Assembly (NCBI GenBank): GCA_963696405.1
Contig: CAVOJY010000003.1
Location: 66,407-130,406 of the forward strand
Length of the DNA: 64,000 nucleotides
Source of the DNA: an uncultured Chloroflexia bacterium
GTDB lineage: Bacteria; Chloroflexota; Limnocylindria; Limnocylindrales; CSP1-4
Direction of reading: 5' to 3'
Positions 1 to 64,000 of this stretch are shown in pieces. The notes beneath the pieces were generated by a model. The model made no database searches. It worked only from the letters and a program-made list of their open reading frames with translations, and was not told where the DNA came from. The translations under genes and the position numbers were made by a program. How positions within the stretch are numbered: the stretch's first letter is position 1; each line of letters begins with the position of its first letter.

Positions 1-79
1 CCTCCGCCATCTGGCTGCGGGCCGAGTTGCCCGTACAGACGAAGAGGACCCGGATGGGAAGGCCGGCACGGTCGTTCAT
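1..79 (-). CDS. LMW phosphotyrosine phosphatase / ArsC-type arsenate reductase family protein, N-terminal fragment (gene runs off window start)
   Basis: Own translation of the minus strand from ATG at 79 gives MNDRAGLPIRVLFVCTGNSARSQMAE. This contains the CX5R(S/T) P-loop VCTGNSARS. AAGGAG Shine-Dalgarno at about 85-90. Confidence 0.6.
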   Translation of the reverse strand, partial: MNDRAGLPIRVLFVCTGNSARSQMAE

Positions 80-235
80 GGGAGCTCCTTCCCGGGTCGT
101 TGCCACCTGGTCAACAGAGGGTTGGTCGGTGGAGTAGGGTCTGGTGGTGACCGGATCGAATCTGGATGGCATCATAGTGGAGGCGCTTCGGAACCTGCGA
201 CGATGACGGGCAGCGGATGATGGGAGCGGTGGACG

Positions 236-1459
236 ATGGGTCGGAAGAGAGGCAGGACCGGGCGGACGGCCAAACGCGACGAGCGTGACCAGGGCTACCC
301 GGCGAATGCCGACCGGGTGGTTCGGCGAGCGGTGCGGCGCCTGGTCAAGGTGGAGCGGCGGCTCGAGCGAGCCCGGCGTGAGCTTGACGAGTCGGCGGCG
401 GACATCGAGACTCTCCACGCCCAGATCCGGGCGCTGCGCGTGGCCATGATGGCCCCCGGGGTCGAGGCCGCGCCCGAGGCGCCCGCCGGGGAGCCGGTCA
501 TCGCCGAAGCGGCCGAGGAGTTCGCCATCCGCGTGGAGGTGACCGTCGCGGCAGAGCCGGCCGAAGTGCCGGTCATCGCCGAAGAGCCGGTCATTCCCGG
601 AGAGCCCCTCATCCCCGAGGAGCCGGCCGAAGAGCCGGCCGAGGAACCGACCGTCGTCGAGGAGGTCGCCGCTGCCGAGGAGATCGCCGTCGGTGATGGG
701 GCCGCCACCCTCGAGGAGTCGGCAGAGCTTTCCGAGGAGCTGGCCGTTCCCGACGAGTCCGCCGTTGCCGAGGGAGTTGGCCCGCCCGGCGGCGAGGTGC
801 AGCCCGGGCCGGAAGAGCCGGCCGGATGGGCCGACACGGGAGGGCCGGCCGTGAGCCCGGAAGCGGGCGAGGCACTCGAGGCGTCCTGGCCTTCGGCGAT
901 CACGGGCGTGCTGGAGCCCGGGATTCCGGCCACGGACCTTGAGATGCCAGCCGACGCAGGCGCTGTCGCGCAGGCCGAGATCGAGGCGGAGATCGAGGCG
1001 GAGATCGAGGCCGCCGCAGTCGCAGAGATCGAGACGGCCGAGACGCCAGGAGAGGCGCTGCTGGCCGAACCGGACCTGGGGCCGGCGGCCGTGCTGGCCG
1101 GCGACGTCCTCGAGCCAGGCGAGGCCCCACAGGCGGGCGAGACGGTGCTCGCGGCCGCTGAGGTGCCTCCGAGTCCGGCTCCGAGCTTCCCGGGGCAGGA
1201 CGTGCCGTCCAGCATGGATGTCTGGCCCAGCCCGACGCCCGGGCTCGCCCACGAGGATTCGCGCTGGCCGCTCCCGGAGGATGAGCCGGCGAGTTCGCCG
1301 GATGCTGCCGCCGAACCTGGCGCGCCGTCTGCCGCGGACGCGGCTGCGGCAGCCGAGACCGATGCGGACGCGGCGGTTTCGGACCTGGCCGACCAGGCCG
1401 CGCCTCAGCGGCGGATCTTCCGCGGCTGGCCCTTCATCGACCCGGAGCGGCGCTGGTAG
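236..1459 (+). CDS. Acidic Pro/Glu/Ala-rich low-complexity protein with basic coiled-coil N-terminus (hypothetical)
   Basis: 407-aa ORF. The N-terminal ~70 aa are basic with heptad-like content (VRRLVKVERRLERARRELDES). A long E/P/A/V-rich region follows with PVIAE, EEPAEEPAEEP and (EIEA)3 repeats, and the C-terminus is RRIFRGWPFIDPERRW. The antisense ORF is equally open, so coding is not certain. Confidence 0.45.
   Translation: MGRKRGRTGRTAKRDERDQGYPANADRVVRRAVRRLVKVERRLERARRELDESAADIETLHAQIRALRVAMMAPGVEAAPEAPAGEPVIAEAAEEFAIRVEVTVAAEPAEVPVIAEEPVIPGEPLIPEEPAEEPAEEPTVVEEVAAAEEIAVGDGAATLEESAELSEELAVPDESAVAEGVGPPGGEVQPGPEEPAGWADTGGPAVSPEAGEALEASWPSAITGVLEPGIPATDLEMPADAGAVAQAEIEAEIEAEIEAAAVAEIETAETPGEALLAEPDLGPAAVLAGDVLEPGEAPQAGETVLAAAEVPPSPAPSFPGQDVPSSMDVWPSPTPGLAHEDSRWPLPEDEPASSPDAAAEPGAPSAADAAAAAETDADAAVSDLADQAAPQRRIFRGWPFIDPERRW
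977..1012 (+). repeat. 3 x 12-bp in-frame tandem repeat (gagatcgaggcg) encoding (EIEA)3
   Basis: Read directly: gagatcgaggcg gagatcgaggcg gagatcgaggcc. Confidence 0.9.
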
Positions 1460-1474
1460 AGGCGGGCCGCCGGA

Positions 1475-3196
1475 TCAGAGCGCGCTGATCGCGCGCGAGA
1501 GCCCCCGCCGGAACTCGAGAGAGACCATCCGCCGCCAGGCCGGGCCCATGGTCCGCCGCAGGTGGGTGACCTCCAGCTCACGGTTCCGGAGGTAGCCGCC
1601 GACGGCATCTACCGTCGCCGGGGCCAGGTGCGCGGACCGCTCGACGAGGAACGTGCGCGCGAGGGTGGCCGCCACGTCTGCGTCGTGGAGGAGGCCAAGG
1701 TGGTCCTGGAGCGCGGTGACGCGCTCGATGAGCATCGGCGCCTCCGGCCCGAGCGCCTCGCGGAAGAACTCGATCGTGTAGCGAAGGCGCTTGCCCGCGA
1801 TCCGGAGCTGGTGAATGGTCGCGAGGTCGGCCCAGCGGAGAACGCCGTCGTACGCCCGGACGTGCTCGTAGGCCGCCCAGATCCGGCTGCCGGCGCTGTC
1901 GCGGACCCGCTGAGGCTGGGTGGCCGTGACCCGCGAGATGCCCGCACCGTCAGTCCGCACGAACTCGACGTAGTCCTCGACAAACCGGCGATAGGCATCG
2001 GACTCGAAGATCTGCGCCAGGGCCCGGCGCGCCTGGGCGCGCTCATCGCGCCATGAGGCGGCAAGCGGGGCAATCGAGACGGCATCGGCTGGCGGAAGGT
2101 GCGCGCTGTAGGCGTCGAGCCCGTCGATGAGGACGTCAAGGTCGCGAACACGCCCGAGGGCGGCGGCGAGCGAACGCAGCTCGTCCACGTAGCGGCGAAC
2201 GCGGCCCGGTCGGTAGGCGTCGCCGAAGACACGCCAGGCGGCCCGCATGCGGCGGCTCGCCACGCGCATCGCATGAAGCTCCTCGGGATCCTTTCCTGCC
2301 CGGGTTCCCGACTCCCGGGCGAGCATGCGGGCGAGGTGGAACCGGAGGATCTTCCGGCCGGCCTCAGCAAGCGGGTCGGCGGCCTGAACCCCGGGGGTCT
2401 TCCCGATGGCCAATCCGAGGCGGCCGGCTTCCGGTTGAGGGGCGGTCTCCACCGCGGGCTCGGCGATGCCGGCATCGCCCGGCCCAACGTCCTCGACCAG
2501 GAGCGAACCCCGCTCGAACTTGGACGCCGGCTCGGGCTCCACGAGTCCGGACGCGTCGAGCGCCGCCGCAAGGACAGCCATCTGGGACTCATCGCCGGTC
2601 TGCAACTCGAGCTCGAGGTCGCCGAGCACTCCCGCAACCCGGTCGCCGGTGAGCACGTCGGCAGCATCGACCGTGAGCAGGATGGTTCCTGCGTTGCCGG
2701 CAAGCAGGCGCTCATCGCGACGCTGCTGGAGGCGGAACCGCTCCACGATCGGGGCGCCGGCAGCCAGGTCCTGGAGGCGCTCGCGCGCCGCGCTCGGCGG
2801 CCATGCGCCCGGGTTGAGATCGCCCGTGGCCGGACCGCCGAGCTCCTCCCGCCGATGGAGCGCCTCGATCCCCGCGGCCTCGCTGGCCAGCGACTTCAGC
2901 TCGATCGTGACGCGACCGTCGCGCGTGCGCAGCCGTGCGGCATAGCCGGCTCGCTCGATGGACCGCTCGGCGGTGTCAACGTAGCGGTCCTCGACGAGGG
3001 CAAGTCGAGGCGCGCCGACACGGTACCCGGCCATCTCGCCCGTCGCGAGCAGCTCGCTGAGGCCCGCCGGGTCCCGCACCGCGTACTTCAGCTCGACTTC
3101 GAGCCGGCCCGGCAGTTCGCCGCCCGTCGGGTCTCCCGGGACACCGCCCGCCGGCTCCGCCGGGTCGCCGCCTGGGGCGGCCCTGTCGTCGTTCAT
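1475..3196 (-). CDS. CYTH domain + CHAD domain protein
   Basis: N-terminal LEVELKYAV with the later ELELQ pattern of CYTH triphosphate-tunnel enzymes. C-terminal CHAD-like helical repeats (EELHAMRVASRRMRAAWRVFGDAY, IHQLRIAGKRLRYTIEFF). Lies next to ppk1. Confidence 0.85.
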   Translation of the reverse strand: MNDDRAAPGGDPAEPAGGVPGDPTGGELPGRLEVELKYAVRDPAGLSELLATGEMAGYRVGAPRLALVEDRYVDTAERSIERAGYAARLRTRDGRVTIELKSLASEAAGIEALHRREELGGPATGDLNPGAWPPSAARERLQDLAAGAPIVERFRLQQRRDERLLAGNAGTILLTVDAADVLTGDRVAGVLGDLELELQTGDESQMAVLAAALDASGLVEPEPASKFERGSLLVEDVGPGDAGIAEPAVETAPQPEAGRLGLAIGKTPGVQAADPLAEAGRKILRFHLARMLARESGTRAGKDPEELHAMRVASRRMRAAWRVFGDAYRPGRVRRYVDELRSLAAALGRVRDLDVLIDGLDAYSAHLPPADAVSIAPLAASWRDERAQARRALAQIFESDAYRRFVEDYVEFVRTDGAGISRVTATQPQRVRDSAGSRIWAAYEHVRAYDGVLRWADLATIHQLRIAGKRLRYTIEFFREALGPEAPMLIERVTALQDHLGLLHDADVAATLARTFLVERSAHLAPATVDAVGGYLRNRELEVTHLRRTMGPAWRRMVSLEFRRGLSRAISAL

Positions 3197-3244
3197 CGCC
3201 TGTCTCCCTCGCGCCCGTTCCGTTTCGTAGCCTGTTCCGTTTCG

Positions 3245-5350
3245 TCAGCCTGCCGCCGCAGCTGAAACCCTGGCGTTCGCGGTCAGCTCCTCGAACGTGT
3301 CCACGCCGGAGGGCTGGGCGAGCGACGCCTCGACCCGACGCCATTCGCGATCGGCACCCAGCTCCCAGGCGCGCCGGTCGTCGGTCAGCATGACCCCGAG
3401 CACCTCCCTGAGCCGGGCCTGGAGCGCCGGATCGTCAACCGGCGCGATCACCTCGACCCGCCGGTCGAGGTTCCGTTCCATCATGTCCGCCGACCCGATG
3501 AAGTAGCGTTCCTCGCCGGCGTTGCGGAAGTAGAGGATCCGCGAGTGCTCGAGGTAGCGGCCCACGATCGACCGCACGCGGATGGTCTCGCTCGTCCCTG
3601 GGATCCCCGGCACGAGCGAGCACGTTCCCCGGACCAGGAGGTCGATGCGCACGCCGGCCTCGCTCGCACGGTAGAGGCCCTCGATCACCCCGGGGTCGAC
3701 AAGGGCATTCAGCTTCATGATGACGTGTCCGCCGGCTCCGTCACGCTGGTGAGCGGTTTCGGCAGTCAGCAGCTCGAGGATCCGCTCGCGCAGCCCGAAC
3801 GGTGCGACGAGCATTCGCCGGAACATCGGCTGCCGGGACACGCCGGTGAGGTAGTTGAAGAGGTCCGTGGCGTCGGCCGAGATGGGCGAGCTGCACGTGA
3901 GGAGGCCCAGGTCCGTGTACAGGCGCGCGGTGCGAGTGTTGTAGTTACCCGTGCCGACGTGCACGTAGCGTCGCAGGCCCCGCCCCTCCCGTCGAACGAT
4001 GAGCAGCACCTTCGCGTGGGTCTTGAGGCCGACGAGCCCGTACACGACGTGGGCCCCCGCGCGCTCCAGGGCGCGCGCCCAGCCGATGTTCGCCTCCTCG
4101 TCGAACCGCGCCTTCAGCTCGACGAGGACGACCACCTGCTTGCCGTTCTCGGCGGCCCGGATGAGAGCCCGCACGATCGGCGAGTCCCCGCCTGCGCGGT
4201 ACAGCGTCTGCTTGATGGTCAGGACATCCGGGTCAGACGCCGCCTGCTCGACGAGCTGCAGCACGGACGTGCCGAACGACTCATAGGGGTGATGGAGGAG
4301 GATGTCGCCCGCTCGCATCGCGGCGAACACGTCGATGGCCTGGTCCGGGTCCGGGGGCGCGAGCCGCGGCGGGGTGACCGGCGACCACGGCACGTAGTGA
4401 AGGGATGGCTCGTCAAGATCGGCGATCTCGTACAGGGCGGTAAGGTCGAGCGTCCCCGCGATGTCGTACGTGTCCTCCTCGGACAGGCGCAGCCCGCGCT
4501 GGACGAGTGCCCGCGTGGATGCCGGGATCGAGCGCTCCACCTCCAGGCGGACGACGTCGCCGAAGCGCCGCTTGCGGATCTCCTCCTCGATGGCGAGCAG
4601 AAGGTCGTCGGCCTCGTCCTCCTCGATCGAGAGATCCGCGTTGCGGGTGACCCGGAAGAGGTGGTGGTCGAGCACGTCCATCCCCGGGAAGAGGGCGTCG
4701 AGGTTGGCCGCGATGACCTGCTCGAGCAGGATGTAGGTGCGGAGGCCGACCTCGACCAGCCGCGGCAGTACCGGCGGCACCTTGATGCGGGCGAACCGCG
4801 GCTCGTCCGTCCCGGGGTCGCGGACGGTGACTGCCAGCGACAGGGAGAGGTTGCTGATGTAGGGGAACGGATGGCCGGGGTCCACGGCGAGCGGCGTGAG
4901 AACCGGGAAGATCTCGTCGACGAACTGCTGGCGCAGCTCGCGATGGCGCTCCGGCCGCTCCTCGTACGACACGACCCGGATGCCGTGGCCGGCCAGCTCG
5001 TCACGGACGGCGGCGAACGCCTGCGAGTGGCGGGCCACGAGCGGAACGACGCGGGACCGGATCTCCTTCATCGCTTCGGCAGCGGACAGGCCGTCAGGGG
5101 CGGCCCGTACGTGCCCCGCGGTCAGCTGCTGCTTGAGGCCGGCTACCCGGACCTGGAAGAACTCGTCGAGGTTGCCGGCGAAGATGGCGAGGAAACGGGC
5201 GCGCTCGAGCAGCGGGTTCCGCTCGTCGATGGCCTCGAACAGGACCCGCTCGTTGAAGTCGAGCCACGACAGCTCACGGTTGACGTAGGGGAGGGACGTG
5301 GGGCGTACGCCCGCCGGATGCTGCTCGGCGCTGCGGCGGAGAGCGGTCAT
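3245..5350 (-). CDS. ppk1: Polyphosphate kinase 1
   Basis: 701 aa. Classic PPK1 N-terminus YVNRELSWLDFNERVLFEA and FLAIFAGNLDEFFQVRV, followed by PLD-like C-terminal domains (THAKVLLIVRRE, GSADMMERNLDRRVE). Confidence 0.95.
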   Translation of the reverse strand: MTALRRSAEQHPAGVRPTSLPYVNRELSWLDFNERVLFEAIDERNPLLERARFLAIFAGNLDEFFQVRVAGLKQQLTAGHVRAAPDGLSAAEAMKEIRSRVVPLVARHSQAFAAVRDELAGHGIRVVSYEERPERHRELRQQFVDEIFPVLTPLAVDPGHPFPYISNLSLSLAVTVRDPGTDEPRFARIKVPPVLPRLVEVGLRTYILLEQVIAANLDALFPGMDVLDHHLFRVTRNADLSIEEDEADDLLLAIEEEIRKRRFGDVVRLEVERSIPASTRALVQRGLRLSEEDTYDIAGTLDLTALYEIADLDEPSLHYVPWSPVTPPRLAPPDPDQAIDVFAAMRAGDILLHHPYESFGTSVLQLVEQAASDPDVLTIKQTLYRAGGDSPIVRALIRAAENGKQVVVLVELKARFDEEANIGWARALERAGAHVVYGLVGLKTHAKVLLIVRREGRGLRRYVHVGTGNYNTRTARLYTDLGLLTCSSPISADATDLFNYLTGVSRQPMFRRMLVAPFGLRERILELLTAETAHQRDGAGGHVIMKLNALVDPGVIEGLYRASEAGVRIDLLVRGTCSLVPGIPGTSETIRVRSIVGRYLEHSRILYFRNAGEERYFIGSADMMERNLDRRVEVIAPVDDPALQARLREVLGVMLTDDRRAWELGADREWRRVEASLAQPSGVDTFEELTANARVSAAAAG

Positions 5351-5389
5351 GGCTGTCCCGCGCCGCGGGCGCGCTCGCTCGGGTGCTCG

Positions 5390-5755
5390 TTACGGTGCTC
5401 CACCACCGTGCTCACCGCGGTGCTCGCCGCACGGGCAGTTCGCGCGCAGCAGCTCGAAGGTGAAGAAGCCCGAATCGTGGCCGTCCCCCCAGGCGGGGGC
5501 CAGCGCGTACGAGCCGACGAGCCGAAGGTCGACGAGCTGTGTTTGCGCCGACGTGAGCGTGGGCGCCGAGTCGAGCCACCCGGGAGCCCCGCCTTCGCCG
5601 CGGCAGTACGCACATGGGCAGAGCCAGCGGAGGACGGCGAAACCGTACTCCGACCGATGCCCGTCGGCCCACTCGATCTCGACCACCGCTCGGGGGCGGT
5701 CGGCGTGGATCCGGGCCGGCGCGAGGTACTCGTGGCCGGTGGTGTAGGCGGGCAT
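5390..5755 (-). CDS. DUF971 domain protein
   Basis: 121 aa with LRWLCPCAYC and LLRANCPCGEH motifs typical of DUF971 (gamma-butyrobetaine hydroxylase-like N-terminal domain). Confidence 0.6.
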   Translation of the reverse strand: MPAYTTGHEYLAPARIHADRPRAVVEIEWADGHRSEYGFAVLRWLCPCAYCRGEGGAPGWLDSAPTLTSAQTQLVDLRLVGSYALAPAWGDGHDSGFFTFELLRANCPCGEHRGEHGGGAP

Positions 5756-5776
5756 TGCCGGATTGTAAGCGCAGGA

Positions 5777-6237
5777 TCAGGAACGGAGGACCAGCTCGAT
5801 GGTCGTGGGGGTCCCCTCGGTGATCCGCACCGATCCGGACCCCACGTCCGATTCGAACGTGACGACCCGGGCGCCGCCCTCGCTCCCGACCGCGGGATCG
5901 GCGCCGAGGTCGCGGAGCGCCTTCGTGTAGAAGTCGACGAGCTCGGCCTCGGAGAGCCCGGAACTCATGCGGACGGTGAGGGCCCCGTCGCGACCTGGGT
6001 GTCCACGATGAACGTGTTCGCCGGGACGAGCTCCTTCGGCAGGTCCGGGACGCCCACAGCGACGTCCGGAGTGCCGTCGACGAGGCCGCCGCCGATGCCA
6101 CCGGTGGGGGCGGCCGGGGTCGAGCCGGGTGCCGTCCCGCAGCCCGCAAGCGCAAGCGCCAGGACGAGGGTGGCGACAAGGACGGCGGGGAAGGCGGCGG
6201 CTTGGTGAGCCGGCGCCGCGGCCGTGGTCGGCGGCAT
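5777..6237 (-). pseudogene. Lipoprotein gene with interrupted frame (1-nt indel or sequencing error in a GGGGCCC run)
   Basis: ORF 5965..6237 encodes a signal peptide plus lipobox (LALALAGCG) and stops at ...VATGPSPSA*. The protein-like C-terminus (LTVRMSSGLSEAELVDFYTKALRDLG...IELVLRS) continues in another frame (ORF 5777..6280). The two join if one base is added or removed at 5980-5986. Confidence 0.5.
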
Positions 6238-6376
6238 GCGGTACCTCGATCGGTGGTGGAGCGACCGGAACGCTCCGCACCGTGGAGTCTAGCCCGGACC
6301 GCCACTGCCCTCCGGCGGACCCGCCGTGGGGGAGGCCTCTCTCGCAACGGCCGGCCGACCTCGCGGGCTCATGCAG

Positions 6377-7339
6377 CTACTTCGTGATGATCGTCCCGGT
6401 CCTGCCTGCGAGCGCGTCGATAGCCTTGTCCAGCGACGTGACGATGGCTCTCTCGCCACCCCACTCGACGAACTTGATGGCCGACGCGATCTTCGGGCCC
6501 ATGCTGCCGGCGAGGAAGTGGCCCTCGGCGGCGTGCTTCTTGATGTCCTCGACGCTGATGTGGCCGATGGGCTGCGCGTTCGCCTTGCCGTAGTTCAGGA
6601 TCGCGTGCTCGACATCGGTCAGCATCATGAACGTGTCGGCCGCGATGCCCTCTGCAAGCACCTCGCCGGCGCGGTCCTTGTCGATGACGGCCTCGAGGCC
6701 CTGGTAGTTGCCGTCAGCATCCTCCATGACGGGGATCCCGCCGCCGCCGGAGGCGATGACGATGATGCGGGCGTCGAGCATCTTGTTGATGACCCTGAGC
6801 TCGGCATTGCGGGTCGGGATCGGAGACGGCACGGTACGACGCCAGCCCTTCTCGGCGGACGGCTTGACGTGCTTGATGATGTAGTCCGGGTGCGCTTCCT
6901 TCAGGGCCTTGGCCTCCTCTTCGGAGAAGAAGTTGCCGACCGGCTTGGAGGCGTTGTCGCCCACGAACTCGGGGTCGTTCGGGTCCACGACGACCTGGTT
7001 GACGATGGCAACGACGTCCACGTCAAGGCCGTGTGCCTTCAGGTGCTTCTCCATCGTGTTCATGAACATGTAGCCGATCTGGCCCTGGGTCATGGCGCCG
7101 ACCACGTCGAGCGGCTGCGCCGGGACCTTCTCCTTGCCGGCGACCTGCTGAACGTCCAGGTTGCCCGACTGCGGGCCGTTGCCGTGCGTGATGGCGAGCC
7201 TGTCGCCACCCCTGAACCCGCTCACGATCTTCGCGAGCGCCTCGGCGGTGACTTCGCAGTTCGCGAACTGCTCCGCTGCCGTGCCTGCCTCATGAGCCTG
7301 TTTGATGGCGTTGCCGCCGAGAGCTACGAGTACTCTCAC
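6377..7339 (-). CDS. arcC: Carbamate kinase
   Basis: MRVLVALGGNAI..., ITHGNGPQSGN and IASGGGGIPV motifs. GTG start preceded by GGAGGA. Confidence 0.9.
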   Translation of the reverse strand: MRVLVALGGNAIKQAHEAGTAAEQFANCEVTAEALAKIVSGFRGGDRLAITHGNGPQSGNLDVQQVAGKEKVPAQPLDVVGAMTQGQIGYMFMNTMEKHLKAHGLDVDVVAIVNQVVVDPNDPEFVGDNASKPVGNFFSEEEAKALKEAHPDYIIKHVKPSAEKGWRRTVPSPIPTRNAELRVINKMLDARIIVIASGGGGIPVMEDADGNYQGLEAVIDKDRAGEVLAEGIAADTFMMLTDVEHAILNYGKANAQPIGHISVEDIKKHAAEGHFLAGSMGPKIASAIKFVEWGGERAIVTSLDKAIDALAGRTGTIITK

Positions 7340-7534
7340 CTATTCCTCCGGCACTTGTCTGCGCTCAGACCGTCTCGTGCGACGCGCGCCGGAGGTATCC
7401 AGAAACCCGGGCGGGCAGGCCGTCGCAGGAAAGAGGCATCGTAACAGGACCCGGCGCTGCCACGCGCAGCGACACGGCCACGCACGGCAGCGCCGCCGTG
7501 CGCGCGTGGCTCGCCCTTGACCGCTCTGCCGCCG

Positions 7535-8653
7535 TCAGCCGAACAGGATGCTCGCGACCACCAGTGTGAGCGTCAGGTTGAACACCGTGGCAGCGGCGAA
7601 GACGGCCAGCGGCCGCCACCCCGCCTGTCGGACCGGACCGACCCGGAACTCGAGCCCGATACAGACGAAGGCGAGCATGAAGAACCAGATGCGCAGGGTG
7701 TTGGCCACCCCGATCGCCGACTTGGCCGTTGCCTCGTCCACCGTGCCCTGCCACCAGGTGACGATGATCGATGCGAGGACGAAGCCCAGGACGAACTTCG
7801 GAAAGCGGTGCCAGATGTCCATGACGCCGGGACGGGCGGACCCGGGCGCCCGCTCGACCCGCGCCACGTAGTAGAGGGCAAGGAGGAAGGCCACCACGCC
7901 GATGAGAGCGTTCTGGGTGCTCTTCACGATCGACGCGATGTCGAGCGCCTCCTTGCCGGCGATGGATCCCGCGGCCGTCACCGCCGCCGTGGTGTCGATG
8001 TTGCCGCCGATCCATGCCCCGGTCACCACCTGCGAGAGCCCCAGCTGCGTCGCCAGCCAGGGCTGGATGAAGATCGACGGCAGCGCGAAGAGGATGACGA
8101 GGCCGGTCGCATACGCGAGGTCCTCCTTCTTCGCGTGGACCGCCCCGGCAGCGGCGATGGCCGCGCTCACCCCGCAGATCGCGAGCGCCGCCGCGAGCAG
8201 GGCCCGGAGCTTCGCCTCGAGCCCGAGGGCCCCGGCCAGGAACCAGGTGAACAGGAACACGGATGTGACGACGATGAGCGCCTGCACCACCGACGAGCCG
8301 AGGTACTTCATGATGAGCGACAGGTTGACCGACGCGCCCAGGAGGACCAGGCCGGTCTTGATGAAGAACTCGGTCCGGAACGCAGCGTTCACGCGATCGC
8401 GCACGCCGAGCGCAACAAGGACGGCGCCGCCGAGCAGGCCGACCACGATCGCGTAGACGGGGAACTCGATCGTCTTCGCCACGCCCTCCCAGTCGGTGCC
8501 CTTGGCCCACGACGGGACGTTGAGGTCGAGGAACCGGGCGAGGCCGGCGAGCCCGAACACGATGATGAGCGAGATCACGATGTTGACCGGGCGGCGCGCC
8601 TCGTTCGCCACGACCAGGTCCCCCCGGGACTCGAGCTGGGCGTCGGCCGTCAC
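7535..8653 (-). CDS. YeiH/UPF0324 family membrane protein (putative sulfate-exporter family transporter)
   Basis: Polytopic membrane protein with the family-typical LAICGVSAAIAAAGA and WIGGNIDTTAAV segments. Its GTG start overlaps the upstream stop (GTGA). Confidence 0.75.
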   Translation of the reverse strand: MTADAQLESRGDLVVANEARRPVNIVISLIIVFGLAGLARFLDLNVPSWAKGTDWEGVAKTIEFPVYAIVVGLLGGAVLVALGVRDRVNAAFRTEFFIKTGLVLLGASVNLSLIMKYLGSSVVQALIVVTSVFLFTWFLAGALGLEAKLRALLAAALAICGVSAAIAAAGAVHAKKEDLAYATGLVILFALPSIFIQPWLATQLGLSQVVTGAWIGGNIDTTAAVTAAGSIAGKEALDIASIVKSTQNALIGVVAFLLALYYVARVERAPGSARPGVMDIWHRFPKFVLGFVLASIIVTWWQGTVDEATAKSAIGVANTLRIWFFMLAFVCIGLEFRVGPVRQAGWRPLAVFAAATVFNLTLTLVVASILFG

Positions 8654-8841
8654 GGCACGATCCCCTTCGGGATGATTCCCAGGAGGACGAGCGCGAGAAG
8701 GAAGAGGCCGAGCAGCGTCGCCGCAAGGTCCTCGCTGATCCCGTAGCCCCGCGAGGCGTCGGGCTCGATTCCGGGTGTGGTACCGGTCTCCGTCTCCCCG
8801 GATGCGTCCGCTGGGGACCGTTCCATGTCGCCGCTGCTCAC
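8650..8841 (-). CDS. Small membrane protein (hypothetical)
   Basis: 63 aa with an acidic N-terminus and one TM helix (LAATLLGLFLLALVLLGII). GTGA overlaps with both neighbours suggest translational coupling. Confidence 0.4.
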   Translation of the reverse strand: MSSGDMERSPADASGETETGTTPGIEPDASRGYGISEDLAATLLGLFLLALVLLGIIPKGIVP

Positions 8842-10046
8842 GTGCCTCCCTCTCCGATCACGCGACGGTAGATCTCGACGTGCCGATGCGCCGAGGATCT
8901 CCAGTCGAACTGGCGCGCCGTGGCAAATCCGCCCTGGCAGAGACGGGACGCGAGCACCGGGTCGGTGACCACACGGGCGAGAGCGGCGCCGAGCGCCTCC
9001 TCATCGTACGGCGGGACGAGGAGCGCGTTGACGCCATCCTGCAGGTACTCGTGGAGCACCTCGATGTCGCTGGCGACGACCGGCAAACCGGACGCCTGGG
9101 CCTCCAGCACGACGAGCCCCCAGCCCTCGGCGATCGAGGGGAAGGCCAGGACATCCGCCGCCCGGTAGCACGCGGCGATGACCTCTTCCTCGACTGGGCC
9201 CAGGATGCGGACGGCATCGGCGGGCAGCGTGCCGTCGCGGATGAGTCCGGCGAGTTCGCGCTCGTATGCGACGCGGTAGTCGCGGTAGTCGAAGAGCGTC
9301 TCGCCCCCGACCACGACCACGACGGGCTTCCGGCCGGTGGCCGCGGCAAGCGTCCGCTCGACCCGGGCAAACGCCCGCAGGAGCGTCAGGCTGTTCTTCC
9401 GCGGCTCGACGCCGCCCACGGCAAGGACCGCCACGGTGCCGTCCAGGCCGAGTCGTCGGCGGTCGGCCTCGCGCGCCGACTCGTCCGCGGGCGGCTGCCG
9501 GGCGGCGAGGTCCACGCCGTTGTGGACGACGGGGGCGTCGATCCCGTACTCGTCGCGCAGCCGGCGCTGCCACCACCGGCTGACGACCATCACGACGTCG
9601 GGGCGGACGATCGAGTCGTGCTGGCAGCTGATGAGACCGGGGCTCGTGAAGTCGTCCGTGTGGTGGACTGTCCGGACGACGGCCGGTACCAGTCCCTCGT
9701 CGCGGAGCTGGACCAGGGCGTTCCCGCTGATGCAGTCCTCGGCGTGGTAGATGTCGCATCCGCTGCCGGGGCCCAGGTCGTCGCGCAGGAAGTCGACGTA
9801 CGCCTGGATGTAGCGGGGCACCTTGTCATCCACCGACTCGTCGGGCACCTCGGCCACCGGGATGAACGTCGCGGGCACGCGGATCGGCCGGTAGAAGCCC
9901 GATCGGCCCGGCTTCTCGAGGGCGAAGAGGCGGACCTCGTGCCCCAGGTCCTGGAGCGCCTCCGCAAGCTGGAGCGAATGGACGACCCCGCCTCGCGCCC
10001 TGGTCGAGTACGTGAAGAGGCCGACGCGCAGCGGCCGGTCCGTCAT
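8838..10046 (-). CDS. GT4-family glycosyltransferase, resembling the MSMEG_0565 (Nit1C-cluster) glycosyltransferase family
   Basis: N-terminus LRVGLFTYSTRARGGVVHSLQLAEALQDLGHEV and a C-terminal GT-B motif (FPSIAEGWGLVVLEAQASGLPVVASD). The subfamily assignment is from memory of the family pattern and is not verified. Confidence 0.8.
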   Translation of the reverse strand: MTDRPLRVGLFTYSTRARGGVVHSLQLAEALQDLGHEVRLFALEKPGRSGFYRPIRVPATFIPVAEVPDESVDDKVPRYIQAYVDFLRDDLGPGSGCDIYHAEDCISGNALVQLRDEGLVPAVVRTVHHTDDFTSPGLISCQHDSIVRPDVVMVVSRWWQRRLRDEYGIDAPVVHNGVDLAARQPPADESAREADRRRLGLDGTVAVLAVGGVEPRKNSLTLLRAFARVERTLAAATGRKPVVVVVGGETLFDYRDYRVAYERELAGLIRDGTLPADAVRILGPVEEEVIAACYRAADVLAFPSIAEGWGLVVLEAQASGLPVVASDIEVLHEYLQDGVNALLVPPYDEEALGAALARVVTDPVLASRLCQGGFATARQFDWRSSAHRHVEIYRRVIGEGGT

Positions 10047-10090
10047 GACCTGTCGGCCCCCCGGCCCGCGGCTCTTCCGTTCGCCTGCGA

Positions 10091-11659
10091 TCAGGCCCGG
10101 CCGGAGACGATCAGTCCCGCGAGACGGGCGGCTTTCGCGTTCGTGGGCTGCACGATGACCCCGGCCGCCCGGAGCGTCTCCTCCTGCCGGTCGAGCCCCT
10201 GCGGATCAAGGTCCGTGCCGAGGACATGGGCCACCACGGCAAGTTCCCGTCCGGCGGACGCTGCCGCCGCGCGCGCCTCGCGGATGGCGGGGGCAAGCGC
10301 GCCGGCCGGGTCGTCGTGTGAGCCGTACCCGATCTCCACGTCGAGGAGCAGGACGGCCGTCTCGGGATCGGCCCCCTCCTGGAGGATGCGGTCGACGCGG
10401 AGCCGCGGGTCGATCATGGGGTGCGGGCGACCGCGGGTGAACTCCTCCTCGCCGAGGTCGACGAGGGCGTGTCCCTCGCTCTTCCAGGCATCGGCCAGGA
10501 GGAGGTTCGGGTCGCCCCCCGCGTTCGAGAGGACCTTGCCCAGCTCCATGGCCGGGTCGCGGAGGATGAGCAGCGACTCGTCGCAGAGGCTGCCGCCCGA
10601 GTAGAGGCCGCGCAGGTACTTCTGACCGGGGGCGAGCTTCGCCGCCGCCGCCGCGGCCAGCTCCTCGATCTCCCCCGCGCGGCCTTCGAACGGGTCGGCC
10701 GTGCTGCTGTCGAGCGCCTGGAGGGCGCGCGTGGCGGCTTCCTCCAGCGTGCGGGCGAAGGTCAGGTTCGCCCCCTGGACGCTCGTCGGCTCGCCGCCGA
10801 GGAAGCCGACGACGACCGGCTTCCCGCACTCGCGCGCCTGCGCCAGGACCTGGTCGGCCACGATCTTCTCCGGCGGCTTCGAGAGGAGGGCGATGACCTT
10901 CGTGTCGGGGTCCTCGGCCAGGAGCTCGAGCCCGAGGCGGGTGGTGAGTCCCCCCACGGCGACGCGCAGGTCGCGTCCGCCGGTCCCGATCCCCTGGCTG
11001 ATGCCGGAGCCTCCCCGGTGGACGAGGACGGTGAACTCCTGGAGCCCGGTGCCGGAGCCCGCCACGACGCCGATGGGTCCGCTGCGGACGCGGTTGGCAA
11101 AGGCGAGGGCAACCCCGTCGATGATGGCCGTCCCGGCTCCCGGGCCCATGACCAGGAGCCGGCGCTTGACGGCCTGCGCCTTGAGATCCCGCTCGTCCTC
11201 GATCGAGACGTTGTCGCTGAAGAGAAGGACGTGGCAGCCGGCCTCGATGGCATGTGCGGCCTCGAGCGTGGCGTACTCACCCGCGACAGACACGATTGCG
11301 ATCTCCGCCCCGCCGAGCCTCGCGACGCCCTTCTTCAGCGTGCGTGCCGGCGCCGGCCCCGCCTCGTCGCCCTCGCGCGGCTGCGATGCGGCCACCAGGA
11401 GTTCCTCGGCACGGGTCACCGCCGCGTCCGCCGCCGCGTCGTCACCCGCCTCCACGGCGATGACGAGGTCGTCCGACTTCGCGCCGGCGAGGGCTTCGTC
11501 GAGAAGCCCGGCCTCGGACAGGAGGCGGAGGTTCGCATCGGTGGCCATGCCCACGACCGACTGCGTCACGCCGGGCAGATGGGCCAGCTCGTCGGAGATG
11601 CGCATGAGGCGCACGGAATCCTGGTAGATGCCCGGCTTGAGGCGCGTTCGAACGCTCAC
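10091..11659 (-). CDS. fdrA: FdrA family protein (succinyl-CoA-synthetase-alpha-like; AllF-like)
   Basis: N-terminus LKPGIYQDSVRLMRISDEL...VVGMATDANLRLL parallels E. coli FdrA. CoA-ligase-like glycine-rich segments follow (GPIGVVAGSGTGLQE). Confidence 0.85.
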   Translation of the reverse strand: MSVRTRLKPGIYQDSVRLMRISDELAHLPGVTQSVVGMATDANLRLLSEAGLLDEALAGAKSDDLVIAVEAGDDAAADAAVTRAEELLVAASQPREGDEAGPAPARTLKKGVARLGGAEIAIVSVAGEYATLEAAHAIEAGCHVLLFSDNVSIEDERDLKAQAVKRRLLVMGPGAGTAIIDGVALAFANRVRSGPIGVVAGSGTGLQEFTVLVHRGGSGISQGIGTGGRDLRVAVGGLTTRLGLELLAEDPDTKVIALLSKPPEKIVADQVLAQARECGKPVVVGFLGGEPTSVQGANLTFARTLEEAATRALQALDSSTADPFEGRAGEIEELAAAAAAKLAPGQKYLRGLYSGGSLCDESLLILRDPAMELGKVLSNAGGDPNLLLADAWKSEGHALVDLGEEEFTRGRPHPMIDPRLRVDRILQEGADPETAVLLLDVEIGYGSHDDPAGALAPAIREARAAAASAGRELAVVAHVLGTDLDPQGLDRQEETLRAAGVIVQPTNAKAARLAGLIVSGRA

Positions 11660-12036
11660 GTGGGTGTCCCCCGCTTCTTCTTGGCGGCCGTCTGGCGCTC
11701 ATCTTTGACGCCGCGGACGAATTCCTGGACCTGGCCCGGCGAGTCGCCGCGCTCCACCTGCCGGGCGACCTCGCCGATCGCCGTGTCGCCCGTTCCCTTC
11801 GCGTAGCCGTCGGCCAGCTTGCCGGTGTACATCCGTCCGTCGGCCGGCCGGAGCTCCCCGGGCTTGGGCCCGGTGTCCTTCGTCCCGGTGTGGAGCACCG
11901 CCGGTGCGCTCATGCGACGGGCGACGCGGCTGCTCTTGCATCTCTCGCAGCGGACGTCCTTCGCCTGGGTCGAGCTTCGGAACCAGACCTCGAACCGCTC
12001 GCCGCAGTCCTCGCACTCGTACTCGTAGATCGGCAT
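11656..12036 (-). CDS. FmdB-family zinc-ribbon protein
   Basis: MPIYEYECEDCGERFEV...VRCERCKS is the CxxC...CxxC zinc ribbon of the FmdB/CxxC_CxxC_SSSS family. Its stop overlaps the fdrA GTG start. Confidence 0.85.
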   Translation of the reverse strand: MPIYEYECEDCGERFEVWFRSSTQAKDVRCERCKSSRVARRMSAPAVLHTGTKDTGPKPGELRPADGRMYTGKLADGYAKGTGDTAIGEVARQVERGDSPGQVQEFVRGVKDERQTAAKKKRGTPT

Positions 12037-12039
12037 GGC

Positions 12040-12848
12040 TCAGCTTCTCCCGGCCTTGACGTCGGACGCCGCCGCACGCGCGGCATCGCTTGCCAGCCGG
12101 CGCTCGTACCGTTTCTTGTACTTGCGTTTCGCCTGCTCGAAAGCCTTCTCCATCGACTCGCGGTCGGCGAACGTGCGGGTCTCCTCGAGCGGCTTCGCCC
12201 CCCGTACCGGCGCCCCGGTCTCGGGGTTCACGGCCATGATCTCGAGCCACCAGCTCACGCCGCGGTCCCAGTCCCGCGAGGAGGAGGCGAAGACCGCGAC
12301 CCCGGCGCGGGTGTGGATGTCCACGCGCCGGAACGTGCGCTGGCCTCCGAAGGCGATGAAGCCGTCCGCCGTCCGCAACCAGGTTTCCCCGGCCTCACGC
12401 GCCGCAGCCATCCGTTCCGCCGTCGCCGACGTCAGCTCCTCGCTGCGGATGTCGTGGAGACGCAGGTTGAACGCCGCATCCCGGGCCGACGCTACGTCCA
12501 CCCAGTCGGCCTCGACCGTGTTCAGCGCCGCGAGGCGCTCCTCGGCCCACTCCACGTCACGCTCGTCGTACGCTGCCTCGAGCTCCTCCTCGGAACCGAT
12601 GTCGGCGAGGCCGGCAGCAAGGCCATGGACCGCCGCCAGGGCGGCGTTGTAGAACTCCGGTTCGGCGAGGCCGTAGCCGAAGAACAGCGCCTCCGCCTCG
12701 CGCCACCGGCGGAGGAGGTCCGGGCGAATCGACGGCTCGGCGGTCCGCTCGACCGGGCTCCTGGCGAGCCTGTCCGCGGGCGGACCAGCCGCCCTGCCGC
12801 CGGCGGACCAGCCGCCCTGCCGCCTGGCCGCCCGGCCGATCCTTCGGC
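12040..12848 (-). pseudogene. Conserved hypothetical protein, 5' end frameshifted by a 23-bp tandem duplication (or an assembly artefact)
   Basis: The protein-like frame (RWREAEALFFGYGLAEPEFYNAAL...KRKYKKRYERRL) has no ATG/GTG near its 5' end. ATG at 12848 overlaps the DUF1116 stop (TGATG) but is out of frame. Deleting one 23-bp repeat copy restores the frame (my arithmetic is in the findings). Confidence 0.5.
12779..12824 (-). repeat. Perfect 2 x 23-bp tandem duplication (ggcggaccagccgccctgccgcc)
   Basis: Read directly: 12779-12801 and 12802-12824 are identical. Confidence 0.95.
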
Positions 12849-12850
12849 CA

Positions 12851-14287
12851 TCAGGCGGCTCCGCCCTCCGCCGCCCACTTCTCGCCCAGGGCGCGCAGGG
12901 CGTCCTGGAAGAGCTCGATCGGGCCCGGTGCGGCCCCCGCGCCGATCTGGCCGGCGACGGGGCTCGTCTCGTGGACGGCGCCGGTGTCGATCCGCGGCAC
13001 GATGCCCGTCTCGACGACGAGCCGAACGTCGATGCCGGTGGGGGTGCCGGCAAAACCGAGTGCCGGGACGGTGAACGTGGGGTGCGCGCCGACGCAGATC
13101 GTGCCCATGTCCTCGGCCGCGCGGGATTCGTCGTCCACCGTCCCGCCGGCGAAGGCGGCCATGGTGGGCGCCGCGGCGATGGCCATGTAGCCGATCCCGG
13201 CGCACTCGATGATCGAGCTGTCGCCGATGTCCCCGGCGTTGTCGCGGTCCGAGAAGCCGGTGTAGTAGAGGACGTTCTCCCAGGCCGGGAGCGGGCGTGT
13301 CAGCCACTGGTCGCCCAGGCCGCTCACGCGCAGGCCGAAGTCCCGGGCGTTCCGGCTCATGCCGGTGACCACCGTGGAGTACGGGATGCCGTGGGCCGCA
13401 TCCGCTGCCACCCTGCAGCCGGCCATCGTGACGGGCAACGCGAAGAGCGGGTTGGTCTCGAGGAAGCGGATGACCCGCGCCGCCGCGGGTCCGGAGATGC
13501 CCGCCTCCAACATCGGTGCCGCGAGCGACCGGATCAGCAGCGCGGTCAGGGCCTGGAACCGGGCGTGGAGTTCGTCTCCCATCTGGAGGGCCTGGGCGAA
13601 GACCGAGAAGAGGTCCAGGCCGTGGAGCCGGTCGAGCGCCGCGGTGACCGCCGGCCCCAGTTCGTCGCGGAACCAGTCCAGGCGGTCGAAGGTGGGGGTC
13701 CCCGGGTTCCCCAGCCAGATCGTGTGCTCACGCCCCTCGTTGATGAGGCCGTATGCAGACAGGCCGAGGGCTTCGTCCCGGACGACGTGGACGGGCATGG
13801 AGGGCGAGATGACGCCCGCCATCGGGCAGACCGACGAGTGGAGGTTCGTGGGCTCCAGGCGGATCTCCCCGGCGCGCAGGTCCCGGGCTGCGGCGTCCGG
13901 GTTGGGGGCCCAGCCCTCCCACACGGCGGCCCAGGCGGCCGCCCGCTGGTGAGGTCCGCACATGACCTCGTACGGCCGGGCGGGCCCGGAATGGATGATG
14001 ATCCGGCCGTCCATCCCCGGGATGGCGTCCCCGGCACGGCGGATCCCCACCCAGGACGGCCGCGCGGATACGAGGCGCCTGAGCGCCTCGGCATTGGCGG
14101 CGGCGATGTGCTCGCGCACGGGACCCGTGGCGACCAGGAGACGGACGAGCTCCGGGTCCCCGCCAGCGGGCGGCCGCCACGCGACGTCGATGGCGGGGAT
14201 CTCCTGCGCGCGTACCGCTTCGGAGAAGGATTCCAGGCCGACGTTGACGACGCGCGTGGACGCGCCGGTGAGATAGCCCACGCTCAA
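12851..14287 (-). CDS. DUF1116 domain protein (YlbE/AllG-like)
   Basis: 478 aa. The general pattern and its position next to FdrA match the YlbE/DUF1116 family. The start is TTG or a nearby GTG and overlaps the OsmC stop. Confidence 0.75.
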   Translation of the reverse strand: MSVGYLTGASTRVVNVGLESFSEAVRAQEIPAIDVAWRPPAGGDPELVRLLVATGPVREHIAAANAEALRRLVSARPSWVGIRRAGDAIPGMDGRIIIHSGPARPYEVMCGPHQRAAAWAAVWEGWAPNPDAAARDLRAGEIRLEPTNLHSSVCPMAGVISPSMPVHVVRDEALGLSAYGLINEGREHTIWLGNPGTPTFDRLDWFRDELGPAVTAALDRLHGLDLFSVFAQALQMGDELHARFQALTALLIRSLAAPMLEAGISGPAAARVIRFLETNPLFALPVTMAGCRVAADAAHGIPYSTVVTGMSRNARDFGLRVSGLGDQWLTRPLPAWENVLYYTGFSDRDNAGDIGDSSIIECAGIGYMAIAAAPTMAAFAGGTVDDESRAAEDMGTICVGAHPTFTVPALGFAGTPTGIDVRLVVETGIVPRIDTGAVHETSPVAGQIGAGAAPGPIELFQDALRALGEKWAAEGGAA

Positions 14288-14841
14288 CCCTCGCTCATTC
14301 CACTCGTCTTATCGTGCGATTCTCCGGTCCCCGGCACCACGGCGGACACCTTCAGGCCGATGCCCGGCACGATCGACCGCGTGATCCAGCAGACGTCCTC
14401 GGCCAGGTGCACCAGCCGCTCGAACTCCTCGGGCGCGGTGACCGCCAGTGTGCTGGCCGCACTCACCTCGATCAGCTCGTAGCGGCGTTCCGGGTAGTCG
14501 TGCACACCGCTGACGATCACCTCGAGGTCCGGGAGCTCGATGCGCCGCTTGCGCGCCGCCCATGCGACCGCCATGGCGAAGCAGGAGGCCACGCTGGCGA
14601 AGAGGTACTCGGACGGCATCGGAGCGCTGTCCGTGCCGCCGTCCTCGACCCGCTCGTCGGAGGTGAGCCGGAACCGACCCTGCCGGACACTCATCTCCAC
14701 CCGGAACCCGCCCAGCCAGGTTGCCTCAACGCGGCGGTGGCCGTGCGGGTGGAGGACGCCGGACGGTCTCCAGGGTCCCTTCGACCGGGCCGGCTCGTCG
14801 GGAACCGGCCCGGTCGGGATGGGCTCTACGCGGGATCCCAA
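14284..14841 (-). CDS. OsmC/Ohr family protein
   Basis: Two conserved Cys contexts (LFASVASCFAMAV and LAEDVCWITRS). Start uncertain; an in-frame TTG at 14841 is the nearest candidate that keeps the OsmC N-terminal strand. Confidence 0.65.
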   Translation of the reverse strand: MGSRVEPIPTGPVPDEPARSKGPWRPSGVLHPHGHRRVEATWLGGFRVEMSVRQGRFRLTSDERVEDGGTDSAPMPSEYLFASVASCFAMAVAWAARKRRIELPDLEVIVSGVHDYPERRYELIEVSAASTLAVTAPEEFERLVHLAEDVCWITRSIVPGIGLKVSAVVPGTGESHDKTSGMSEG

Positions 14842-15092
14842 TCCTGTCCTTTCCGGATGAGCATGATGCTCATGATCCTGGAGCGGAGCGGGACGGGAAC
14901 CATTCGGTACCCTGTCTTGAACCCCCAGCGGATGATGCGAACCCACCACTGGCGCTTCAGCGGCCTGACCGCGGACTCGGGGTACTTGCGGTACAGCTCC
15001 TCCTGGGCGACCTCGACGAGGGCGCGCTCGGAGAGCCTGCGGAACTTCTGGATGAAGGAGTAGGGAGTCTCTTCGCGAATCACCGCGGGCAT
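14826..15092 (-). CDS. Small conserved hypothetical protein (88 aa)
   Basis: Composition is non-shadow-like (K/Y/F/I/W rich: YSFIQKFRRLSERALVEVAQEELYRKYPE...WWVRIIRWGFKTGY). Lies directly downstream of the flavoprotein, mirroring the flavoprotein + small protein pair of MSMEG_0569/0570-type clusters (context inference only). Confidence 0.5.
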   Translation of the reverse strand: MPAVIREETPYSFIQKFRRLSERALVEVAQEELYRKYPESAVRPLKRQWWVRIIRWGFKTGYRMVPVPLRSRIMSIMLIRKGQDWDPA

Positions 15093-15102
15093 GGCTCGTC
15101 TC

Positions 15103-16443
15103 CTACCGCGGCGGGAGTTTCTTCAGCGCGTCCTTCGCCGCCAGGCAGATCGGCTCGTTCAGCGCGCCGATCGGCGGTGAGTAGACGTTCTCCATGGTCG
15201 CCAGCTCGTCCACGGTGGCGTGCTTGCGCATCGCGAAGGCGATGAAGTCGGAGCGCTCCTTGACCCCCTCGCCGCCGTAGAACTGGATGCCGAGCAGTTC
15301 CCGGGTCTTGGGGTCCACCAGCATCTTCACGTTCATCGGCTCGACGTTCGGGTGGTAGCGGGCGCAGGTGATGCCCTTCGCCTCGCCGATGATGTACGAC
15401 TTGCCCAGCGCCTTTGCGAGCGTCTCGGTGATGAGGACGCCGCCGATCTGGACGTGGCCCACCTCGAGCGACCAGGGAAAGTAGGCAGCCCGCGTGTGCA
15501 TGGCCCCGCCGGCCGCGTTGATGCCGGCCACGCGACCCTGCGGGTAGGCGTACGTCGAGGGAAGGATCGGCGCCGGGACTCCGGCGACCGCCTGCATCGA
15601 CTCCACCACGGCCCCCGCGGCGTACACGTCGGGCACGTTCGTCCGCATCATGTCGTCCACGATGAGCCCGTGCCCGCTGCCGAGCTTGCACCCGATCGAC
15701 TCCGCGAGCGCGGTGTTCGGCTTTTCGTCGGCCGCCATGAACGCCATCTGGCAGGGGATCTCGCCCTTGTCGGTGACGGCCGCGACGAGCTTGCCGTCCT
15801 TGCCCTTCAGCTCCTTGAGCTCGGTCGTGAACATGAACTTCACGCCCATGTGCTCGAGGCTGTCCTGGCCGATCTTCATGACGTCCGGGTCGGCGAACTC
15901 CGCCTGGAGCCACGGCTCGTCGTCGATGACGGTGACGTTCTTGCCGCGGTTCGCGAGGCCCGTGGCAAGCTCGAGCCCGACCGGCCGGCCCTTCCACACG
16001 ATGACGTCCTGGACGCTGTCCAGCTCCTTGTCGATCTCCTTGGCGCGCTCGATGTTCTTGACGAACTGGACCCCATCGAGCTCGACGCCCGGGATCTTCG
16101 GCAGGACGTAGGCCCACCCGGTGCCGATGACCAGCTTGTCGAACGGGAATTCCTGGCCACCCTGCGCCACCACCGTCTTGCGGTTCATGTCGATCGACTC
16201 AACCGTCGTCGAGAGCTGGAGGTTGATGCCGATCTCCTTGGTGTAGAACTCGGGACCCTGGAGAATCAGCTTATCCATGCTCTCGATCTCGCGACCGAAG
16301 ACGTACGGGATGCCGCATGGGCTGTACGCCGTGATCGCGAAATCCCCGATGAGCGTGACGTCGTGCGTTCGGTCGTACTGCTTTGCCTGCGTTGCGGCCG
16401 ACGTTCCGGCCGCGCCGGCGCCGATCACGACAATTCGAGCCAT
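15103..16443 (-). CDS. FAD-dependent pyridine nucleotide-disulfide oxidoreductase (NADH oxidase / CoA-disulfide reductase-like)
   Basis: MARIVVIGAGAAGTSAA dinucleotide fold, the single redox Cys context YSPCGIPY typical of the Nox/CoADR class, and a second GxGxxG (VWKGRPVGLELA). GAGGAGG SD upstream. Confidence 0.85.
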   Translation of the reverse strand: MARIVVIGAGAAGTSAATQAKQYDRTHDVTLIGDFAITAYSPCGIPYVFGREIESMDKLILQGPEFYTKEIGINLQLSTTVESIDMNRKTVVAQGGQEFPFDKLVIGTGWAYVLPKIPGVELDGVQFVKNIERAKEIDKELDSVQDVIVWKGRPVGLELATGLANRGKNVTVIDDEPWLQAEFADPDVMKIGQDSLEHMGVKFMFTTELKELKGKDGKLVAAVTDKGEIPCQMAFMAADEKPNTALAESIGCKLGSGHGLIVDDMMRTNVPDVYAAGAVVESMQAVAGVPAPILPSTYAYPQGRVAGINAAGGAMHTRAAYFPWSLEVGHVQIGGVLITETLAKALGKSYIIGEAKGITCARYHPNVEPMNVKMLVDPKTRELLGIQFYGGEGVKERSDFIAFAMRKHATVDELATMENVYSPPIGALNEPICLAAKDALKKLPPR

Positions 16444-16591
16444 CCGCTACCTCCTCGAGCAATGCGCAAGTAGAACGGGGAAAAAGGGAATGATACCCAC
16501 GGGGACGTTGCCCTGACTCTGGCCCCGGCGGCCGGCGGCGGCGAGTGCCGTTCGGCCCAGCGTCGGCCCCCGGGGAGCATGACCTCCAGCC

Positions 16592-17671
16592 CTATGCAGG
16601 CCTCGCGGCCTCCGCGTAGTCGGCGTGCCGCGCGTAGAGACCGGGCTCACCGCCCGTGTGGACGAACACGACGGTCGCGTCGCGGGCGATCTCGCCGCGA
16701 CGCACCAGGCCGACGAGCCCGGCCATCGCCTTCCCGGTGTAGACGGGATCCAGCACGAGGCCCTCTGTCTCCAGGGCCAGGCGGATCGCCGCGCCGCACT
16801 CTGTCGTGGGGGCCCCGTAGCCCCCGCCGATGTAGCCGTCCTCGAGGTGGACGTCGGCCGCGTCGATGGTCACCCCCAGGCGCAGGAGATCCGCGGTGCC
16901 CTGGGCGAGACCCAGGACACGCGGCGCCATGTCCGCGCGGCTCCGGCTCACCAGGATCCCCACGACCCGGTACGTCGCGTGGATCCAGGCTGCGCCCGCG
17001 AGCAGGCCCGCGTGGGTCCCGCCCGAGCCGTTGGCCACCACGAGGACCTCCGGCCGGGCGTCCTTCTCCGCGAGCTGCGCCTCGAGCTCGGCGCTTGCCT
17101 CCACGTACCCGGCGTCGCCCACCGGGGTCGCCGCCCCGCGCGCGAGGACGCACGGTCGCCGGCCGGCCCCGCGCAGCTCGGCGGCGAGGGCATCCGCGGC
17201 CGGCTCCACCGAGCCGCGGTCGGGATCCCCGGTGAAGACGAAGCGCGTGCCCACGAGCGACTCGAGGAGGAGGTTGCCGTCCCGTTCGGCCGGCGGGGAG
17301 CCGTAGAACACCGCGATCGGGTCGAGGCCGGCCGCGCGCGCCGCGATCATGGCCGTCCGGACGGCGTTCGACTGCGGCCCGCCCACGGCGATCAGCGTGT
17401 CGGCGCCCTGGGCCAGGGCCTCGCCGATCAGGAACTCGAGCTTGCGTACCTTGTTGCCTCCAGCCCCGAACCCGGTCAGGTCGTCGCGCTTGACCAGGAG
17501 CCGGTCCACGCCGATGGCACGGGCCAGGCACCGCGCGTCGTGGAGGGGCGTCGGCAGGTGCGCGAGCGGAAAGCGCGGCAGCGTGACCGGCAGCGCGCGC
17601 TGGACGGGGCGTTGCCGTCCCTCGGCGGCATGCGCCGCGATCGGCCGGTCGCCCGCAGACGGTTCGGTCAT
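16592..17671 (-). CDS. ACC deaminase / D-cysteine desulfhydrase family PLP-dependent enzyme
   Basis: LPTPLH...LLVKRDDLTGFGAGGNKVRKLEFLIGEA...AVGGPQSNAVR. Family-typical PLP-lysine motif (GGNKxRKLE). Confidence 0.85.
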   Translation of the reverse strand: MTEPSAGDRPIAAHAAEGRQRPVQRALPVTLPRFPLAHLPTPLHDARCLARAIGVDRLLVKRDDLTGFGAGGNKVRKLEFLIGEALAQGADTLIAVGGPQSNAVRTAMIAARAAGLDPIAVFYGSPPAERDGNLLLESLVGTRFVFTGDPDRGSVEPAADALAAELRGAGRRPCVLARGAATPVGDAGYVEASAELEAQLAEKDARPEVLVVANGSGGTHAGLLAGAAWIHATYRVVGILVSRSRADMAPRVLGLAQGTADLLRLGVTIDAADVHLEDGYIGGGYGAPTTECGAAIRLALETEGLVLDPVYTGKAMAGLVGLVRRGEIARDATVVFVHTGGEPGLYARHADYAEAARPA

Positions 17672-19008
17672 CCGCCGGTCACCCGGTCAACGAGCTGCTC
17701 GGCCAGCCCCGGCGCCGGTGCGGTGACGAGCCGGTCGACCTCGCCGGCCGGAAGGACGCCGCCGACGAGCGGATCCTCCACGAGGACGTCCCGCAGCGCC
17801 CGCCCGCTCTCGCGCGCCCGCACAGCGGCCGCGTGGACCCGCTCGTGGGCAGTCTGCTTGCCGATGAGCTGCGCGAGGGCGCCCATGACCGCCTCGGCTG
17901 CCACCTCCTGGTGCCTCGCGTCCAGGTTCCGTTTCATGGCGCCGGCATGGACCTCCAGCCCGTCGAGCAGGTCGCGCGCGAGGCCGAGCGCCGCGCCCGT
18001 GGCAACGCACGCGGACGGGATCGCCGCCCACTCGCTCTTCCAGCTGCGGCCGTCGCGCTCGTGGTCGCCGACGAGCGCCTCGAGCATGATGTCGGCGTCG
18101 CGGCGGACGATCCGGGCGAGCGTCCCCAGCTGTTCGCTGCGCTCGGGGTTCCGCTTCTGGGGCATGGTGATGCTGCCGACGTCCGCGCTTCTCGACGGTT
18201 CTGCCAGCTCGCCGATCTCCGGGCGCTGGAGGTTGTAGACCTCGTGACCGATCCGGTCGAGGGTGGCCGCCACCATCGCCAGCCAGACGACGAACTCGGC
18301 GAAACGGTCGCGCGAGACGGTCCAGCTGATGGCCGGAGCGGCGAGGCCCATGCGGTGCATGACCCGCTCCTGCAGCTCCAGACCGCGCGGTCCGTAGCCG
18401 GAGAGCGTCCCCACGCCGCCAGCGAGCTGCCCGACCGCGAGTCTCGGCCGCATCTGCCGGAGGCGCTCGCGGTGACGTCGGAGCTCGTCTGCCCACACGG
18501 CTGCCTTGTAGCCGAAAGTGATCGGCAGGCCGGGCTGGCCGTGTGTACGACCCACCATGGGAGTCGAGCGGTGCTCGCGGGCGAGGGCCACGGCGCGTTC
18601 CTCGATCGCCCCGAGATCACGCTCCGCGACGTCCGCGACCCGCAGGAGCGCGACCGCGAGCCACGTGTCGGTGATGTCCTGGACGGTCGCGCCGTAGCAG
18701 ACCCATTCGCCGGCGCCGCCGGCGCAGCGAGCCGCCATGGCTCGGATGAGGCCGAGGAGCGAGTGGCCGGTCGCCGCGTATCCGGCGCGGACCTCGTCGA
18801 GGTCGGCCGCCTCGCCGCGCATCACGCGCGCGATCTCGGCCGCGGCGTCGGCCGGGATGATTTCGAGGGCAGCCTCCTCCTCGGCCAGGACGGCCATGAC
18901 CTCGCACCAGCCGCGGGTGCGGCCCTCGTCCTCGAAGAGCGGCCGCAGCTCGTCGCTTCCCCAGGTGGGGCCGAAGATGTACGAGTCGACGGGGTGGACG
19001 GACGACAT
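17668..19008 (-). CDS. Class-II (aspartase/fumarase superfamily) lyase, adenylosuccinate lyase / 3-carboxymuconate cycloisomerase-like
   Basis: 446 aa with superfamily signature GSITMPQKRNPERSE. ATGA overlap with the downstream PLP enzyme. Confidence 0.85.
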   Translation of the reverse strand: MSSVHPVDSYIFGPTWGSDELRPLFEDEGRTRGWCEVMAVLAEEEAALEIIPADAAAEIARVMRGEAADLDEVRAGYAATGHSLLGLIRAMAARCAGGAGEWVCYGATVQDITDTWLAVALLRVADVAERDLGAIEERAVALAREHRSTPMVGRTHGQPGLPITFGYKAAVWADELRRHRERLRQMRPRLAVGQLAGGVGTLSGYGPRGLELQERVMHRMGLAAPAISWTVSRDRFAEFVVWLAMVAATLDRIGHEVYNLQRPEIGELAEPSRSADVGSITMPQKRNPERSEQLGTLARIVRRDADIMLEALVGDHERDGRSWKSEWAAIPSACVATGAALGLARDLLDGLEVHAGAMKRNLDARHQEVAAEAVMGALAQLIGKQTAHERVHAAAVRARESGRALRDVLVEDPLVGGVLPAGEVDRLVTAPAPGLAEQLVDRVTGG

Positions 19009-19038
19009 CGTCGGGCCCTCCCTTTCCGGGGCTTCCGT

Positions 19039-20595
19039 TCAGGTCTCGGTGTGCCGGGTGTCTTCGGCGGTTCCGGCGGTCCCCGCTCCGGCGATGGTGC
19101 GGGCCCGTGCCAGGAGCGCCTCCTCAGCGTGGCCGATCGCCGAGGTCCGGGTGTCGATCCAGCGCTGCTGCCGGCGGAGGTCCCGACGGCGGTCGGCGAC
19201 CATCGCGCGGACGGCCGCCGGCGCGGCGCCGCCGATGCCGGTCCGGCGGGCCACGGCCAGCTCCGGGTCCAGCGCCTCGCGGATGGCCGCGTCGTCCAGG
19301 CCGGCCGGTTCCCCGGCCACCTCGATCGCCGCCGCGTCGAGAGCGGCCGCGTCGATCCCGTCGATCTCGTTCCCCGCCTCGAGCGCCACCCGCACCGCCT
19401 GGGCCACCACCTTGTGGGCCGTCCCGAAGGGCATGACACCGCGGAGCATGATCTCCTCCGCCAGGTCGTTGCCCGCGAGGTAGCCCCGCGCAGCCGCCGC
19501 GGCCAGCTTCGCGCGGTCGAAGATGATGCCGCTCATGACCTCCGTCAGCAGCGCCGTGCCCTGCTCGGCCAGCTCGAGCGAATCGGGCACCTCGTCCTGG
19601 GCGTAGATCCGCGGGTCGGGCTGACCCGTCGCGGTCTTCGCCACCGCCGCCGCGCCCGCAAGGCGGCCGACAAGGCGCGCGGCAGCGCCGCGAACGAACA
19701 CGAGCGCGTAGGGGTTCTTCTTCTGGGGCATGGCCAGGCTGATCCGGCTCGTCCGGTCCGCGAGCTCGACGAAGCCGAACTCGCGGGTGTCCCAGGTGAG
19801 GAGGTCCTCGGCCAGCCGGTCGAGGGTCAGGCCCACGCTGGCCGCGAGCGCCGTCAGCTCGACCGCCAGGTCGGCCTGCCAGTTCGCGTCCCGGGCATGG
19901 ACGACCACCCCGTCGAACCCGAGCTGCCGGGCCAGCAGCTCGCGGTCCAGGACGATGGTGGCGCCGTTCGTGCAGCCCGCCCCCGCGGGACTCAGGTTTG
20001 CCCGGCCCCATGCCGACTGCAGCCGCTCGGCGTCCCGGGCGAGCGGGTAGACGTAGGCGAGCAGGGCGTGCGCCAGGCTCGACGGCTGCGCCGCCTGCCA
20101 GTACGTGTAGTCGACCGACAGCGTGGTGACGTGCCTGGCCGCGAGATCGACGAGCGCGCGCTGGAGCCGCTCCAGCCCCACCGCAAGGGCGAGGAGCCGG
20201 CGCCGCACGGCCAGGTGGTAGGCGACCACCGACGCCTCCCGCCGCGGCCGGCCCACGAGGAGGTACCCGGCATCCGGCCCGATCTGCCGGCGCAGCCATG
20301 CTTCACGGTTCATCACGAGATCGCCGCACGCGGGGTCGGCGAGGCCGCTCCCCGGATCCACCCCCGCCCCGTAAGGCTGGATCGAGCTGACGACCGCGTC
20401 GCGCAGCTCGAGGATGGCGCCCACCAGGCGCCGGCCCGGCTTGGGTGGGATGTACCCGCTCTCGATGAGCAGAAGCGTGTTGGCGAGATCGGCGAGCGCC
20501 AGCTCGGGCATCAGCGCAGGCGCCGCCAGGAGTTCGAGCCGGTACGCCGAGCGAACGAGCTCGGGCGAGGGACCCTCCATGAGCCGCCCGGTCAT
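19039..20595 (-). CDS. Argininosuccinate-lyase-like class-II lyase (paralog, not the housekeeping argH)
   Basis: Signature SLAMPQKKNPYAL. I take the start at ATG 20595, which overlaps the ComA stop (ATGA), not the longer ORF start at 20652. Confidence 0.8.
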   Translation of the reverse strand: MTGRLMEGPSPELVRSAYRLELLAAPALMPELALADLANTLLLIESGYIPPKPGRRLVGAILELRDAVVSSIQPYGAGVDPGSGLADPACGDLVMNREAWLRRQIGPDAGYLLVGRPRREASVVAYHLAVRRRLLALAVGLERLQRALVDLAARHVTTLSVDYTYWQAAQPSSLAHALLAYVYPLARDAERLQSAWGRANLSPAGAGCTNGATIVLDRELLARQLGFDGVVVHARDANWQADLAVELTALAASVGLTLDRLAEDLLTWDTREFGFVELADRTSRISLAMPQKKNPYALVFVRGAAARLVGRLAGAAAVAKTATGQPDPRIYAQDEVPDSLELAEQGTALLTEVMSGIIFDRAKLAAAAARGYLAGNDLAEEIMLRGVMPFGTAHKVVAQAVRVALEAGNEIDGIDAAALDAAAIEVAGEPAGLDDAAIREALDPELAVARRTGIGGAAPAAVRAMVADRRRDLRRQQRWIDTRTSAIGHAEEALLARARTIAGAGTAGTAEDTRHTET

Positions 20596-21462
20596 GGCGT
20601 GCCCGCGCCGCGCGGGGCGCCGTGCGGCGCTCCCGCGGGGATGTTCGCCCACTCGCCGCCCCGCCCCTCCAGTGCCGCGTGGAGCGTCTCGAAGCGGAGC
20701 CCGCGCCGGAGCGCCTCCACCGCCAGGATGTCGGCCGTGGGGATGTTCGCCAGGTTGACGTTCGGCCCGAACCGGAGGATGAGGTAGGACTGCTGGTCCT
20801 GGATGGGCGCCTCCCAGAGGATGCGCAACGGGTCGGCCACCGGCCCCACCAGGGCGTCGACCTTGCTCTCGACCACGTGGCCGGACGCATCGAACACGCC
20901 GGTGCCACGCCCGGACTCCCGGGCCTCGATGGTCACGAAGTCCGCCCCGAGCTCAAGGTCGACGAGGAGACGTTCGGCCATCTCTTCTGGTGACGGCTGG
21001 CGCTCGGGGTCCTTGCGTCCCACCTCCGTCACCACGTGCAGGCCGGCGTCCTGGGCCCGGCGGATCGCCTCGGCCCGGGCCTCGGCGGGCATGTCGATGG
21101 TGCCGTCGCTCACCTCGACCCCGGTGAAGCCAAGCTCACGGGCACGCGAGACGAACGCCGCGAGCCGCCCGGACGCCCAGGCCCCCTCGAGCAGCGTTCC
21201 ACCCGGGTAGACGAGCATCCCCGCGTCGACGAGGCGGGCGATCTTGCGGCGGAGAACCTCCAGCGCCGACCGTCGCCGTCGTGCCGAACCCGAACTTCAC
21301 GTGGTCGATCACCTGGCCCGCCATCTCCACGAGGTCGTCGGTGGCGTGGAGCCCGAGCCCCTTGTCGATGACCGCGGTGATCCCCGCGCGGCGGGGCTTG
21401 GCGGTGCGCGGGCCCAGGTAACAGTGGATCGCGTCGCCCCAGGCCGTCTCGTGGTCAGTCAT
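20592..21462 (-). pseudogene. comA: Phosphosulfolactate synthase (ComA family), split by a 1-nt frameshift (or a sequencing error)
   Basis: The N-terminal part (ORF 21136..21462) runs ...KPRRAGITAVIDKGLGLHATDDLVEMAGQVIDHVKFGFGT. The C-terminal part (ORF 20592..21218) runs MLVYPGGTLLEGA...GFTGVEVSDGTI...EVGRK. My retranslation shows the second frame already reads SALEVLRRKIARLVDAG upstream of the M, so the shift lies at about 21258-21285. Confidence 0.75.
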
Positions 21463-21520
21463 GCGGGTTCCACCTCATCCGGTCATGCTCGGGGCCCGCG
21501 TCGCGGCGGGCCACGCCGGC

Positions 21521-22390
21521 TCACGCCGGCCCTACCAGTTCCTTCAGGCCTTCCTCGACTTCTTCGAGGGTCGCGCCCCAGGGCACCGTGACCACGTTGC
21601 CGTCGCGCTGGATCCCCCGTTCGAGGAGGCAGCACTTCAGGAGCGTAAGCGTGTCACGGTGACCGGTGAGCCGCCGGGGGCAGATGTCCGCCGCCGGCGG
21701 TCGGTCCCCGTAGTGGTGCTCGTGGATCTGCAGGCTGCGCTCGCAGCCGACGAGCGTCCAGTCGGCGCGCGCGGGTCGCTCGTCGAGGAAGTGGACCGGC
21801 GCCCCCATGTCCTCGAAACCGGACGACCGGCAGGGGAAGAGGTACCCGTCCGGCTGCGGTTGGACACCGGCCGCGAGATCGCGCAGGTCGATCCGCTCGA
21901 GGCGCGGGACCATGGCCCCGATCGGGGCGACGGCGAGCACCCGCTGCACCTGGTCCCAGAGCTTCGGCGGCTCCGGTGGAGCCGCCTCGACGATGGTCAC
22001 CTCGAACGGCTCCGGATGGGCGATGAAGTTGACGTGCTCGTACCGCCCGACCACGACGAGCGCCTCGTCGGGTCCGAGCCCCAGCTCCAGCGCCTTCGCG
22101 AGCATGGCCGACGGGATCCCCGTGTCAACGTCATGGTCGGTGACCGACCGCGTCAGAGCGGGCGGGGAGAGCCACTCGGCGCGGATGATCGGCGAGAACA
22201 GCGGGACGCGGCTCTGCTTCTCGACCTCGGCCACGGCAATCCCCGGCCCGGCAGGCTCACGGTAGACGATGTAGTCGGTGTGCCGGTACGCCTCGCGCCC
22301 GACGATCGTGCGCAGGCCGTCGTCGGTGAGGGGGAAGTCGGCGGTCTGGTAGCTCACCCTCCGGTAGGGGAGGGGCACGAGGTTGCGCAT
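21521..22390 (-). CDS. Conserved hypothetical protein
   Basis: Start taken at MRNLVPLPYRR (ATG 22390, 16 nt after the upstream stop). Protein-like composition with several Cys (FPCRSSGF, LVGCERS, ICPRRL, LLKCCLLERG). No family recognised. Confidence 0.55.
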   Translation of the reverse strand: MRNLVPLPYRRVSYQTADFPLTDDGLRTIVGREAYRHTDYIVYREPAGPGIAVAEVEKQSRVPLFSPIIRAEWLSPPALTRSVTDHDVDTGIPSAMLAKALELGLGPDEALVVVGRYEHVNFIAHPEPFEVTIVEAAPPEPPKLWDQVQRVLAVAPIGAMVPRLERIDLRDLAAGVQPQPDGYLFPCRSSGFEDMGAPVHFLDERPARADWTLVGCERSLQIHEHHYGDRPPAADICPRRLTGHRDTLTLLKCCLLERGIQRDGNVVTVPWGATLEEVEEGLKELVGPA

Positions 22391-22406
22391 CGGTTCTCCG
22401 TCCTGC

Positions 22407-23276
22407 TCAGGCCGCGGCCGCGGGATCGGCTGCGCCCGGCCCGGCGGCGTTGGCGATCGTTCTGCGGGAGAGCAGGGCCCGCCCGCCGAGGACGACACCG
22501 GTCAGCATATCCCCGCCGGACGTTTCTCCGACGGCGAGCAGCGGTGCGATGTCGGGCGGACCGGCGGTCTCGCGGCGCAGCAGGGCTCCCAGCAGGCGGG
22601 CAAGCGGCGCGAAGACGTGGCCGCGCGCTGCCGCGTCGACCATCTGGGCGGCGAAGCGGGTGGTGCGAGGCATCGCGGCGTCCCGGAGCGCCGCCCGGAG
22701 CGCGCGGCCGTCTGCGAGGACCCCGGCGTGATCGCCCCATGCGCTGAAGGCGAGCGCCCCGGCCAGGAGGTCGTCTCCGGAGGGCGTGAGCCCGGGTCCG
22801 AGGCCGGCGAGCCGCTGCGCCGCCGCGGCTGCGGCGGCCGGGTCCCCGGAGGACAGGGCTTGCGTCAACGCCTGGAGGTCCCCGTCGCGCGCGACCGCGT
22901 GGATCCCGCGCGCACCCGCGCCGGCGCGCCGCGCGATGTCTGCGAGCTGTCGCAGCCGGCGCTCGACCTCGTCGGGCTCCGCGGCATCAGTGGCATCGAT
23001 CAGCGCGGGTCGCCAGGTGACGGCACCCCGCTCGTCCACGTCCGGCACGCCGTCCAGGGACCGGAGATCGCGGGGCGCCTCGGGACCGAGCCGCGCCGTG
23101 AAGGGTCCGTCGGCAAGGTCGTGTCGCACGAGCGACAGGAGCGCACCGTCAACCCCGGAGGCGAGGATGACGGCACGCTCGAAGCGAGCGTGGACAGACC
23201 AACCTTGAGAAGTTGTGAGCGGGGATCGGAGCAGCCGGGCCGCCTCCTCGTCCGCGCTGATGACGCGAAGCCTCAC
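22407..23276 (-). CDS. DUF2877 domain protein (YlbF/AllH-like)
   Basis: Motifs GLGPGLTPSGDDLLAGAL and LAVGETSGGDMLTGVVLG are typical of DUF2877. GTG start at 23276 is preceded by GGAGG with an 8-nt spacer. Confidence 0.7.
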   Translation of the reverse strand: MRLRVISADEEAARLLRSPLTTSQGWSVHARFERAVILASGVDGALLSLVRHDLADGPFTARLGPEAPRDLRSLDGVPDVDERGAVTWRPALIDATDAAEPDEVERRLRQLADIARRAGAGARGIHAVARDGDLQALTQALSSGDPAAAAAAAQRLAGLGPGLTPSGDDLLAGALAFSAWGDHAGVLADGRALRAALRDAAMPRTTRFAAQMVDAAARGHVFAPLARLLGALLRRETAGPPDIAPLLAVGETSGGDMLTGVVLGGRALLSRRTIANAAGPGAADPAAAA

Positions 23277-23331
23277 CGGTGGGGCCTCCGGCCGAGTGCG
23301 GGGTGAATCGCCGCGATGATAGCATCGGGCC

Positions 23332-24384
23332 GTGCCCGAACTGCCTTCCGGCCACGTTCTGCCCCCCCTGGCCGAGCTTGTCTCGCACCTGCGCGCGGCG
23401 CCGGCGTGGCAGCGGAAGCGCGACCTGGAGCTGCTGGGACAGGGGTTCGCCGCGACGCCTGGCACGCTTGACCGAGCCGTCCTCCGCAGTTTCGGGGAGG
23501 CGACACCCGTGGGTGCTCTGCCCCTGCCCGACGATATCGGGGACGACGCGGCTGCCATCGCGGAGGGCGACGGCTACCTGCTCCTCGCTGCCGAGGTGAT
23601 GTGGCCGCCCATGGTGGAGGCGGCGCCGGAGCTGGCGGGCGTGAATGCCGTGCTCGCGAACGTCAACGACATCTACGCGATGGGCGGGCGCCCCATCGCC
23701 CTCCTCGACACGGTCCTCGTCCCCGCGCTGGCGGATGCCACGGCGATCCTCGCGGGGATCGCCGCCGGCGCCGCACGCTACGGGATCCCGGTGGCCGGCG
23801 GCCACCTGACCGTCGGCGCCGCCTCGACCTCGCTCGCCGCCTTCATCGTGGGGCGTGCGAGCCGCCTGTTGTCGGGCAGCGCGGCCGCGCCCGGTGACGC
23901 GCTCCTGCTCCTCACCACCACCACCGGCCGCTTCCGGGATCCCTTCCCCTTCTGGGAGTGCTCGTTCGACCGGAGCGATGCGGAGCTCCGCGACGACCTC
24001 GACCTGCTGCCGCAGCTCGCGGAGGCGGGCCTCTGCGGAGCGGCGCGCGACGTGTCGATGCCGGGCGTCGTGGGCTCCGCTCTGCAGTTCCTCGAGGGCT
24101 CGCGCGTCGGAGCCGAGATTGACATCGGCGCGCTCCCGTTCCCCACGGAGGTGCGTGGACAGGAGCTGACCTGGCTCCTGTCGTTTCCGAGCTATGCGTT
24201 TCTGCTGGCTGCCGATGAAGCGAGCGTGGGCGAGATCTCCGCGCGCGCGGCGGCTCGCGGCCGCGCATGCCCCCGGATCGGCCGGGTGACCGCCGACCGC
24301 CGGGTCCACCTGCAGCTCGCGGGTGATCGCGCTCTCCTCTGGGATTTCGACCGCGAGCCGTTCACCGGCATCACCCGCCCGTAG
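23332..24384 (+). CDS. AIR-synthase-related (PurM/ThiL superfamily) protein, Sll0787 / MSMEG_0567 C-terminal-domain-like
   Basis: DDIGDDAAAI...LLAAEVMW...NVNDIYAMGGRPIALLD...GIPVAGGHLT. These are PurM-superfamily ATP-binding motifs. Neighbours are Nit1C-type genes. Confidence 0.8.
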   Translation: MPELPSGHVLPPLAELVSHLRAAPAWQRKRDLELLGQGFAATPGTLDRAVLRSFGEATPVGALPLPDDIGDDAAAIAEGDGYLLLAAEVMWPPMVEAAPELAGVNAVLANVNDIYAMGGRPIALLDTVLVPALADATAILAGIAAGAARYGIPVAGGHLTVGAASTSLAAFIVGRASRLLSGSAAAPGDALLLLTTTTGRFRDPFPFWECSFDRSDAELRDDLDLLPQLAEAGLCGAARDVSMPGVVGSALQFLEGSRVGAEIDIGALPFPTEVRGQELTWLLSFPSYAFLLAADEASVGEISARAAARGRACPRIGRVTADRRVHLQLAGDRALLWDFDREPFTGITRP

Positions 24385-24423
24385 CGCAGCAGGTCGGCTG
24401 TCGCACGCGGTCGGACGCCTCCG

Positions 24424-25149
24424 TCAGCCGTTTGCTGAGTGCTCCACAGGGGGCGGGCCGCCCGCGGCTGCAGCCTCGGCGATTCCCTCCGGCTCCTCGC
24501 TCCACCCCGGCCGCATGAGCTGGTGCGGCGTGCCGGCGTACTCGACCTCCTGGCCGATCCGCACCCAGCCGATGTGCTCGAACAGCTTGGCGTAGCGGCA
24601 CTGGATGTAGGCGAGGAACGTCTTCGCGCCGGTCGACCGCACGTGCTCCTCTGCCGCGCGCACGAGGGCCGGGGCAACCTTCAGCTTCGATGCCCGGAAC
24701 GCCTGGGATACGACCAGCCGGCCCCCGAACCACACGCCGTCCTCGCGCGCATAGCAGCGGACCGCACCGGCCACCTCGCCGGTCGGCTCGCAGATCGCCA
24801 CGAGGTGCATCGTCCGCGGGTCGCGGTCGTGGTCGTCGATGTCGCTCCCATCGAAGAGCCCCTGGTGGCGGACGAATGACGCCTCGCGGATGGCGTAGTG
24901 GGCGTCGAGTTCCTCGACGGTGGCGGCGATGCGGCAGACGAGCGAGCGCTCACTGCGAGGGCCGGCCACCACGGTGATCGATGAGGATGCGGCAGAGTGG
25001 CCGACTGTCCCGTCGCGGCCGACCGTCCCGTCACGGTTGTCTGTCGTCACTGCGATCCTTGCCTCCGCGATGGCCGTGGCCAGCTCGGTCGCGGGCGTGC
25101 GTTCCGTTGCCGGGTCCAAGAGGCAGGCAAGCATACAGGGGCCCGGCAC
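24424..25149 (-). CDS. GNAT N-acetyltransferase, MSMEG_0567/Sll0786 N-terminal-domain-like
   Basis: AHYAIREASFVRHQGLFDGSDIDDHD...HLVA...GAVRCY...WFGGRLVVSQAFR. GNAT core in a Nit1C-type context. Start uncertain; the N-terminal ~60 aa of the longest ORF may not be translated. Confidence 0.7.
   Translation of the reverse strand: MPGPCMLACLLDPATERTPATELATAIAEARIAVTTDNRDGTVGRDGTVGHSAASSSITVVAGPRSERSLVCRIAATVEELDAHYAIREASFVRHQGLFDGSDIDDHDRDPRTMHLVAICEPTGEVAGAVRCYAREDGVWFGGRLVVSQAFRASKLKVAPALVRAAEEHVRSTGAKTFLAYIQCRYAKLFEHIGWVRIGQEVEYAGTPHQLMRPGWSEEPEGIAEAAAAGGPPPVEHSANG
25002..25037 (-). repeat. Imperfect 2 x 18-bp tandem repeat (encodes RDGTVG RDGTVG if translated)
   Basis: ccgactgtcccgtcgcgg / ccgaccgtcccgtcacgg, two mismatches. 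Lies in the uncertain 5' part of the GNAT ORF. Confidence 0.8.
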
Positions 25150-25224
25150 CTTGCGGGCCGGGCCCCTGTTCTGGCTACGGTCCCGCTACCGCGGTCAGAC
25201 CGCGGCGCAGGCCTTGCCGGTCGA

Positions 25225-25794
25225 TCAGGACATGATCAGCCAGGTCGACCCTGTCGCGATCCGCAGGGCCGGGAGCAGGAACGTCCAGATGGACGTGAAG
25301 ATAAGGATCCAGCCCAGCCACTTCGCGTTGAACCTGCCATACACGGTCAGCCAGATCGCGCCGAAGGCGACGGTCCACACGAGCATGACGGACTGGAGCC
25401 AGAGATCCTTGTCGAACGCGGCGAAGCCGATGAACGGCAACGACCAGACGGCGATGACGATGCAGATGTTGGCGATCGGCTTCAGGTCGAGGCCGAACCA
25501 GGCGGTGAGCCCCAGCGCGGTGAAGAACACGGCGTACGCGGTCGCCAGCCCGGCGAGCGCGATCGCGGGGCCGCCCACGACGAACGACAGGTACGCGCAG
25601 GTCGCGAACGTCGCGAGACCAGCGATGAGGCTGATCACGCCGACCGTCTTGACCGGGTGGGCGCCGCCCTCGGCGGGCTCCGAGCCGAAGCCGGCAAAGA
25701 ACATGCCGTTCGCGAACGCGGCCAACCCGAGCGCGACGAATGCCATCGTCAGGGGCAGTGCGCCCTCAGCCGGCAAGAACGTCCAGATTGTCAC
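25225..25794 (-). CDS. Six-TM small membrane protein, AmiS/UreI-like (amide/urea channel family) candidate
   Basis: 189 aa, about 6 predicted TM helices, W/F/G-rich. Size and C-terminal pattern (WLTVYGRFNAKWLGWILIFTSIWTFLLPAL) resemble UreI/AmiS. Assignment is by resemblance only. Confidence 0.45.
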   Translation of the reverse strand: MTIWTFLPAEGALPLTMAFVALGLAAFANGMFFAGFGSEPAEGGAHPVKTVGVISLIAGLATFATCAYLSFVVGGPAIALAGLATAYAVFFTALGLTAWFGLDLKPIANICIVIAVWSLPFIGFAAFDKDLWLQSVMLVWTVAFGAIWLTVYGRFNAKWLGWILIFTSIWTFLLPALRIATGSTWLIMS

Positions 25795-25918
25795 GATGAT
25801 CCTCCCTCAGTAGGCCAATTCGGACGTCTCGCCGGGTTCGCCGGGCGGTCCCGCCGCCGGACGGGCCCTCCGCGGTTTCCGGCCAGATCGTCCTCCACTC
25901 CTCCAGTTGTTGCGAGGG

Positions 25919-27031
25919 CTACGCCGACCGCTCCCTCGCGAATGCCGGCAGAGCGCTGCAGGCTCCACACCGCACGCAGCCGGCCAACGTGTCGGTGTGA
26001 CGCACCCCTCGCCGCGCGAGCATCTCCTCCACCGCGCGGTAGATGCGGTCCATCACCTCGGGATCGGGCGCGGGTACATCCTCCATCTCCGTGCCCACGA
26101 TCGGGCGCAGCGGGACGACGAAGGGGTAGACGCCGATGTCCACGAGGCGCTGGCAACCCTCGATGATGGACTCGGGGCTTTCTCCGAGCCCCACGAGGAC
26201 GTAACTGCTGACCTGGTTCTTCCCGAAGATCTCGACGGCCTTGGCGAACGTCCGGAAGTACTGGTCGACGCTGACGCGGGCCTTCCCGGGGGTGATTCGC
26301 TCCCGGATGGCCTGGTCGAACGACTCGATGTGGATGCCGATGGAGTCGGCACCCGCCTCCCGGACCTCCCGCAGTACCTCGAGGTCGCTCGGGGGTTCGA
26401 ACTGGACCTCGATCGGCAGGTCGACAGCCGCCTTCACGGCACGTACGCAGCGAGCCATGTAGAGGGCGCCCTTGTCGGTCTCGTTGATGGTCCCCATGGT
26501 CATGGTGAAGTGCTTCACGCCGTCCAGGCGGACGGCCGCCTCAGCCACCTCGGCGAGGTGCTGCGGCTTCTTCACCGCGATCGTGTTCTGGTTGCCCAGG
26601 CTGATGCCGATGCCGCAGTACTTGCAGCGATCGGCTGGATCGTTCCAGCGGATGCACGTCTGAACGACGGTGGTCGCCAGGACGTCCGTTGCATGCAGCG
26701 TGGCGATGTGCCAGTAGGGCACGCCGTCCGCCGTGGTGAGGTCGTAGTAGCGCGGCCGTGCCGCGAACGACACGGGCGCGACCGGTGTCCCGTGGCGGGT
26801 GATGACGTAGCCGCCATCCGCCACGCGGACGGCAAACGGCGACGCTTCCACGAATTCGGCCATCGTGGGTACCGAGAACGGGACGCCTTCCAGGACGAAC
26901 GCCTTCGCGTCGGCCGGGCCGGCGCCGCCCCGGCGCCCCTGGCTTTCGGTGGGAACCTCGAGCCGGGCACCCTTCGACTGGAGCTCCACTACGAGCTCCT
27001 CGTAGTCGTGCTGGTTGCCCTGGTAGGCCAA
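25919..27031 (-). CDS. Radical SAM-like protein, MSMEG_0568/Sll0785 family candidate
   Basis: 370 aa, TIM-barrel-like pattern with Cys cluster C-x9-C-x2-C (CIRWNDPADRCKYC) and C-terminal CVRCGAC. Sits between Sll0783-like and GNAT genes, as in Nit1C clusters. Confidence 0.7.
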   Translation of the reverse strand: MAYQGNQHDYEELVVELQSKGARLEVPTESQGRRGGAGPADAKAFVLEGVPFSVPTMAEFVEASPFAVRVADGGYVITRHGTPVAPVSFAARPRYYDLTTADGVPYWHIATLHATDVLATTVVQTCIRWNDPADRCKYCGIGISLGNQNTIAVKKPQHLAEVAEAAVRLDGVKHFTMTMGTINETDKGALYMARCVRAVKAAVDLPIEVQFEPPSDLEVLREVREAGADSIGIHIESFDQAIRERITPGKARVSVDQYFRTFAKAVEIFGKNQVSSYVLVGLGESPESIIEGCQRLVDIGVYPFVVPLRPIVGTEMEDVPAPDPEVMDRIYRAVEEMLARRGVRHTDTLAGCVRCGACSALPAFARERSA

Positions 27032-27149
27032 TCGGCTACCTCGGTCGAAGTCCTTGTGTCGTCGCCGAATCGTTGCGGGCGACCGTCCGCCGGACGGCCG
27101 CCCGCGGATCAGCCTGCCGAGCAGGCCCTCGAGGTCGTCTGGATCGTCG

Positions 27150-27638
27150 TCAGACGGTCCAAGTGGTGAGGATGAGGGCGCCGTGCCGCCACTTCTCGAT
27201 CGTGAGGTCGAGAAGATCGAGCGGGTTCATCGGCTTGATGCCCGGGATCATGTCCTCTTCGCGGTGACCGTAGAGCATGCCCATCGCGAATCGGCACGCA
27301 TAGATCGGCGTGCCTTCCTTCATGATGGTCATGAGCTGGCGGTTCATCGCGAGGGCTCCGGGGAACCCTTCCTGGCCGACAGCCGGCCAGCCGCGAGACC
27401 CCGACCCGAGCAGGACGCCCGGCCCGAAGAGGGACATCGCGGTCTCGAAGCCCTTCCTCTTGAGGCGCGTCGTGGTGAGCATGTTGATGAGCGCCACCGA
27501 ACCCTCGTAGGGGACGGTGTGGATCGCCACGTAGGCATGCTCGCCAGGGTTCGCCTTGTAGTCGGGGAACAGCTTCTCCTCGATGTTGTAGAGGATCTGC
27601 CCTTCCTGCGGGATCGGGATCGTCACTCGATCAGCCAT
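27150..27638 (-). CDS. MSMEG_0572/Sll0783-family (nitrogen-starvation response) protein candidate
   Basis: 162 aa. Size and position (immediately upstream of the radical SAM gene) match the first gene of Nit1C/Sll0783 clusters. GGAGGAG SD. Sequence identity to the family not verified. Confidence 0.55.
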   Translation of the reverse strand: MADRVTIPIPQEGQILYNIEEKLFPDYKANPGEHAYVAIHTVPYEGSVALINMLTTTRLKRKGFETAMSLFGPGVLLGSGSRGWPAVGQEGFPGALAMNRQLMTIMKEGTPIYACRFAMGMLYGHREEDMIPGIKPMNPLDLLDLTIEKWRHGALILTTWTV

Positions 27639-27780
27639 TGAGTGCTCTCCTCCAGTTCATGGTGGACTGGTCTGGTGTTTGCAGGGCCTCCTCGCGAGGG
27701 TCACGAGTCCGGCGGTTCCCATGGCACCCGCGGATTGGACCTGCGGAGCAGCGCAGACTACTACGCCCGGACGCGGATTG

Positions 27781-28671
27781 CTACTTCTTGTCGCGCCCGC
27801 AGCTGTCGTAGAGATCGACGGCGTTCTGGTAGAAGATGCGGTCCTTCAGCTCGTCGCTGATGTCGGCACCCTCGATGCGGTAGTACTCCGCCCAGAAGTC
27901 GCTCCACGGGGTGTCGGACGCGAAGAGCATCCGATCCCACGCCTTGCCGGACTCCTGGAGCCGGCTGAGCATCATGCGCGGCCCGAAGCCGACGCTCCAG
28001 GTCATGTCGCCGTAGATCTTGTAGCCCTGGTCGACATAGTCGAGGAACTTTGGGATCCACTTGAGGTGGCCGGACGTGCCGCCGCCCATGTGGACGACGT
28101 AGATCCGGATGCGCTTCCCGTAGGCCTGGATGAACTCCATGAGGTTGGAGATATCAGACCCGCCGGCGGGGCTGGTGTGCATGTGGAAGACGAGGTTGTT
28201 CGCCTCCACGGTGTCGACCAGCTCTTCCCACATCTTCTTGGTGTCCTCGTCCCACTCGGACACCTTGTAGGTGCCGCCCAGCAGGCAGGTGATCTTGAGG
28301 GCCTTGACGCCCTTGTCACCGGCATGCTTGACGGCCTCGCGGTTCTGGTCCCACATCTTGAGGAGCGGAGACGTCCAGATCGCTCCCACGAAGCGGTCGT
28401 CGTGCTCGCACGCGTCGACGACCACGGGATTCAACCCGAAGGGCTGCTCAGGCACCGGCTGACCGTAGTCAGAGATGACCATCTGGCGCTCGACGCCGAT
28501 ATGGTCCATGTGCTTGAGCATGTCCTTGTAGGTCGGGTAGTGGATGACGGTTGGGTCGATCTCGATCGGCGACCCATAGTACTTCCAAGGCGCCATAGAC
28601 CCGATGTGGCTATGGGCATCGAAGCACCGGCGCGTCACCCGAAGAGTGCTCTCGTACGCCATTTTCAGCAC
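27781..28671 (-). CDS. Amidohydrolase-2 (TIM-barrel metal-dependent hydrolase) family protein
   Basis: CFDAHSHIG near the N-terminus (HxH metal motif), VFHMHT, VVHMGGG and FASDTPW. This is the pattern of PF04909-type amidohydrolases/decarboxylases. Confidence 0.8.
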   Translation of the reverse strand: MLKMAYESTLRVTRRCFDAHSHIGSMAPWKYYGSPIEIDPTVIHYPTYKDMLKHMDHIGVERQMVISDYGQPVPEQPFGLNPVVVDACEHDDRFVGAIWTSPLLKMWDQNREAVKHAGDKGVKALKITCLLGGTYKVSEWDEDTKKMWEELVDTVEANNLVFHMHTSPAGGSDISNLMEFIQAYGKRIRIYVVHMGGGTSGHLKWIPKFLDYVDQGYKIYGDMTWSVGFGPRMMLSRLQESGKAWDRMLFASDTPWSDFWAEYYRIEGADISDELKDRIFYQNAVDLYDSCGRDKK

Positions 28672-28969
28672 TTCCCTCTGATTCCACGGGACGCTTCCAA
28701 CGGTCGCCCGAAGGCGTCTCTTGTTCCTGCGGCTTGCTACACCTCCTGGCTTCCTGGGCCACGCGCGTCACCCGAGGGCGTGCCCCGAAAGAACGGACGC
28801 AACAACTTCAGCCACCCCACCGGGCGGCTCGTCCTACTGTGACTCGGTCCAGCCCGCCGGGCGAGGGCCATATGGCACTTGCGCGGCGGTGGTAGGCAGC
28901 CCGGGCAGCCACAACTGCACCGCACGGATGGTGTACCCGGAACCCTGCCACAATCAGGGTTGGGCCGCG

Positions 28970-29710
28970 ATGGAGGCGCAAGGGACTCACAGCGTGAGGT
29001 CCATGGAGCAACGAGGCCACGCAACCCGCATCGGGCCGGAACCCTATGCGTCCTGGCGCAGGACAACGCTCGGTGCGATCACCGAAGCCATCGAGCAGCA
29101 GCTCATCCTCGATCTGGCGGGCGAACTGTCCCAGAGTCGCGTGCTGGACGCGGGTTGCGGGGACGGAGCTCTGGCCTGTGCCGTCGCTGCCCGAGGTGCA
29201 GAGGTCACGGGCCTGGATGCCGATCCCGCGATGTTGGCTGCCGCCCGCTCCCGGGCCGGGCAGCAGGGCCTGGCCGTCGTGTTCGCGGAGGGTCGCCTGG
29301 AGCGCCTGCCGTTCGCTGACGCATCGTTTGACCTCGTGGTGGCCATGACCGTCCTGTGCTTCGTGCCCGACGCCGGCGGCGCCGTGCACGAGATGACCCG
29401 CGTGCTGCGACCGGGCGGCCGCCTTGTGATCGGTGAACTCGGGCGCCGAAGTGTCTGGGCAACGCTGCGACGGGTTCGCGGCCGGCTCGGGTCGCCCACC
29501 TGGAAGCGGGCCCGCTTCCGCACCGCCTCCGAGCTCCGGGCGCTGATGAGCGAGGCGGGGATCGAGGTCGAGGCGATGCGTGGCGCCGCCTTCTACCCGC
29601 CGATTGGACTGATCGCTCGCCTCTTGGCTCCGGCAGATCCGTGGCTGGGTCGGCACACCACTGCGGGTGCCGCTTTTCTCGCCGCCGCCGGAACGAAGCC
29701 GGGCGAGTGA
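28970..29710 (+). CDS. Class I SAM-dependent methyltransferase
   Basis: Motif I VLDAGCGDGALA, post-I GLDADPAML, and LVVAMTVLCFVPD...LRPGGRLVI. Start ambiguous (ATG at 28928, 28970 or 29003). Confidence 0.8.
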   Translation: MEAQGTHSVRSMEQRGHATRIGPEPYASWRRTTLGAITEAIEQQLILDLAGELSQSRVLDAGCGDGALACAVAARGAEVTGLDADPAMLAAARSRAGQQGLAVVFAEGRLERLPFADASFDLVVAMTVLCFVPDAGGAVHEMTRVLRPGGRLVIGELGRRSVWATLRRVRGRLGSPTWKRARFRTASELRALMSEAGIEVEAMRGAAFYPPIGLIARLLAPADPWLGRHTTAGAAFLAAAGTKPGE

Positions 29711-29872
29711 CGCTGGCCGTCGGCGTCTCGTTGGGATCAGCCTCACCAACCGGAGCACGACTGGCTCTACGTGGCGATCACCGGCACCGTCCTCACGATC
29801 CTCCTCGTGAGCCTCTTCGCCGTCCGCTGACAGCGCAACCGGCGCGGCCGAGTCTCGTACAGTTCCGCAGCG

Positions 29873-30918
29873 TCAGATGCTGTTCCTTGCGCCGTGGCGG
29901 GCCGGGAGCGCGTAGAACAGTTGCCCGCGGTGCTCGAGAACGACGGCTTGCCCGGTGCTGACGAGCCGGTCGACGACCGACCAGTCGGTGTTCGCCCGGG
30001 CGAGGTACTCGCGTACCGCCGCCTCGCGCATGGGGTGCACGGCGATGATCGCGAGTAGCCCGCTTGCGGCGTCCTCGCCTGCCGCGAATGCGCCGGCTTC
30101 ATTCTCGACGAGCAGGCCTATCCTCAAACCGGCGTCGCTGAAGATCCGCCGCGCACGTTCGAGCGTGGCCGCCGGAGGCACGCGCACGTCCGACTCCGCG
30201 GGCGGGCGGATCGGCGCACTGATGTACGCGGTCGCGGGCCTGAGCGCGGATAGGTAGCTCGCCGTTGCCCGCAACGACCGGTCATCATCGTTGACGCCGG
30301 CCACCAGCATCGTCTCGCTCACGAGCATCGCGTTGCGGTTCGCCGCGAACAACGAGACGCCATCGAGGACCCGACCGAGGTCCAGGCTGCGCGCCGGCCG
30401 GTTGATACGCCGCCAGGCCTCCAGCTCCACGGCGTCGACCTTGACCGAGACCCAGTCGGCAGCAGCAAGATCGGCTCGGACGTCGTCGCGCCACAGCAGC
30501 GAGCCGTTCGTGATGACGGCCACCCGGACCTGCAGCGCCTTCACCCCGCGGATCTCGTCCCCGAGGGCACGTCGAGGGTGGGCTCCCCGTCCGGCACGAA
30601 GCTCGCGTAGTCAACCTGCTCGCCGGCATCCCGGCATGCCTCCAGCCTGGCCTCCACCGCGGCGATGACCTCCCCTGGGGGGAAGAAGGACCGACGTTCA
30701 GCGGACAGATGGTCCGTGCGCCCGGCCTGGCAGTAGACGCACGAGTACGAGCACGACTTCGGTGGAATGTTGTTGATGCCCAGGCTCCGGCCCAGCCGAC
30801 GTGAGGGAACCGGGCCGAACACGATGTCCGGCCCGGTTCCCGACCGCGACGCCGCCGCGCCGGGCGATGGAGGAGAGCAATTCGGTTCCTCCGGCCTCGC
30901 CACGTCGGCGGTCAACAC
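29873..30918 (-). pseudogene. Radical SAM protein (CX3CX2C), split by a 1-nt frameshift (or a sequencing error)
   Basis: The N-terminal part GPVPSRRLGRSLGINNIPPKSCSYSCVYCQ...FVPDGEPTLDV then hits a stop. My retranslation in the other frame continues LGDEIRGVKALQVRVAVITNGSLLW. This is the expected GEPTL...ITNG continuation of one ~340-aa protein. Shift at about 30559-30572. Confidence 0.75.
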
Positions 30919-30950
30919 GTCGGCTCCCCGGTCACGGGCGGGTGCGAGGG

Positions 30951-31382
30951 TCAGCCGGGCCCGTGCCGCCCCGGCCCCATCCCCGACGGCACGTGCACCA
31001 GCTCGGGACGGTGCGCCAGGCGTCCGGCCAGCCAGTCGGCGACGGCCTCGTCGATCAGGCGGGGGCGGGTGGCGATGACCGTGATGCCGGCGGCAGCCAG
31101 GTTCGCCTGCGCGCCCTGTCCGATGCCGCCGACGATGATGGCCTCGCAGTCTGAGCAGGCTCCCAGCATCATCTCGTGACGGCGCGGGCCGTCGGCGGGT
31201 GGATGCTCGCGGTCCCGCGAAACCCCTTCCGCGGCGATGAACATGGAGTGGTTCGCCTTGGGGCGGATCTCCCTCGACGTCTCGCGCCCACTTTCGATGG
31301 TCACGACCGCGAAGGAGCGGGCCCGTCCGAAATGCTGGCTGATGAGGCGGCCGTCATCAGTCGCGAACGCGATCTTCCTCAT
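30951..31382 (-). CDS. NifB/NifX-family (dinitrogenase Fe-Mo cofactor biosynthesis domain) protein
   Basis: MRKIAFATDDGRLISQHFGRARSFAVVTIESG...CEAIIVGGIGQGAQANLAAAGI. Typical PF02579 pattern. ATGA overlap with padR. Confidence 0.75.
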   Translation of the reverse strand: MRKIAFATDDGRLISQHFGRARSFAVVTIESGRETSREIRPKANHSMFIAAEGVSRDREHPPADGPRRHEMMLGACSDCEAIIVGGIGQGAQANLAAAGITVIATRPRLIDEAVADWLAGRLAHRPELVHVPSGMGPGRHGPG

Positions 31383-31819
31383 GGGACTTCCGTTACCTCC
31401 GTGGTCGGCTCCACCCGCTCTCGCGAAGCCTCGCGCTCGGCGGCTTCCGCGAAGCGCCCCAGGAACTCGACCGAGAGCCGCTGCCGTTCGTCCATCACGG
31501 CGGCCCACTCCTCGAGGGCCGACCACCCGGCAGCCGTCAACCGGTACTCCCGCCGAGCGGGCCCGCTGCCGTCGGTCGCCCACGCGGAGGCCACCAATTC
31601 CTCACTTTCGAGGTTGCGAAGCACGCGATAAACCTGGCCGACATCGAGCTCGGGCCCGGAGACACCCATTGACTCGAGACCGGCCGTGATCCCGTACCCA
31701 TGGGTCACCCCCTCCGAGACGAGGAGCAGGACGAACGGCTCCAGCCAACGCCGTCGTCCGTTGCCCGGGTACCGCCAGCCCTGGCGGCGCGGTTCACGAC
31801 CAACCGGAGCTTTATACAT
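31379..31819 (-). CDS. PadR family transcriptional regulator
   Basis: LEPFVLLLVSEGVTHGYGI...VYRVLRNLESEELV...REYRLTAAG. PadR winged helix. Confidence 0.85.
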   Translation of the reverse strand: MYKAPVGREPRRQGWRYPGNGRRRWLEPFVLLLVSEGVTHGYGITAGLESMGVSGPELDVGQVYRVLRNLESEELVASAWATDGSGPARREYRLTAAGWSALEEWAAVMDERQRLSVEFLGRFAEAAEREASRERVEPTTEVTEVP

Positions 31820-31820
31820 G

Positions 31821-31835
31821 CCTATAGCATATAGG
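31821..31835. promoter_or_regulatory. Perfect 6-3-6 palindrome CCTATA-GCA-TATAGG abutting the padR start codon (candidate PadR operator)
   Basis: Read directly. Located in an AT-rich patch in the padR / 31905-gene divergent intergenic region. Confidence 0.4.
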
Positions 31836-31904
31836 TGCTAAGATGAACGTGCAAGCCGGGCCTTCGGGCGTTTCGCAAGCCCGGCGGCACAGGAGGCTGG
31901 AGCC

Positions 31905-32204
31905 ATGGCTGTCGCGAAGATCCTCAGCGCAGCTGACGTGGAGAGAGTGGCACGGCTGCATCACGTCGATCTCTGGCACGAGCACTTCGCGCTCGACGAG
32001 TTCCGGGCGGGTGTGAACGCCGAGATCCAGCGCAGCGGCGGACCCCCGGTCACCGAGGAGCAGTGCTCCAGGATCGCCCGCACCGTGCTGGAACACCTCC
32101 GCAAGGCGCCTCACTACTACCACCAGGAAGTAGAGCGGGAGCACCCGCGGGACGAGGGCTACCCAACGGAGTTCGGCCCGCTGGGGAATCGACCCGACTG
32201 GTAG
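31905..32204 (+). CDS. Small hypothetical protein (DUF5661-like by resemblance)
   Basis: 99 aa, AGGAGG SD 11 nt upstream. LDEFRAGVNAEI...IARTVLEHLRKAPHYYHQEVERE resembles the DUF5661 pattern (EH...HL.E.p.YY). Not verified. Confidence 0.45.
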   Translation: MAVAKILSAADVERVARLHHVDLWHEHFALDEFRAGVNAEIQRSGGPPVTEEQCSRIARTVLEHLRKAPHYYHQEVEREHPRDEGYPTEFGPLGNRPDW

Positions 32205-32297
32205 GGCGGCGGGTTCACCGCGGCACGGTCCGGTCGCGCCACGGTGGTGGCCCAGTGGGCGCGGACCCGAGCCGGGCTGCCGACGGAGGGGTGCAAG

Positions 32298-32621
32298 ATG
32301 AGCTGCTGGCATGGTCATGACTGTGGGTGCGGGGGTCCTGGGCCGCGGGACTCATGGTTTGAAGCGGATCCGCAGGGATGGTGGTACCCGCGAGGCTCGC
32401 CCCGCCGGTCCATTCTCGCCTTGCGCCCAGACGCGACAGCCGCGTCGCTCGAGGCCTACCTGGAAGAGCTTCGGGCTGAGGCCCACGAAGTGGACGAGAG
32501 GCTCCACGCCCTGCGCCGCGCGGCAGCGGGTCACTCGCCACGTCGGACCCAGATGCCCGGTGGACCGCCGCCACCGGTGTCTGACACCGCGGCCGATCCA
32601 GAGGCCGTTGAGCGCCGATAG
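32298..32621 (+). CDS. Small Cys/His/Gly/Trp-rich protein with C-terminal coiled coil (DUF5320-like by resemblance)
   Basis: Start at ATG 32298 with GGAGG 8 nt upstream. MSCWHGHDCGCGGPGP...GWWYPRG... then LEAYLEELRAEAHEVDERLHALRR. Confidence 0.45.
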   Translation: MSCWHGHDCGCGGPGPRDSWFEADPQGWWYPRGSPRRSILALRPDATAASLEAYLEELRAEAHEVDERLHALRRAAAGHSPRRTQMPGGPPPPVSDTAADPEAVERR

Positions 32622-33024
32622 ATAGTCCGCCAAGACGAGGGATGCGATCGGCGGCGCGGCCGTCGGTGGCGCGGTGCGTCGGCCGTCGAGGCGCGGCGCC
32701 CGCCTTTCGTGTCGTACGCAAATCCCCGTCGCGTTGGCCGCCCCGGCGGTGGTCAGCACAGGCCCGGGGGGCCCCAGGGTCCGGCTTGGACGTCCCTACC
32801 CACGCTCGGGCCGGGACATCGGGCCACGGTCAGGGATGCCTTGTCGGTGGTCCAGCCCGATCGTTCCCGGCCAGAACTACGGGGGTTTGCGTATGTCCTG
32901 GTCGGTCTCCCGTCGCCGGGCAGCCCAGGCCCCGGGTCGGTCGCCGGCGACTTCACCCTCGACCAGTTCCTCGCCTCGCCGGGGATCGATGCGTGACGGC
33001 CGACGCCGGACGAAGTGAACGGAC

Positions 33025-33052
33025 TTGACAGGCGTTCCTGATATAGCATAAT
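33025..33052 (+). promoter_or_regulatory. Candidate sigma-70-type promoter of the BMC operon (TTGACA-N16-CATAAT)
   Basis: TTGACA at 33025-33030 and CATAAT at 33047-33052, inside a conspicuous AT-rich patch (gatatagcataatgacataacattcc) about 75 nt upstream of rpiB. Confidence 0.35.
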
Positions 33053-33127
33053 GACATAACATTCCTACTGGTCGGCTGGCACACGAAGCGCCGCCGGCGA
33101 GAAGCGGAGACGCGAGAGCACGGAAAG

Positions 33128-33796
33128 ATGGGCACGGAACGACCAGGTACGCGACCGGACGAGGATGAGATCAGGGCGCTCGTCGCCAGGATGGTGGCGG
33201 GCGTTGTCGGTGCGTCTCCGTCGCCGCTCGGCGTCGCTGCCGGTGTCGGCGCCACTGCCGACGTTCGGTTGGGCGAAGGTGCCGCCAAGGTCCCCGCGGC
33301 CGCCGGTGGGGGCGTGATGCCGACGTCCACGGCCGGCCGTTCTGTTGCCATCGGCGCCGACCACGGCGGGTACGTCCTCAAGGAGCGGCTGGCGGAGTGG
33401 CTCCGGTCGAAGGGATGGGACGTCCGGGACTGCGGGACCCGCAGCGCCGACCCGGTCGACTACCCGGACGTCGCACACGCCGTGGCCATGCTCGTGGCAG
33501 GCGGCGTCTGCGCGAACGGGATCGTGATCGACGGGGCTGGGATCGGCTCCTGCATGGTTGCCAACAAGGTCCCCGGCGTGCGGGCCGCCCTCTGCTACGA
33601 CCTTTCGTCGGCGCGCAACAGCCGCGAGCACAACCACGCGAACGTCCTGACGCTCGGTGCGCGACTCATCGGCGATGGTCTTGCGCAGGAGATCGTTGAG
33701 ACATGGCTCGCCACGCCGTGGGGCGAGGGACGTCATGCCGCGCGCGTGGCGAAGATCGCCGACGTCGAGCGGCGCTACCTCAAGGGAGCAGGCTGA
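33128..33796 (+). CDS. rpiB: Ribose-5-phosphate isomerase B (RpiB/LacAB family) with ~65-aa N-terminal extension carrying an encapsulation-peptide-like helix
   Basis: Core SVAIGADHGGYVLKERL...GIVIDGAGIGSCMVANKVPGVRAALC...SREHNHANVLTLGARLIG. Extension DEDEIRALVARMVAGVV followed by an A/G/P linker. Confidence 0.85.
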   Translation: MGTERPGTRPDEDEIRALVARMVAGVVGASPSPLGVAAGVGATADVRLGEGAAKVPAAAGGGVMPTSTAGRSVAIGADHGGYVLKERLAEWLRSKGWDVRDCGTRSADPVDYPDVAHAVAMLVAGGVCANGIVIDGAGIGSCMVANKVPGVRAALCYDLSSARNSREHNHANVLTLGARLIGDGLAQEIVETWLATPWGEGRHAARVAKIADVERRYLKGAG

Positions 33797-34692
33797 TGGC
33801 GGTTGACACGAACGAGCTCATCGACCTCGTCACGCGCCGGGTGCTCGCCACCCTCGACGCGCCGGAGGGCGCGCCGGCGGACTGCGCAGGGTGCACCGGC
33901 TCCTGCGTGACCAGGTGCCCGGCACGGGTGGCCAGCGTGGTGTCGAGTGGCGCGTCCCGCCTCAGTTCGCGCGGCGACGCCGCGGCCACGCCCCGGCACC
34001 TCGCCCGCTTCATCGACCACACGCTGCTGAAGCCGGACGCCACCGCGACCGAGGTCGACCGCCTCTGTGACGAGGCAGGGGAGTACGGCTTCGCCGCGGT
34101 CTGCGTGAACCCGACGTGGGTGCGGCGCTGCGCAGACCGCCTCCGCGGGACCGACGTCGCCGTCGCGTCCGTGGTGGGCTTTCCGTTCGGGACGAGCGTG
34201 CCCGAGGTGAAGGCGATGGAAGCCCGCCGGGCGGTCCGGGACGGCGCTCGTGAGATCGACATGGTCATCAACATCGGCGCCCTCAAGAGCGGCGACCTCG
34301 CGCTGGTCCGGGAGGACATCGCGAAGGTGTCGGATGCCTGCCACGAGGCGGGCGCGCTCAACAAGGTGATCATCGAGGCCGCCCTCCTGACCGACGAGGA
34401 GAAGGTCGTCGCCTCCCGCCTCGCGCGGCAGGCCCGGGCGGACTACGTGAAAACCTCGACTGGGTACGCGTCCGGGGGCGCCACGGTCTATGACGTGGCC
34501 CTCATGCGCGAGGCAGTGGGACCCCACATGGGCATCAAGGCGGCCGGAGGGATCCGGTCCGCGGATGACGTGGAGAAGATGATCGCGGCCGGTGCGACGA
34601 GGATCGGCGCGTCGGCCGGGGTCAGGATCGTGACCGGTACGGCGGCTCCGGCCGGCGAGACCGGTGCGAAGGACGGGAAGGGAAGCGAGTGA
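33796..34692 (+). CDS. deoC: Deoxyribose-phosphate aldolase (DeoC family) with N-terminal encapsulation-peptide-like helix and Cys-rich linker
   Basis: Core [12 protein letters not shown]...AAVCVNP...VVGFPFG...IDMVINIG...VKTSTGY...IKAAGGIR (class I aldolase Lys in VKTSTG). N-terminus [20 protein letters not shown], then [16 protein letters not shown] overlaps the rpiB stop (TGATG). Confidence 0.9.
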
Positions 34693-35327
34693 GCGACATC
34701 GTTCTCCGGGCGTACACGTTCCTCGACAGCCTGCAGCCGCAGTACGCGGCATTTCTCGGCACGGTCGCCCAGGGCTTTCTGCCCCTGGCGCGCGACGCGT
34801 CCCTCTATGTCGAGATCTCGCCGGGCATCGAGATCAACCGGCTGACCGACGTCGCCCTCAAGGCGACCGCGGTCAAGCCGGGCATGCAGATCATCGAGCG
34901 GTACTACGGCCTCCTCGAGATCCATTCGACGTCCCAGGCGGAGGTCCGCGCCGCGGGCGCCGCGATTCTCCGGGATATCGGTGCCGATGAGCGCGACCGC
35001 ATGAAGCCGAAGGTCCTCTCGAGCCAGATCGTCCGGCGCATCGACGATCACCAGGCGCAGCTCATCAACCGCATGCGCCACGGACAGATGCTCATCCCCG
35101 GGCAGACGCTCTACGTGCTCGAGCTCGAGCCGGCGGCCTACGCCGCGCTGGCGGCGAACGAGGCGGAGAAGGCCGCCCACATCAACATCCTCGAGGTCCG
35201 CTCGTTCGGCTCGAACGGACGCGTGTACCTGGGCGGCGAGGAACGGGATATCGACGTGGCGTGGCGGGCCGCCCTTGCCGCCATCGAGGGCCTGGAAGGG
35301 AAGGAAGGCAAGCCCGAGAAGGCCTGA
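34689..35327 (+). CDS. BMC-T shell protein, CcmP/CsoS1D-like tandem-domain (double-stacking, gated-pore type)
   Basis: [54 protein letters not shown]...[18 protein letters not shown]...[24 protein letters not shown]...LGGEERD tracks the CcmP sequence pattern as I remember it almost segment for segment. GTG start overlaps the deoC stop. Confidence 0.85.
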
Positions 35328-35373
35328 GGGTCGCCGTAGCGGCACAGAAGAAGCCAATCAAGGAGACACGCAG

Positions 35374-35676
<303 letters not shown>

Positions 35677-35748
35677 CCCGGGAGCGTCGGGTCGGGGCGC
35701 CGGCAGCGGTGCCCCGACCGGGACGCCTCGCGGCACGGTGAGGTAACC

Positions 35749-36036
35749 ATGCTGCTTGCGCGCGTGGCTGGCACGGTCGTGGCCAGCCGCAAGGAACCGC
35801 TGATGGAGGGGCTCACGCTCCTGCTCCTGCGGCAGCTCGACGTTGACGATAGCGAGACGGGCGGCTACGTGGTGGCCGTGGATGCCGTGGGTGCCGGGGT
35901 CGGCGAAGTCGTGCTGTTCGCCTCGGGCAGCTCGGCCCGCCAGACGGCCGCGACCAGGGACCGGCCCTGCGACGCGGTGGTCATGGCCATCGTCGACACC
36001 TGGGAGGTTGGCGGGACGACCGCTTACACGAAGTGA
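35749..36036 (+). CDS. BMC-P pentameric vertex protein (EutN/CcmL family), copy 1
   Basis: [17 protein letters not shown]...LLLLRQLD...[24 protein letters not shown]. Confidence 0.9.
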
Positions 36037-36094
36037 CGGCCCCGGGGGCCGGGGCGGACGTCCCGGCCCCTTCGGTCGATGAGGTGCCCGAGGA

Positions 36095-37579
36095 ATGACG
36101 ATCAGCAGGCCGCCTGACATCGACGAACGCGACGTCGCGGACGTCATCGCACGCGTCCGCGACCGGCTCGGGCTGCCGGGGGCCGCGGTCGAGGCCCGGT
36201 TGGGGTCACCTGCCGGCCCAGTCGCGCCCGCGGAGCCGGTCACCCCGGACACCGCGCTGGGCATCCACCCGACGGTCGAGTCGGCCGTGGGGGCCGCCAG
36301 GGAGGCCTTCCGAGCATACGGATCGATCGGGCTCGACCGGCGGTACTGCATCGTCGAGGCGATCCGGCGCGCCGCGCTTGCCGAGGCCGACCGCCTGGCC
36401 CACATGGCGCTCGAGGAGACCGGCATGGGCCGCCTCGACGACAAGGCGACGAAGATCCGGATCGTGGCCGAGAAGGCGCCGGGGCCCGAGGACCTCGAGC
36501 CGCGGGCGACCACCGGCGACCGGGGCATGATGATCACCGAGTGGGCCCCGTTCGGGATCCTCGCCTCGATCACCCCGATTACGAACCCGGCCTCCACCAT
36601 CATCAACAACACGATCAGCGGGATCAGCGCCGGGAACGCCATCGTCTTCAACCCCCACCCCGGAGCGAAGCGGGTCTCGGCCGAGACGGTCCGCGTCATC
36701 AACCGCGCGATTGTCGAGGCAGGCGGACCGCCGGGACTGGTCACGGCGGTCGCGGAGCCGACGATCGAGTCGGCCCGCGAGCTGATGAACCACGACGCGG
36801 TGTCGGTCCTCGTGGTCACCGGCGGGGGCGCCGTGGTCCGCGAGGCACTGAAGACGGCCAAGCGCGCGGTGACCGCCGGTCCCGGCAACCCGCCGGCCGT
36901 GGTGGACGAGACAGCCGACCTGGAGAAGGCCGGGCGGGACCTCGTCCTGGGCGCCTCCTTCGACAACAACATCGTCTGCATCGACGAGAAGGAAGTCCTC
37001 GTCGTCGAGCGCGTGGCGGACCGCCTCATCGAGTCGATGGTGCGCCACGGCGCGTACCTCCTCCGCGAGCACGAGCTCCGCAAGGTCGAGCAGCTCATCT
37101 TCAGCGGGCCGGTCGAGCCGCCCCGCCACGGCATGGTCGACGTACGCTGGGTGGGGAAGGACGCCGACCGGATTCTCGCCGCGATCGGAGGCCGCGCCGA
37201 CCGCGAGATCCGGCTCCTCATCGCCGACGTCCCGCGGGGGCACCCGCTCGTCTACACGGAGCAGCTGCTCCCCGTCCTGCCGATCGTGCGGGTCCGCGAC
37301 GTGAACGAGGCGATCAGCCTCGCGGTGGAGGTGGAGCACGGCTTCAAGCACACGGCTTCCATCCACTCGGCGAACGTCGAGACGATCACGCGCATGGCCC
37401 GCGCCATGAACTGCAGCATCTTCGTGGCGAACGGTCCGTGTTTCGCCGGGCTCGGCGAAGGCGGCGAGGGGTTCACCTCGTTCTCGATCGCCAGCCCGAG
37501 CGGGGACGGTCTCACCCGTCCGCGCACCTTCTCGCGCGAGCGCCGGGTCACCGTCGTCGGCGCGCTGAGGATCGTGTGA
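36095..37579 (+). CDS. CoA-acylating aldehyde dehydrogenase (PduP/EutE-like) with N-terminal encapsulation-peptide-like helix
   Basis: Catalytic Cys context FDNNIVCIDEKEVLV, ITPITNPAST, TGGGAVV, GPGNPPAVVDETAD. N-terminus ERDVADVIARVRDRLGL followed by a P/A linker. Confidence 0.9.
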   Translation: MTISRPPDIDERDVADVIARVRDRLGLPGAAVEARLGSPAGPVAPAEPVTPDTALGIHPTVESAVGAAREAFRAYGSIGLDRRYCIVEAIRRAALAEADRLAHMALEETGMGRLDDKATKIRIVAEKAPGPEDLEPRATTGDRGMMITEWAPFGILASITPITNPASTIINNTISGISAGNAIVFNPHPGAKRVSAETVRVINRAIVEAGGPPGLVTAVAEPTIESARELMNHDAVSVLVVTGGGAVVREALKTAKRAVTAGPGNPPAVVDETADLEKAGRDLVLGASFDNNIVCIDEKEVLVVERVADRLIESMVRHGAYLLREHELRKVEQLIFSGPVEPPRHGMVDVRWVGKDADRILAAIGGRADREIRLLIADVPRGHPLVYTEQLLPVLPIVRVRDVNEAISLAVEVEHGFKHTASIHSANVETITRMARAMNCSIFVANGPCFAGLGEGGEGFTSFSIASPSGDGLTRPRTFSRERRVTVVGALRIV

Positions 37580-38208
37580 TGCCGCTCGAGCGGCCGGTGG
37601 ACCCCGCGGAGGCGATGCGACCCGCTCTCGCGCTCCTCGAGCTCGACTCGATCGCCGCCGGCATCGACGCCGGCGACGCCATGGCCAAGCGGGCCGCCGT
37701 GGAGACGCTCCTCGCCGGCACCGTCCACCCGGGGAAATACCTGGTGCTCGTCGCGGGCGACGTCGCCGCGGTCGAGGAATTGTTCGCCGCCGGCGAGGAC
37801 CGGGGCGCGGGCCACATCGTGGACCGGGTCATCCTGCGGGACGTCCACCCGGGCGTGGTCGCCGCCCTGACGGGGACCCGGCTGGGAGACGACGTGGAGG
37901 CCCTGGGGGTCCTGGAGACAGCGTCCGTGGCGGCCACCGTGGAGGCTGCCGACGCCGGCCTCAAGGGTGCCAGGGTGATCCTCCTCGAGATGCGGCTCGC
38001 CGACGGCCTGGGCGGCAAGGGATATCTCCTCTTCGGTGGAACCGTGTCGGCCGTGGAAGCGGCCGTCGAGATCGGCGCCGGGCGCATCGCACCCGACGCG
38101 GCGGTCGCGGTCCGCGTCATCCCGCGACTCGACCCGCGGATGCGCGAGAACCTGGCCGCGGAGCCGCGGTTCCGACACCGTGTCCGCGGGACGGCCGGGG
38201 AGGGCTAG
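37579..38208 (+). CDS. BMC-T shell protein, PduT-like tandem BMC-domain
   Basis: Two PF00936-like halves: LALLELDSIAAGIDAGDAMAKRAAV...YLVLVAGDVAAVEE and ALGVLETASVAATVEAADAGLKGARV...GYLLFGGTVSAVEAAVE. ATG overlaps the AldDH stop (TGATG). Confidence 0.85.
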   Translation: MPLERPVDPAEAMRPALALLELDSIAAGIDAGDAMAKRAAVETLLAGTVHPGKYLVLVAGDVAAVEELFAAGEDRGAGHIVDRVILRDVHPGVVAALTGTRLGDDVEALGVLETASVAATVEAADAGLKGARVILLEMRLADGLGGKGYLLFGGTVSAVEAAVEIGAGRIAPDAAVAVRVIPRLDPRMRENLAAEPRFRHRVRGTAGEG

Positions 38209-38213
38209 CGGCC

Positions 38214-38498
38214 ATGCAGCTCGGACGGGTCATCGGCACGGTCGTCGCCAGCGTCAAGGATCCCGGCATCGAGGGGGTCCCGCTCCTGATCGTGCAGCCT
38301 CTCGACCGCGAGCGGAGGCCCTCCGGCCGGCCGTTCGTCGCCGCCGACGCCCTGCGCATGGCCGGGCCCGGCGAGCTCATCTACTGGGTCGGGGCGCGCG
38401 AGGCGGCCCAGGCGCTCGAGGAGACGTTCGCCCCGGTGGACCACGCGATCGTCGGGATCGTGGACGCGGTCGAGCCACTGGCGGGCGGGCGGCCATGA
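38214..38498 (+). CDS. BMC-P vertex protein (EutN/CcmL family), copy 2
   Basis: MQLGRVIGTVVASVKDPGIEGVPLLIVQPLD... Confidence 0.9.
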   Translation: MQLGRVIGTVVASVKDPGIEGVPLLIVQPLDRERRPSGRPFVAADALRMAGPGELIYWVGAREAAQALEETFAPVDHAIVGIVDAVEPLAGGRP

Positions 38499-38773
38499 AG
38501 GTCGGTCGCGTCGCCGGTACCGTCGTCGCAACCGTCCAGGCGCCGGTGTTCGACGGGCGAACGCTGCTCCTGTGCACGCTCCTCGACGCCGACGGAGCGG
38601 AGAGCGACGGCTACATCATCGCCGCCGACACGGTGGGCGCCGGGGCGGGAGAGACCGTGCTCATCCTCGACGAGGGCACGTCGGCGCGGCAGATCGTCGA
38701 CGTTGCCACGGGACCGATCCGGGCTGTCGTGGTGGGCATCATCGACCAGGTCGACGCCTGGCCGCTTGGGTGA
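38495..38773 (+). CDS. BMC-P vertex protein (EutN/CcmL family), copy 3
   Basis: [31 protein letters not shown]...IIAADTVGAGAGETVLILDEGTSAR. ATGA overlap with copy 2. Confidence 0.9.
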   Translation: MKVGRVAGTVVATVQAPVFDGRTLLLCTLLDADGAESDGYIIAADTVGAGAGETVLILDEGTSARQIVDVATGPIRAVVVGIIDQVDAWPLG

Positions 38774-39597
38774 GCGGCTCGCGCAGCACACCGGCCGCCC
38801 GACCCGGACCGACCGCGCTCGCCGCGGCGGCGGACCCTCCGTTCCCGCCCGACCTGTCCGTCAGCCGCACGCGCCCCGAGCCGTTGCGATACCAGATCCG
38901 ACGGGCGATCGCCGGGCAGATCGCCTCGGGCGAGCTCGCCCCGGGTGACCGCCTCCCGACCGAGCGCGAGTACGCCGACCGGCTCGGCGTCAGCCTCGCC
39001 CCGGTCCGCCAGGCGCTCCTCGACCTGGTCGCGACCGGCCAGCTCTACCGTGTCAAGGGGAAGGGGACGTTCGTCCGGGAGCCGGGCCTCGAGGAGGAGA
39101 TCACGCTGCTCCTCGGTTTCACCGACACCCTGCGGCATCTCGGGGTGCCGTTCCGGATCCGGGTGCTCGAGCAGGGCCTGGTCCCGGCGCCGGTGTGGGT
39201 GGCGCGCGCACTCGACGTGCCTGCCGGCGCGCCGGTCGTACGCCTGCGGCGCCTCGCGCTCGTGCGAGGCGAACCGGCTGCCGTGCTCGACGCGTTCCTG
39301 CCCGCCGAGCGCTTCCCCTCCCTTGCCGCGAGCGGGGAATTCGAGGACGGACAGTCGCTCTACCGACGGCTCGAGGAGGAATTCGGGGTGCAGCTTCGGG
39401 GGACCAGCGGGACCCTCCAGGTCGTCCACTGTGACGACGTCCAGGCAACGCTGCTCGACGTCCCGGTCGGCTCGGCCGCGCTCTTGGTCCGCTCGCTCGC
39501 CACCGACACGTCGGGCCGGCCCGTGGAGGCCGCGAACGTCCTCTATCGCGCCGATCGGTTCGTCTTCCACATCGAGCGCCCCCGCGTCCGGCCCTGA
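38770..39597 (+). CDS. GntR/HutC-family transcriptional regulator (wHTH + UTRA domain)
   Basis: YQIRRAIAGQIASGELAPGDRLPTEREYADRLGVSLAPVRQALLDLVATGQLYRVKGKGTFV plus a UTRA-like C-terminal domain. Candidate GTG start at 38770 overlaps the BMC-P stop (GTGA). Confidence 0.85.
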   Translation: MSGSRSTPAARPGPTALAAAADPPFPPDLSVSRTRPEPLRYQIRRAIAGQIASGELAPGDRLPTEREYADRLGVSLAPVRQALLDLVATGQLYRVKGKGTFVREPGLEEEITLLLGFTDTLRHLGVPFRIRVLEQGLVPAPVWVARALDVPAGAPVVRLRRLALVRGEPAAVLDAFLPAERFPSLAASGEFEDGQSLYRRLEEEFGVQLRGTSGTLQVVHCDDVQATLLDVPVGSAALLVRSLATDTSGRPVEAANVLYRADRFVFHIERPRVRP

Positions 39598-39623
39598 CCG
39601 ATGCGAGCGCCCCGGCCGCTGGA

Positions 39624-40466
39624 TCAGGCGGGCCGAGCGCGCCGCCCGCCGCGAAGCCCCAGCCTGGGTGCGACGACGAGGGCGACGAAGAACGCGGCCG
39701 TCTCGACGAGCACGATGGTGGCACCGCTCGGCACGTCGAACCAGTAGCTGAGGTACAGGCCGGTGACGGACGCGGCAACGCTCACGATGATCGCCACGGC
39801 CACCATGCGAAGGAAGCGGTGCGTGAGGAGCTGCGCCGTGGCGGCGGGAGTGACGAGCATGGCCACGACCAGGATGATCCCGACGGCCTGGATGCTGGCG
39901 ACGATCGTGATGGCGATGAGGACCAGGAGCAGGTACTCGAGCCTGGTCACGGGCAGGCCGGCGGCTGCGGCGCCGAGGGGATCGAAGGTCGCGTAGAGAA
40001 GCTCCTTCCAGAAGACCCCGACGATGATGATCACGGCGATCGCCAGCACGCCGAGGCCGGCCAGCTCGAGCGCGCTGATGGCGAGGATGTTCCCGAAGAG
40101 AAGGCCGAAGAGGTCGACGACGTAGCCCTGGATCCGGCTGAAGAGGAAGACGCCGAGGGCGAACATCCCGGCGAAGAGGACGCCGATCGCCGTGTCTCCA
40201 CGGAGGCGGCCCCTGCGGCTGACGACGCCGATGAGCACGGAGGTGAAGATCGCGGCGACACCGGCGCCGACCAGCACCGGCGCCTGGAGGATGAACGCCA
40301 CGACCACGCCCGGAAGCGCCGCATGGCTGATGGCGTCCCCGGCGAAGGCGAGCCCCTTGAGCACGACGTAGCTGCCGACGATGGCGCAGGCGACGCCGAC
40401 GAGCACCGCGGCGGCCAGCGCCCGGTCGAAGAAGCCGTACGCGAGAGGTTCCAGGATGGCGTCCAT
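39624..40466 (-). CDS. Metal (Zn/Mn) ABC transporter permease (ABC-3 family)
   Basis: Polytopic ZnuB/MntB/TroC-like pattern (MDAILEPLAYGFFDRAL...). Start taken at ATG 40466, one nt after the ATPase stop. Confidence 0.85.
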   Translation of the reverse strand: MDAILEPLAYGFFDRALAAAVLVGVACAIVGSYVVLKGLAFAGDAISHAALPGVVVAFILQAPVLVGAGVAAIFTSVLIGVVSRRGRLRGDTAIGVLFAGMFALGVFLFSRIQGYVVDLFGLLFGNILAISALELAGLGVLAIAVIIIVGVFWKELLYATFDPLGAAAAGLPVTRLEYLLLVLIAITIVASIQAVGIILVVAMLVTPAATAQLLTHRFLRMVAVAIIVSVAASVTGLYLSYWFDVPSGATIVLVETAAFFVALVVAPRLGLRGGRRARPA

Positions 40467-40467
40467 C

Positions 40468-41424
40468 TCAGCCCGGTCCCGGTGCGCCATTGTGGTAGTG
40501 CCGCTCGCCCCCCTCGGGCGCGTCATGGTGGTGGGCGTCATCGAGCACGACCGTACCGCCCCGGACGACGAGGAGATGCCCACCGTACGTCCGCGCCAGG
40601 ACGTCGGGGTCGAGGACGAGGGAGGACGGTCCGAACGCCATGATCGTGCGGTTGATGGCCGCCACGCGCTGGAACCGCTGGGCGACGCAGGCGAGGTCGT
40701 GGGTGGTGGCCACGACCGTCTTGCCCCGCCGGGCTTCCCCCTCGAGGATGTCCATGAGGTCTTCCTGGGTCGTCGCGTCGATGCCGGTGACGGGCTCGTC
40801 GAGCAGGAAGAGCGCCGCTTCCGCCGCGAGCGCCCGGGCCAGGAACACGCGGCGCCGCTGGCCGCCTGACAGGGCTCCGATCTGGGTGCGCTCCGCGCCG
40901 CCCATGCCCACCTTGGCGAGGGCTGCCGCGACGGCGTCCCGGTCCGCCGCTCCCGGGCGCCGCACCAGTCCGAGCCCCGGGTAGCGGCCCATCATGACCA
41001 CGTCCCAGGCCGTGACCGGGAAGCCCCAGTCCACGAGCTCCGCCTGGGGCACATAGGCCACCCGCCTGGCCTCGCGGCCGGGCGGCGACCCCAGGACCTC
41101 GACGCGGCCACCGACGGGGGCGAGGAGGCCCGCCATGACCTTGAGCAGCGTGCTCTTGCCGGCGCCGTTGGGACCGACGACCGCCAGCAGGGTGCCGGCT
41201 TCCACGGCCAGGCTGATGCGCTCGATCGCAACCGTGTTGTCGTACCCGGCGGTCACGTCTGACAGCCACACGTCCGCGTGGGCGCGCGCGTGGCCGGCAT
41301 CGACAGCCTGGCCCACCACCGGGAGCGCGCGGTCGGCGGTCGGGTGGTCGTGCGGATGGGCGTGGGGATCGAACCCCCGCGCACCCGGGCCGTGCTCTTC
41401 CGGCCGCTGCGGGTCTTCGGTCAC
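40468..41424 (-). CDS. Metal ABC transporter ATP-binding protein with His-rich N-terminus
   Basis: Walker A GPNGAGKST, signature LSGGQRRR, Walker B LFLLDEP. N-terminal DPHAHPHDHP tract. Confidence 0.9.
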   Translation of the reverse strand: MTEDPQRPEEHGPGARGFDPHAHPHDHPTADRALPVVGQAVDAGHARAHADVWLSDVTAGYDNTVAIERISLAVEAGTLLAVVGPNGAGKSTLLKVMAGLLAPVGGRVEVLGSPPGREARRVAYVPQAELVDWGFPVTAWDVVMMGRYPGLGLVRRPGAADRDAVAAALAKVGMGGAERTQIGALSGGQRRRVFLARALAAEAALFLLDEPVTGIDATTQEDLMDILEGEARRGKTVVATTHDLACVAQRFQRVAAINRTIMAFGPSSLVLDPDVLARTYGGHLLVVRGGTVVLDDAHHHDAPEGGERHYHNGAPGPG

Positions 41425-41425
41425 G

Positions 41426-42397
41426 TCACGAGGATCCCGCGGGCCGCAAAGCGTTCACGAGCTGCTCGACGTCGTGACGGATCATTGCCTCGTACGTGTC
41501 AAGCGGCGGATCCCCGAGCGCGTCGTCGTACAGGTCCGAGACGACGCGGGCGCCGGTCTCGTCCGCGAGGCGTTGCACGAGGTTGGGCGGGAACTGCGCC
41601 TCACTGAAGACCGCCTTGGCGCCCGCGGCCTTGACGGCGTCGATGAGGGCCGCCATCTCCCCGGCGCTGGGTTCCTGGCCCGCCGCGTCGACGATCGTTC
41701 CAACGGCGGTGAGCCCGTAGGCCCGGGTGAAGTAGGGGAACGCGTCGTGGTACAGCACGAGCTTCCGATCCGCCGGAGGGATCGTCGCGATCTCATCGCG
41801 AACCCAGCGATCAAGGTCGGCCAGCCGCGACCGGTAGGCGGCCGCGCCGTCCCGGTACGCGGCGCCGCCGGCCGGATCGGCCGCGACGAGTGCATCCGCG
41901 ATCCGGTCCACGTACTTCATCGCGTAGGTGACGTCGAGCCAGAGGTGGGGGTTCGGCTCGACTGCCTCGCCTCCGGCGATGTAGTCGACGCCAGGGAGGT
42001 TCTCCCCGAGTCGAACCACGGCGGCGGTCGAGCCGGAGCTCTCGATCGTCCTGGCCAGCCAGTCGTCGAGACCCAGCCCGTTCATGACGATGAGGCGCGC
42101 CCCGGCGAGCCGCGCCGCGTCGGATGGCTTCGGCTCGAACGTGTGGGGGTCGACGCCGCGAGGCACGAGGCTCACCACGTCGACGCGGCTGCCGCCGACC
42201 TGCCGGACGAGATCGCCGAAGACCGAGCTCGTGGTGACGACCGAGACCCCTGCCCCCGGCACAGCGGAGGGCGACCCGCCGCCGGCGCCTGAACAGGCGG
42301 CGAGCAGCGCGGCGAGCGCGACGAGCGCAAGCGCGAGGACAACCGCAGGCGCGGGCCTCCGGTGCTGCCTGGCGTCTGCGGGGCCGTACCACCTCAT
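41426..42397 (-). CDS. Metal ABC transporter substrate-binding lipoprotein (ZnuA/TroA family)
   Basis: Signal/lipobox ALAALLAACSG. VVTTSSVFGDLVRQVGG...VDPHTFEPKPSD...NGLGLDDWL. ATG 42397 overlaps the Fur-family stop (ATGA). Confidence 0.85.
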   Translation of the reverse strand: MRWYGPADARQHRRPAPAVVLALALVALAALLAACSGAGGGSPSAVPGAGVSVVTTSSVFGDLVRQVGGSRVDVVSLVPRGVDPHTFEPKPSDAARLAGARLIVMNGLGLDDWLARTIESSGSTAAVVRLGENLPGVDYIAGGEAVEPNPHLWLDVTYAMKYVDRIADALVAADPAGGAAYRDGAAAYRSRLADLDRWVRDEIATIPPADRKLVLYHDAFPYFTRAYGLTAVGTIVDAAGQEPSAGEMAALIDAVKAAGAKAVFSEAQFPPNLVQRLADETGARVVSDLYDDALGDPPLDTYEAMIRHDVEQLVNALRPAGSS

Positions 42398-42858
42398 GGG
42401 GCGGCCGCCCCGTTGCACTCGGCGCAGCGCCCATAGAGCTCTATCCGGTGCGCCTCGGCCGTGAACCCGGCTCGCCGCGCGGCCTCGCGGATCGCCGCGT
42501 GAAGCTCGGCGTCGACGATGTCCACCGTGCGGTGACACTCGGTGCACACCGCGTGGTGGTGGTGGTGGTGGACGGGCTCGCAGGACACATACGCGTGCTC
42601 GCCGGTCGGGAGGTCGATCCGTTCGATCGCGTCGAGTTCACCGAGCAGTTCCAGCGTCCGGAAGATCGTGGCGCGACCGATGGCAATCTCCCCCGCGCGT
42701 GCACTGCGAGCAAGATCCGCGGCGGTGAAGTGGCCGGTCTGCCGAGCGATCAGCGCGGCGACGAGCCGCCTCGGCTCCGTCTGCCGGTAGCCTGCTCGAC
42801 CCAGGATCTCGACGAGCGGCGCCGCGGCGCGCGGCGGATTGATACTCGGTCTCATCAT
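42394..42858 (-). CDS. Fur-family metalloregulator (Zur-like) containing an internal His6 run
   Basis: RQTEPRRLV...FTAADL...IGRATIFRTLELL...CEPVHHHHHHAVCTECH...YGRCAEC. Start taken at MMRPS (ATG 42858). Confidence 0.8.
   Translation of the reverse strand: MMRPSINPPRAAAPLVEILGRAGYRQTEPRRLVAALIARQTGHFTAADLARSARAGEIAIGRATIFRTLELLGELDAIERIDLPTGEHAYVSCEPVHHHHHHAVCTECHRTVDIVDAELHAAIREAARRAGFTAEAHRIELYGRCAECNGAAAP
42553..42570 (-). repeat. (CAC)6 trinucleotide repeat encoding His6 inside the Fur-family gene
   Basis: Plus strand reads gtggtggtggtggtggtg. Confidence 0.9.
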
Positions 42859-43113
42859 GGGCCAAATGATACCCGGTCTCGTCAGACACTGCGAGAACCA
42901 CGAACCGAGAGAGTCACCCGCGAGGCTCCCGGCGGATGCAGAACGACACCGCGGAGGCTCTCTGCTGCAGACTGCACCCGTCGCCGCGGTCGGGGGAGGC
43001 CGTCCGGCCCGCAGTCCTCGTCCGCCTGCGGTACCCTCTGGCCCAATCATCATCTCGGCTCAATCGCCGACCGCAGGATCGTCGAACCGCAGATCCCCGA
43101 AAGGAGCCTCCCC

Positions 43114-43974
43114 CTGTCCTCGAACCGCCCCACCTCGAAGTCCGCGACCCGGCGGGAACGGCGCGCCGCCGAGCGCGATCAGCGCCGCCAGGCGGCCCCG
43201 AAGCCGTCGGGACTGTCGGTCCGGATCCCGCCCATCGCGTGGATCACGGGCGCTGCGATCGCCGTGGGCGTGCTCGTCATCATCATCGCTGTCGTGGCGA
43301 TCGGTGGGCGCGGCGGCCCGAGCGTCGCGCTGACCAAGCCCGCCGAGCTGGCGCCCAGCGAACTCATCGACGGTCGCTCGATTGGGTCGGCGGAGGCGCC
43401 GGCGCAGATGGATGTCTGGGCGGACTACCAGTGCCCCGGCTGCGGCATCTTCAGCGAAGACGTCGAACCGCGGCTGATCAACCAGTACGTCCGGCAGGGC
43501 AACCTCCGGATCACGTTCCGCGATTTCGCTTTCCTGGGCCAGGAATTGCTCGATGCCGCGGTGGCCGCCCGCTGCGCCGGTGAACAGGGGCAGTTCTGGC
43601 ACTACATGCAGTACGTCTTCGCGAACCAGAGCGGCGAGAACCAGGGCCGGTTCACCCGGGCGTTCCTCGACAGCGTCGCCCGCGAGCTGGGCCTCGACGT
43701 GAACGCGTTCGGTTCCTGCCTGGCCGGCACCAAGGCGAAGCAGGCCGTGGCTGACGAGACCAACCAGGGAGGCGCCGTCCCCATCAGCTCGACTCCAACG
43801 CTCATCGTGAATGGCCAGAAGGTCGCCTCGCTCGAGTTCGGTGTCATCACGAAGGCCATCGATGACGCGATCGCCGCCGCGCAGGGAGGCACCCCTGCGC
43901 CGGGATCGCCGGCGGCCAGCGGGCCGCCCGCGGCGAGCTCGTCGCCCGTGACCACCCCGACGCCGACACCGTGA
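43114..43974 (+). CDS. DsbA-family thiol:disulfide oxidoreductase, membrane-anchored
   Basis: TM anchor AWITGAAIAVGVLVIIIAVVAIG and active site DYQCPGCGIF. No in-frame ATG/GTG follows the strong AAAGGAG SD. A CTG at 43114 is the best-placed candidate, so the start is uncertain. Confidence 0.7.
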   Translation: MSSNRPTSKSATRRERRAAERDQRRQAAPKPSGLSVRIPPIAWITGAAIAVGVLVIIIAVVAIGGRGGPSVALTKPAELAPSELIDGRSIGSAEAPAQMDVWADYQCPGCGIFSEDVEPRLINQYVRQGNLRITFRDFAFLGQELLDAAVAARCAGEQGQFWHYMQYVFANQSGENQGRFTRAFLDSVARELGLDVNAFGSCLAGTKAKQAVADETNQGGAVPISSTPTLIVNGQKVASLEFGVITKAIDDAIAAAQGGTPAPGSPAASGPPAASSSPVTTPTPTP

Positions 43975-44405
43975 ACCGGGAACGGACGATCCTGGGGGCC
44001 GCCCTCACGGCCCTGGCGATCGTCGCCGTGGTCACCTCCGGCTACCTGGCCTGGGTGAAGCTCGCAGGGATCATCCCCGAGTGCGGCCCGGTCAAGGGGT
44101 GCGAGACGGTCGAGGCGAGCCCGTACAGCGAGATCTTCGGCATTCCCGTGGCCCTGCCCGGTTTGCTCATGTCGCTGGCGATCCTCGTCAGCGTCGTGGC
44201 CTGGTGGTGGTCGGGCGATCGCCGCCTCCTCTACGTCCCGTATGCCCTGGGCATCCTCGGCCTGTTCGTGGTCGGGTACCTGACGTACCTCGAGCTGTTC
44301 GTCATCCACGCCATCTGCATCTGGTGCGTGACATTTGCGATCGCGATCGTCGCCGGCTGGATCGTCACGCTCGTGGCCATGCGGCGGACGGCCGCGAGCG
44401 GCTGA
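43971..44405 (+). CDS. Vitamin K epoxide reductase (VKOR) family protein
   Basis: Four TM segments, loop cysteines ECGPVKGC and redox motif CIWC. Overlaps the DsbA stop. DsbA-VKOR is the usual actinobacterial pairing. Confidence 0.85.
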   Translation: MNRERTILGAALTALAIVAVVTSGYLAWVKLAGIIPECGPVKGCETVEASPYSEIFGIPVALPGLLMSLAILVSVVAWWWSGDRRLLYVPYALGILGLFVVGYLTYLELFVIHAICIWCVTFAIAIVAGWIVTLVAMRRTAASG

Positions 44406-44427
44406 CGGCGGCCGGGGAGGCAGCGGC

Positions 44428-46464
44428 ATGCGGCTCTGGGGAGGGCGTTTCACGGGAGAAAGCGATCCGGGCGTTGCAGCGTTCACGCGGTCGCTCGAGA
44501 TCGACCGCCTCCTGGCGGCCGACGACATCGCAGGCTCGATCGCCCACGTGCACGGCCTCCTCCGCGCTGCCCTCGTCTCCCAGGCCGATGCTGACTCGAT
44601 CGTGGCTGGGCTGGAGGCGCTCCGCTCGGAGATCGAGGCTGGCACCTTCCCCTGGGACCCGGCGCTCGAGGATGTCCACCTCAACGTCGAGGCGGCCCTC
44701 ACCGCCCGGATCGGCCCTGTCGCCGGGAGGCTGCATACAGGGCGGTCCAGGAACGACCAGGTTGCGCTCGACCTGCGGCTCTGGCTTCGCCGGACGAGCC
44801 GCGACGTCGACGCGGGCGCCCGGGACCTGCAGCGAGCCCTGGTCGAACGGGCGGAGCGGGACGGGGAGGCGGTCCTGCCCGGGATGACGCACGGACAACC
44901 GGCACAACCGGTGCTCCTCGCGCACCATCTCCTGGCCTACGTCGAGATGCTCGAGCGCGACCGCGGTCGCTTCGTCGACGCGCAGCGCCGGGCCGATCGC
45001 TGCCCGCTCGGCGCGGGAGCGCTGGCAGGCGCCGGGTTCGCCCTGGACCGCGAAGCAACCGCCGCGGAGCTCGGGTTCGCGGGCGTCACCACCAACTCGA
45101 TCGACGCAGTGAGCGACCGCGATTTCGTGGTGGAGTTCCTGTCGGCGGCCGCGCTCTGCATGACCCACCTCTCGAGGCTGGCCGAGGAGCTCGTGTGGTG
45201 GTCGAACCCGGCGTTCGGCTGGGTCGAGCTCTCGGACGCGCACGCCACCGGCTCCTCGATGATGCCGAACAAGAAGAACCCCGACCCGTGCGAGCTCGTG
45301 CGGGGGCGCGCCGCCCGCGTCCACGGGCATCTGACGACCATGCTCGGCGTACTCAAGGGGCTGCCGCTGGCCTACCAGCGCGACCTCCAGGAGGACAAGG
45401 CGCCGCTCTTCGACACCGCGGACGTGCTTGAAGCGTCGCTGCGGGTCATGGCGGCGGTCATCGGGGGGCTCACCTTCCACCCGGAGCGGATGCGCCGTGC
45501 CGCGCTGACCGGGCACGTCACGGCTACTTCGGTCGCCGACGCGCTGGTCGAACGCGGGCTGCCGTTCCGGGCTGCGCATCATGTCGTCGGCCGCCTCGTG
45601 GCGGAGGCTGAGGGGGCGGGGGTGCGCCTGGACGAGCTTCCGGACTCGGCGTTCTCGGCCGCGCTCGCCGCGGAGGAGCATGACGACGCGCGCCGGATCG
45701 CGTCCCAGGCCCGGGAGACGGAGACGCTCGCGGCGGCCCTCCGCGAAGCCGCGACGCTCGAGGCCGCGATCGCGCGCCCCCGCGTCACCGGAGGTACCGC
45801 ACCGGAACGGGTCCGCGACGCGGTCGTGGCGGCACGGCGCCGGCTCGACGAGGACTGGCGAGCAGCCTGGGATGAGCGCCACGCGGCGGAGGAGCACATC
45901 GAGGCTGCGGACCCCAATCCCCACCTGGTCGCCGAGGTGAGCGGGCTGGCGCCCGGACGGGCCCTCGACCTGGCAACCGGCGCCGGGACGAACGCGTTGT
46001 GGCTCGCCGCGCACGGGTGGCACGTCACCGCGATCGACTTCTCGAGGGTCGGGCTCGAGAAGGCGCGTCACCAGGCGGGCGAGGCGGGTCTTGCCGTGGA
46101 CTGGGTCCTGGCCGACCTCCGCGAGTTCGACCCGCCGCGGCGCGCCTACGACCTGGTGACCATCGCGTTCCTCCACCTGCCCGTCGACGAGCGCCGCCCG
46201 ATCTACCGCCGGGCAGCGGAGGCCGTGGCCCCCGGCGGCACGCTCCTCGTCATCGGCCACGACCGCTCGAACCTCTCGCAGGGTGTGGGCGGGCCGCAGG
46301 ACCCTTCGGTCCTCTTCACGCCGGACGAGATCGCAGCGGATCTCGGCGAGCTCGAGGTCGTGCGATCCGAGGTGGTGCCGCGACCCACGGGGTCCGGGAG
46401 GAGCGCCCTCGACGCGGTCGTGCGGGCGGTTCGACCGCCTGCCGGGGACCGATCCCCGGCCTGA
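44428..46464 (+). CDS. argH: Argininosuccinate lyase fused to a C-terminal class I SAM-dependent methyltransferase domain
   Basis: MRLWGGRFTGE..., GRSRNDQV and GSSMMPNKKNPDPCE signature, then about 200 aa with ALDLATGAGTNALWLAAHGWHVTAIDFS...LVTIAFLHLP...PGGTLLVIGH. GGGGAGG SD before ATG 44428. Confidence 0.85.
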   Translation: MRLWGGRFTGESDPGVAAFTRSLEIDRLLAADDIAGSIAHVHGLLRAALVSQADADSIVAGLEALRSEIEAGTFPWDPALEDVHLNVEAALTARIGPVAGRLHTGRSRNDQVALDLRLWLRRTSRDVDAGARDLQRALVERAERDGEAVLPGMTHGQPAQPVLLAHHLLAYVEMLERDRGRFVDAQRRADRCPLGAGALAGAGFALDREATAAELGFAGVTTNSIDAVSDRDFVVEFLSAAALCMTHLSRLAEELVWWSNPAFGWVELSDAHATGSSMMPNKKNPDPCELVRGRAARVHGHLTTMLGVLKGLPLAYQRDLQEDKAPLFDTADVLEASLRVMAAVIGGLTFHPERMRRAALTGHVTATSVADALVERGLPFRAAHHVVGRLVAEAEGAGVRLDELPDSAFSAALAAEEHDDARRIASQARETETLAAALREAATLEAAIARPRVTGGTAPERVRDAVVAARRRLDEDWRAAWDERHAAEEHIEAADPNPHLVAEVSGLAPGRALDLATGAGTNALWLAAHGWHVTAIDFSRVGLEKARHQAGEAGLAVDWVLADLREFDPPRRAYDLVTIAFLHLPVDERRPIYRRAAEAVAPGGTLLVIGHDRSNLSQGVGGPQDPSVLFTPDEIAADLGELEVVRSEVVPRPTGSGRSALDAVVRAVRPPAGDRSPA

Positions 46465-46495
46465 CGGTCGCAACGGGGCATCCGGGCCGAGCATC

Positions 46496-46514
46496 GAGGG
46501 GCCATTTGGCCCTC
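46496..46514 (+). terminator. Weak hairpin downstream of argH fusion (possible terminator)
   Basis: gaggggcc-attt-ggccctc, a stem of about 7 bp with one bulge. No clear U-tract. Confidence 0.25.
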
Positions 46515-46536
46515 CCATTCGGTCCGCGCGGCGCTT

Positions 46537-46560
46537 ATTCGAAATGTCGCAATTCGCAAT
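46537..46560. promoter_or_regulatory. AT-rich repeated element ATTCGAAAT-N6-ATTCGCAAT just upstream of the ArsR-family gene (candidate operator/promoter)
   Basis: Read directly. Each half is near-palindromic. It ends 10 nt before the GTG start at 46570. Confidence 0.35.
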
Positions 46561-46569
46561 AGTGGGCTG

Positions 46570-46917
46570 GTGGACGAGGCCTACGTACTCCAGGCCGAAG
46601 TGCTCAAGGCGCTCGGCAACCCGCGCCGCCTCGAGATCTTCCAGTGCCTCTGCAACGGGCCGGTGGAGGTCGGCGTGCTCGTGGACCGGCTCGGCGCGAG
46701 CCAGTCGGGCGTCTCGCAGCACCTGGCTGTCCTGCGCGCAGCCGGGCTCGTGGAACGGGACCGCAACGGCCCCGGTGTCCGCTACCGGCTCAGCGATCCC
46801 GACTACGTCGAGGCCTGCCGGATCATGCGCGGCGCCATCCGACGCAGGCTGGCCAGGCTCGCCGAGGCGTCGTCCGGGGAGTTCGCGCTGGCGCTCGAAC
46901 CACGAACCAGAGGGTGA
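46570..46917 (+). CDS. ArsR/SmtB-family transcriptional repressor with Cys pair placed as in persulfide-sensing BigR/SqrR-type members
   Basis: LKALGNPRRLEIFQCLCNGPVEVGVLVDRLGASQSGVSQHLAVLRAAGLVERDRNG. Cys in helix-2 region (FQCLC) and in the C-terminal helix (EACRIM). Confidence 0.85.
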   Translation: MDEAYVLQAEVLKALGNPRRLEIFQCLCNGPVEVGVLVDRLGASQSGVSQHLAVLRAAGLVERDRNGPGVRYRLSDPDYVEACRIMRGAIRRRLARLAEASSGEFALALEPRTRG

Positions 46918-46919
46918 CG

Positions 46920-47285
46920 ATGGCAGACCACGAGAAGCTGGTGATCATGGCGACCCACGGACCCGAGGACCGGGTGCGGGCGGTGATCCCGTTCGTGATG
47001 GGGGTCGCGGCGGTCGTATCGGATGTCGAGTGCATCATCGGGTTCCAGGGGACCTCGGTCGAGCTGCTGCGCGACGACACGGCCGACCACATCGAGGTGA
47101 CCGGCTTCCCGCCGCTGCGCCAGCTCATGGACGATTTCGTCGAGCAGGGCGGCAAGATGCTCGTCTGCGCCCCGTGCGTCGAGGCGCGCGACCTCACGCC
47201 CGCCCCCCACTTCCAGGTCGAGCTCGTGCACGCCGCGCGCTTCGTGGCGGAGATCTGCTCGGCAACGAACGCGCTTACCTACTGA
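46920..47285 (+). CDS. DsrE/DsrF-like family sulfur-relay protein
   Basis: KLVIMATHGPEDRVRAVIPF...KMLVCAPCVEARDL. DsrE-fold pattern with a conserved Cys. Confidence 0.8.
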   Translation: MADHEKLVIMATHGPEDRVRAVIPFVMGVAAVVSDVECIIGFQGTSVELLRDDTADHIEVTGFPPLRQLMDDFVEQGGKMLVCAPCVEARDLTPAPHFQVELVHAARFVAEICSATNALTY

Positions 47286-47311
47286 GAAACGTCAGGCGAG
47301 GAGACGGGACA

Positions 47312-47584
47312 ATGGACGTCACAGGTTCGATGAGCCCTCAGGAACTCGGGCAGCTTGCCGACCTCAAGGTCGTGGATGCCCGGGGCAGCGCGTGCCCCGG
47401 CCCGCTGCTCGATGCCAAGCGGGGCATCGCGACCGTCCCGGTCGGCGACGTGATCGAGATCTGGTCGAGCGATCCCGGTACGAAGGCAGACGTGTCCGTC
47501 TGGTCGGCGAAGGTTGGCCACGGCTTCCTCGGCTACCTTCCGGTGGACGGGTACGACCGGGTCTTCGTGCGCCGGGGAAAGTAG
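47312..47584 (+). CDS. TusA/SirA-family sulfurtransferase
   Basis: VDARGSACPGPLLDAKRGI (CPxP motif) and VIEIWSSDPG. GAGGAG SD. Confidence 0.85.
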   Translation: MDVTGSMSPQELGQLADLKVVDARGSACPGPLLDAKRGIATVPVGDVIEIWSSDPGTKADVSVWSAKVGHGFLGYLPVDGYDRVFVRRGK

Positions 47585-47633
47585 GGACGCAGGGGCAGCG
47601 CCGGGTCGCGTCGAGCGTGAGACCGACATCGCG

Positions 47634-48077
47634 ATGACCGTCGAGGCCGGGCCCGGGGCTGCCACGTCGGTGCCGAAGATGCTCGTGATCGCGACACTGC
47701 TCTGCTCGTACCCGGGCATCGACGCCACCGGCCAGGCCCACATGGAGTACCCCCCGAACACCTACGTCATCCCCACGCCGGACCCGGTGATGTTCCCCGA
47801 GAGCTTCTACCTCTACTGCTTCGAGCGCGGGATCGATGGCATCCTCATCGCCTCCTGCGGGACCGACAGCCCGTACGAGGGCTCCTACGAGCAGCTGGCG
47901 GCGCGCATCAACGCCGTGTACAGGCTCATGCGGGAGCGCGGCATCGACGTCCACCGCCTGAAGCTCACCTCCATCTGCAGCGTCTGCACAAAGGCCTTCG
48001 TCAAGGAGGTCGAATCCATGACCGCGGTCATGGACGAGCTGGGACCGGTCGAGCGGCCCGTCCCGGCCATGTCGTGA
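47634..48077 (+). CDS. MvhD/FlpD-like (methyl-viologen-reducing hydrogenase delta subunit family) protein, Cys-depleted
   Basis: LVIATLLCSYPGIDATG...YPPNTYVIPTPDPV...GIDGILIASCGTDSPYEGSYEQ...RGIDVHRLKL follows the FlpD domain order, but several family Cys positions are substituted. Start is 47634 or 47679. Confidence 0.6.
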   Translation: MTVEAGPGAATSVPKMLVIATLLCSYPGIDATGQAHMEYPPNTYVIPTPDPVMFPESFYLYCFERGIDGILIASCGTDSPYEGSYEQLAARINAVYRLMRERGIDVHRLKLTSICSVCTKAFVKEVESMTAVMDELGPVERPVPAMS

Positions 48078-48084
48078 GGGAACC

Positions 48085-49530
48085 GTGGCGCAGGCAGCGG
48101 CGGTGATTGGGGCCACGACGGAGGCGGCCGGGGCGGCCGGAGGCGGCGGCACGGTGGACACGGACGTCCTGGTCGTTGGCGGCGGGATCGCCGGCCTGTC
48201 GGCCGCGATCGACCTGGCGGACCAGGGACATCGTGTCCTCCTCGTGGAGCGGGAGCCGAGCATCGGCGGGAAGATGATCGGGCTGTCGAAGGTCTTCCCG
48301 ACGATGGACTGCTCGAGCTGCATCACCACGCCGCGGATGTCGGCCGCGGCGCACCACCAGAACATCACCATCCTGACCCACACCGACGTGGAGTCGATCG
48401 TCCCGGTCACCGGGGGGTTCGAGGCCGCCCTCACCCGGCGGCCAACCTACGTGGACGAGGATCTCTGCATCGGTTGTCGCCTCTGCGAGTACGCCTGTCC
48501 GGTCGACATCCCGCACGAGTTCGAGGGGAATATGGGCGCGCGGCGGGCGGCCTACATCCCGTTCAACACGGCGATTCCGCAGAAGGCGGTCATCGACCTC
48601 GACAACTGCGTGCTGTGCGGCCGCTGCGAGAAGGCGTGTCCGACCGACGCGATCGACTGGCTCCAGGAGCCCCGCGCGGTGCAGGTCCGTGCCCGTGCCG
48701 CTCTGCTGGCGACGGGATACCGCACCACCCCCCTCGAGGCGAAGAAGGAGTACCTCGGCGGCCGTGCCGCGAACGTGGTCGGCGGCATGGACATGGAGCG
48801 CCTGCTCGCCCCGAACGGCCCCTACAACCGCGTCCTCCGCCCCTCCGACGGGAAGGTCCCCGAGAGCGTCGCCTACGTGCAGTGCGCGGGCTCGCGCGAC
48901 GAGACGCTCGGCGTGCCGTACTGCTCGCGCGTGTGCTGCATGTACGCCGTCAAGCAGTCCATGCTCCTGTCGGGCGCCCTGCCCCTCGCGGACATCACCA
49001 TCTACTACATGGACATCCGCGCGTTCGGCAAGGGCTACGAGCAGTTCTTCCAGGCCGCCCAGGCGATGGGCGTGAGCTTCGTGAAGGCGAAGGTGGCGAA
49101 GATCGCCGAGCTGCCCAACGGCGACCTGGCGCTCCGGGTCGAGCGGATGGAGGAGGACGGGCGGGTCGACGAGGCCGTCCACGACCTGGTCGTGCTCTCG
49201 GTGGGCGTCCGGCCGGGTGACGAGGCGAGCCGGTTCGCGCCCGTCGAACTCGATCGACACGGGTTCGTGCGGTCCGTGGAGCCCAAGCTCGATGTGACCC
49301 TCACCAGCGTCCCCGGAATCTTCGCCGCGGGGACGGCGATCGGGCCCAAGGACATCGTCGACACGGTCGTGGAGGCGAGCGCGGCGGCCGCCCGTGTGGC
49401 GCAGTACCTGGGCGGGTCCGCGGCAGAGCCAGCCCGCGGGCGCCGGCCGGCGGTCACCGTCGAGGTCCGCGAGATGGGCCCGGCCGAACTGCAGGCCGCC
49501 GGTGTGCTGGCCGAGGTCCACGATGCCTGA
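48085..49530 (+). CDS. HdrA/QmoA-like FAD-dependent oxidoreductase with inserted 2x[4Fe-4S] ferredoxin domain
   Basis: DVLVVGGGIAGLSAAIDLADQGHRVLLVEREPSIGGKM...PTMDCSSCI...CIGCRLCEYACP...CVLCGRCEKACP...PGIFAAGTAIGP. Confidence 0.85.
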   Translation: MAQAAAVIGATTEAAGAAGGGGTVDTDVLVVGGGIAGLSAAIDLADQGHRVLLVEREPSIGGKMIGLSKVFPTMDCSSCITTPRMSAAAHHQNITILTHTDVESIVPVTGGFEAALTRRPTYVDEDLCIGCRLCEYACPVDIPHEFEGNMGARRAAYIPFNTAIPQKAVIDLDNCVLCGRCEKACPTDAIDWLQEPRAVQVRARAALLATGYRTTPLEAKKEYLGGRAANVVGGMDMERLLAPNGPYNRVLRPSDGKVPESVAYVQCAGSRDETLGVPYCSRVCCMYAVKQSMLLSGALPLADITIYYMDIRAFGKGYEQFFQAAQAMGVSFVKAKVAKIAELPNGDLALRVERMEEDGRVDEAVHDLVVLSVGVRPGDEASRFAPVELDRHGFVRSVEPKLDVTLTSVPGIFAAGTAIGPKDIVDTVVEASAAAARVAQYLGGSAAEPARGRRPAVTVEVREMGPAELQAAGVLAEVHDA

Positions 49531-51589
49531 CGAACCACGGATCGGCGTCTACGTCTGCCACTGCGGCGGCAACATCTCCGACGTCGTGGACGTCGACCGC
49601 GTGGCCGATGAAGTCGGCCGGCTCCCGGGCGTGGACGTGGCCCGGCACATCATGTTCATGTGCTCCGACGAAGGGCAGGCGGCCATCTCCGAGGACATCG
49701 CCGCGCGCGGCCTCGACCGGGTCATCGTCGCGGCCTGCACCCCGAAGCTCCACGAGACGACGTTTCAGCGCGTCCTCGTCCGCGGCGGCCTGAATCCGTA
49801 CCTCTTCCTTCCGGCCAACGTCCGGGAGCAGGTCAGCTGGGCCCACCCGCACGAGCCTGAAGCGGCCACGGAGAAGGCGATCCGCGTCGTCCGGGCGGCG
49901 GTGGCGAAGGCGCGGCTGCTCAAGCCGCTCGACAACGTGCGGGTGGACGCGGTCCACCGGGCCCTCGTCATCGGCGGGGGCGTTGCAGGGCTGCGCGCCG
50001 CGCTCGATCTCGCGCGGGGCGGGATCGAGGTGGACCTGGTCGAGCAGGCGCCGTTCCTGGGCGGTCGGGCGGCGCAGCTCCACCGCGTCTACCCAACCGA
50101 GGAGGAGGCGCGCCCGCTCGTCGATCGCCTCGTCCAGGCCGTCGTTGCCGAGCCCCGGATCGTGGTGCGGACCCTGACGGAAGTGGTGGGCCTGACGGGC
50201 TACGTCGGCGATTTCGCGGTCACCCTCCGGACGACGCCCCGCGGCGTGGCTGCCCACCTCGCCGGCCCCGCGGCCGACGCGGCCATCGAGGCGTGCCCGG
50301 TGGAGGTACCCGACGAGTTCAACTACGGCCTGGGGACCCGCCGGGCGATCCACCGCCCGTACCGGGACGCCTGGCCGCCCCACCCCGCCATCGACTGGGC
50401 AGCGTGCACCCGCTGCGGTGACTGCGTTCGCGCTGCCGACGCGGCGGGCGCCGCGGCCGCCATCAGCCTGGACGCCACTCCCGCGGAAACGACCATCGAG
50501 GTGGGGGCCATCGTCGCCGCGACCGGCTTCGACCACTACGAGCCACGCCCGGGTGAGTACGGATACGGCGAGCTGCCCGGCGTCGTGACGCTTCCGCAGC
50601 TCCACCGCACGCTCGACCCCGAGGGGCCCACCGGAGGGCGCCTGGAACGGGACGGCCGGCCGGTGCGCTCGGTCGCCTTCATCCACTGCGTCGGGAGCCG
50701 CCAGATCGAGGGGGTCGATGAGCCCGGCCGCAGCGGGCGCCTGAACGAGTACTGCTCGCGGGTCTGCTGCACGGCGACGCTCCAGGCGGCGTGCGAGATC
50801 CGGGAACGCCACCCGAACGTTCGGGTCGTCGACGTCTACCGGGACATCCGGACATACCAGGTGGACCAGGAGGACTACTACGTCAACGCCTCGAAACGGG
50901 GCGTTCTCTTCGTTCGCTTCAGCCAGGAGACACGGCCTGCCGTCGAGGTCGCGCCGGCGGACGATCCGTTCCCGCTGCTCGTGCGGGTCCGCGACACCCT
51001 GACCTTCGGGCGGGAGATGGAGATCCCGGCCGATCTCGTCGTGCTCGCGGTGGGCATGGAGCCGCGCGACATCGGCGGGCTGGTCGAGCTGACGAAGGCG
51101 CCCATCGGCTCGGACAGCTTCCTCCTCGAGGTCCACCCGAAGCTGCGCCCCGTCGAGAGCGCCATTCCCGGGCTGCTGCTGGCGGGAACCGCGCAGGCCC
51201 CCATGGACATCACCGAGGCAACGTCGGCGGCAACCGCGGCCGTGGCCAAGGTCGCCACCCTCCTCGCCCACGACTACGTCGAGATGGAGCCGTTCGTGGC
51301 GAAGGTCGATCCGACCCGCTGCACCGGCACGGGCGCCTGCCTCGACGCCTGCCGGTACGCCGGGGCCATCGCGCTCCAGGAGGTCGAAGTCGAGGAGGGG
51401 GTGTTCGTGCGCCGCGCGTACGTCAACCCGGTCGCCTGCAAGGGGTGCGGCGCGTGCGTGCCGGTCTGCCCGGCGGGGGCCATCGACGTCCAGGGCTGGG
51501 AGATGGACCAGTTCCGGGCCATGATCGACGCGATCTGCAGTGACCCGCCGGCTGTCGAGGCCGTCCCGGCCGGGGGCGCGGTCCAGTGA
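49523..51589 (+). CDS. HdrA/QmoB-like large flavo-iron-sulfur subunit
   Basis: N-terminal RIGVYVCHCGGNISDVVDV, FAD fold ALVIGGGVAGLRAALDL, CVGSRQ...YCSRVCC, and C-terminal ferredoxin CTGTGACLDACR...CKGCGACVPVCP. Overlaps the upstream gene by 8 nt. Confidence 0.85.
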   Translation: MPDEPRIGVYVCHCGGNISDVVDVDRVADEVGRLPGVDVARHIMFMCSDEGQAAISEDIAARGLDRVIVAACTPKLHETTFQRVLVRGGLNPYLFLPANVREQVSWAHPHEPEAATEKAIRVVRAAVAKARLLKPLDNVRVDAVHRALVIGGGVAGLRAALDLARGGIEVDLVEQAPFLGGRAAQLHRVYPTEEEARPLVDRLVQAVVAEPRIVVRTLTEVVGLTGYVGDFAVTLRTTPRGVAAHLAGPAADAAIEACPVEVPDEFNYGLGTRRAIHRPYRDAWPPHPAIDWAACTRCGDCVRAADAAGAAAAISLDATPAETTIEVGAIVAATGFDHYEPRPGEYGYGELPGVVTLPQLHRTLDPEGPTGGRLERDGRPVRSVAFIHCVGSRQIEGVDEPGRSGRLNEYCSRVCCTATLQAACEIRERHPNVRVVDVYRDIRTYQVDQEDYYVNASKRGVLFVRFSQETRPAVEVAPADDPFPLLVRVRDTLTFGREMEIPADLVVLAVGMEPRDIGGLVELTKAPIGSDSFLLEVHPKLRPVESAIPGLLLAGTAQAPMDITEATSAATAAVAKVATLLAHDYVEMEPFVAKVDPTRCTGTGACLDACRYAGAIALQEVEVEEGVFVRRAYVNPVACKGCGACVPVCPAGAIDVQGWEMDQFRAMIDAICSDPPAVEAVPAGGAVQ

Positions 51590-51879
51590 CCGGGCATACC
51601 GACCGCACGGCGCTCCAGCTCCTGAAGGAGCGCCGCGGCCCGCTGCCGAAGGAGCTGCTCGACCGCGTCCGCGCGCAGAACGCCGCCAGGTCGGCCATTC
51701 GGAAGGCCCTGGCAGCCGGTCCCCTCACGCCGCCCGAGGTCGCGGAGGCGGCTGGCATCGCGCCGCGCGAGGCGATCTGGCTGCTCACCGCCATGCGCAA
51801 GTACGGCCAGGTCGTCGAGGAGGGGCAGGACGGCGACTACCCGCGTTTTGCCCTGGCCCCGACGGAGACGCCCCGATGA
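51586..51879 (+). CDS. Small winged-helix-like protein (hypothetical)
   Basis: 97 aa. LTPPEVAEAAGIAPREAIWLLTAMRKYGQVVEEGQDGDYPRFAL looks like a wHTH. Coupled on both sides (GTGA and ATGA overlaps). Confidence 0.55.
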   Translation: MTGHTDRTALQLLKERRGPLPKELLDRVRAQNAARSAIRKALAAGPLTPPEVAEAAGIAPREAIWLLTAMRKYGQVVEEGQDGDYPRFALAPTETPR

Positions 51880-53132
51880 CGGCCACCGCAGCCGCTCCGG
51901 CGGCCGTCCGGGTCGACCAGGCGTTCCTGCCGGAACTCCGTCGCTTTGGCGCCTTCGACATCGATGCCTGCTTCAACTGCGGCAACTGCACGGCGATCTG
52001 CCCGCTCACCGTCGACGGGGAGGCGTTCCCGCGGCGGGCCATCCGCTACGCCCAGGTCGGGATGCGCAACGAGCTTCTGGCGAGCCGGGAGCTGTGGCTC
52101 TGCTACGGCTGTTCGGAGTGCTCCGAGACGTGCCCGCGCCAGGCGGAGCCCGGCGAGTTCATGGCCGCGGCCCGGCGGTACGCGATCGCCGGATACGATC
52201 GGACCGGCCTCGCCCGCCTCCTGTTCACGAGGCCCGCCGTCGGCGCCCTCGCGGCCATCCTGCTCGCCGTGGTGTTCGCGCTGTTCATGGCCGGCGCCCG
52301 CGGGCCGATGCCGGTGGAACAGCTCGCGCTGTTCGAATGGATTCCCGCCGAGCTCGTTCACAACCTGGGGCTCGCCGTCATCATCATCGTGGCGATCGCC
52401 GGGGTGGCAGGCCTTGCCGCGATGTTCCTGCGCCTTGCCCGGGCACGGCCCGGAAGCGCGACGGCGACGCGGCCGGGGGCCGTGGGGCGCGCTATCTGGT
52501 CGGCGGTCGTGGTCGAGTCGCTCGGCCAGAAGCGGTACCGCGAGGAATGCGAATCCGGCGCGGCCACCCCGGCCGGCTCCGCCGCGGGCGTCTCCGCCGC
52601 GGGCGGCTCGCGCCCGGCGGTCGGGGAAGACCTCGTCCCGTGGTATCGCCGCCGATGGTTCGTTCACGCCACGATCATGTGGGGCTTCCTGGGCCTGCTC
52701 GCGGCCACCATGCTTGACTACGGGCTGGAGCTCACGGGGATCAAGCCGACCGGGACGCCGGTGCCGATCTGGTACCCGGTGCGGCTGCTGGGTACGGTGG
52801 CGGGGATCCTGCTCGTCTACGGGACCACCGTGGCGATCGTCCGGCGCCTGAGACGTTCCGACCGGTACGCCCGGCGCTCGCAGCCATCCGACTGGCTCTT
52901 CCTGACCCTGCTCTGGACGAGCGGTGCAAGCGGCTTCGCCATCGAGGCCGCGCTCTACCTGCCCGATCCCCCGGCCTGGGGGTACTGGGTCTTCCTCTTC
53001 CACGTGGCAGTGGCCATGGAGCTCGTCCTTCTCGCGCCGTTCACGAAGTTCGCCCATGCCATCTATCGACCGCTGGCGCTCCTCTTCCGGGCGCTCGACC
53101 GCCCGCCGGGAGGTGTTCCATCGACACGCTGA
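51876..53132 (+). CDS. QmoC-like fusion: HdrC-type 2x[4Fe-4S] domain + HdrE/NarI-like membrane di-heme b domain
   Basis: CFNCGNCTAICP and CYGCSECSETCP, followed by about 6 TM helices with conserved His (WFVHATIMWGF, FLFHVAVAMELV, FTKFAHAIYRP). Confidence 0.8.
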   Translation: MTATAAAPAAVRVDQAFLPELRRFGAFDIDACFNCGNCTAICPLTVDGEAFPRRAIRYAQVGMRNELLASRELWLCYGCSECSETCPRQAEPGEFMAAARRYAIAGYDRTGLARLLFTRPAVGALAAILLAVVFALFMAGARGPMPVEQLALFEWIPAELVHNLGLAVIIIVAIAGVAGLAAMFLRLARARPGSATATRPGAVGRAIWSAVVVESLGQKRYREECESGAATPAGSAAGVSAAGGSRPAVGEDLVPWYRRRWFVHATIMWGFLGLLAATMLDYGLELTGIKPTGTPVPIWYPVRLLGTVAGILLVYGTTVAIVRRLRRSDRYARRSQPSDWLFLTLLWTSGASGFAIEAALYLPDPPAWGYWVFLFHVAVAMELVLLAPFTKFAHAIYRPLALLFRALDRPPGGVPSTR

Positions 53133-53172
53133 CGCCTCGCCCGCCGCCCCCCACCACGAGAGGATCCAGACC

Positions 53173-53661
53173 ATGACCCTGCACAAGGTGACGCGCGCCC
53201 ACCACGCGCACCTCATGCCTCACGTCGATGCCCTGCTTGTCATCGCCGAGATGATCGGCAAGCGGCCGGTCGCCGAGGTCCAGGCCAAGCTCGACGACGA
53301 GTACGAGTTCATCGTTCAGCAGCTCGTCCCGCACATGGAGACGGTGGAGAAGTCCGTCTACCCCGAGCTCCAGCGCCTCCTCCAGAACCCCCGCGCGATG
53401 GCGCCGATGGAGCGCGAGCACAAGGAGGTCCGCCGGCTGATCGGCGAACTCGGAACGCTTAGCGGCCAGATGCATGGCGGAGGACTCGGCCACGGCCAGA
53501 TGCTCCAGCTCCGCCGCGTCCTCGTCCGCCTGTTCGCGATCCTGAAGGTGCACCTCGCCGAGGAGGAGGAGTACACCCCGATCCTCGAACACAACGTGAC
53601 GCCCGAGCGCGCCGAAGCGCTCGCCGCGTCGATGGAACACGCCGTCCGGGAGCAGCTCTAG
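53173..53661 (+). CDS. Hemerythrin (HHE cation-binding) domain protein
   Basis: HHAHLMPHVD..., PHMETVEKSVYPEL, MEREHKEVRRLI and LKVHLAEEEEYTPIL. Confidence 0.8.
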   Translation: MTLHKVTRAHHAHLMPHVDALLVIAEMIGKRPVAEVQAKLDDEYEFIVQQLVPHMETVEKSVYPELQRLLQNPRAMAPMEREHKEVRRLIGELGTLSGQMHGGGLGHGQMLQLRRVLVRLFAILKVHLAEEEEYTPILEHNVTPERAEALAASMEHAVREQL

Positions 53662-53701
53662 CAGCGAGACACCCCGGGCGGCATCCCGCGGAGGGCGGCC
53701 G

Positions 53702-54070
53702 ATGGCGGAACGGAAGCTCCTGATCGTCGTGACGAGCGGGCCGGAGGACCCGCGGCGCTGCGTCACGCCGTTCCAGGTGGCGGCGATCGGGGCCATCATG
53801 GAATGGGACGTGGACATGTACTTCACCATCGGCGGGGCTCGCCTGCTGAAGCGCGGCGTGGCCGAGACCATCCAGCGCGAGCACGGGGGCAAGACCGTCG
53901 GTGAGTGGCTTCACGAGGCCCTCGACCTCGGTGTGAAGATGTACGTCTGCACCAATTCCATGGAGCTCAACGACGTCACCCGGGAGGACCTCCTCGAGGG
54001 CGTCGAGCTGGCCGGGATCGCCACGATGCTCACGATGGCCGACGAGGCGCGTATCGTCCTGACCATCTAG
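53702..54070 (+). CDS. DsrE/DsrF-like family protein (COG2044-type), copy 2
   Basis: KLLIVVTSGPEDPRRCVTPFQVA...VKMYVCTNSMELNDV... Confidence 0.8.
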   Translation: MAERKLLIVVTSGPEDPRRCVTPFQVAAIGAIMEWDVDMYFTIGGARLLKRGVAETIQREHGGKTVGEWLHEALDLGVKMYVCTNSMELNDVTREDLLEGVELAGIATMLTMADEARIVLTI

Positions 54071-54090
54071 ACAAGGATCAGGAGGCTGGA

Positions 54091-54459
54091 ATGGACCGCC
54101 AGAAACTCGTCATCTTCCTGCTGGTCGGCCCGGACAACCCGCGTCGCTGCGTCACGCCGTTCCTGGTGGCGACGGCGGCGCTGGCTGCGGATTGGGACGT
54201 CAGCATCTTCTTCGCCTGCGACGGCGTCCTGCTGCTGAAGAAGGGCGTGGCGGAGAAGGTGTATGCCATGGAGGTCGGACGCCCCCTGTCGGAGTTCATG
54301 AGCGACACCATGGAGCTCGGGGCGAAGATGTACGCGTGCCCGCCGGCGGTCCAGCTGCACGACATCAAGCCGGAGGATTTCATCGACGGGATCGAGTCCG
54401 CCGGGGCCACCTCCCTGCTGATGGAGACGAAGGAGGCCGATACCGTCCTCACGATCTGA
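54091..54459 (+). CDS. DsrE/DsrF-like family protein (COG2044-type), copy 3 (tandem paralog)
   Basis: KLVIFLLVGPDNPRRCVTPFLVA...AKMYACPPAVQLHDI... AGGAGG SD. Confidence 0.8.
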   Translation: MDRQKLVIFLLVGPDNPRRCVTPFLVATAALAADWDVSIFFACDGVLLLKKGVAEKVYAMEVGRPLSEFMSDTMELGAKMYACPPAVQLHDIKPEDFIDGIESAGATSLLMETKEADTVLTI

Positions 54460-54465
54460 GACGGG

Positions 54466-55128
54466 TCAGAGGCCCGAGCTCGTGTCGCGCATCGAACGGC
54501 GCGGCGCGGCGCGCGGTGAGCGGGTCGCCGGGTCGAGCCCGGACCCGCGACGTCCGACCTTGATGGCCGCGCGCCCGGGCAGCTCGGGCATCCCTGCCGG
54601 TCGCGGCGGGATCACGTGCGAAACCCGTTCGGTCGCGCCCTCCCGCGGCGCGAGGAAGACCTCGGCCGCGCCCGAGACGAGGGGCCGGACCATGGCGACC
54701 TCGTCGCACGCCTGCCGCAACGGGCACGCGGCGCAGTCCCCCCAGACCTTGTGGTAGAGGAGCGCGCGGTCCACGGCCGTGAACCCGTTGCGGGCGAAGA
54801 ACGGTTCGACCCGCGTGAGCGCAAACAGGTTGCTGATCCCGTACCGGGCCGCCTCGTGGGCGACGGCCTCCACCAGCCGGCGTCCGTATCCGCGACCCTC
54901 CGCCTGCTCCGAGACCGCGAGCGAGCGGATCTCGGCAAGGTCGTGCCACCAGATGCGGAGCGCGGCGCAGCCGACCACCTGCCCGGTGCTGTCGGCCGCC
55001 ACCCAGAAGTCGCGGACGCGGTCGTAGATGTCGGTCAGCGGACGTGGCAGGAGCAGGTCTCGCGACGCGTAGCTGTGGACCAGGGCGTGGATGGCCGGGA
55101 CGTCGTCGGCACGGGCGCGGCGAATCAT
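54466..55128 (-). CDS. GNAT acetyltransferase (short ArgA / N-acetylglutamate-synthase-like) with low-complexity C-terminal tail
   Basis: MIRRARADDVPAIHALV...VVGCAALRIWWHDLAEIRSLAVSEQAEGRGYGRRLVEAV...FFARNGF. The last ~55 aa are R/P/G-rich and may reflect a displaced stop. Confidence 0.7.
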   Translation of the reverse strand: MIRRARADDVPAIHALVHSYASRDLLLPRPLTDIYDRVRDFWVAADSTGQVVGCAALRIWWHDLAEIRSLAVSEQAEGRGYGRRLVEAVAHEAARYGISNLFALTRVEPFFARNGFTAVDRALLYHKVWGDCAACPLRQACDEVAMVRPLVSGAAEVFLAPREGATERVSHVIPPRPAGMPELPGRAAIKVGRRGSGLDPATRSPRAAPRRSMRDTSSGL

Positions 55129-55225
55129 CGGGCGGTCCTCATCGGACGCTGATGGTCGCACGGACGGCCGTTGCCCGCCCGCGGCGCAGCGCTCGTGCGC
55201 GCTCCGATGCTGCTGCTCGCCGGGT

Positions 55226-55603
55226 TCAGTACTCGAGCACCGGGACGCCGAACCGCTCGAAATCGGCGCCGTTCCGTGTCACGACGGTAGCGCCCATCCG
55301 CCAGGCCGTGGCCGCGATCAGCGCGTCGCCAACGCCTCGGCGCGACGTCTGGCCGAGCTCGAGCCGCCTCGCTCCAGCCCACCCTGCTGCCTCCGGGTCG
55401 ATGGCAACGTATTCCAGGGCCTGGAGCAGCACGCGCGCGTCCTCGCGCTGTTCCTGGGTGCCGCCGGACAGGGCCTCGCAGGTGACGATGTCGCAGGTGT
55501 AGAGATCGCCGGTTTCCTCGAACAGCCGCCGAACGAGATCGAGCGCGCCCCGGTTGGCGCCGACGTGGTCGATGATGACGGTGGTGTCGAGGAGGTAGCT
55601 CAT
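55226..55603 (-). CDS. vapC: PIN-domain toxin VapC
   Basis: MSYLLDTTVIIDH...CDIVTCE...DALIAATA...VVTRNGADF. PIN acidic residues in the expected positions. Confidence 0.9.
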   Translation of the reverse strand: MSYLLDTTVIIDHVGANRGALDLVRRLFEETGDLYTCDIVTCEALSGGTQEQREDARVLLQALEYVAIDPEAAGWAGARRLELGQTSRRGVGDALIAATAWRMGATVVTRNGADFERFGVPVLEY

Positions 55604-55851
55604 TGCCCGTCCTCGCGCTGCTTGGCGTCGGCCCAGGGGTCCCAGTCGCCCTCACGCATGGAGCGGACCCAGCGGTAGACCTCGTCGGCGTCCATGTGGC
55701 CCGGCTTCCCGACCATCGAACCCGCGGTCTCCTCGATGGCGCGCTTCAGCCGGTCCCGCTTCACCCGGTACGCAAGCGCCTCGGCGACGTACGCGCTCCG
55801 GCCGCGAGGACCGGCATATTGGTCAACCTGGGCGAGCAAGTCGGCGGGCAT
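55600..55851 (-). CDS. vapB: Ribbon-helix-helix antitoxin VapB
   Basis: MPADLLAQVDQYAGPRGRSAYVAEALAYRVKRDRL. ATGA overlap with vapC. Start is ATG 55851 or GTG 55857. Confidence 0.8.
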   Translation of the reverse strand: MPADLLAQVDQYAGPRGRSAYVAEALAYRVKRDRLKRAIEETAGSMVGKPGHMDADEVYRWVRSMREGDWDPWADAKQREDGQ

Positions 55852-55990
55852 CGTCACGTTCGTTCGGATGACCCGGGGCCGGGCGGCCGGCCCCGGAGCA
55901 CGGGCTCTCGCGGAGTGTGTATCGTCATGTGCGGACGATAGCACACTCCCTGTATGCGAAAGTCGACGATCCGGCCCTGGCCGGTGACGC

Positions 55991-57241
55991 CTACCCCGCG
56001 TCGGCGACGCTCGTCGGCAGCGTGCCGACGAGCGGCTTCGTCCACGACCAGGCGCTGCCCTGGCGGGCCGCCTCGGTCCGCAGCGGGAGACCCCAGAGGC
56101 GGATGAAGCCGACGGCCGCCTGGTGGTCGAAGGAGTCCCCCGTGTCGTACGTGGCCAGGGAGCGGTCATAGAGCGAGACCGGGCTGCGCCGGCCCACCAC
56201 CACGGCCGACCCGTGGTCGAGGAGCAGGCGCACCTCGCCATTCACCACCCGCTGCGAGGACATCACGTAGTCGCGGAGGTCGCGGTGAAGCGCGGTGAAC
56301 CAGAGGCCGTCGTACGTCGCCTGCGACATCTCGTCCGACACGAACCGGTTGAAGCGCAGCTGCTCCTTCGAGAGGGTGAGGCCCTCCAGGGCGCGGTGTG
56401 CGGTGTGGAGCGCGACCGCCGCCGGCGCCTCGTAGATCTCGCGGCTCTTGATGCCGACAAGGCGATCCTCGACATGGTCCACCCGCCCCACCCCGTGCGC
56501 CCCGGCGACGGCGTTCAGGCGATCGACGAGCTCGACCGCGCCGAGGGCCGCTCCGTCGAGGCCCACCGGCACGCCGCCCTCGAAGCTCACCGTCGCCTCG
56601 ACCGGATCGGGTGCGGCGGCCGGATCGACCGTCCACTCGTAGACATCGGCGGGAGGCCGGGCCCACGGGTCTTCCAGGATGCCGGTCTCGATCGAGCGGC
56701 CCCAGATGTTGTTGTCGATCGAGTAGGGCGATTTCTTGGTGATGGGGATCTCGATGCCCCGGGCGAGTGCGTACTCGATCTCCTGCTCGCGGGTGAGGCC
56801 CATGCCCACCCGCATCGGGGCGATCACCTCGAGCCCCGGGTCCAGGGCATGGACGGCCACGTCGAAGCGGACCTGGTCGTTGCCTTTGCCGGTGCACCCG
56901 TGGGCGACCGCGTCGGCACCCTCTTTCTGGGCGATCTCCACCAGGAGCTGGGCGATGAGCGGCCGGGCGAGCGCAGTGGCCAGGGGGTAGACGCCCTGGT
57001 AGAGCGCGTTCGCCTGGAGGGCCGGGTAGCAGTAGTCGGTGACGAAGTGCTGGCGGGCGTCCACGACGTACGCGCGGCTCGCACCGGCGCTGACGGCGCG
57101 CTTCTCGACGCCTTCGCGAAGGGAGCCGCCGCCCACGTCGACGGTGAGCGTGACGACGTCCACGCCCATCGTCTCGCGGAGCCAGGCGACGGCGACCGAG
57201 GTGTCGAGTCCTCCGGAGTAGGCGAGAACGACCTTGCGCAT
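55991..57241 (-). CDS. argG: Argininosuccinate synthase
   Basis: MRKVVLAYSGGLDTSVAVAWL...HGCTGKGNDQVRF... Confidence 0.95.
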   Translation of the reverse strand: MRKVVLAYSGGLDTSVAVAWLRETMGVDVVTLTVDVGGGSLREGVEKRAVSAGASRAYVVDARQHFVTDYCYPALQANALYQGVYPLATALARPLIAQLLVEIAQKEGADAVAHGCTGKGNDQVRFDVAVHALDPGLEVIAPMRVGMGLTREQEIEYALARGIEIPITKKSPYSIDNNIWGRSIETGILEDPWARPPADVYEWTVDPAAAPDPVEATVSFEGGVPVGLDGAALGAVELVDRLNAVAGAHGVGRVDHVEDRLVGIKSREIYEAPAAVALHTAHRALEGLTLSKEQLRFNRFVSDEMSQATYDGLWFTALHRDLRDYVMSSQRVVNGEVRLLLDHGSAVVVGRRSPVSLYDRSLATYDTGDSFDHQAAVGFIRLWGLPLRTEAARQGSAWSWTKPLVGTLPTSVADAG

Positions 57242-57355
57242 TTGGGAGACTCCTTCCGGGATGTGGGCTGGCGGGGCGACGGCAGGCGCGGTGCTGACGC
57301 CGGGGCCGCGGCCGACGGCCGGTACGGGCCGTGCCGCGGACGCTGGCTCCCGCCG

Positions 57356-57877
57356 TCAGCGGGTCGGTTCGGCAGGGAGGCCCTGCCAGCTACGGAAGCG
57401 GGTCAGCCACCGCTCGAGCCGCTCCTCGTCGGCAAAGAGAACCAGGACGGTGTCATCCCCGGCCAGCGTGCCCTCCTGCTCGCGAAGGGTCGACTGGTCG
57501 ATGCCCCGGGCCACGGCCTGGGCGCTGCCGATGGGCCCCCGCAGGATGAGCGAGAGGCCGCTGCGGCCGACGGTCACCGGGTTGGTCTCCAGGAGGCGGC
57601 GCAACCGTTCGTCGGCGCTGGGGTCGTCGCGAAGGCCGAACTCCTGCGGGGTAACGTACACGTGGTCGTGGTCGCGCGGGACCTTGATGAGGCCCAGCTC
57701 GGCGACGTCGCGCGAGACGGTGGCCTGGGTCACCGGGAAACCCCGCTCGGTGAGCATCTCGGCGAGCTCTTCCTGGCTGTGGACGGCCCCGCGCCGGACG
57801 AGCTCGAGGATGAGCTGCTGGCGCGCGCGCTTCGCGGCGGGGCTGACGACGGTCATCGCTCTCGCACCTTCCTTCAC
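57356..57877 (-). CDS. argR: Arginine repressor
   Basis: RQQLILELVRRGAVHSQEELAEMLTERGFPVTQATVSRDVAELGL...GTLAGDDTVLV. Start is GTG 57877 (GTGA overlap with argB) or ATG 57856. Confidence 0.9.
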   Translation of the reverse strand: MKEGARAMTVVSPAAKRARQQLILELVRRGAVHSQEELAEMLTERGFPVTQATVSRDVAELGLIKVPRDHDHVYVTPQEFGLRDDPSADERLRRLLETNPVTVGRSGLSLILRGPIGSAQAVARGIDQSTLREQEGTLAGDDTVLVLFADEERLERWLTRFRSWQGLPAEPTR

Positions 57878-58752
57878 GCTCCGGGGGTCGGCCCGACGCC
57901 GGGCGCGGCAGACGGAGTTGATGGCGGAGCCGCGGCGCGAAGCCGCGTCCCGAAGCTGGGATCGCCGAGCGCCCGGCCGAGGGCGTCGGGGTCGGATGAG
58001 TCAGCCACGATGGCTTCCGTGCCCGGGTCGTCGCCCACCGCGCGAAGGGCGGTGCGGACCTTGGGGATCATGCCGCCGGCGATGACGCCCGATCCGATGA
58101 GACGCTCTGCCTCGTCGGCGGCGAGGTGCGGGAGCCGCTGCCCATCGGCACCGCGAATGCCGTCAACGTCGGTGAGGAGGACGAGCTGCCTCGCGCCGAG
58201 GCCACGGGCCAGGCCCGCGGCGACGTCGTCCGCGTTGACGTTGCAGACGATCCCGCTCTCATCGAGGGCGAGCGGCGCGACAACCGGGACGCGGCCCGCC
58301 CCGAGCAGGAGCCGGAGAAGGCCGTCGCGTGCACCGGTCGCGGTGGCCACCAGGCCCTTGCCGGCCAGTCGCTCCGCGACGATGATCCCGCCGTCGACTC
58401 CAGACAGGCCCACGGCGTCGCATCCGCGCGCCCGGAGGGCGGCGACCAGCTCGGTGTTGACGACGCCGCGGAGGACGGCGGCTGTGACCTCGAGCGAGTC
58501 GGCGTCAGTGACGCGGAGCCCTTCCTCGAACCGGGTGGGGACGCCGAGGCGTTCGAGCCACGACGTGACACGCTTGCCGCCGCCGTGGACGACGATGACC
58601 GGGCGCTCGTGGGAGAGTTCTGCCACCTTCGCGAGGACGTGCTCCTGGCCGGCGATCGTGGTGCCGCCGAGCTTCACGACGATGAGACCGGCCGCGACGG
58701 CGTCCGGCGCCCGGGGCGTCCCTGACCGAGCGCCGGCCAGCTGCGGCGTCAC
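57874..58752 (-). CDS. argB: Acetylglutamate kinase
   Basis: IVVKLGGTT...VIVVHGGG...RVTD...NVNADDVAAGLA. GTG 58752 overlaps the argJ stop (GTGA). Confidence 0.9.
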   Translation of the reverse strand: MTPQLAGARSGTPRAPDAVAAGLIVVKLGGTTIAGQEHVLAKVAELSHERPVIVVHGGGKRVTSWLERLGVPTRFEEGLRVTDADSLEVTAAVLRGVVNTELVAALRARGCDAVGLSGVDGGIIVAERLAGKGLVATATGARDGLLRLLLGAGRVPVVAPLALDESGIVCNVNADDVAAGLARGLGARQLVLLTDVDGIRGADGQRLPHLAADEAERLIGSGVIAGGMIPKVRTALRAVGDDPGTEAIVADSSDPDALGRALGDPSFGTRLRAAAPPSTPSAAPGVGPTPGA

Positions 58753-60038
58753 GTGGAGTACTCCGAGTTCTCGCGCACGTACGCCTCGGTGAGGTCGCAG
58801 CCCCATGCCTCGGCGGTCGCGTCGCCGAGGCCGAGGTCGAGGTCGATGGGAACCTCCGCGGCTGCCATCGCCCGCCTGATGGCGAGGGCGTCGAACGGCA
58901 CCGGCTCACCGGCGTACACGGTGGTCCCGCAGATCGCGATCCGCAGCGCCTCCGGGCGGAGCGCCACGCGGGCGCCGTCGGGTCGGCGCGCGTTCCCGGC
59001 CGCCGACGCAACGCGGCCCCAGTTGGGGTCCCGGCCGTGGACGGCCGCTTTGAGCAGGTTGCTGCTGATGACCGATCGGGCGATGCGTCGCGCGTCCACG
59101 AGGTCGACCGCGCCCGCCACGCGGCAGGTGATGAGGGCGGTCGCGCCCTCGCCGTCGGCCGCCTGCTGGCGGGCGAGCGACCGGCACACCGCCGACATGG
59201 TGGCGCCGAGCTGCTCCGCCTCGGGGGACCCGGGCTCCACCGCGGCGGCGCCGGCCGCGCCCGAGGCCAGGGCGAAGACCGTGTCGTTCGTCGAGGTGTC
59301 CCCGTCGATGGAGAGGCAGTCGAAGCTGCCGGCGACCGACCGTACCAGGAGTTCCTGCAGCGACGCCGGTGAGGCGGCCGCGTCGGTGAGGATCACCGCG
59401 ATCATGGTGGCCATGTCGGGATGGATCATGCCGACGCCCTTGCCCACGCCGGTGACGCGGACGGTGACGGACTCCCCGGAGGGACCGGGCAGCTCGATCA
59501 CCGCCGTTGCCGCCTTGCGGCGGGTATCGGTCGTCATCAGCGCGTCCGCGACGGCCGCCAGACCCTCGTCATCGGCGCGCAGGCCATCCCGTACGAGCGC
59601 AGCGGTCGCGGACGTCACCTGTGCCACCGGGAGCCGCGTGCCGATGAGCCCGGTGGAGGCCGCGAGCGTTTCGCGCCGCGCGCAGCCCAGGGCCGCGGCG
59701 AGGCCGTCGGCGACAGCCTTCTGATCGGCGTCCCCGGCAGGGCCCGTCGCGGCGTTCGCACACCCGCTGGTGACGATGACGGCCCGCGCCAGGCCGCCGC
59801 TTTCGGCGAGGTGGGCGCGGCTCAACCGGACGGGCGCCGCGGCAAACAGGTTCTTCGTGAACGTCCCCGCGGCCGAGGCGGGTCCCGGCGTGGCCACGGC
59901 AATGACGGCCAGATCGGGCCGCCCACTGACCTTGATGCCTGCGGTTGTCGCGCCGGCGACGAACCCGAGCGGGATGGCCGGTCGCTGCTCCACGACGGAC
60001 CGACCGGCCTGGCCCGCGGCCCCACCGGGATCGGTCAT
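58749..60038 (-). CDS. argJ: Bifunctional glutamate N-acetyltransferase / amino-acid acetyltransferase
   Basis: GFVAGATTAGIKVSGRPDLAVI...MATMIAVILTDA...TSTNDTVFALASG. ATGA overlap with argC. Confidence 0.9.
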   Translation of the reverse strand: MTDPGGAAGQAGRSVVEQRPAIPLGFVAGATTAGIKVSGRPDLAVIAVATPGPASAAGTFTKNLFAAAPVRLSRAHLAESGGLARAVIVTSGCANAATGPAGDADQKAVADGLAAALGCARRETLAASTGLIGTRLPVAQVTSATAALVRDGLRADDEGLAAVADALMTTDTRRKAATAVIELPGPSGESVTVRVTGVGKGVGMIHPDMATMIAVILTDAAASPASLQELLVRSVAGSFDCLSIDGDTSTNDTVFALASGAAGAAAVEPGSPEAEQLGATMSAVCRSLARQQAADGEGATALITCRVAGAVDLVDARRIARSVISSNLLKAAVHGRDPNWGRVASAAGNARRPDGARVALRPEALRIAICGTTVYAGEPVPFDALAIRRAMAAAEVPIDLDLGLGDATAEAWGCDLTEAYVRENSEYST

Positions 60039-61165
60039 GGGTACAGGGGGAGTTGATCGAGCCCGGCCGTCTCAGGCAGCCCGAACGCGATGTTCATGGC
60101 CTGGACCGCCTGGCCGGCCGCGCCCTTGACGAGGTTGTCGATGACCCCGATCGCGAGGATCCTGCCGCTTCGCTCGTCGAGCCGGACGAACAGGCGGGCG
60201 AGGTTGCTGCCGGTGACGGCCTTCGTCGCCGGCGAGAGCGCGGCGACACGGACGAACGGCTCGTTCTCGTAGGCGTCAGCGTAGAGGTCGTCGAGCTCGG
60301 CCTGGGTCGTGAGACGCGCCGGGCGGACGTAGCACGTGACCAGCATTCCCCGGGTCATCGGCATGAGGTGCGGCGTGAAGATGAGGCCGGCCAGACCCTC
60401 CGGCGCCACGCCCAGGTCGCGGAGCTGGCTTCGGATCTCCGGCAGGTGGCGGTGGCCTCCGATCCCGTAGGCGCGGACCGACTCGTTGGCCTCGCCAAAG
60501 AGCATCTCCACCTTCGGCTCGCGGCCGGCGCCGCTCACGCCGCTCTTGGCATCGATGACGATATCTCCCACGAGGCCCGCCTGGGCGAGCGGCGCGAGGG
60601 TGAGGAGAGCGGCCGTCGGGTAGCAGCCGGGAGAGGCCACGAGGCGAGCCGCCCGGATGGCCTCGCGGTGGACCTCCGGCAGCCCGTAGACGGCGGCGGG
60701 GACGGGCCGGCGGCCGTCGGTCGCCGGGCGGCCGGGTCCCCCGGGGAGGAGCTCGGGCGCGGGGTGGTCAAGCCCGTAGAACTCCCGGTAGTCGTTCGCA
60801 TCCGGCAGGCGGAAGTCGGCGCCGAGATCGACCACGCAGACGCCGCGAGCCACGAGGTCCGGCGCGATCGAGGCGGCCTGGCCGTGCGGCAACGCGATGA
60901 ACACCACGTCCATCTCGCCTGCGTCCGGGAGCGTGCTGTCGATCCGGTGGCCCGTCTCTGCGAGATGCGCAAAGGCCTCGCCGACCGGGAGTCCTTCACG
61001 GTTCCTCGCGGCAAGCCCGGCGATCTGCACGTCCGGGTGCCGCTCGAGGAGCCGGACGAGCTCGGCTCCCACGTAGCCGGTCGCCCCGAGAATCCCGGCC
61101 CGGATCGCCTTCACGCCGGGCGGGATGACAGGCGGAGCACCGTCCCAGGGCTTCATGGACCGCAT
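60035..61165 (-). CDS. argC: N-acetyl-gamma-glutamyl-phosphate reductase
   Basis: AGILGATGYVGAELVRLLERHP...ASPGCYPTA. Start ambiguous (61165, 61156 or 61225). Confidence 0.9.
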   Translation of the reverse strand: MRSMKPWDGAPPVIPPGVKAIRAGILGATGYVGAELVRLLERHPDVQIAGLAARNREGLPVGEAFAHLAETGHRIDSTLPDAGEMDVVFIALPHGQAASIAPDLVARGVCVVDLGADFRLPDANDYREFYGLDHPAPELLPGGPGRPATDGRRPVPAAVYGLPEVHREAIRAARLVASPGCYPTAALLTLAPLAQAGLVGDIVIDAKSGVSGAGREPKVEMLFGEANESVRAYGIGGHRHLPEIRSQLRDLGVAPEGLAGLIFTPHLMPMTRGMLVTCYVRPARLTTQAELDDLYADAYENEPFVRVAALSPATKAVTGSNLARLFVRLDERSGRILAIGVIDNLVKGAAGQAVQAMNIAFGLPETAGLDQLPLYP

Positions 61166-61202
61166 GACTATACAGCGGCGTGTATGCCCCTGCAGGTCCC
61201 GG

Positions 61203-61868
61203 TCAGAGCGCCTCGATCGCTGCACGCAAAGGGCGGAGCGTCGCGAGAATCGCGTCGGGTCGCGCGCCGAGGTCGTCCTCTGCGGATTGGGATCGATTGA
61301 TCCAGAACGTGCGGAAGCCGAAGCGGGCTGCGCCTGCGGCGTCCCAGTAGTTCGACGAGACGAACGCGATCGCGCTCGCGGGGACGCCCAGCCGCAGAGG
61401 CCCCAGCCCGTAGACCGCCGGGCTCGGCTTGTACGTCGCCGCCTCGTCCACGCTGATCACGCAGTCGAATAGTGGATCCAGTCCCGCGTTGCGGACCGCC
61501 GTGTCGAGCATCGCGGGCGATCCATTGGAGAGGACTGCGAGCCGGTAGCCTCCGAGTGACAGAAGGGCATCGGGTACATCGGGGAACACGTCAAGTCGCA
61601 GGTACGCTCGCATCAGCTCCTCGCGCGATGCCCCGGGTGACAGCCCGACGATGCCACATGCGGACAGCAGTGCCGACTCGGTGATGCTCCAGAAGTCCGT
61701 GTAGCTGCCCATCAGGCTGCGCAGCCACGTGTACTCAAGCTGCTTCGCGCGCCAGACCCGCCCCAGCTCGGCTCCGCGACCCGGGAACACCGCCTCGCAC
61801 GCCGCAGTCACGGACGCAAGATCGAACAGGGTCCCGTAGGCGTCAAAGACGACGGCCTCGATCATCAT
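61203..61868 (-). CDS. Haloacid dehalogenase type II (HAD superfamily)
   Basis: MMIEAVVFDAYGTLFD...LSNG...KPSPAVY...SSNYWDAAGA. Confidence 0.8.
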   Translation of the reverse strand: MMIEAVVFDAYGTLFDLASVTAACEAVFPGRGAELGRVWRAKQLEYTWLRSLMGSYTDFWSITESALLSACGIVGLSPGASREELMRAYLRLDVFPDVPDALLSLGGYRLAVLSNGSPAMLDTAVRNAGLDPLFDCVISVDEAATYKPSPAVYGLGPLRLGVPASAIAFVSSNYWDAAGAARFGFRTFWINRSQSAEDDLGARPDAILATLRPLRAAIEAL

Positions 61869-61879
61869 GGAGCGCCGGT

Positions 61880-62365
61880 CTACTCGCCGCCCACGTTGCT
61901 GACGCCGGCGCCCTCCGGGCCGGTGACCACGACCTCGGCCCGGTGCTCGCCGTCGATGTTGCGAACCACGTACCGGTGAGTGATCCGCGCCACGCCGGTG
62001 GCGATCATCGCGGTCACCGAGCAGTACCTCGTGGCCGACAGCTCGATCGCCCGCGCCACGGCGGCGGGATCCAGCGGGTTGCCCGACACGCGGTGTTCCA
62101 CGACGATGTCGGTGAAGACCTTCGGGTGGGCTTCGCGCTGCTGTGCTTCCACGAAGACCTCGTAGGTGGCCACGTCCTGCCGCTTCTTGCGCAGGATGTC
62201 CGCGACGTCCATGGCCGTGCAGCCGCCGAGACCCACGAGCGGAAGCTCGCTCGGGCGGACTGCCGTGCCGCCTTCTTCGCTGTCCATCGCCACCCGGTGG
62301 CCCGAGCCCGCCTCGCCGGTGAAGCGGGAGCCGCCTCCCCATGTCACGAGCGCCGTCTTGATCAT
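61880..62365 (-). CDS. OsmC family protein
   Basis: LVGLGGCTAMDV and SATRYCSVTAM, the two conserved Cys contexts. Confidence 0.8.
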   Translation of the reverse strand: MIKTALVTWGGGSRFTGEAGSGHRVAMDSEEGGTAVRPSELPLVGLGGCTAMDVADILRKKRQDVATYEVFVEAQQREAHPKVFTDIVVEHRVSGNPLDPAAVARAIELSATRYCSVTAMIATGVARITHRYVVRNIDGEHRAEVVVTGPEGAGVSNVGGE

Positions 62366-62408
62366 CTGTCGGTGGCCCTCCTGCTCGGCGGTCCCGGTGC
62401 CGCCCTGA

Positions 62409-64000
62409 TCATGATGCGGCGGCCGCCGACGCGCCGCTCGCGGGCGGCAGGGCTGTCGCCACGAACTGCTCGTGGTAGAGCCGGGCGTACAGCCCCCGCT
62501 GCGCGACGAGCTCCGCGTGGCGTCCTCGCTCGACGATGTGCCCGCGGTCGAATACCAGGATGACGTCCGCGGCGAGGATGGTCGACAGGCGGTGAGCGAT
62601 GGCGATCGTCGTGCGTCCCTCCATGAGCCGCTCGAGGGCGGCCTGGATCAGGCGCTCGCTGACCGTGTCGAGCGCGCTGGTGGCCTCGTCGAGGATCAGA
62701 ATGCGCGGGTCCTTGAGCAGCACCCGTGCGATCGCCAGTCGCTGCTTCTCGCCGCCCGAGAGCCGGTACCCGCGCTCGCCGACCACGGTGTCGTATCCCT
62801 CGGGGAGCTCCATGATCCGGTCGTGGAGGGCGGCCGCCTGCGCGGCCGTCTCGACCTGCTCATCGGTCGCATCGGGGCGCCCATACCGCAGGTTCTCGGC
62901 GATCGTCGAGTGGAACAGGTACGTCTCCTGGGTCACGAAGCCGATCGTCGTCCCGAGGGACTCGAGCGTGAGATCCCGGACGTCTGTGCCGTCGATGAGG
63001 ACGCTCCCCTCGTCGGCGTCGTAGAGCCGCGGGATGAGATACGTCGTGGTCGTCTTTCCCGCGCCTGACGGGCCGACGAGGGCGACGAGCTGTCCGGGCT
63101 CGACCTCGAAGCTGACGTCCTCGAGGCCGAACGGGACCGGGAGAACCGGTTCGGCATCGGCGGCAAGAGAAGCGCCGGTGCCGCGGCCGTCGCGTGGGTC
63201 ATCGTCGCTGCCTTCGGCCGCGCGGGCCAGGTCGGCAAGCTCGTCGGCGCCGATCTCCGGCTGGGTGTCGCGGAGCGCCTCCGCCGCGATCGCCGCCCGC
63301 GCGTCGCCGCGAACCGTGCCGCTGCCCGCGGCCCGGTCGTCATCGGCGCCCTGCGGCGCAGCCGGGTACCGGAACGACACGCGATCGAACCGGACCGCGC
63401 CGTTGGCCGTTGCCGGATCGAGCGCGATCGCCCCCGGGCGATCCCTGATCGACGGCTCGATATCGAGGTACTCGAAGATCCGGTCGAAGAGGGCGAGCGC
63501 CCCCTGGATCTCCACCTGGAGGCTGAGGAGCGACCCCAGCGGGAAGAACAGGCGGCTCTGGAGGGTCGTGAAGACCACGATCTCTCCGACGGTGATGCTG
63601 TCGTCGCCCTGCATGATGAGCACGCCGGCGAAGAAGTAGACGAGCGCCGGGGTGATCGAGAAGACGGTACCGATGATCATGAAGAACCAGCGGCCGATCA
63701 TGGCCTGGCGGACCTGCAGCCGCGCCAGCCGCTCGTTCTCCAGGCTGAACCGGGTCACCATCGTGCGCTGCTGGCCGAAGGTCTTGGAGAGGAGGATGCC
63801 GCTCACGCTGAGGCTCTCCTCGGTGATCGCCGACATCTCCGCCAGCGACTTCTGGGTCTGGGTCGCCACCCGCCTTCGCACCTTCCCTACGCGGTAGGTC
63901 AGGTACATGAAGAACGGCAGGACGCCGATCGAGAGGAGCGCCAGCTGCCAGTTCAGGATCAGCATGAAGGCGATCGTGCTGATGACCGTGGTGAGGCTGC
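62409..64000 (-). CDS. ABC exporter, fused permease/ATPase (MsbA-like), C-terminal ~530 aa; gene continues beyond window end
   Basis: TMD helices followed by an NBD with Walker A GPSGAGKTT, signature LSGGEKQR and Walker B ILILDEATSALD. The frame is open to position 64000. Confidence 0.9.
   Translation of the reverse strand, partial: SLTTVISTIAFMLILNWQLALLSIGVLPFFMYLTYRVGKVRRRVATQTQKSLAEMSAITEESLSVSGILLSKTFGQQRTMVTRFSLENERLARLQVRQAMIGRWFFMIIGTVFSITPALVYFFAGVLIMQGDDSITVGEIVVFTTLQSRLFFPLGSLLSLQVEIQGALALFDRIFEYLDIEPSIRDRPGAIALDPATANGAVRFDRVSFRYPAAPQGADDDRAAGSGTVRGDARAAIAAEALRDTQPEIGADELADLARAAEGSDDDPRDGRGTGASLAADAEPVLPVPFGLEDVSFEVEPGQLVALVGPSGAGKTTTTYLIPRLYDADEGSVLIDGTDVRDLTLESLGTTIGFVTQETYLFHSTIAENLRYGRPDATDEQVETAAQAAALHDRIMELPEGYDTVVGERGYRLSGGEKQRLAIARVLLKDPRILILDEATSALDTVSERLIQAALERLMEGRTTIAIAHRLSTILAADVILVFDRGHIVERGRHAELVAQRGLYARLYHEQFVATALPPASGASAAAAS

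Follow-up and report, generated by a model that had tools for sequence, protein, structure and literature searches.

Introduction

In methanogens, and in a sister clade of the system described here, MvhD serves as the adaptor through which a hydrogenase docks onto HdrA. In the methanogen enzyme, a motif of the Cys194/Cys197 type completes the N-terminal cluster across the dimer interface; Cys197 is said, after work by Wagner et al. in 2017, to be a cross-protomer ligand. At the canonical Qmo locus, sat-aprBA is directly adjacent to qmoA-qmoB-qmoC with MvhD fused to QmoB, whereas in the operon described here TusA and DsrE adjoin a separate MvhD. A 'type II' Qmo has been reported for some genuine sulfate reducers and also noted in organisms without Apr/Dsr (PMC10504309), hence an Apr-free Qmo-like complex is not entirely unprecedented. 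Neither that study nor other literature that we found mentions a linkage of TusA/DsrE to a Qmo-like complex. The first-pass annotation of this DNA knew of no characterised system of such composition, which holds for the carrier linkage but has a precedent as far as the missing Apr is concerned.

Results

Operon Layout

The window, i.e., the whole 64-kb stretch of DNA that was analysed, has a GC content of 71% and contains eleven tightly packed genes that are all encoded on the + strand between 46570 and 54459 (Table 1). Spacing between neighbouring genes is -8 to +49 nt, and three pairs overlap. The identities initially proposed for these co-directional genes are confirmed by Pfam and NCBIfam searches, except that the 97-aa protein has no family match and is assigned by its AlphaFold model. 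The start given before (46534) is 36 nt upstream of the earliest codon at which ArsR translation could begin. The AT-rich patch in front of ArsR is conspicuous in its GC-rich surroundings, but was not picked up by a scan for the sigma-70 consensus.

Table 1. Features of the operon, in window coordinates.
Feature	Coordinates	Strand	Basis
AT-rich patch with TCGCAAT direct repeat, directly 5' of ArsR start codon; candidate promoter/operator	46530..46569	+	sequence reading
ArsR/SmtB-family repressor, 115 aa	46570..46917	+	Pfam HTH_5 3e-12; NCBIfam HTH_metalloreg 1.4e-23
DsrE-family sulfur carrier, 121 aa, Cys83-x-x-Cys86	46920..47285	+	Pfam DsrE 1.5e-8
TusA sulfur carrier, 90 aa, Cys28 in CPxP motif	47312..47584	+	Pfam TusA 5e-16
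MvhD/FlpD-like iron-sulfur adaptor subunit, 147 aa, C-terminal Cys115-x-x-Cys118	47634..48077	+	Pfam FlpD 2.6e-18
Short HdrA paralog (HdrA1), 481 aa, QmoA-like position	48085..49530	+	methanogen HdrA match, E = 1.7e-115
Long HdrA paralog (HdrA2), 688 aa, QmoB-like position, no fused MvhD	49523..51589	+	5ODC HdrA match, E = 9e-147
Cys-free winged-helix protein, 97 aa	51586..51879	+	AlphaFold model; no Pfam/NCBIfam family
QmoC-like membrane subunit, 418 aa	51876..53132	+	NCBIfam qmoC 190 bits; Pfam HdrC and NarI-like matches
Hemerythrin-domain protein, 162 aa; lineage-specific accessory	53173..53661	+	Pfam Hemerythrin 3e-11
DsrE-family carrier, 122 aa, DrsE_2/DsrE3A-like, Cys83	53702..54070	+	Pfam DrsE_2 8.6e-16, DsrE 1.2e-14
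DsrE-family carrier, 122 aa, DsrE3A-like, Cys83	54091..54459	+	NCBIfam DsrE2 2e-13, below cutoff; 3MC3 match

Gene Order Among Related Loci

The arrangement is a conserved and widespread module. All 88 related loci with enough upstream sequence to be informative (62 close loci from GTDB and 26 deep loci from metagenomes) share the core order TusA-MvhD-HdrA-HdrA-small protein-QmoC-like, with TusA directly 5' of MvhD in 62/62 and 26/26, respectively. This is far beyond chance; an adjacent TusA gene in 88/88 loci cannot be reconciled with a random neighbourhood. A DsrE-family gene accompanies the core in 82 loci (57/62 GTDB, 25/26 metagenome), at one to four paralogs per system, in lineages spanning 37-72% GC (37-69% in the deeper set). 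The clade definitions used here rest on a crude NJ tree. About 336 GTDB genomes carry the module; the hosts are hundreds of bacteria, mostly uncultured, from soil, peat and freshwater. They appear to be mostly aerobic heterotrophs. Dissimilatory sulfur metabolism is not a known trait of the dominant lineage, Limnocylindria-type Chloroflexota, which speaks against a sulfur-based function, whereas the repeated presence of TauE/SafE-type exporters in some flanks speaks for one.

The eleven genes had originally been presented as one unit, of which the stretch from TusA to the QmoC-like gene is conserved. Hemerythrin follows it in 45/70 close but 0/80 deeper loci, and a downstream DsrE gene is found in 3/70 close loci while being common among the deeper ones; the hemerythrin and both downstream DsrE genes thus stand outside the core. 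ArsR precedes the core in 48/62 close loci and is missing from 14/62 close and 17/26 deep loci.

Subunits of the Complex

The conserved core encodes a membrane-anchored HdrA-type flavoprotein complex facing the cytoplasm, together with at least one DsrE3-like carrier. Its QmoC-like subunit combines an HdrC-type 2x[4Fe-4S] domain, matching HdrC structures at the N-terminus, with about six TM helices and four invariant histidines for two haems b. In A1 and 81 orthologs, eight cysteines, His162/264/376/394 and Cys225 never vary. By hydropathy, the FeS domain lies in the cytoplasm, as does the Cys225 loop, with His162/376 near the outer and His264/394 near the inner face. The 97-aa protein overlaps both neighbours by 4 nt and is translationally coupled; its model (pLDDT 85) has a winged-helix fold whose nearest, weak Foldseek matches are SmtB/ArsR/MarR repressors. 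It is found in most close loci, a divergent form in four loci being missed by phmmer, and other clades of the non-canonical kind also have it ahead of their QmoC-like gene, but it is absent at the canonical qmo locus and in the hydrogenase clade.

Each of the two HdrA paralogs lacks features that the other retains. The short one aligns to methanogen HdrA residues 138-559 and carries the FAD site, DC76xxC79, a complete 2x[4Fe-4S] ferredoxin insert and a Cys267/280/284/285 cluster (cysteines conserved 89-95%), but lacks the N-terminal domain and the C-terminal ferredoxin domain. Its Cys76/79 are the counterparts of Cys194/197 in 5ODC HdrA. The long one aligns over its full length (residues 3-669 to 5ODC HdrA 2-647, E = 9e-147); it has the N-terminal CxCG cluster domain, the FAD site, a Cys389/411/415/416 cluster, a degenerate ferredoxin insert and a 7-Cys C-terminal ferredoxin domain, and reads 'YPTEEEARP' in place of DC194SIC197. 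Among deep loci DCxxC is kept in 32/32 HdrA1 versus 1/43 HdrA2, while the CxCG domain is restricted to the long paralog (38/43); the hydrogenase clade shows this complementarity too, and so does the fused variant. Since the N-terminal cluster domain is present only in the long and the Cys194/Cys197-type motif only in the short paralog, we infer from sequence an obligate heterodimer mimicking the methanogen homodimer. The short HdrA of 44/62 close loci, and of 9/26 deep ones, has a GltD/NfnB-type NAD(P)H module of about 450 aa placed within its ferredoxin insert; the window holds the minority variant without it.

The MvhD-like adaptor is remodelled. Its AlphaFold model (pLDDT 77) finds significant structural matches only among the MvhD chains of Hdr complexes (5odh_D, 5odc_D, 7bkb_F and 8rvu_F; TM 0.70-0.82). 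The canonical CNWCSY motif is gone, CNWC occurring in 0/32 deep loci, and a C-terminal motif aIC[ST]VC is present in 99% of close and 29/32 deep loci. This system-specific CxxC is absent from hydrogenase-linked FlpD and from the C-terminal domain of QmoB.

Among the carriers, Cys28 of TusA is 100% conserved in 70 orthologs. The upstream DsrE has 3MC3 (SSO1125, DsrE3A-type) as closest structure; its Cys83, 100% conserved, aligns with the active-site Cys, and the CxxC pair is found in 100% of 51 close and 6/11 deeper orthologs. The last DsrE matches 3MC3 over its full length (6.6e-13), again with Cys83 on the active-site Cys, and the DsrE preceding it is its paralog. ArsR has Cys83 in 47/47 orthologs, with Cys26 and Cys28 specific to the window; its closest solved relatives include the persulfide sensors SqrR and BigR, plus metal sensors. 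The hemerythrin has conserved His ligands and weakly matches the Fe-S repair di-iron protein RIC in NCBIfam.

Searches for Sulfur-Redox Partners

Reference Sat, AprB and AprA were taken from a canonical sat-aprBA-qmoABC locus (L088). Neither AprA nor Sat had a match in the window or across 167 related loci (87 plus 80 deeper metagenome loci, with flanks of ±8-10 kb), and AprB matched only a ferredoxin motif within HdrA1 (window and 87 related loci). Scanning every ORF of the window and of 93 loci for the CCG-domain motif of HdrB/HdrD returned two matches, both in non-coding junk frames. The absence of AprAB, Sat and HdrB noted at the outset is thereby extended to the relatives. The Pfam-annotated gene lists of the neighbourhoods contain no CCG, GCV_H, AprA or Sat families, no annotated neighbourhood has a sirohaem or molybdopterin enzyme, and approximately 50 ORFs scanned across the window gave no sulfur-redox match. 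The operon encodes no recognisable sulfur-redox catalytic site.

Discussion

We tentatively propose sulfur-driven, flavin-based electron bifurcation as the function of this complex. Sulfide or sulfane sulfur, bound as persulfide to TusA/DsrE, would donate electrons at the MvhD port, a donor suggested because MvhD has an invariant CxxC in place of its canonical cysteines, and because its gene adjoins that of TusA in every case. Electrons would then be split. In the high-potential branch they may run from the C-terminal ferredoxin domain of the long HdrA through the QmoC-like subunit, with its HdrC-like clusters and two haems b, to the quinone pool (downhill), and in the low-potential branch via the short HdrA with its ferredoxin insert to NAD(P)+ or ferredoxin (slightly uphill). 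The first-pass annotation named only DsrE/TusA and quinone as partners; the carriers do belong to the conserved module, but the NAD(P)H module in 44/62 close relatives indicates NAD(P)H as a further partner in most versions, and since the window lacks it, ferredoxin is the likely partner there. The HS-/S0 potential (about -270 mV) lies between those of NAD+ (-320 mV) and menaquinone (-74 mV), which would make bifurcation feasible. Control is probably exerted by the thiol-bearing ArsR-type repressor. The broader reading of quinone-coupled redox chemistry on carrier-bound sulfane sulfur, which we infer, is strengthened by the absolute synteny and by comparing its modules with those of the hydrogenase-linked sister clade, and weakened by the lack of a recognisable sulfur-redox catalytic site; we know of no citable precedent for such chemistry at MvhD/DsrE/TusA thiols.

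The direction of flow, presumably from sulfur to quinone, is suggested by the Mvh-Hdr analogy and standard potentials. Synteny and conserved thiols would fit equally well with the reverse, a persulfide/polysulfide reductase or reactive-sulfur detoxification in which TusA/DsrE-bound sulfane sulfur is reduced to H2S by NAD(P)H (reduced ferredoxin in the window variant), possibly also quinol, under an ArsR-type sensor. The sensor's relation to SqrR and BigR and its invariant Cys point that way, as do the GltD/NfnB type of the inserted module, a family to which DsrL and enzymes active as NAD(P)H:polysulfide reductases belong, and the OsmC, PadR and hemerythrin neighbours, which suit a stress-response operon. 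We nevertheless consider it unlikely. Persulfides can be reduced with nothing but NAD(P)H, which would leave the quinone-linked di-haem subunit and the HdrA flavoprotein pair without need; confurcation of quinol and NAD(P)H onto an acceptor near -270 mV is thermodynamically unfavourable at standard potentials; Mvh-Hdr and the hydrogenase-linked sister clade suggest, by analogy, that electrons enter at the MvhD port; and ArsR, given its patchy distribution, is not core.

TusA and DsrE also have biosynthetic and regulatory roles, and could be accessory (e.g., supplying or repairing Fe-S cluster sulfur, or acting as a persulfidation on/off switch) to a non-sulfur NAD(P)H/ferredoxin:quinone oxidoreductase for redox balancing, bifurcating or confurcating in the manner of FixABCX/Nfn. 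Such an enzyme would have all three redox ports filled by the NAD(P)H module, the ferredoxin-type domains and quinone via the QmoC-like subunit, and would agree with the missing sulfur-redox domain, the weak RIC match of the hemerythrin and the apparent lifestyle of the hosts. It is rendered improbable by what it leaves unexplained: the retained MvhD docking adaptor with its new invariant CxxC, the constant TusA adjacency, the DsrE paralogs kept across such a GC range, and the window variant without any NAD(P)H module. In addition, TusA/DsrE are missing from canonical and hydrogenase-linked loci and, to our knowledge, from other Fe-S-rich Hdr/Qmo/Mvh operons. Least credible, and very improbable, is an ordinary Qmo that works with a partner (AprAB and Sat, or a different known terminal reductase) whose genes lie at another place in the genome, with TusA/DsrE as mechanistically uncoupled neighbours. 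The two flavoproteins, MvhD module and HdrC/di-haem-b subunit are indeed Qmo architecture, the search covered the window and flanks of up to ±10 kb, and type II Qmo does occur in genuine sulfate reducers, but it occurs in organisms without Apr/Dsr as well (PMC10504309). AprA and Sat are missing from the window and from the 167 related loci with such flanks, whereas the canonical locus has them adjoining, the QmoC-like subunit falls under the equivalog cutoff, and TusA is adjacent in every informative locus.

Compared to known systems, domain matches and synteny bear out the early structural reading of a Qmo-like membrane complex inside a DsrE/TusA operon, although its subunits are not those of canonical QmoABC, an identity we reject. 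The QmoC-like protein scores 190 bits against a curated NCBIfam cutoff of 300, versus 351-409 for representatives of the canonical clade, and the flavoproteins are far closer to methanogen HdrA (E = 1e-115 for HdrA1, 1e-147 for HdrA2) than to QmoA (34% identity to HdrA1) or QmoB (23-33% to HdrA2). An HdrB-type CCG subunit as in sHdr sulfur-oxidation systems is not found here; the carrier sets accompanying those systems are mirrored by TusA plus the DsrE3A-like and DrsE_2-type proteins (PMC11094781). In sister clade C, a [NiFe] hydrogenase adjoins FlpD-HdrA-HdrA-QmoC-like, and TusA/DsrE take that place in the present operon, which may be an undescribed route for electrons between sulfur and the respiratory chain.

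Gene composition and genomic surroundings

The identities proposed in the first-pass annotation for the eleven plus-strand genes of the cluster were borne out gene by gene by Pfam and NCBIfam and, in the case of the 97-aa gene that belongs to no family in either collection, by its predicted fold. The genes are tightly packed, with successive intergenic distances of 2, 26, 49, 7, -8, -4, -4, 40, 40 and 20 nt. At the GC content of about 71% that holds across the whole window, automatic ORF calling yields many antisense shadows, and genes were anchored via their predicted N-termini. The family matches, high GC3 and conserved orthologs of the eleven genes rule out chance or mis-called reading frames.

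Features of the cluster and its surroundings
Feature	Coordinates	Strand	Assignment or basis
Block around ComA	15106-22501	-	
ComA (phosphosulfolactate synthase, a sulfite-adding enzyme)	20598-21296	-	Pfam, 4e-59
DsbA-like thioredoxin-fold protein and VKOR	42448-44405	+	
argH-methyltransferase fusion	44335-46464	+	
AT-rich patch with TCGCAAT direct repeat	46530-46569		candidate promoter/operator
Whole cluster	46570-54459	+	
Gene 1, ArsR/SmtB regulator		+	Pfam/NCBIfam
Gene 2, DsrE (DsrEa)	46920-47285	+	Pfam/NCBIfam
Gene 3, TusA	47312-47584	+	Pfam/NCBIfam
Gene 4, FlpD/MvhD, 147 aa	47634-48077	+	Pfam/NCBIfam
Gene 5, HdrA-like, 481 aa (HdrA1)	48085-49530	+	HdrA2 model positions 137-561
Gene 6, HdrA-like, 688 aa (HdrA2)	49523-51589	+	HdrA2 model positions 1-643
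Gene 7, 97-aa protein		+	no Pfam or NCBIfam family
Gene 8, QmoC-like, 418 aa (HdrC-type 4Fe-4S dicluster, NarI-like membrane part)	51876-53132	+	Pfam/NCBIfam
Ala/Gly/Ser-rich insertion in gene 8	52554-52625	+	residues about 227-250
Gene 9, hemerythrin	53173-53661	+	Pfam/NCBIfam
Gene 10, DrsE_2/DsrE		+	Pfam/NCBIfam
Gene 11, DrsE_2/DsrE (DsrEc)	54091-54459	+	Pfam/NCBIfam
PIN-domain (VapC-like) toxin	55226-55603	-	

On the 5' side the cluster is preceded by a fusion of argininosuccinate lyase (argH) with a C-terminal SAM-dependent methyltransferase domain, and on the 3' side it is followed by a minus-strand block of a GNAT gene, the PIN toxin and then argG-argR-argB-argJ-argC. The same argH fusion occurs in a JGI metagenome contig with a 91% identical QmoC-like protein, and a stand-alone methyltransferase of the family of the fused domain lies near the cluster in 14 related loci. 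Just 5' of argH stand a DsbA-like protein and VKOR; VKOR is also near the cluster in an actinobacterial-type locus (L083/L084, about 13772-14227) and in the JGI contig. Between the cluster and argG lie the toxin gene and a small partner upstream of it, a pair that the JGI contig has as well. Directly 5' of the ArsR start codon, amid the 71% GC, lies an AT-rich patch with a direct repeat, a candidate promoter/operator. It was not among the matches of the promoter consensus scan, promoter and terminator scans of the window stayed at background level, and a search of the window with Rfam gave no RNA element. At a distance of about 25 kb, ComA is accompanied by DUF7714, two lyases of the fumarase/argininosuccinate lyase type, a PLP enzyme and a Pyr_redox_2 flavoprotein; this block, so far removed from the cluster, may constitute a sulfite-consuming sulfonate pathway.

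Distribution and conserved core

Relatives of the QmoC-like protein number more than 3,160 at E ≤ 1e-5 in a collection of 5.8 billion proteins, and none of the best 120 falls below 56% identity to it. The closest contig among the matches listed is the 91% identical JGI contig, in which all eleven genes and both flanks recur. Species-level genomes that encode a relative number 336 in GTDB; nearly all of the 80 best are MAGs of Limnocylindria-type Chloroflexota recovered from soil and peat, joined by a few bins that bear the labels Anaerolineae, Dermatophilaceae, Bacillota, Gemmatimonadaceae or Steroidobacteraceae. Metagenomes contribute more than 570 contigs with relatives of the membrane subunit, a lower bound. 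The module is common yet unstudied, and concentrated in soil and peat Limnocylindria-type Chloroflexota.

The survey of gene order in other genomes that the first-pass annotation had proposed was carried out at two depths, and the order recurs in both the GTDB and the metagenome loci. Among the 62 of the best-80 GTDB loci (close loci) that have at least 8 kb of upstream sequence, TusA and both HdrA paralogs are present in all 62, MvhD in 60 and ArsR in 48. A DsrE of the DsrEa type is found in 46 of them, an upstream DrsE_2-type DsrE in 43 and any gene of the DsrE family in 57. The deep survey, queried with more distant members of the same clade, covered 80 metagenome loci of 37-69% GC, 26 of which have at least 6 kb upstream; TusA and MvhD occur in 26/26 and a DsrE-family gene in 25/26. 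When both surveys are joined, TusA is present in 88 of 88 informative loci and a DsrE-family gene in 82 of 88. Based on this recurrence, the core of the system is TusA, MvhD, the short and the long HdrA, the small winged helix-turn-helix (wHTH) protein, the QmoC-like subunit and at least one DsrE, while ArsR, hemerythrin, PadR, OsmC and TauE are lineage-specific additions. For the wHTH gene the count draws on listings of the individual loci and, at four loci where it had gone undetected, on a reading of the sequence itself.

Hemerythrin was considered as a core component. It follows the QmoC-like gene in 45 of the 70 close loci with enough downstream sequence, but was rejected as core on its absence from all 80 deep loci, a pattern which suggests an oxygen-related accessory of aerobic lineages. 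In Limnocylindria-type loci a PadR regulator and another, divergent hemerythrin copy often accompany it. Some loci carry more than one set of genes: L137 has two convergent copies of the system on one contig, and L131 and L098 have an extra TusA/DsrE set beside it.

The membrane subunit, the 97-aa protein and the relation to Qmo

The QmoC-like subunit has eight invariant cysteines arranged as two CxxCxxCxxxC motifs, four invariant histidines and an invariant cytoplasmic Cys225. Its hydropathy indicates about six transmembrane helices with a cytoplasmic FeS domain, and one His pair lies near each membrane face, similar to di-haem-b proteins of the NarI/HdrE type. Cys225 was dismissed as a residue specific to this system, being kept across nearly the whole QmoC family, the canonical clade included. 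After Cys225 the cytoplasmic loop carries an Ala/Gly/Ser-rich insertion of about 25 residues, which in alignment A1 is common to the closest QmoC-like relatives only. The 97-aa protein contains no cysteine and is predicted to be a winged helix-turn-helix (pLDDT 85), with SmtB, ArsR and MarR as nearest folds; on the missing cysteines and the modeled ArsR/MarR-like fold, a DsrC/TusE-like protein was rejected.

An exhaustive search yielded 195 clusters (50% identity) of QmoC-like relatives at E ≤ 1e-30, which were assigned to clades on a rough NJ tree. Only one clade exceeds the cutoff of 300 bits of the NCBIfam qmoC model NF038018, with representatives at 351-409 bits that are 27-34% identical to the window protein; one of its members sits in a sat-aprBA-qmoABC context (L088). 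The window protein reaches 190.4 bits in two stretches, below the cutoff, and so do seven representatives of other non-canonical clades (190-263 bits). HdrA1, the short paralog, is 34% identical and HdrA2, the long one, 23-33% identical to canonical QmoA and QmoB of L088. Both are much closer to methanogen HdrA (E = 1.7e-115 and 9e-147; 390 and 494 bits by phmmer) than to QmoA and QmoB (212 and 79 bits by tblastn, a different scoring method, but the gap is large). The complex is Qmo-like in its QmoC-type fusion and its two FAD-binding HdrA paralogs, and departs from canonical QmoABC at the curated qmoC cutoff and in HdrA2, which has no fused MvhD domain.

A divided HdrA

HdrA2 aligns over its full length with HdrA of 5ODC, the structure of the methanogen MvhAGD-HdrABC complex. 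Compared with the latter, it has the N-terminal CxCG cluster domain, a cluster of the Cys386/399/403/404 type and a C-terminal ferredoxin domain with seven cysteines, but it reads YPTEEEARP where 5ODC HdrA has D-C194-S-I-C197, and its ferredoxin insert is degenerate. HdrA1 misses both terminal domains and possesses a complete 2x[4Fe-4S] insert, its own Cys267/280/284/285 cluster and a TrxR-like domain; its DC76xxC79 corresponds to Cys194/197 of 5ODC HdrA with an offset of +118. The full domain set of methanogen HdrA is thus split over two paralogs, HdrA2 having the N-terminal, TrxR-like and C-terminal domains and HdrA1 the TrxR-like domain and the insert, and both carry GxGxxG FAD motifs. The same division is seen in the deep loci, where DCxxC occurs in 32 of 32 short HdrAs versus 1 of 43 long ones, and the N-terminal CxCG in 38 of 43 long ones. 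A role of HdrA1 Cys76/79 as a free CxxC acting on persulfides was excluded, given their alignment with the cluster-ligand motif Cys194/197. In the methanogen HdrA dimer Cys197 is said to complete the cluster in the N-terminal domain of the partner protomer, as Wagner and colleagues reportedly described in 2017. If this role holds, the complementary losses would make HdrA1 and HdrA2 an obligate heterodimer of a short and a long protomer, in which only one entry faces MvhD.

In 44 of 62 close and 9 of 26 deep loci the short HdrA measures about 905 aa and houses, inside its ferredoxin insert, a complete unit of the GltD/NfnB/DsrL type with Fer4_20, an FAD site and an NAD(P)H site (e.g., L083 5276-7996; L087 5237-7948). 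Among known systems, the NAD(P)H modules of the HdrL, DsrL and NfnB types come closest; DsrL and NfnB are separate proteins, whereas here the module is an insertion. In the loci with this module, the long HdrA has no insert of its own and is about 590-600 aa long. Because the majority of close loci carry the module, NAD(P)H is a predicted partner in most versions of the system, and by analogy it would enter at the branch which in methanogen Hdr serves ferredoxin. The 481-aa HdrA1 of the window lacks the NAD(P)H module and belongs to an unfused minority with its own MvhD cysteine pattern; about 25% of the orthologs have this pattern, and about 25% have the cysteines of the HdrA2 insert.

Remodelled MvhD, sulfur carriers and ArsR

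The fold of the MvhD protein is confirmed by Foldseek, whose significant matches are confined to MvhD chains, from four Hdr complexes (TM 0.70-0.82). Two of the five canonical cysteines are kept in the window protein, and the MvhD motif CNWCSY is found in none of 32 deep loci. A C-terminal aIC[ST]VC motif, by contrast, is 99% conserved in the close loci and present in 29 of 32 deep ones; it occurs neither in a hydrogenase-linked FlpD nor in the C-terminal domain of QmoB.

The CPxP cysteine of TusA and Cys83 of the DsrE proteins are invariant, as is the CxxC of DsrEa in close relatives. All three DsrE proteins of the window are nearest to 3MC3, the DsrE3A-type structure of SSO1125. Cys83 of DsrEa and DsrEc aligns with the cysteine of KMYVCVQS in 3MC3 and is 100% conserved, from which a carrier role is predicted. 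Persulfide sensors of the SqrR/BigR/sHdrR type have a conserved Cys pair (alpha2, alpha5) that forms a di- to tetrasulfide bridge. In the ArsR of the cluster, Cys83 is invariant in 47 orthologs, but Cys26/28 occupies a non-conserved position, with a cysteine nearby in about 40% of the orthologs.

Search for a catalytic partner

A Pfam scan of about 50 ORFs in the 64-kb window revealed no APS reductase, ATP sulfurylase, Dsr, Sox, SQR or persulfide dioxygenase. Sat, AprB and AprA queries taken from the canonical sat-aprB-aprA-qmoA-qmoB-qmoC locus L088 were run by tblastn and phmmer; Sat and AprA have no match in the window or in 167 related loci (87, plus the 80 deep ones), and AprB matches only the ferredoxin motif inside HdrA1 (window and 87 loci). 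A motif scan of all ORFs for the HdrB/HdrD CCG domain (window and 93 loci) gave two matches, both in non-coding junk frames, and no CCG Pfam family occurs in any annotated neighbourhood. The first-pass annotation had described the cluster as devoid of AprAB, Sat and an HdrB-type CCG subunit, and over this range of loci both statements stand. Likewise, LbpA (GCV_H-type) is absent from six neighbourhoods annotated with Pfam and from the scanned window genes, and the cluster contains no hydrogenase genes. Clustering of the flanks of related loci exposed no hidden conserved catalytic partner; the flank clusters comprise only PadR, DrsE_2-type DsrE, OsmC, TauE/SafE, regulators, PntAB and methyltransferases.

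Discussion

In this study, we propose that the complex exchanges electrons between the quinone pool, a low-potential partner and sulfur held on TusA/DsrE thiols. The quinone pool would be contacted via the QmoC-like subunit, and the low-potential partner would be NAD(P)+ in most relatives and probably ferredoxin in the window. Sulfur carried by TusA and DsrE would meet the complex at the MvhD port, which in analogy to Mvh-Hdr may serve as the electron entry. The standard potentials are about -270 mV for HS-/S0, -320 mV for NAD+ and -74 mV for menaquinone. On these values sulfur-driven bifurcation is feasible, and confurcation of quinol and NAD(P)H onto a persulfide is unfavourable; together with the analogy of MvhD entry, they would favour the oxidative direction.

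That the complex acts on carrier-bound sulfur, in whichever direction, appears to us somewhat more probable than not. A sulfur-driven bifurcating mechanism running oxidatively is a tentative reading by analogy, to which we would give somewhat less than an even chance. It is weakened above all by the lack of any recognised sulfur-redox catalytic module; the candidates for the catalytic site are the remodelled CxxC of MvhD, the CxxC of DsrE and the cysteine of TusA. A reductive role in the detoxification of persulfides or reactive sulfur, which would equally place sulfur at the complex, is unlikely. The same conserved parts could also belong to a sulfur-independent NAD(P)H/ferredoxin:quinone oxidoreductase in which TusA and DsrE are accessory factors. 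The NAD(P)H module of most relatives would suit such an enzyme, and the carriers would then recur at nearly every informative locus as accessories only; we hold this to be doubtful, to the same degree as the reductive role. An ordinary Qmo served by AprAB encoded elsewhere would share the general architecture of the complex, and considering the sub-cutoff membrane subunit and the missing AprA across the surveyed loci it is very improbable.

The most far-reaching form of the oxidative bifurcating reading is a third, hitherto unrecognised type of cytoplasmic sulfur oxidation beside rDsr and sHdr, in which sulfane sulfur on TusA/DsrE (or loaded sulfide) would be oxidised at a remodelled MvhD/thiol site and the HdrA pair would bifurcate to quinone and NAD(P)+ or ferredoxin. 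We regard this as a somewhat unlikely proposition. If true, reduced sulfur would supply electrons for respiration as well as a low-potential reductant, with no need for reverse electron transport, to the benefit of Chloroflexota (Limnocylindria), Actinomycetota and others that are abundant and mostly uncultured in soil, peat and freshwater. Already if carrier-bound sulfur is the substrate, the system would represent a new route of the sulfur cycle on land and in freshwater, in oxic or fluctuating habitats whose dissimilatory sulfur metabolism is for the most part unexplained. No other Hdr/Qmo-type complex would then have been seen before to handle sulfur in the absence of HdrB, AprAB and DsrAB. 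If it is not sulfur, a chassis of HdrA pair, MvhD and QmoC is still re-plugged among APS reductase, [NiFe] hydrogenase, NAD(P)H and sulfur carriers, and this touches on an old question, the coupling of quinone chemistry to flavin-based bifurcation in Qmo and Hdr complexes. The complementary losses in the HdrA pair and the new CxxC of MvhD offer concrete experimental handles.

Comparison with known systems

Similar to type I, the canonical QmoABC found in sulfate reducers and Chlorobi with its genes beside sat-aprBA, the complex combines two HdrA-derived flavoproteins, an MvhD-type module and an HdrC-like 2x[4Fe-4S] domain joined to a di-haem-b membrane domain. Cys225 of its membrane subunit and all but one of the four histidines are kept in the canonical clade. 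In canonical QmoB (L088), however, FlpD is fused to the C-terminus, whereas HdrA2 of the window ends after its C-terminal ferredoxin domain and MvhD is a separate remodelled protein encoded upstream. According to a motif scan, the DCxxC of HdrA1 and the N-terminal CxCG of HdrA2 are both missing in the canonical QmoA/QmoB pair. In addition, the window cluster has an extra wHTH subunit, and TusA/DsrE in place of aprBA/sat.

The occurrence of Qmo-like complexes in the absence of Apr is already on record (PMC10504309). Type II Qmo (Neukirchen et al. 2023) is closer to genuine hdrA than to bacterial qmoAB, occurs in organisms with or without Dsr/Apr, among them Ammonifex degensii and Vulcanisaeta moutnovskia, and is of unknown function (PMC10504309). 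It resembles our system, compared by description only, in that HdrA1 and HdrA2 are nearer to genuine HdrA than to QmoA/QmoB. Neither TusA, DsrE nor Chloroflexi is mentioned for type II Qmo in that paper and its supplements (PMC10504309). The type II examples that have been characterised come from sulfate reducers with AprAB.

With the methanogen MvhAGD-HdrABC complex the cluster shares the full-length match of HdrA2, the Cys386/399/403/404-type cluster in both paralogs, the MvhD fold and the match of the QmoC-like N-terminus with HdrC. Unlike that complex, it has neither HdrB nor MvhAG, its HdrC part is continuous with a di-haem-b membrane domain, the homodimeric HdrA is replaced by a short/long pair, and the canonical MvhD cysteines are partly lost while a new CxxC is gained.

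The sHdrA protein is a minimal HdrA with one cluster. Both window paralogs differ from it in keeping multiple clusters, and the membrane link is the QmoC-like subunit. Systems of the sHdr kind are accompanied by TusA/DsrE2/DsrE3 carriers, and type II sHdr feeds menaquinone via EtfAB-EMO (PMC11094781). The likeness lies in the TusA, DsrE3A-like and DrsE_2-type carriers that adjoin an HdrA-containing complex (PMC11094781), in the ArsR-type regulator and in occasional TauE neighbours. By contrast, the HdrB1/B2 (or B3) CCG subunits that define sHdr and the lipoate-binding LbpA that it requires are both absent near the window cluster.

A further parallel in architecture is a sister clade (locus L090, 1-8487) that encodes a QmoC-like protein, short HdrA, long HdrA, FlpD, the small and large subunits of a [NiFe] hydrogenase and HycI. 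We know of no characterisation of this clade. Its QmoC-like protein is 34% identical to that of the window, and it likewise has DCxxC in the short HdrA, the N-terminal CxCG in the long one and a separate FlpD/MvhD. Different are the canonical cysteines of its FlpD, which adjoins the hydrogenase genes, the lack of TusA/DsrE and of the small wHTH gene, and the reversed gene order with the QmoC-like gene first. Judged by gene content, it would be a membrane-anchored hydrogenase of the Mvh/Hdr type without HdrB. The hydrogenase-linked QmoC-like clade is also found at L135 and L165, and at L135 a hydrogenase set of this kind adjoins a TusA-type set.

Taken together, the sister clade and the canonical aprBA-qmoABC locus show a single chassis that connects on its MvhD side to varying redox partners, a position that in this system is occupied by the TusA and DsrE genes. 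The building blocks are all known, and in the openly searchable full-text literature we found no description of an HdrA/MvhD/QmoC-like cluster linked to TusA/DsrE.
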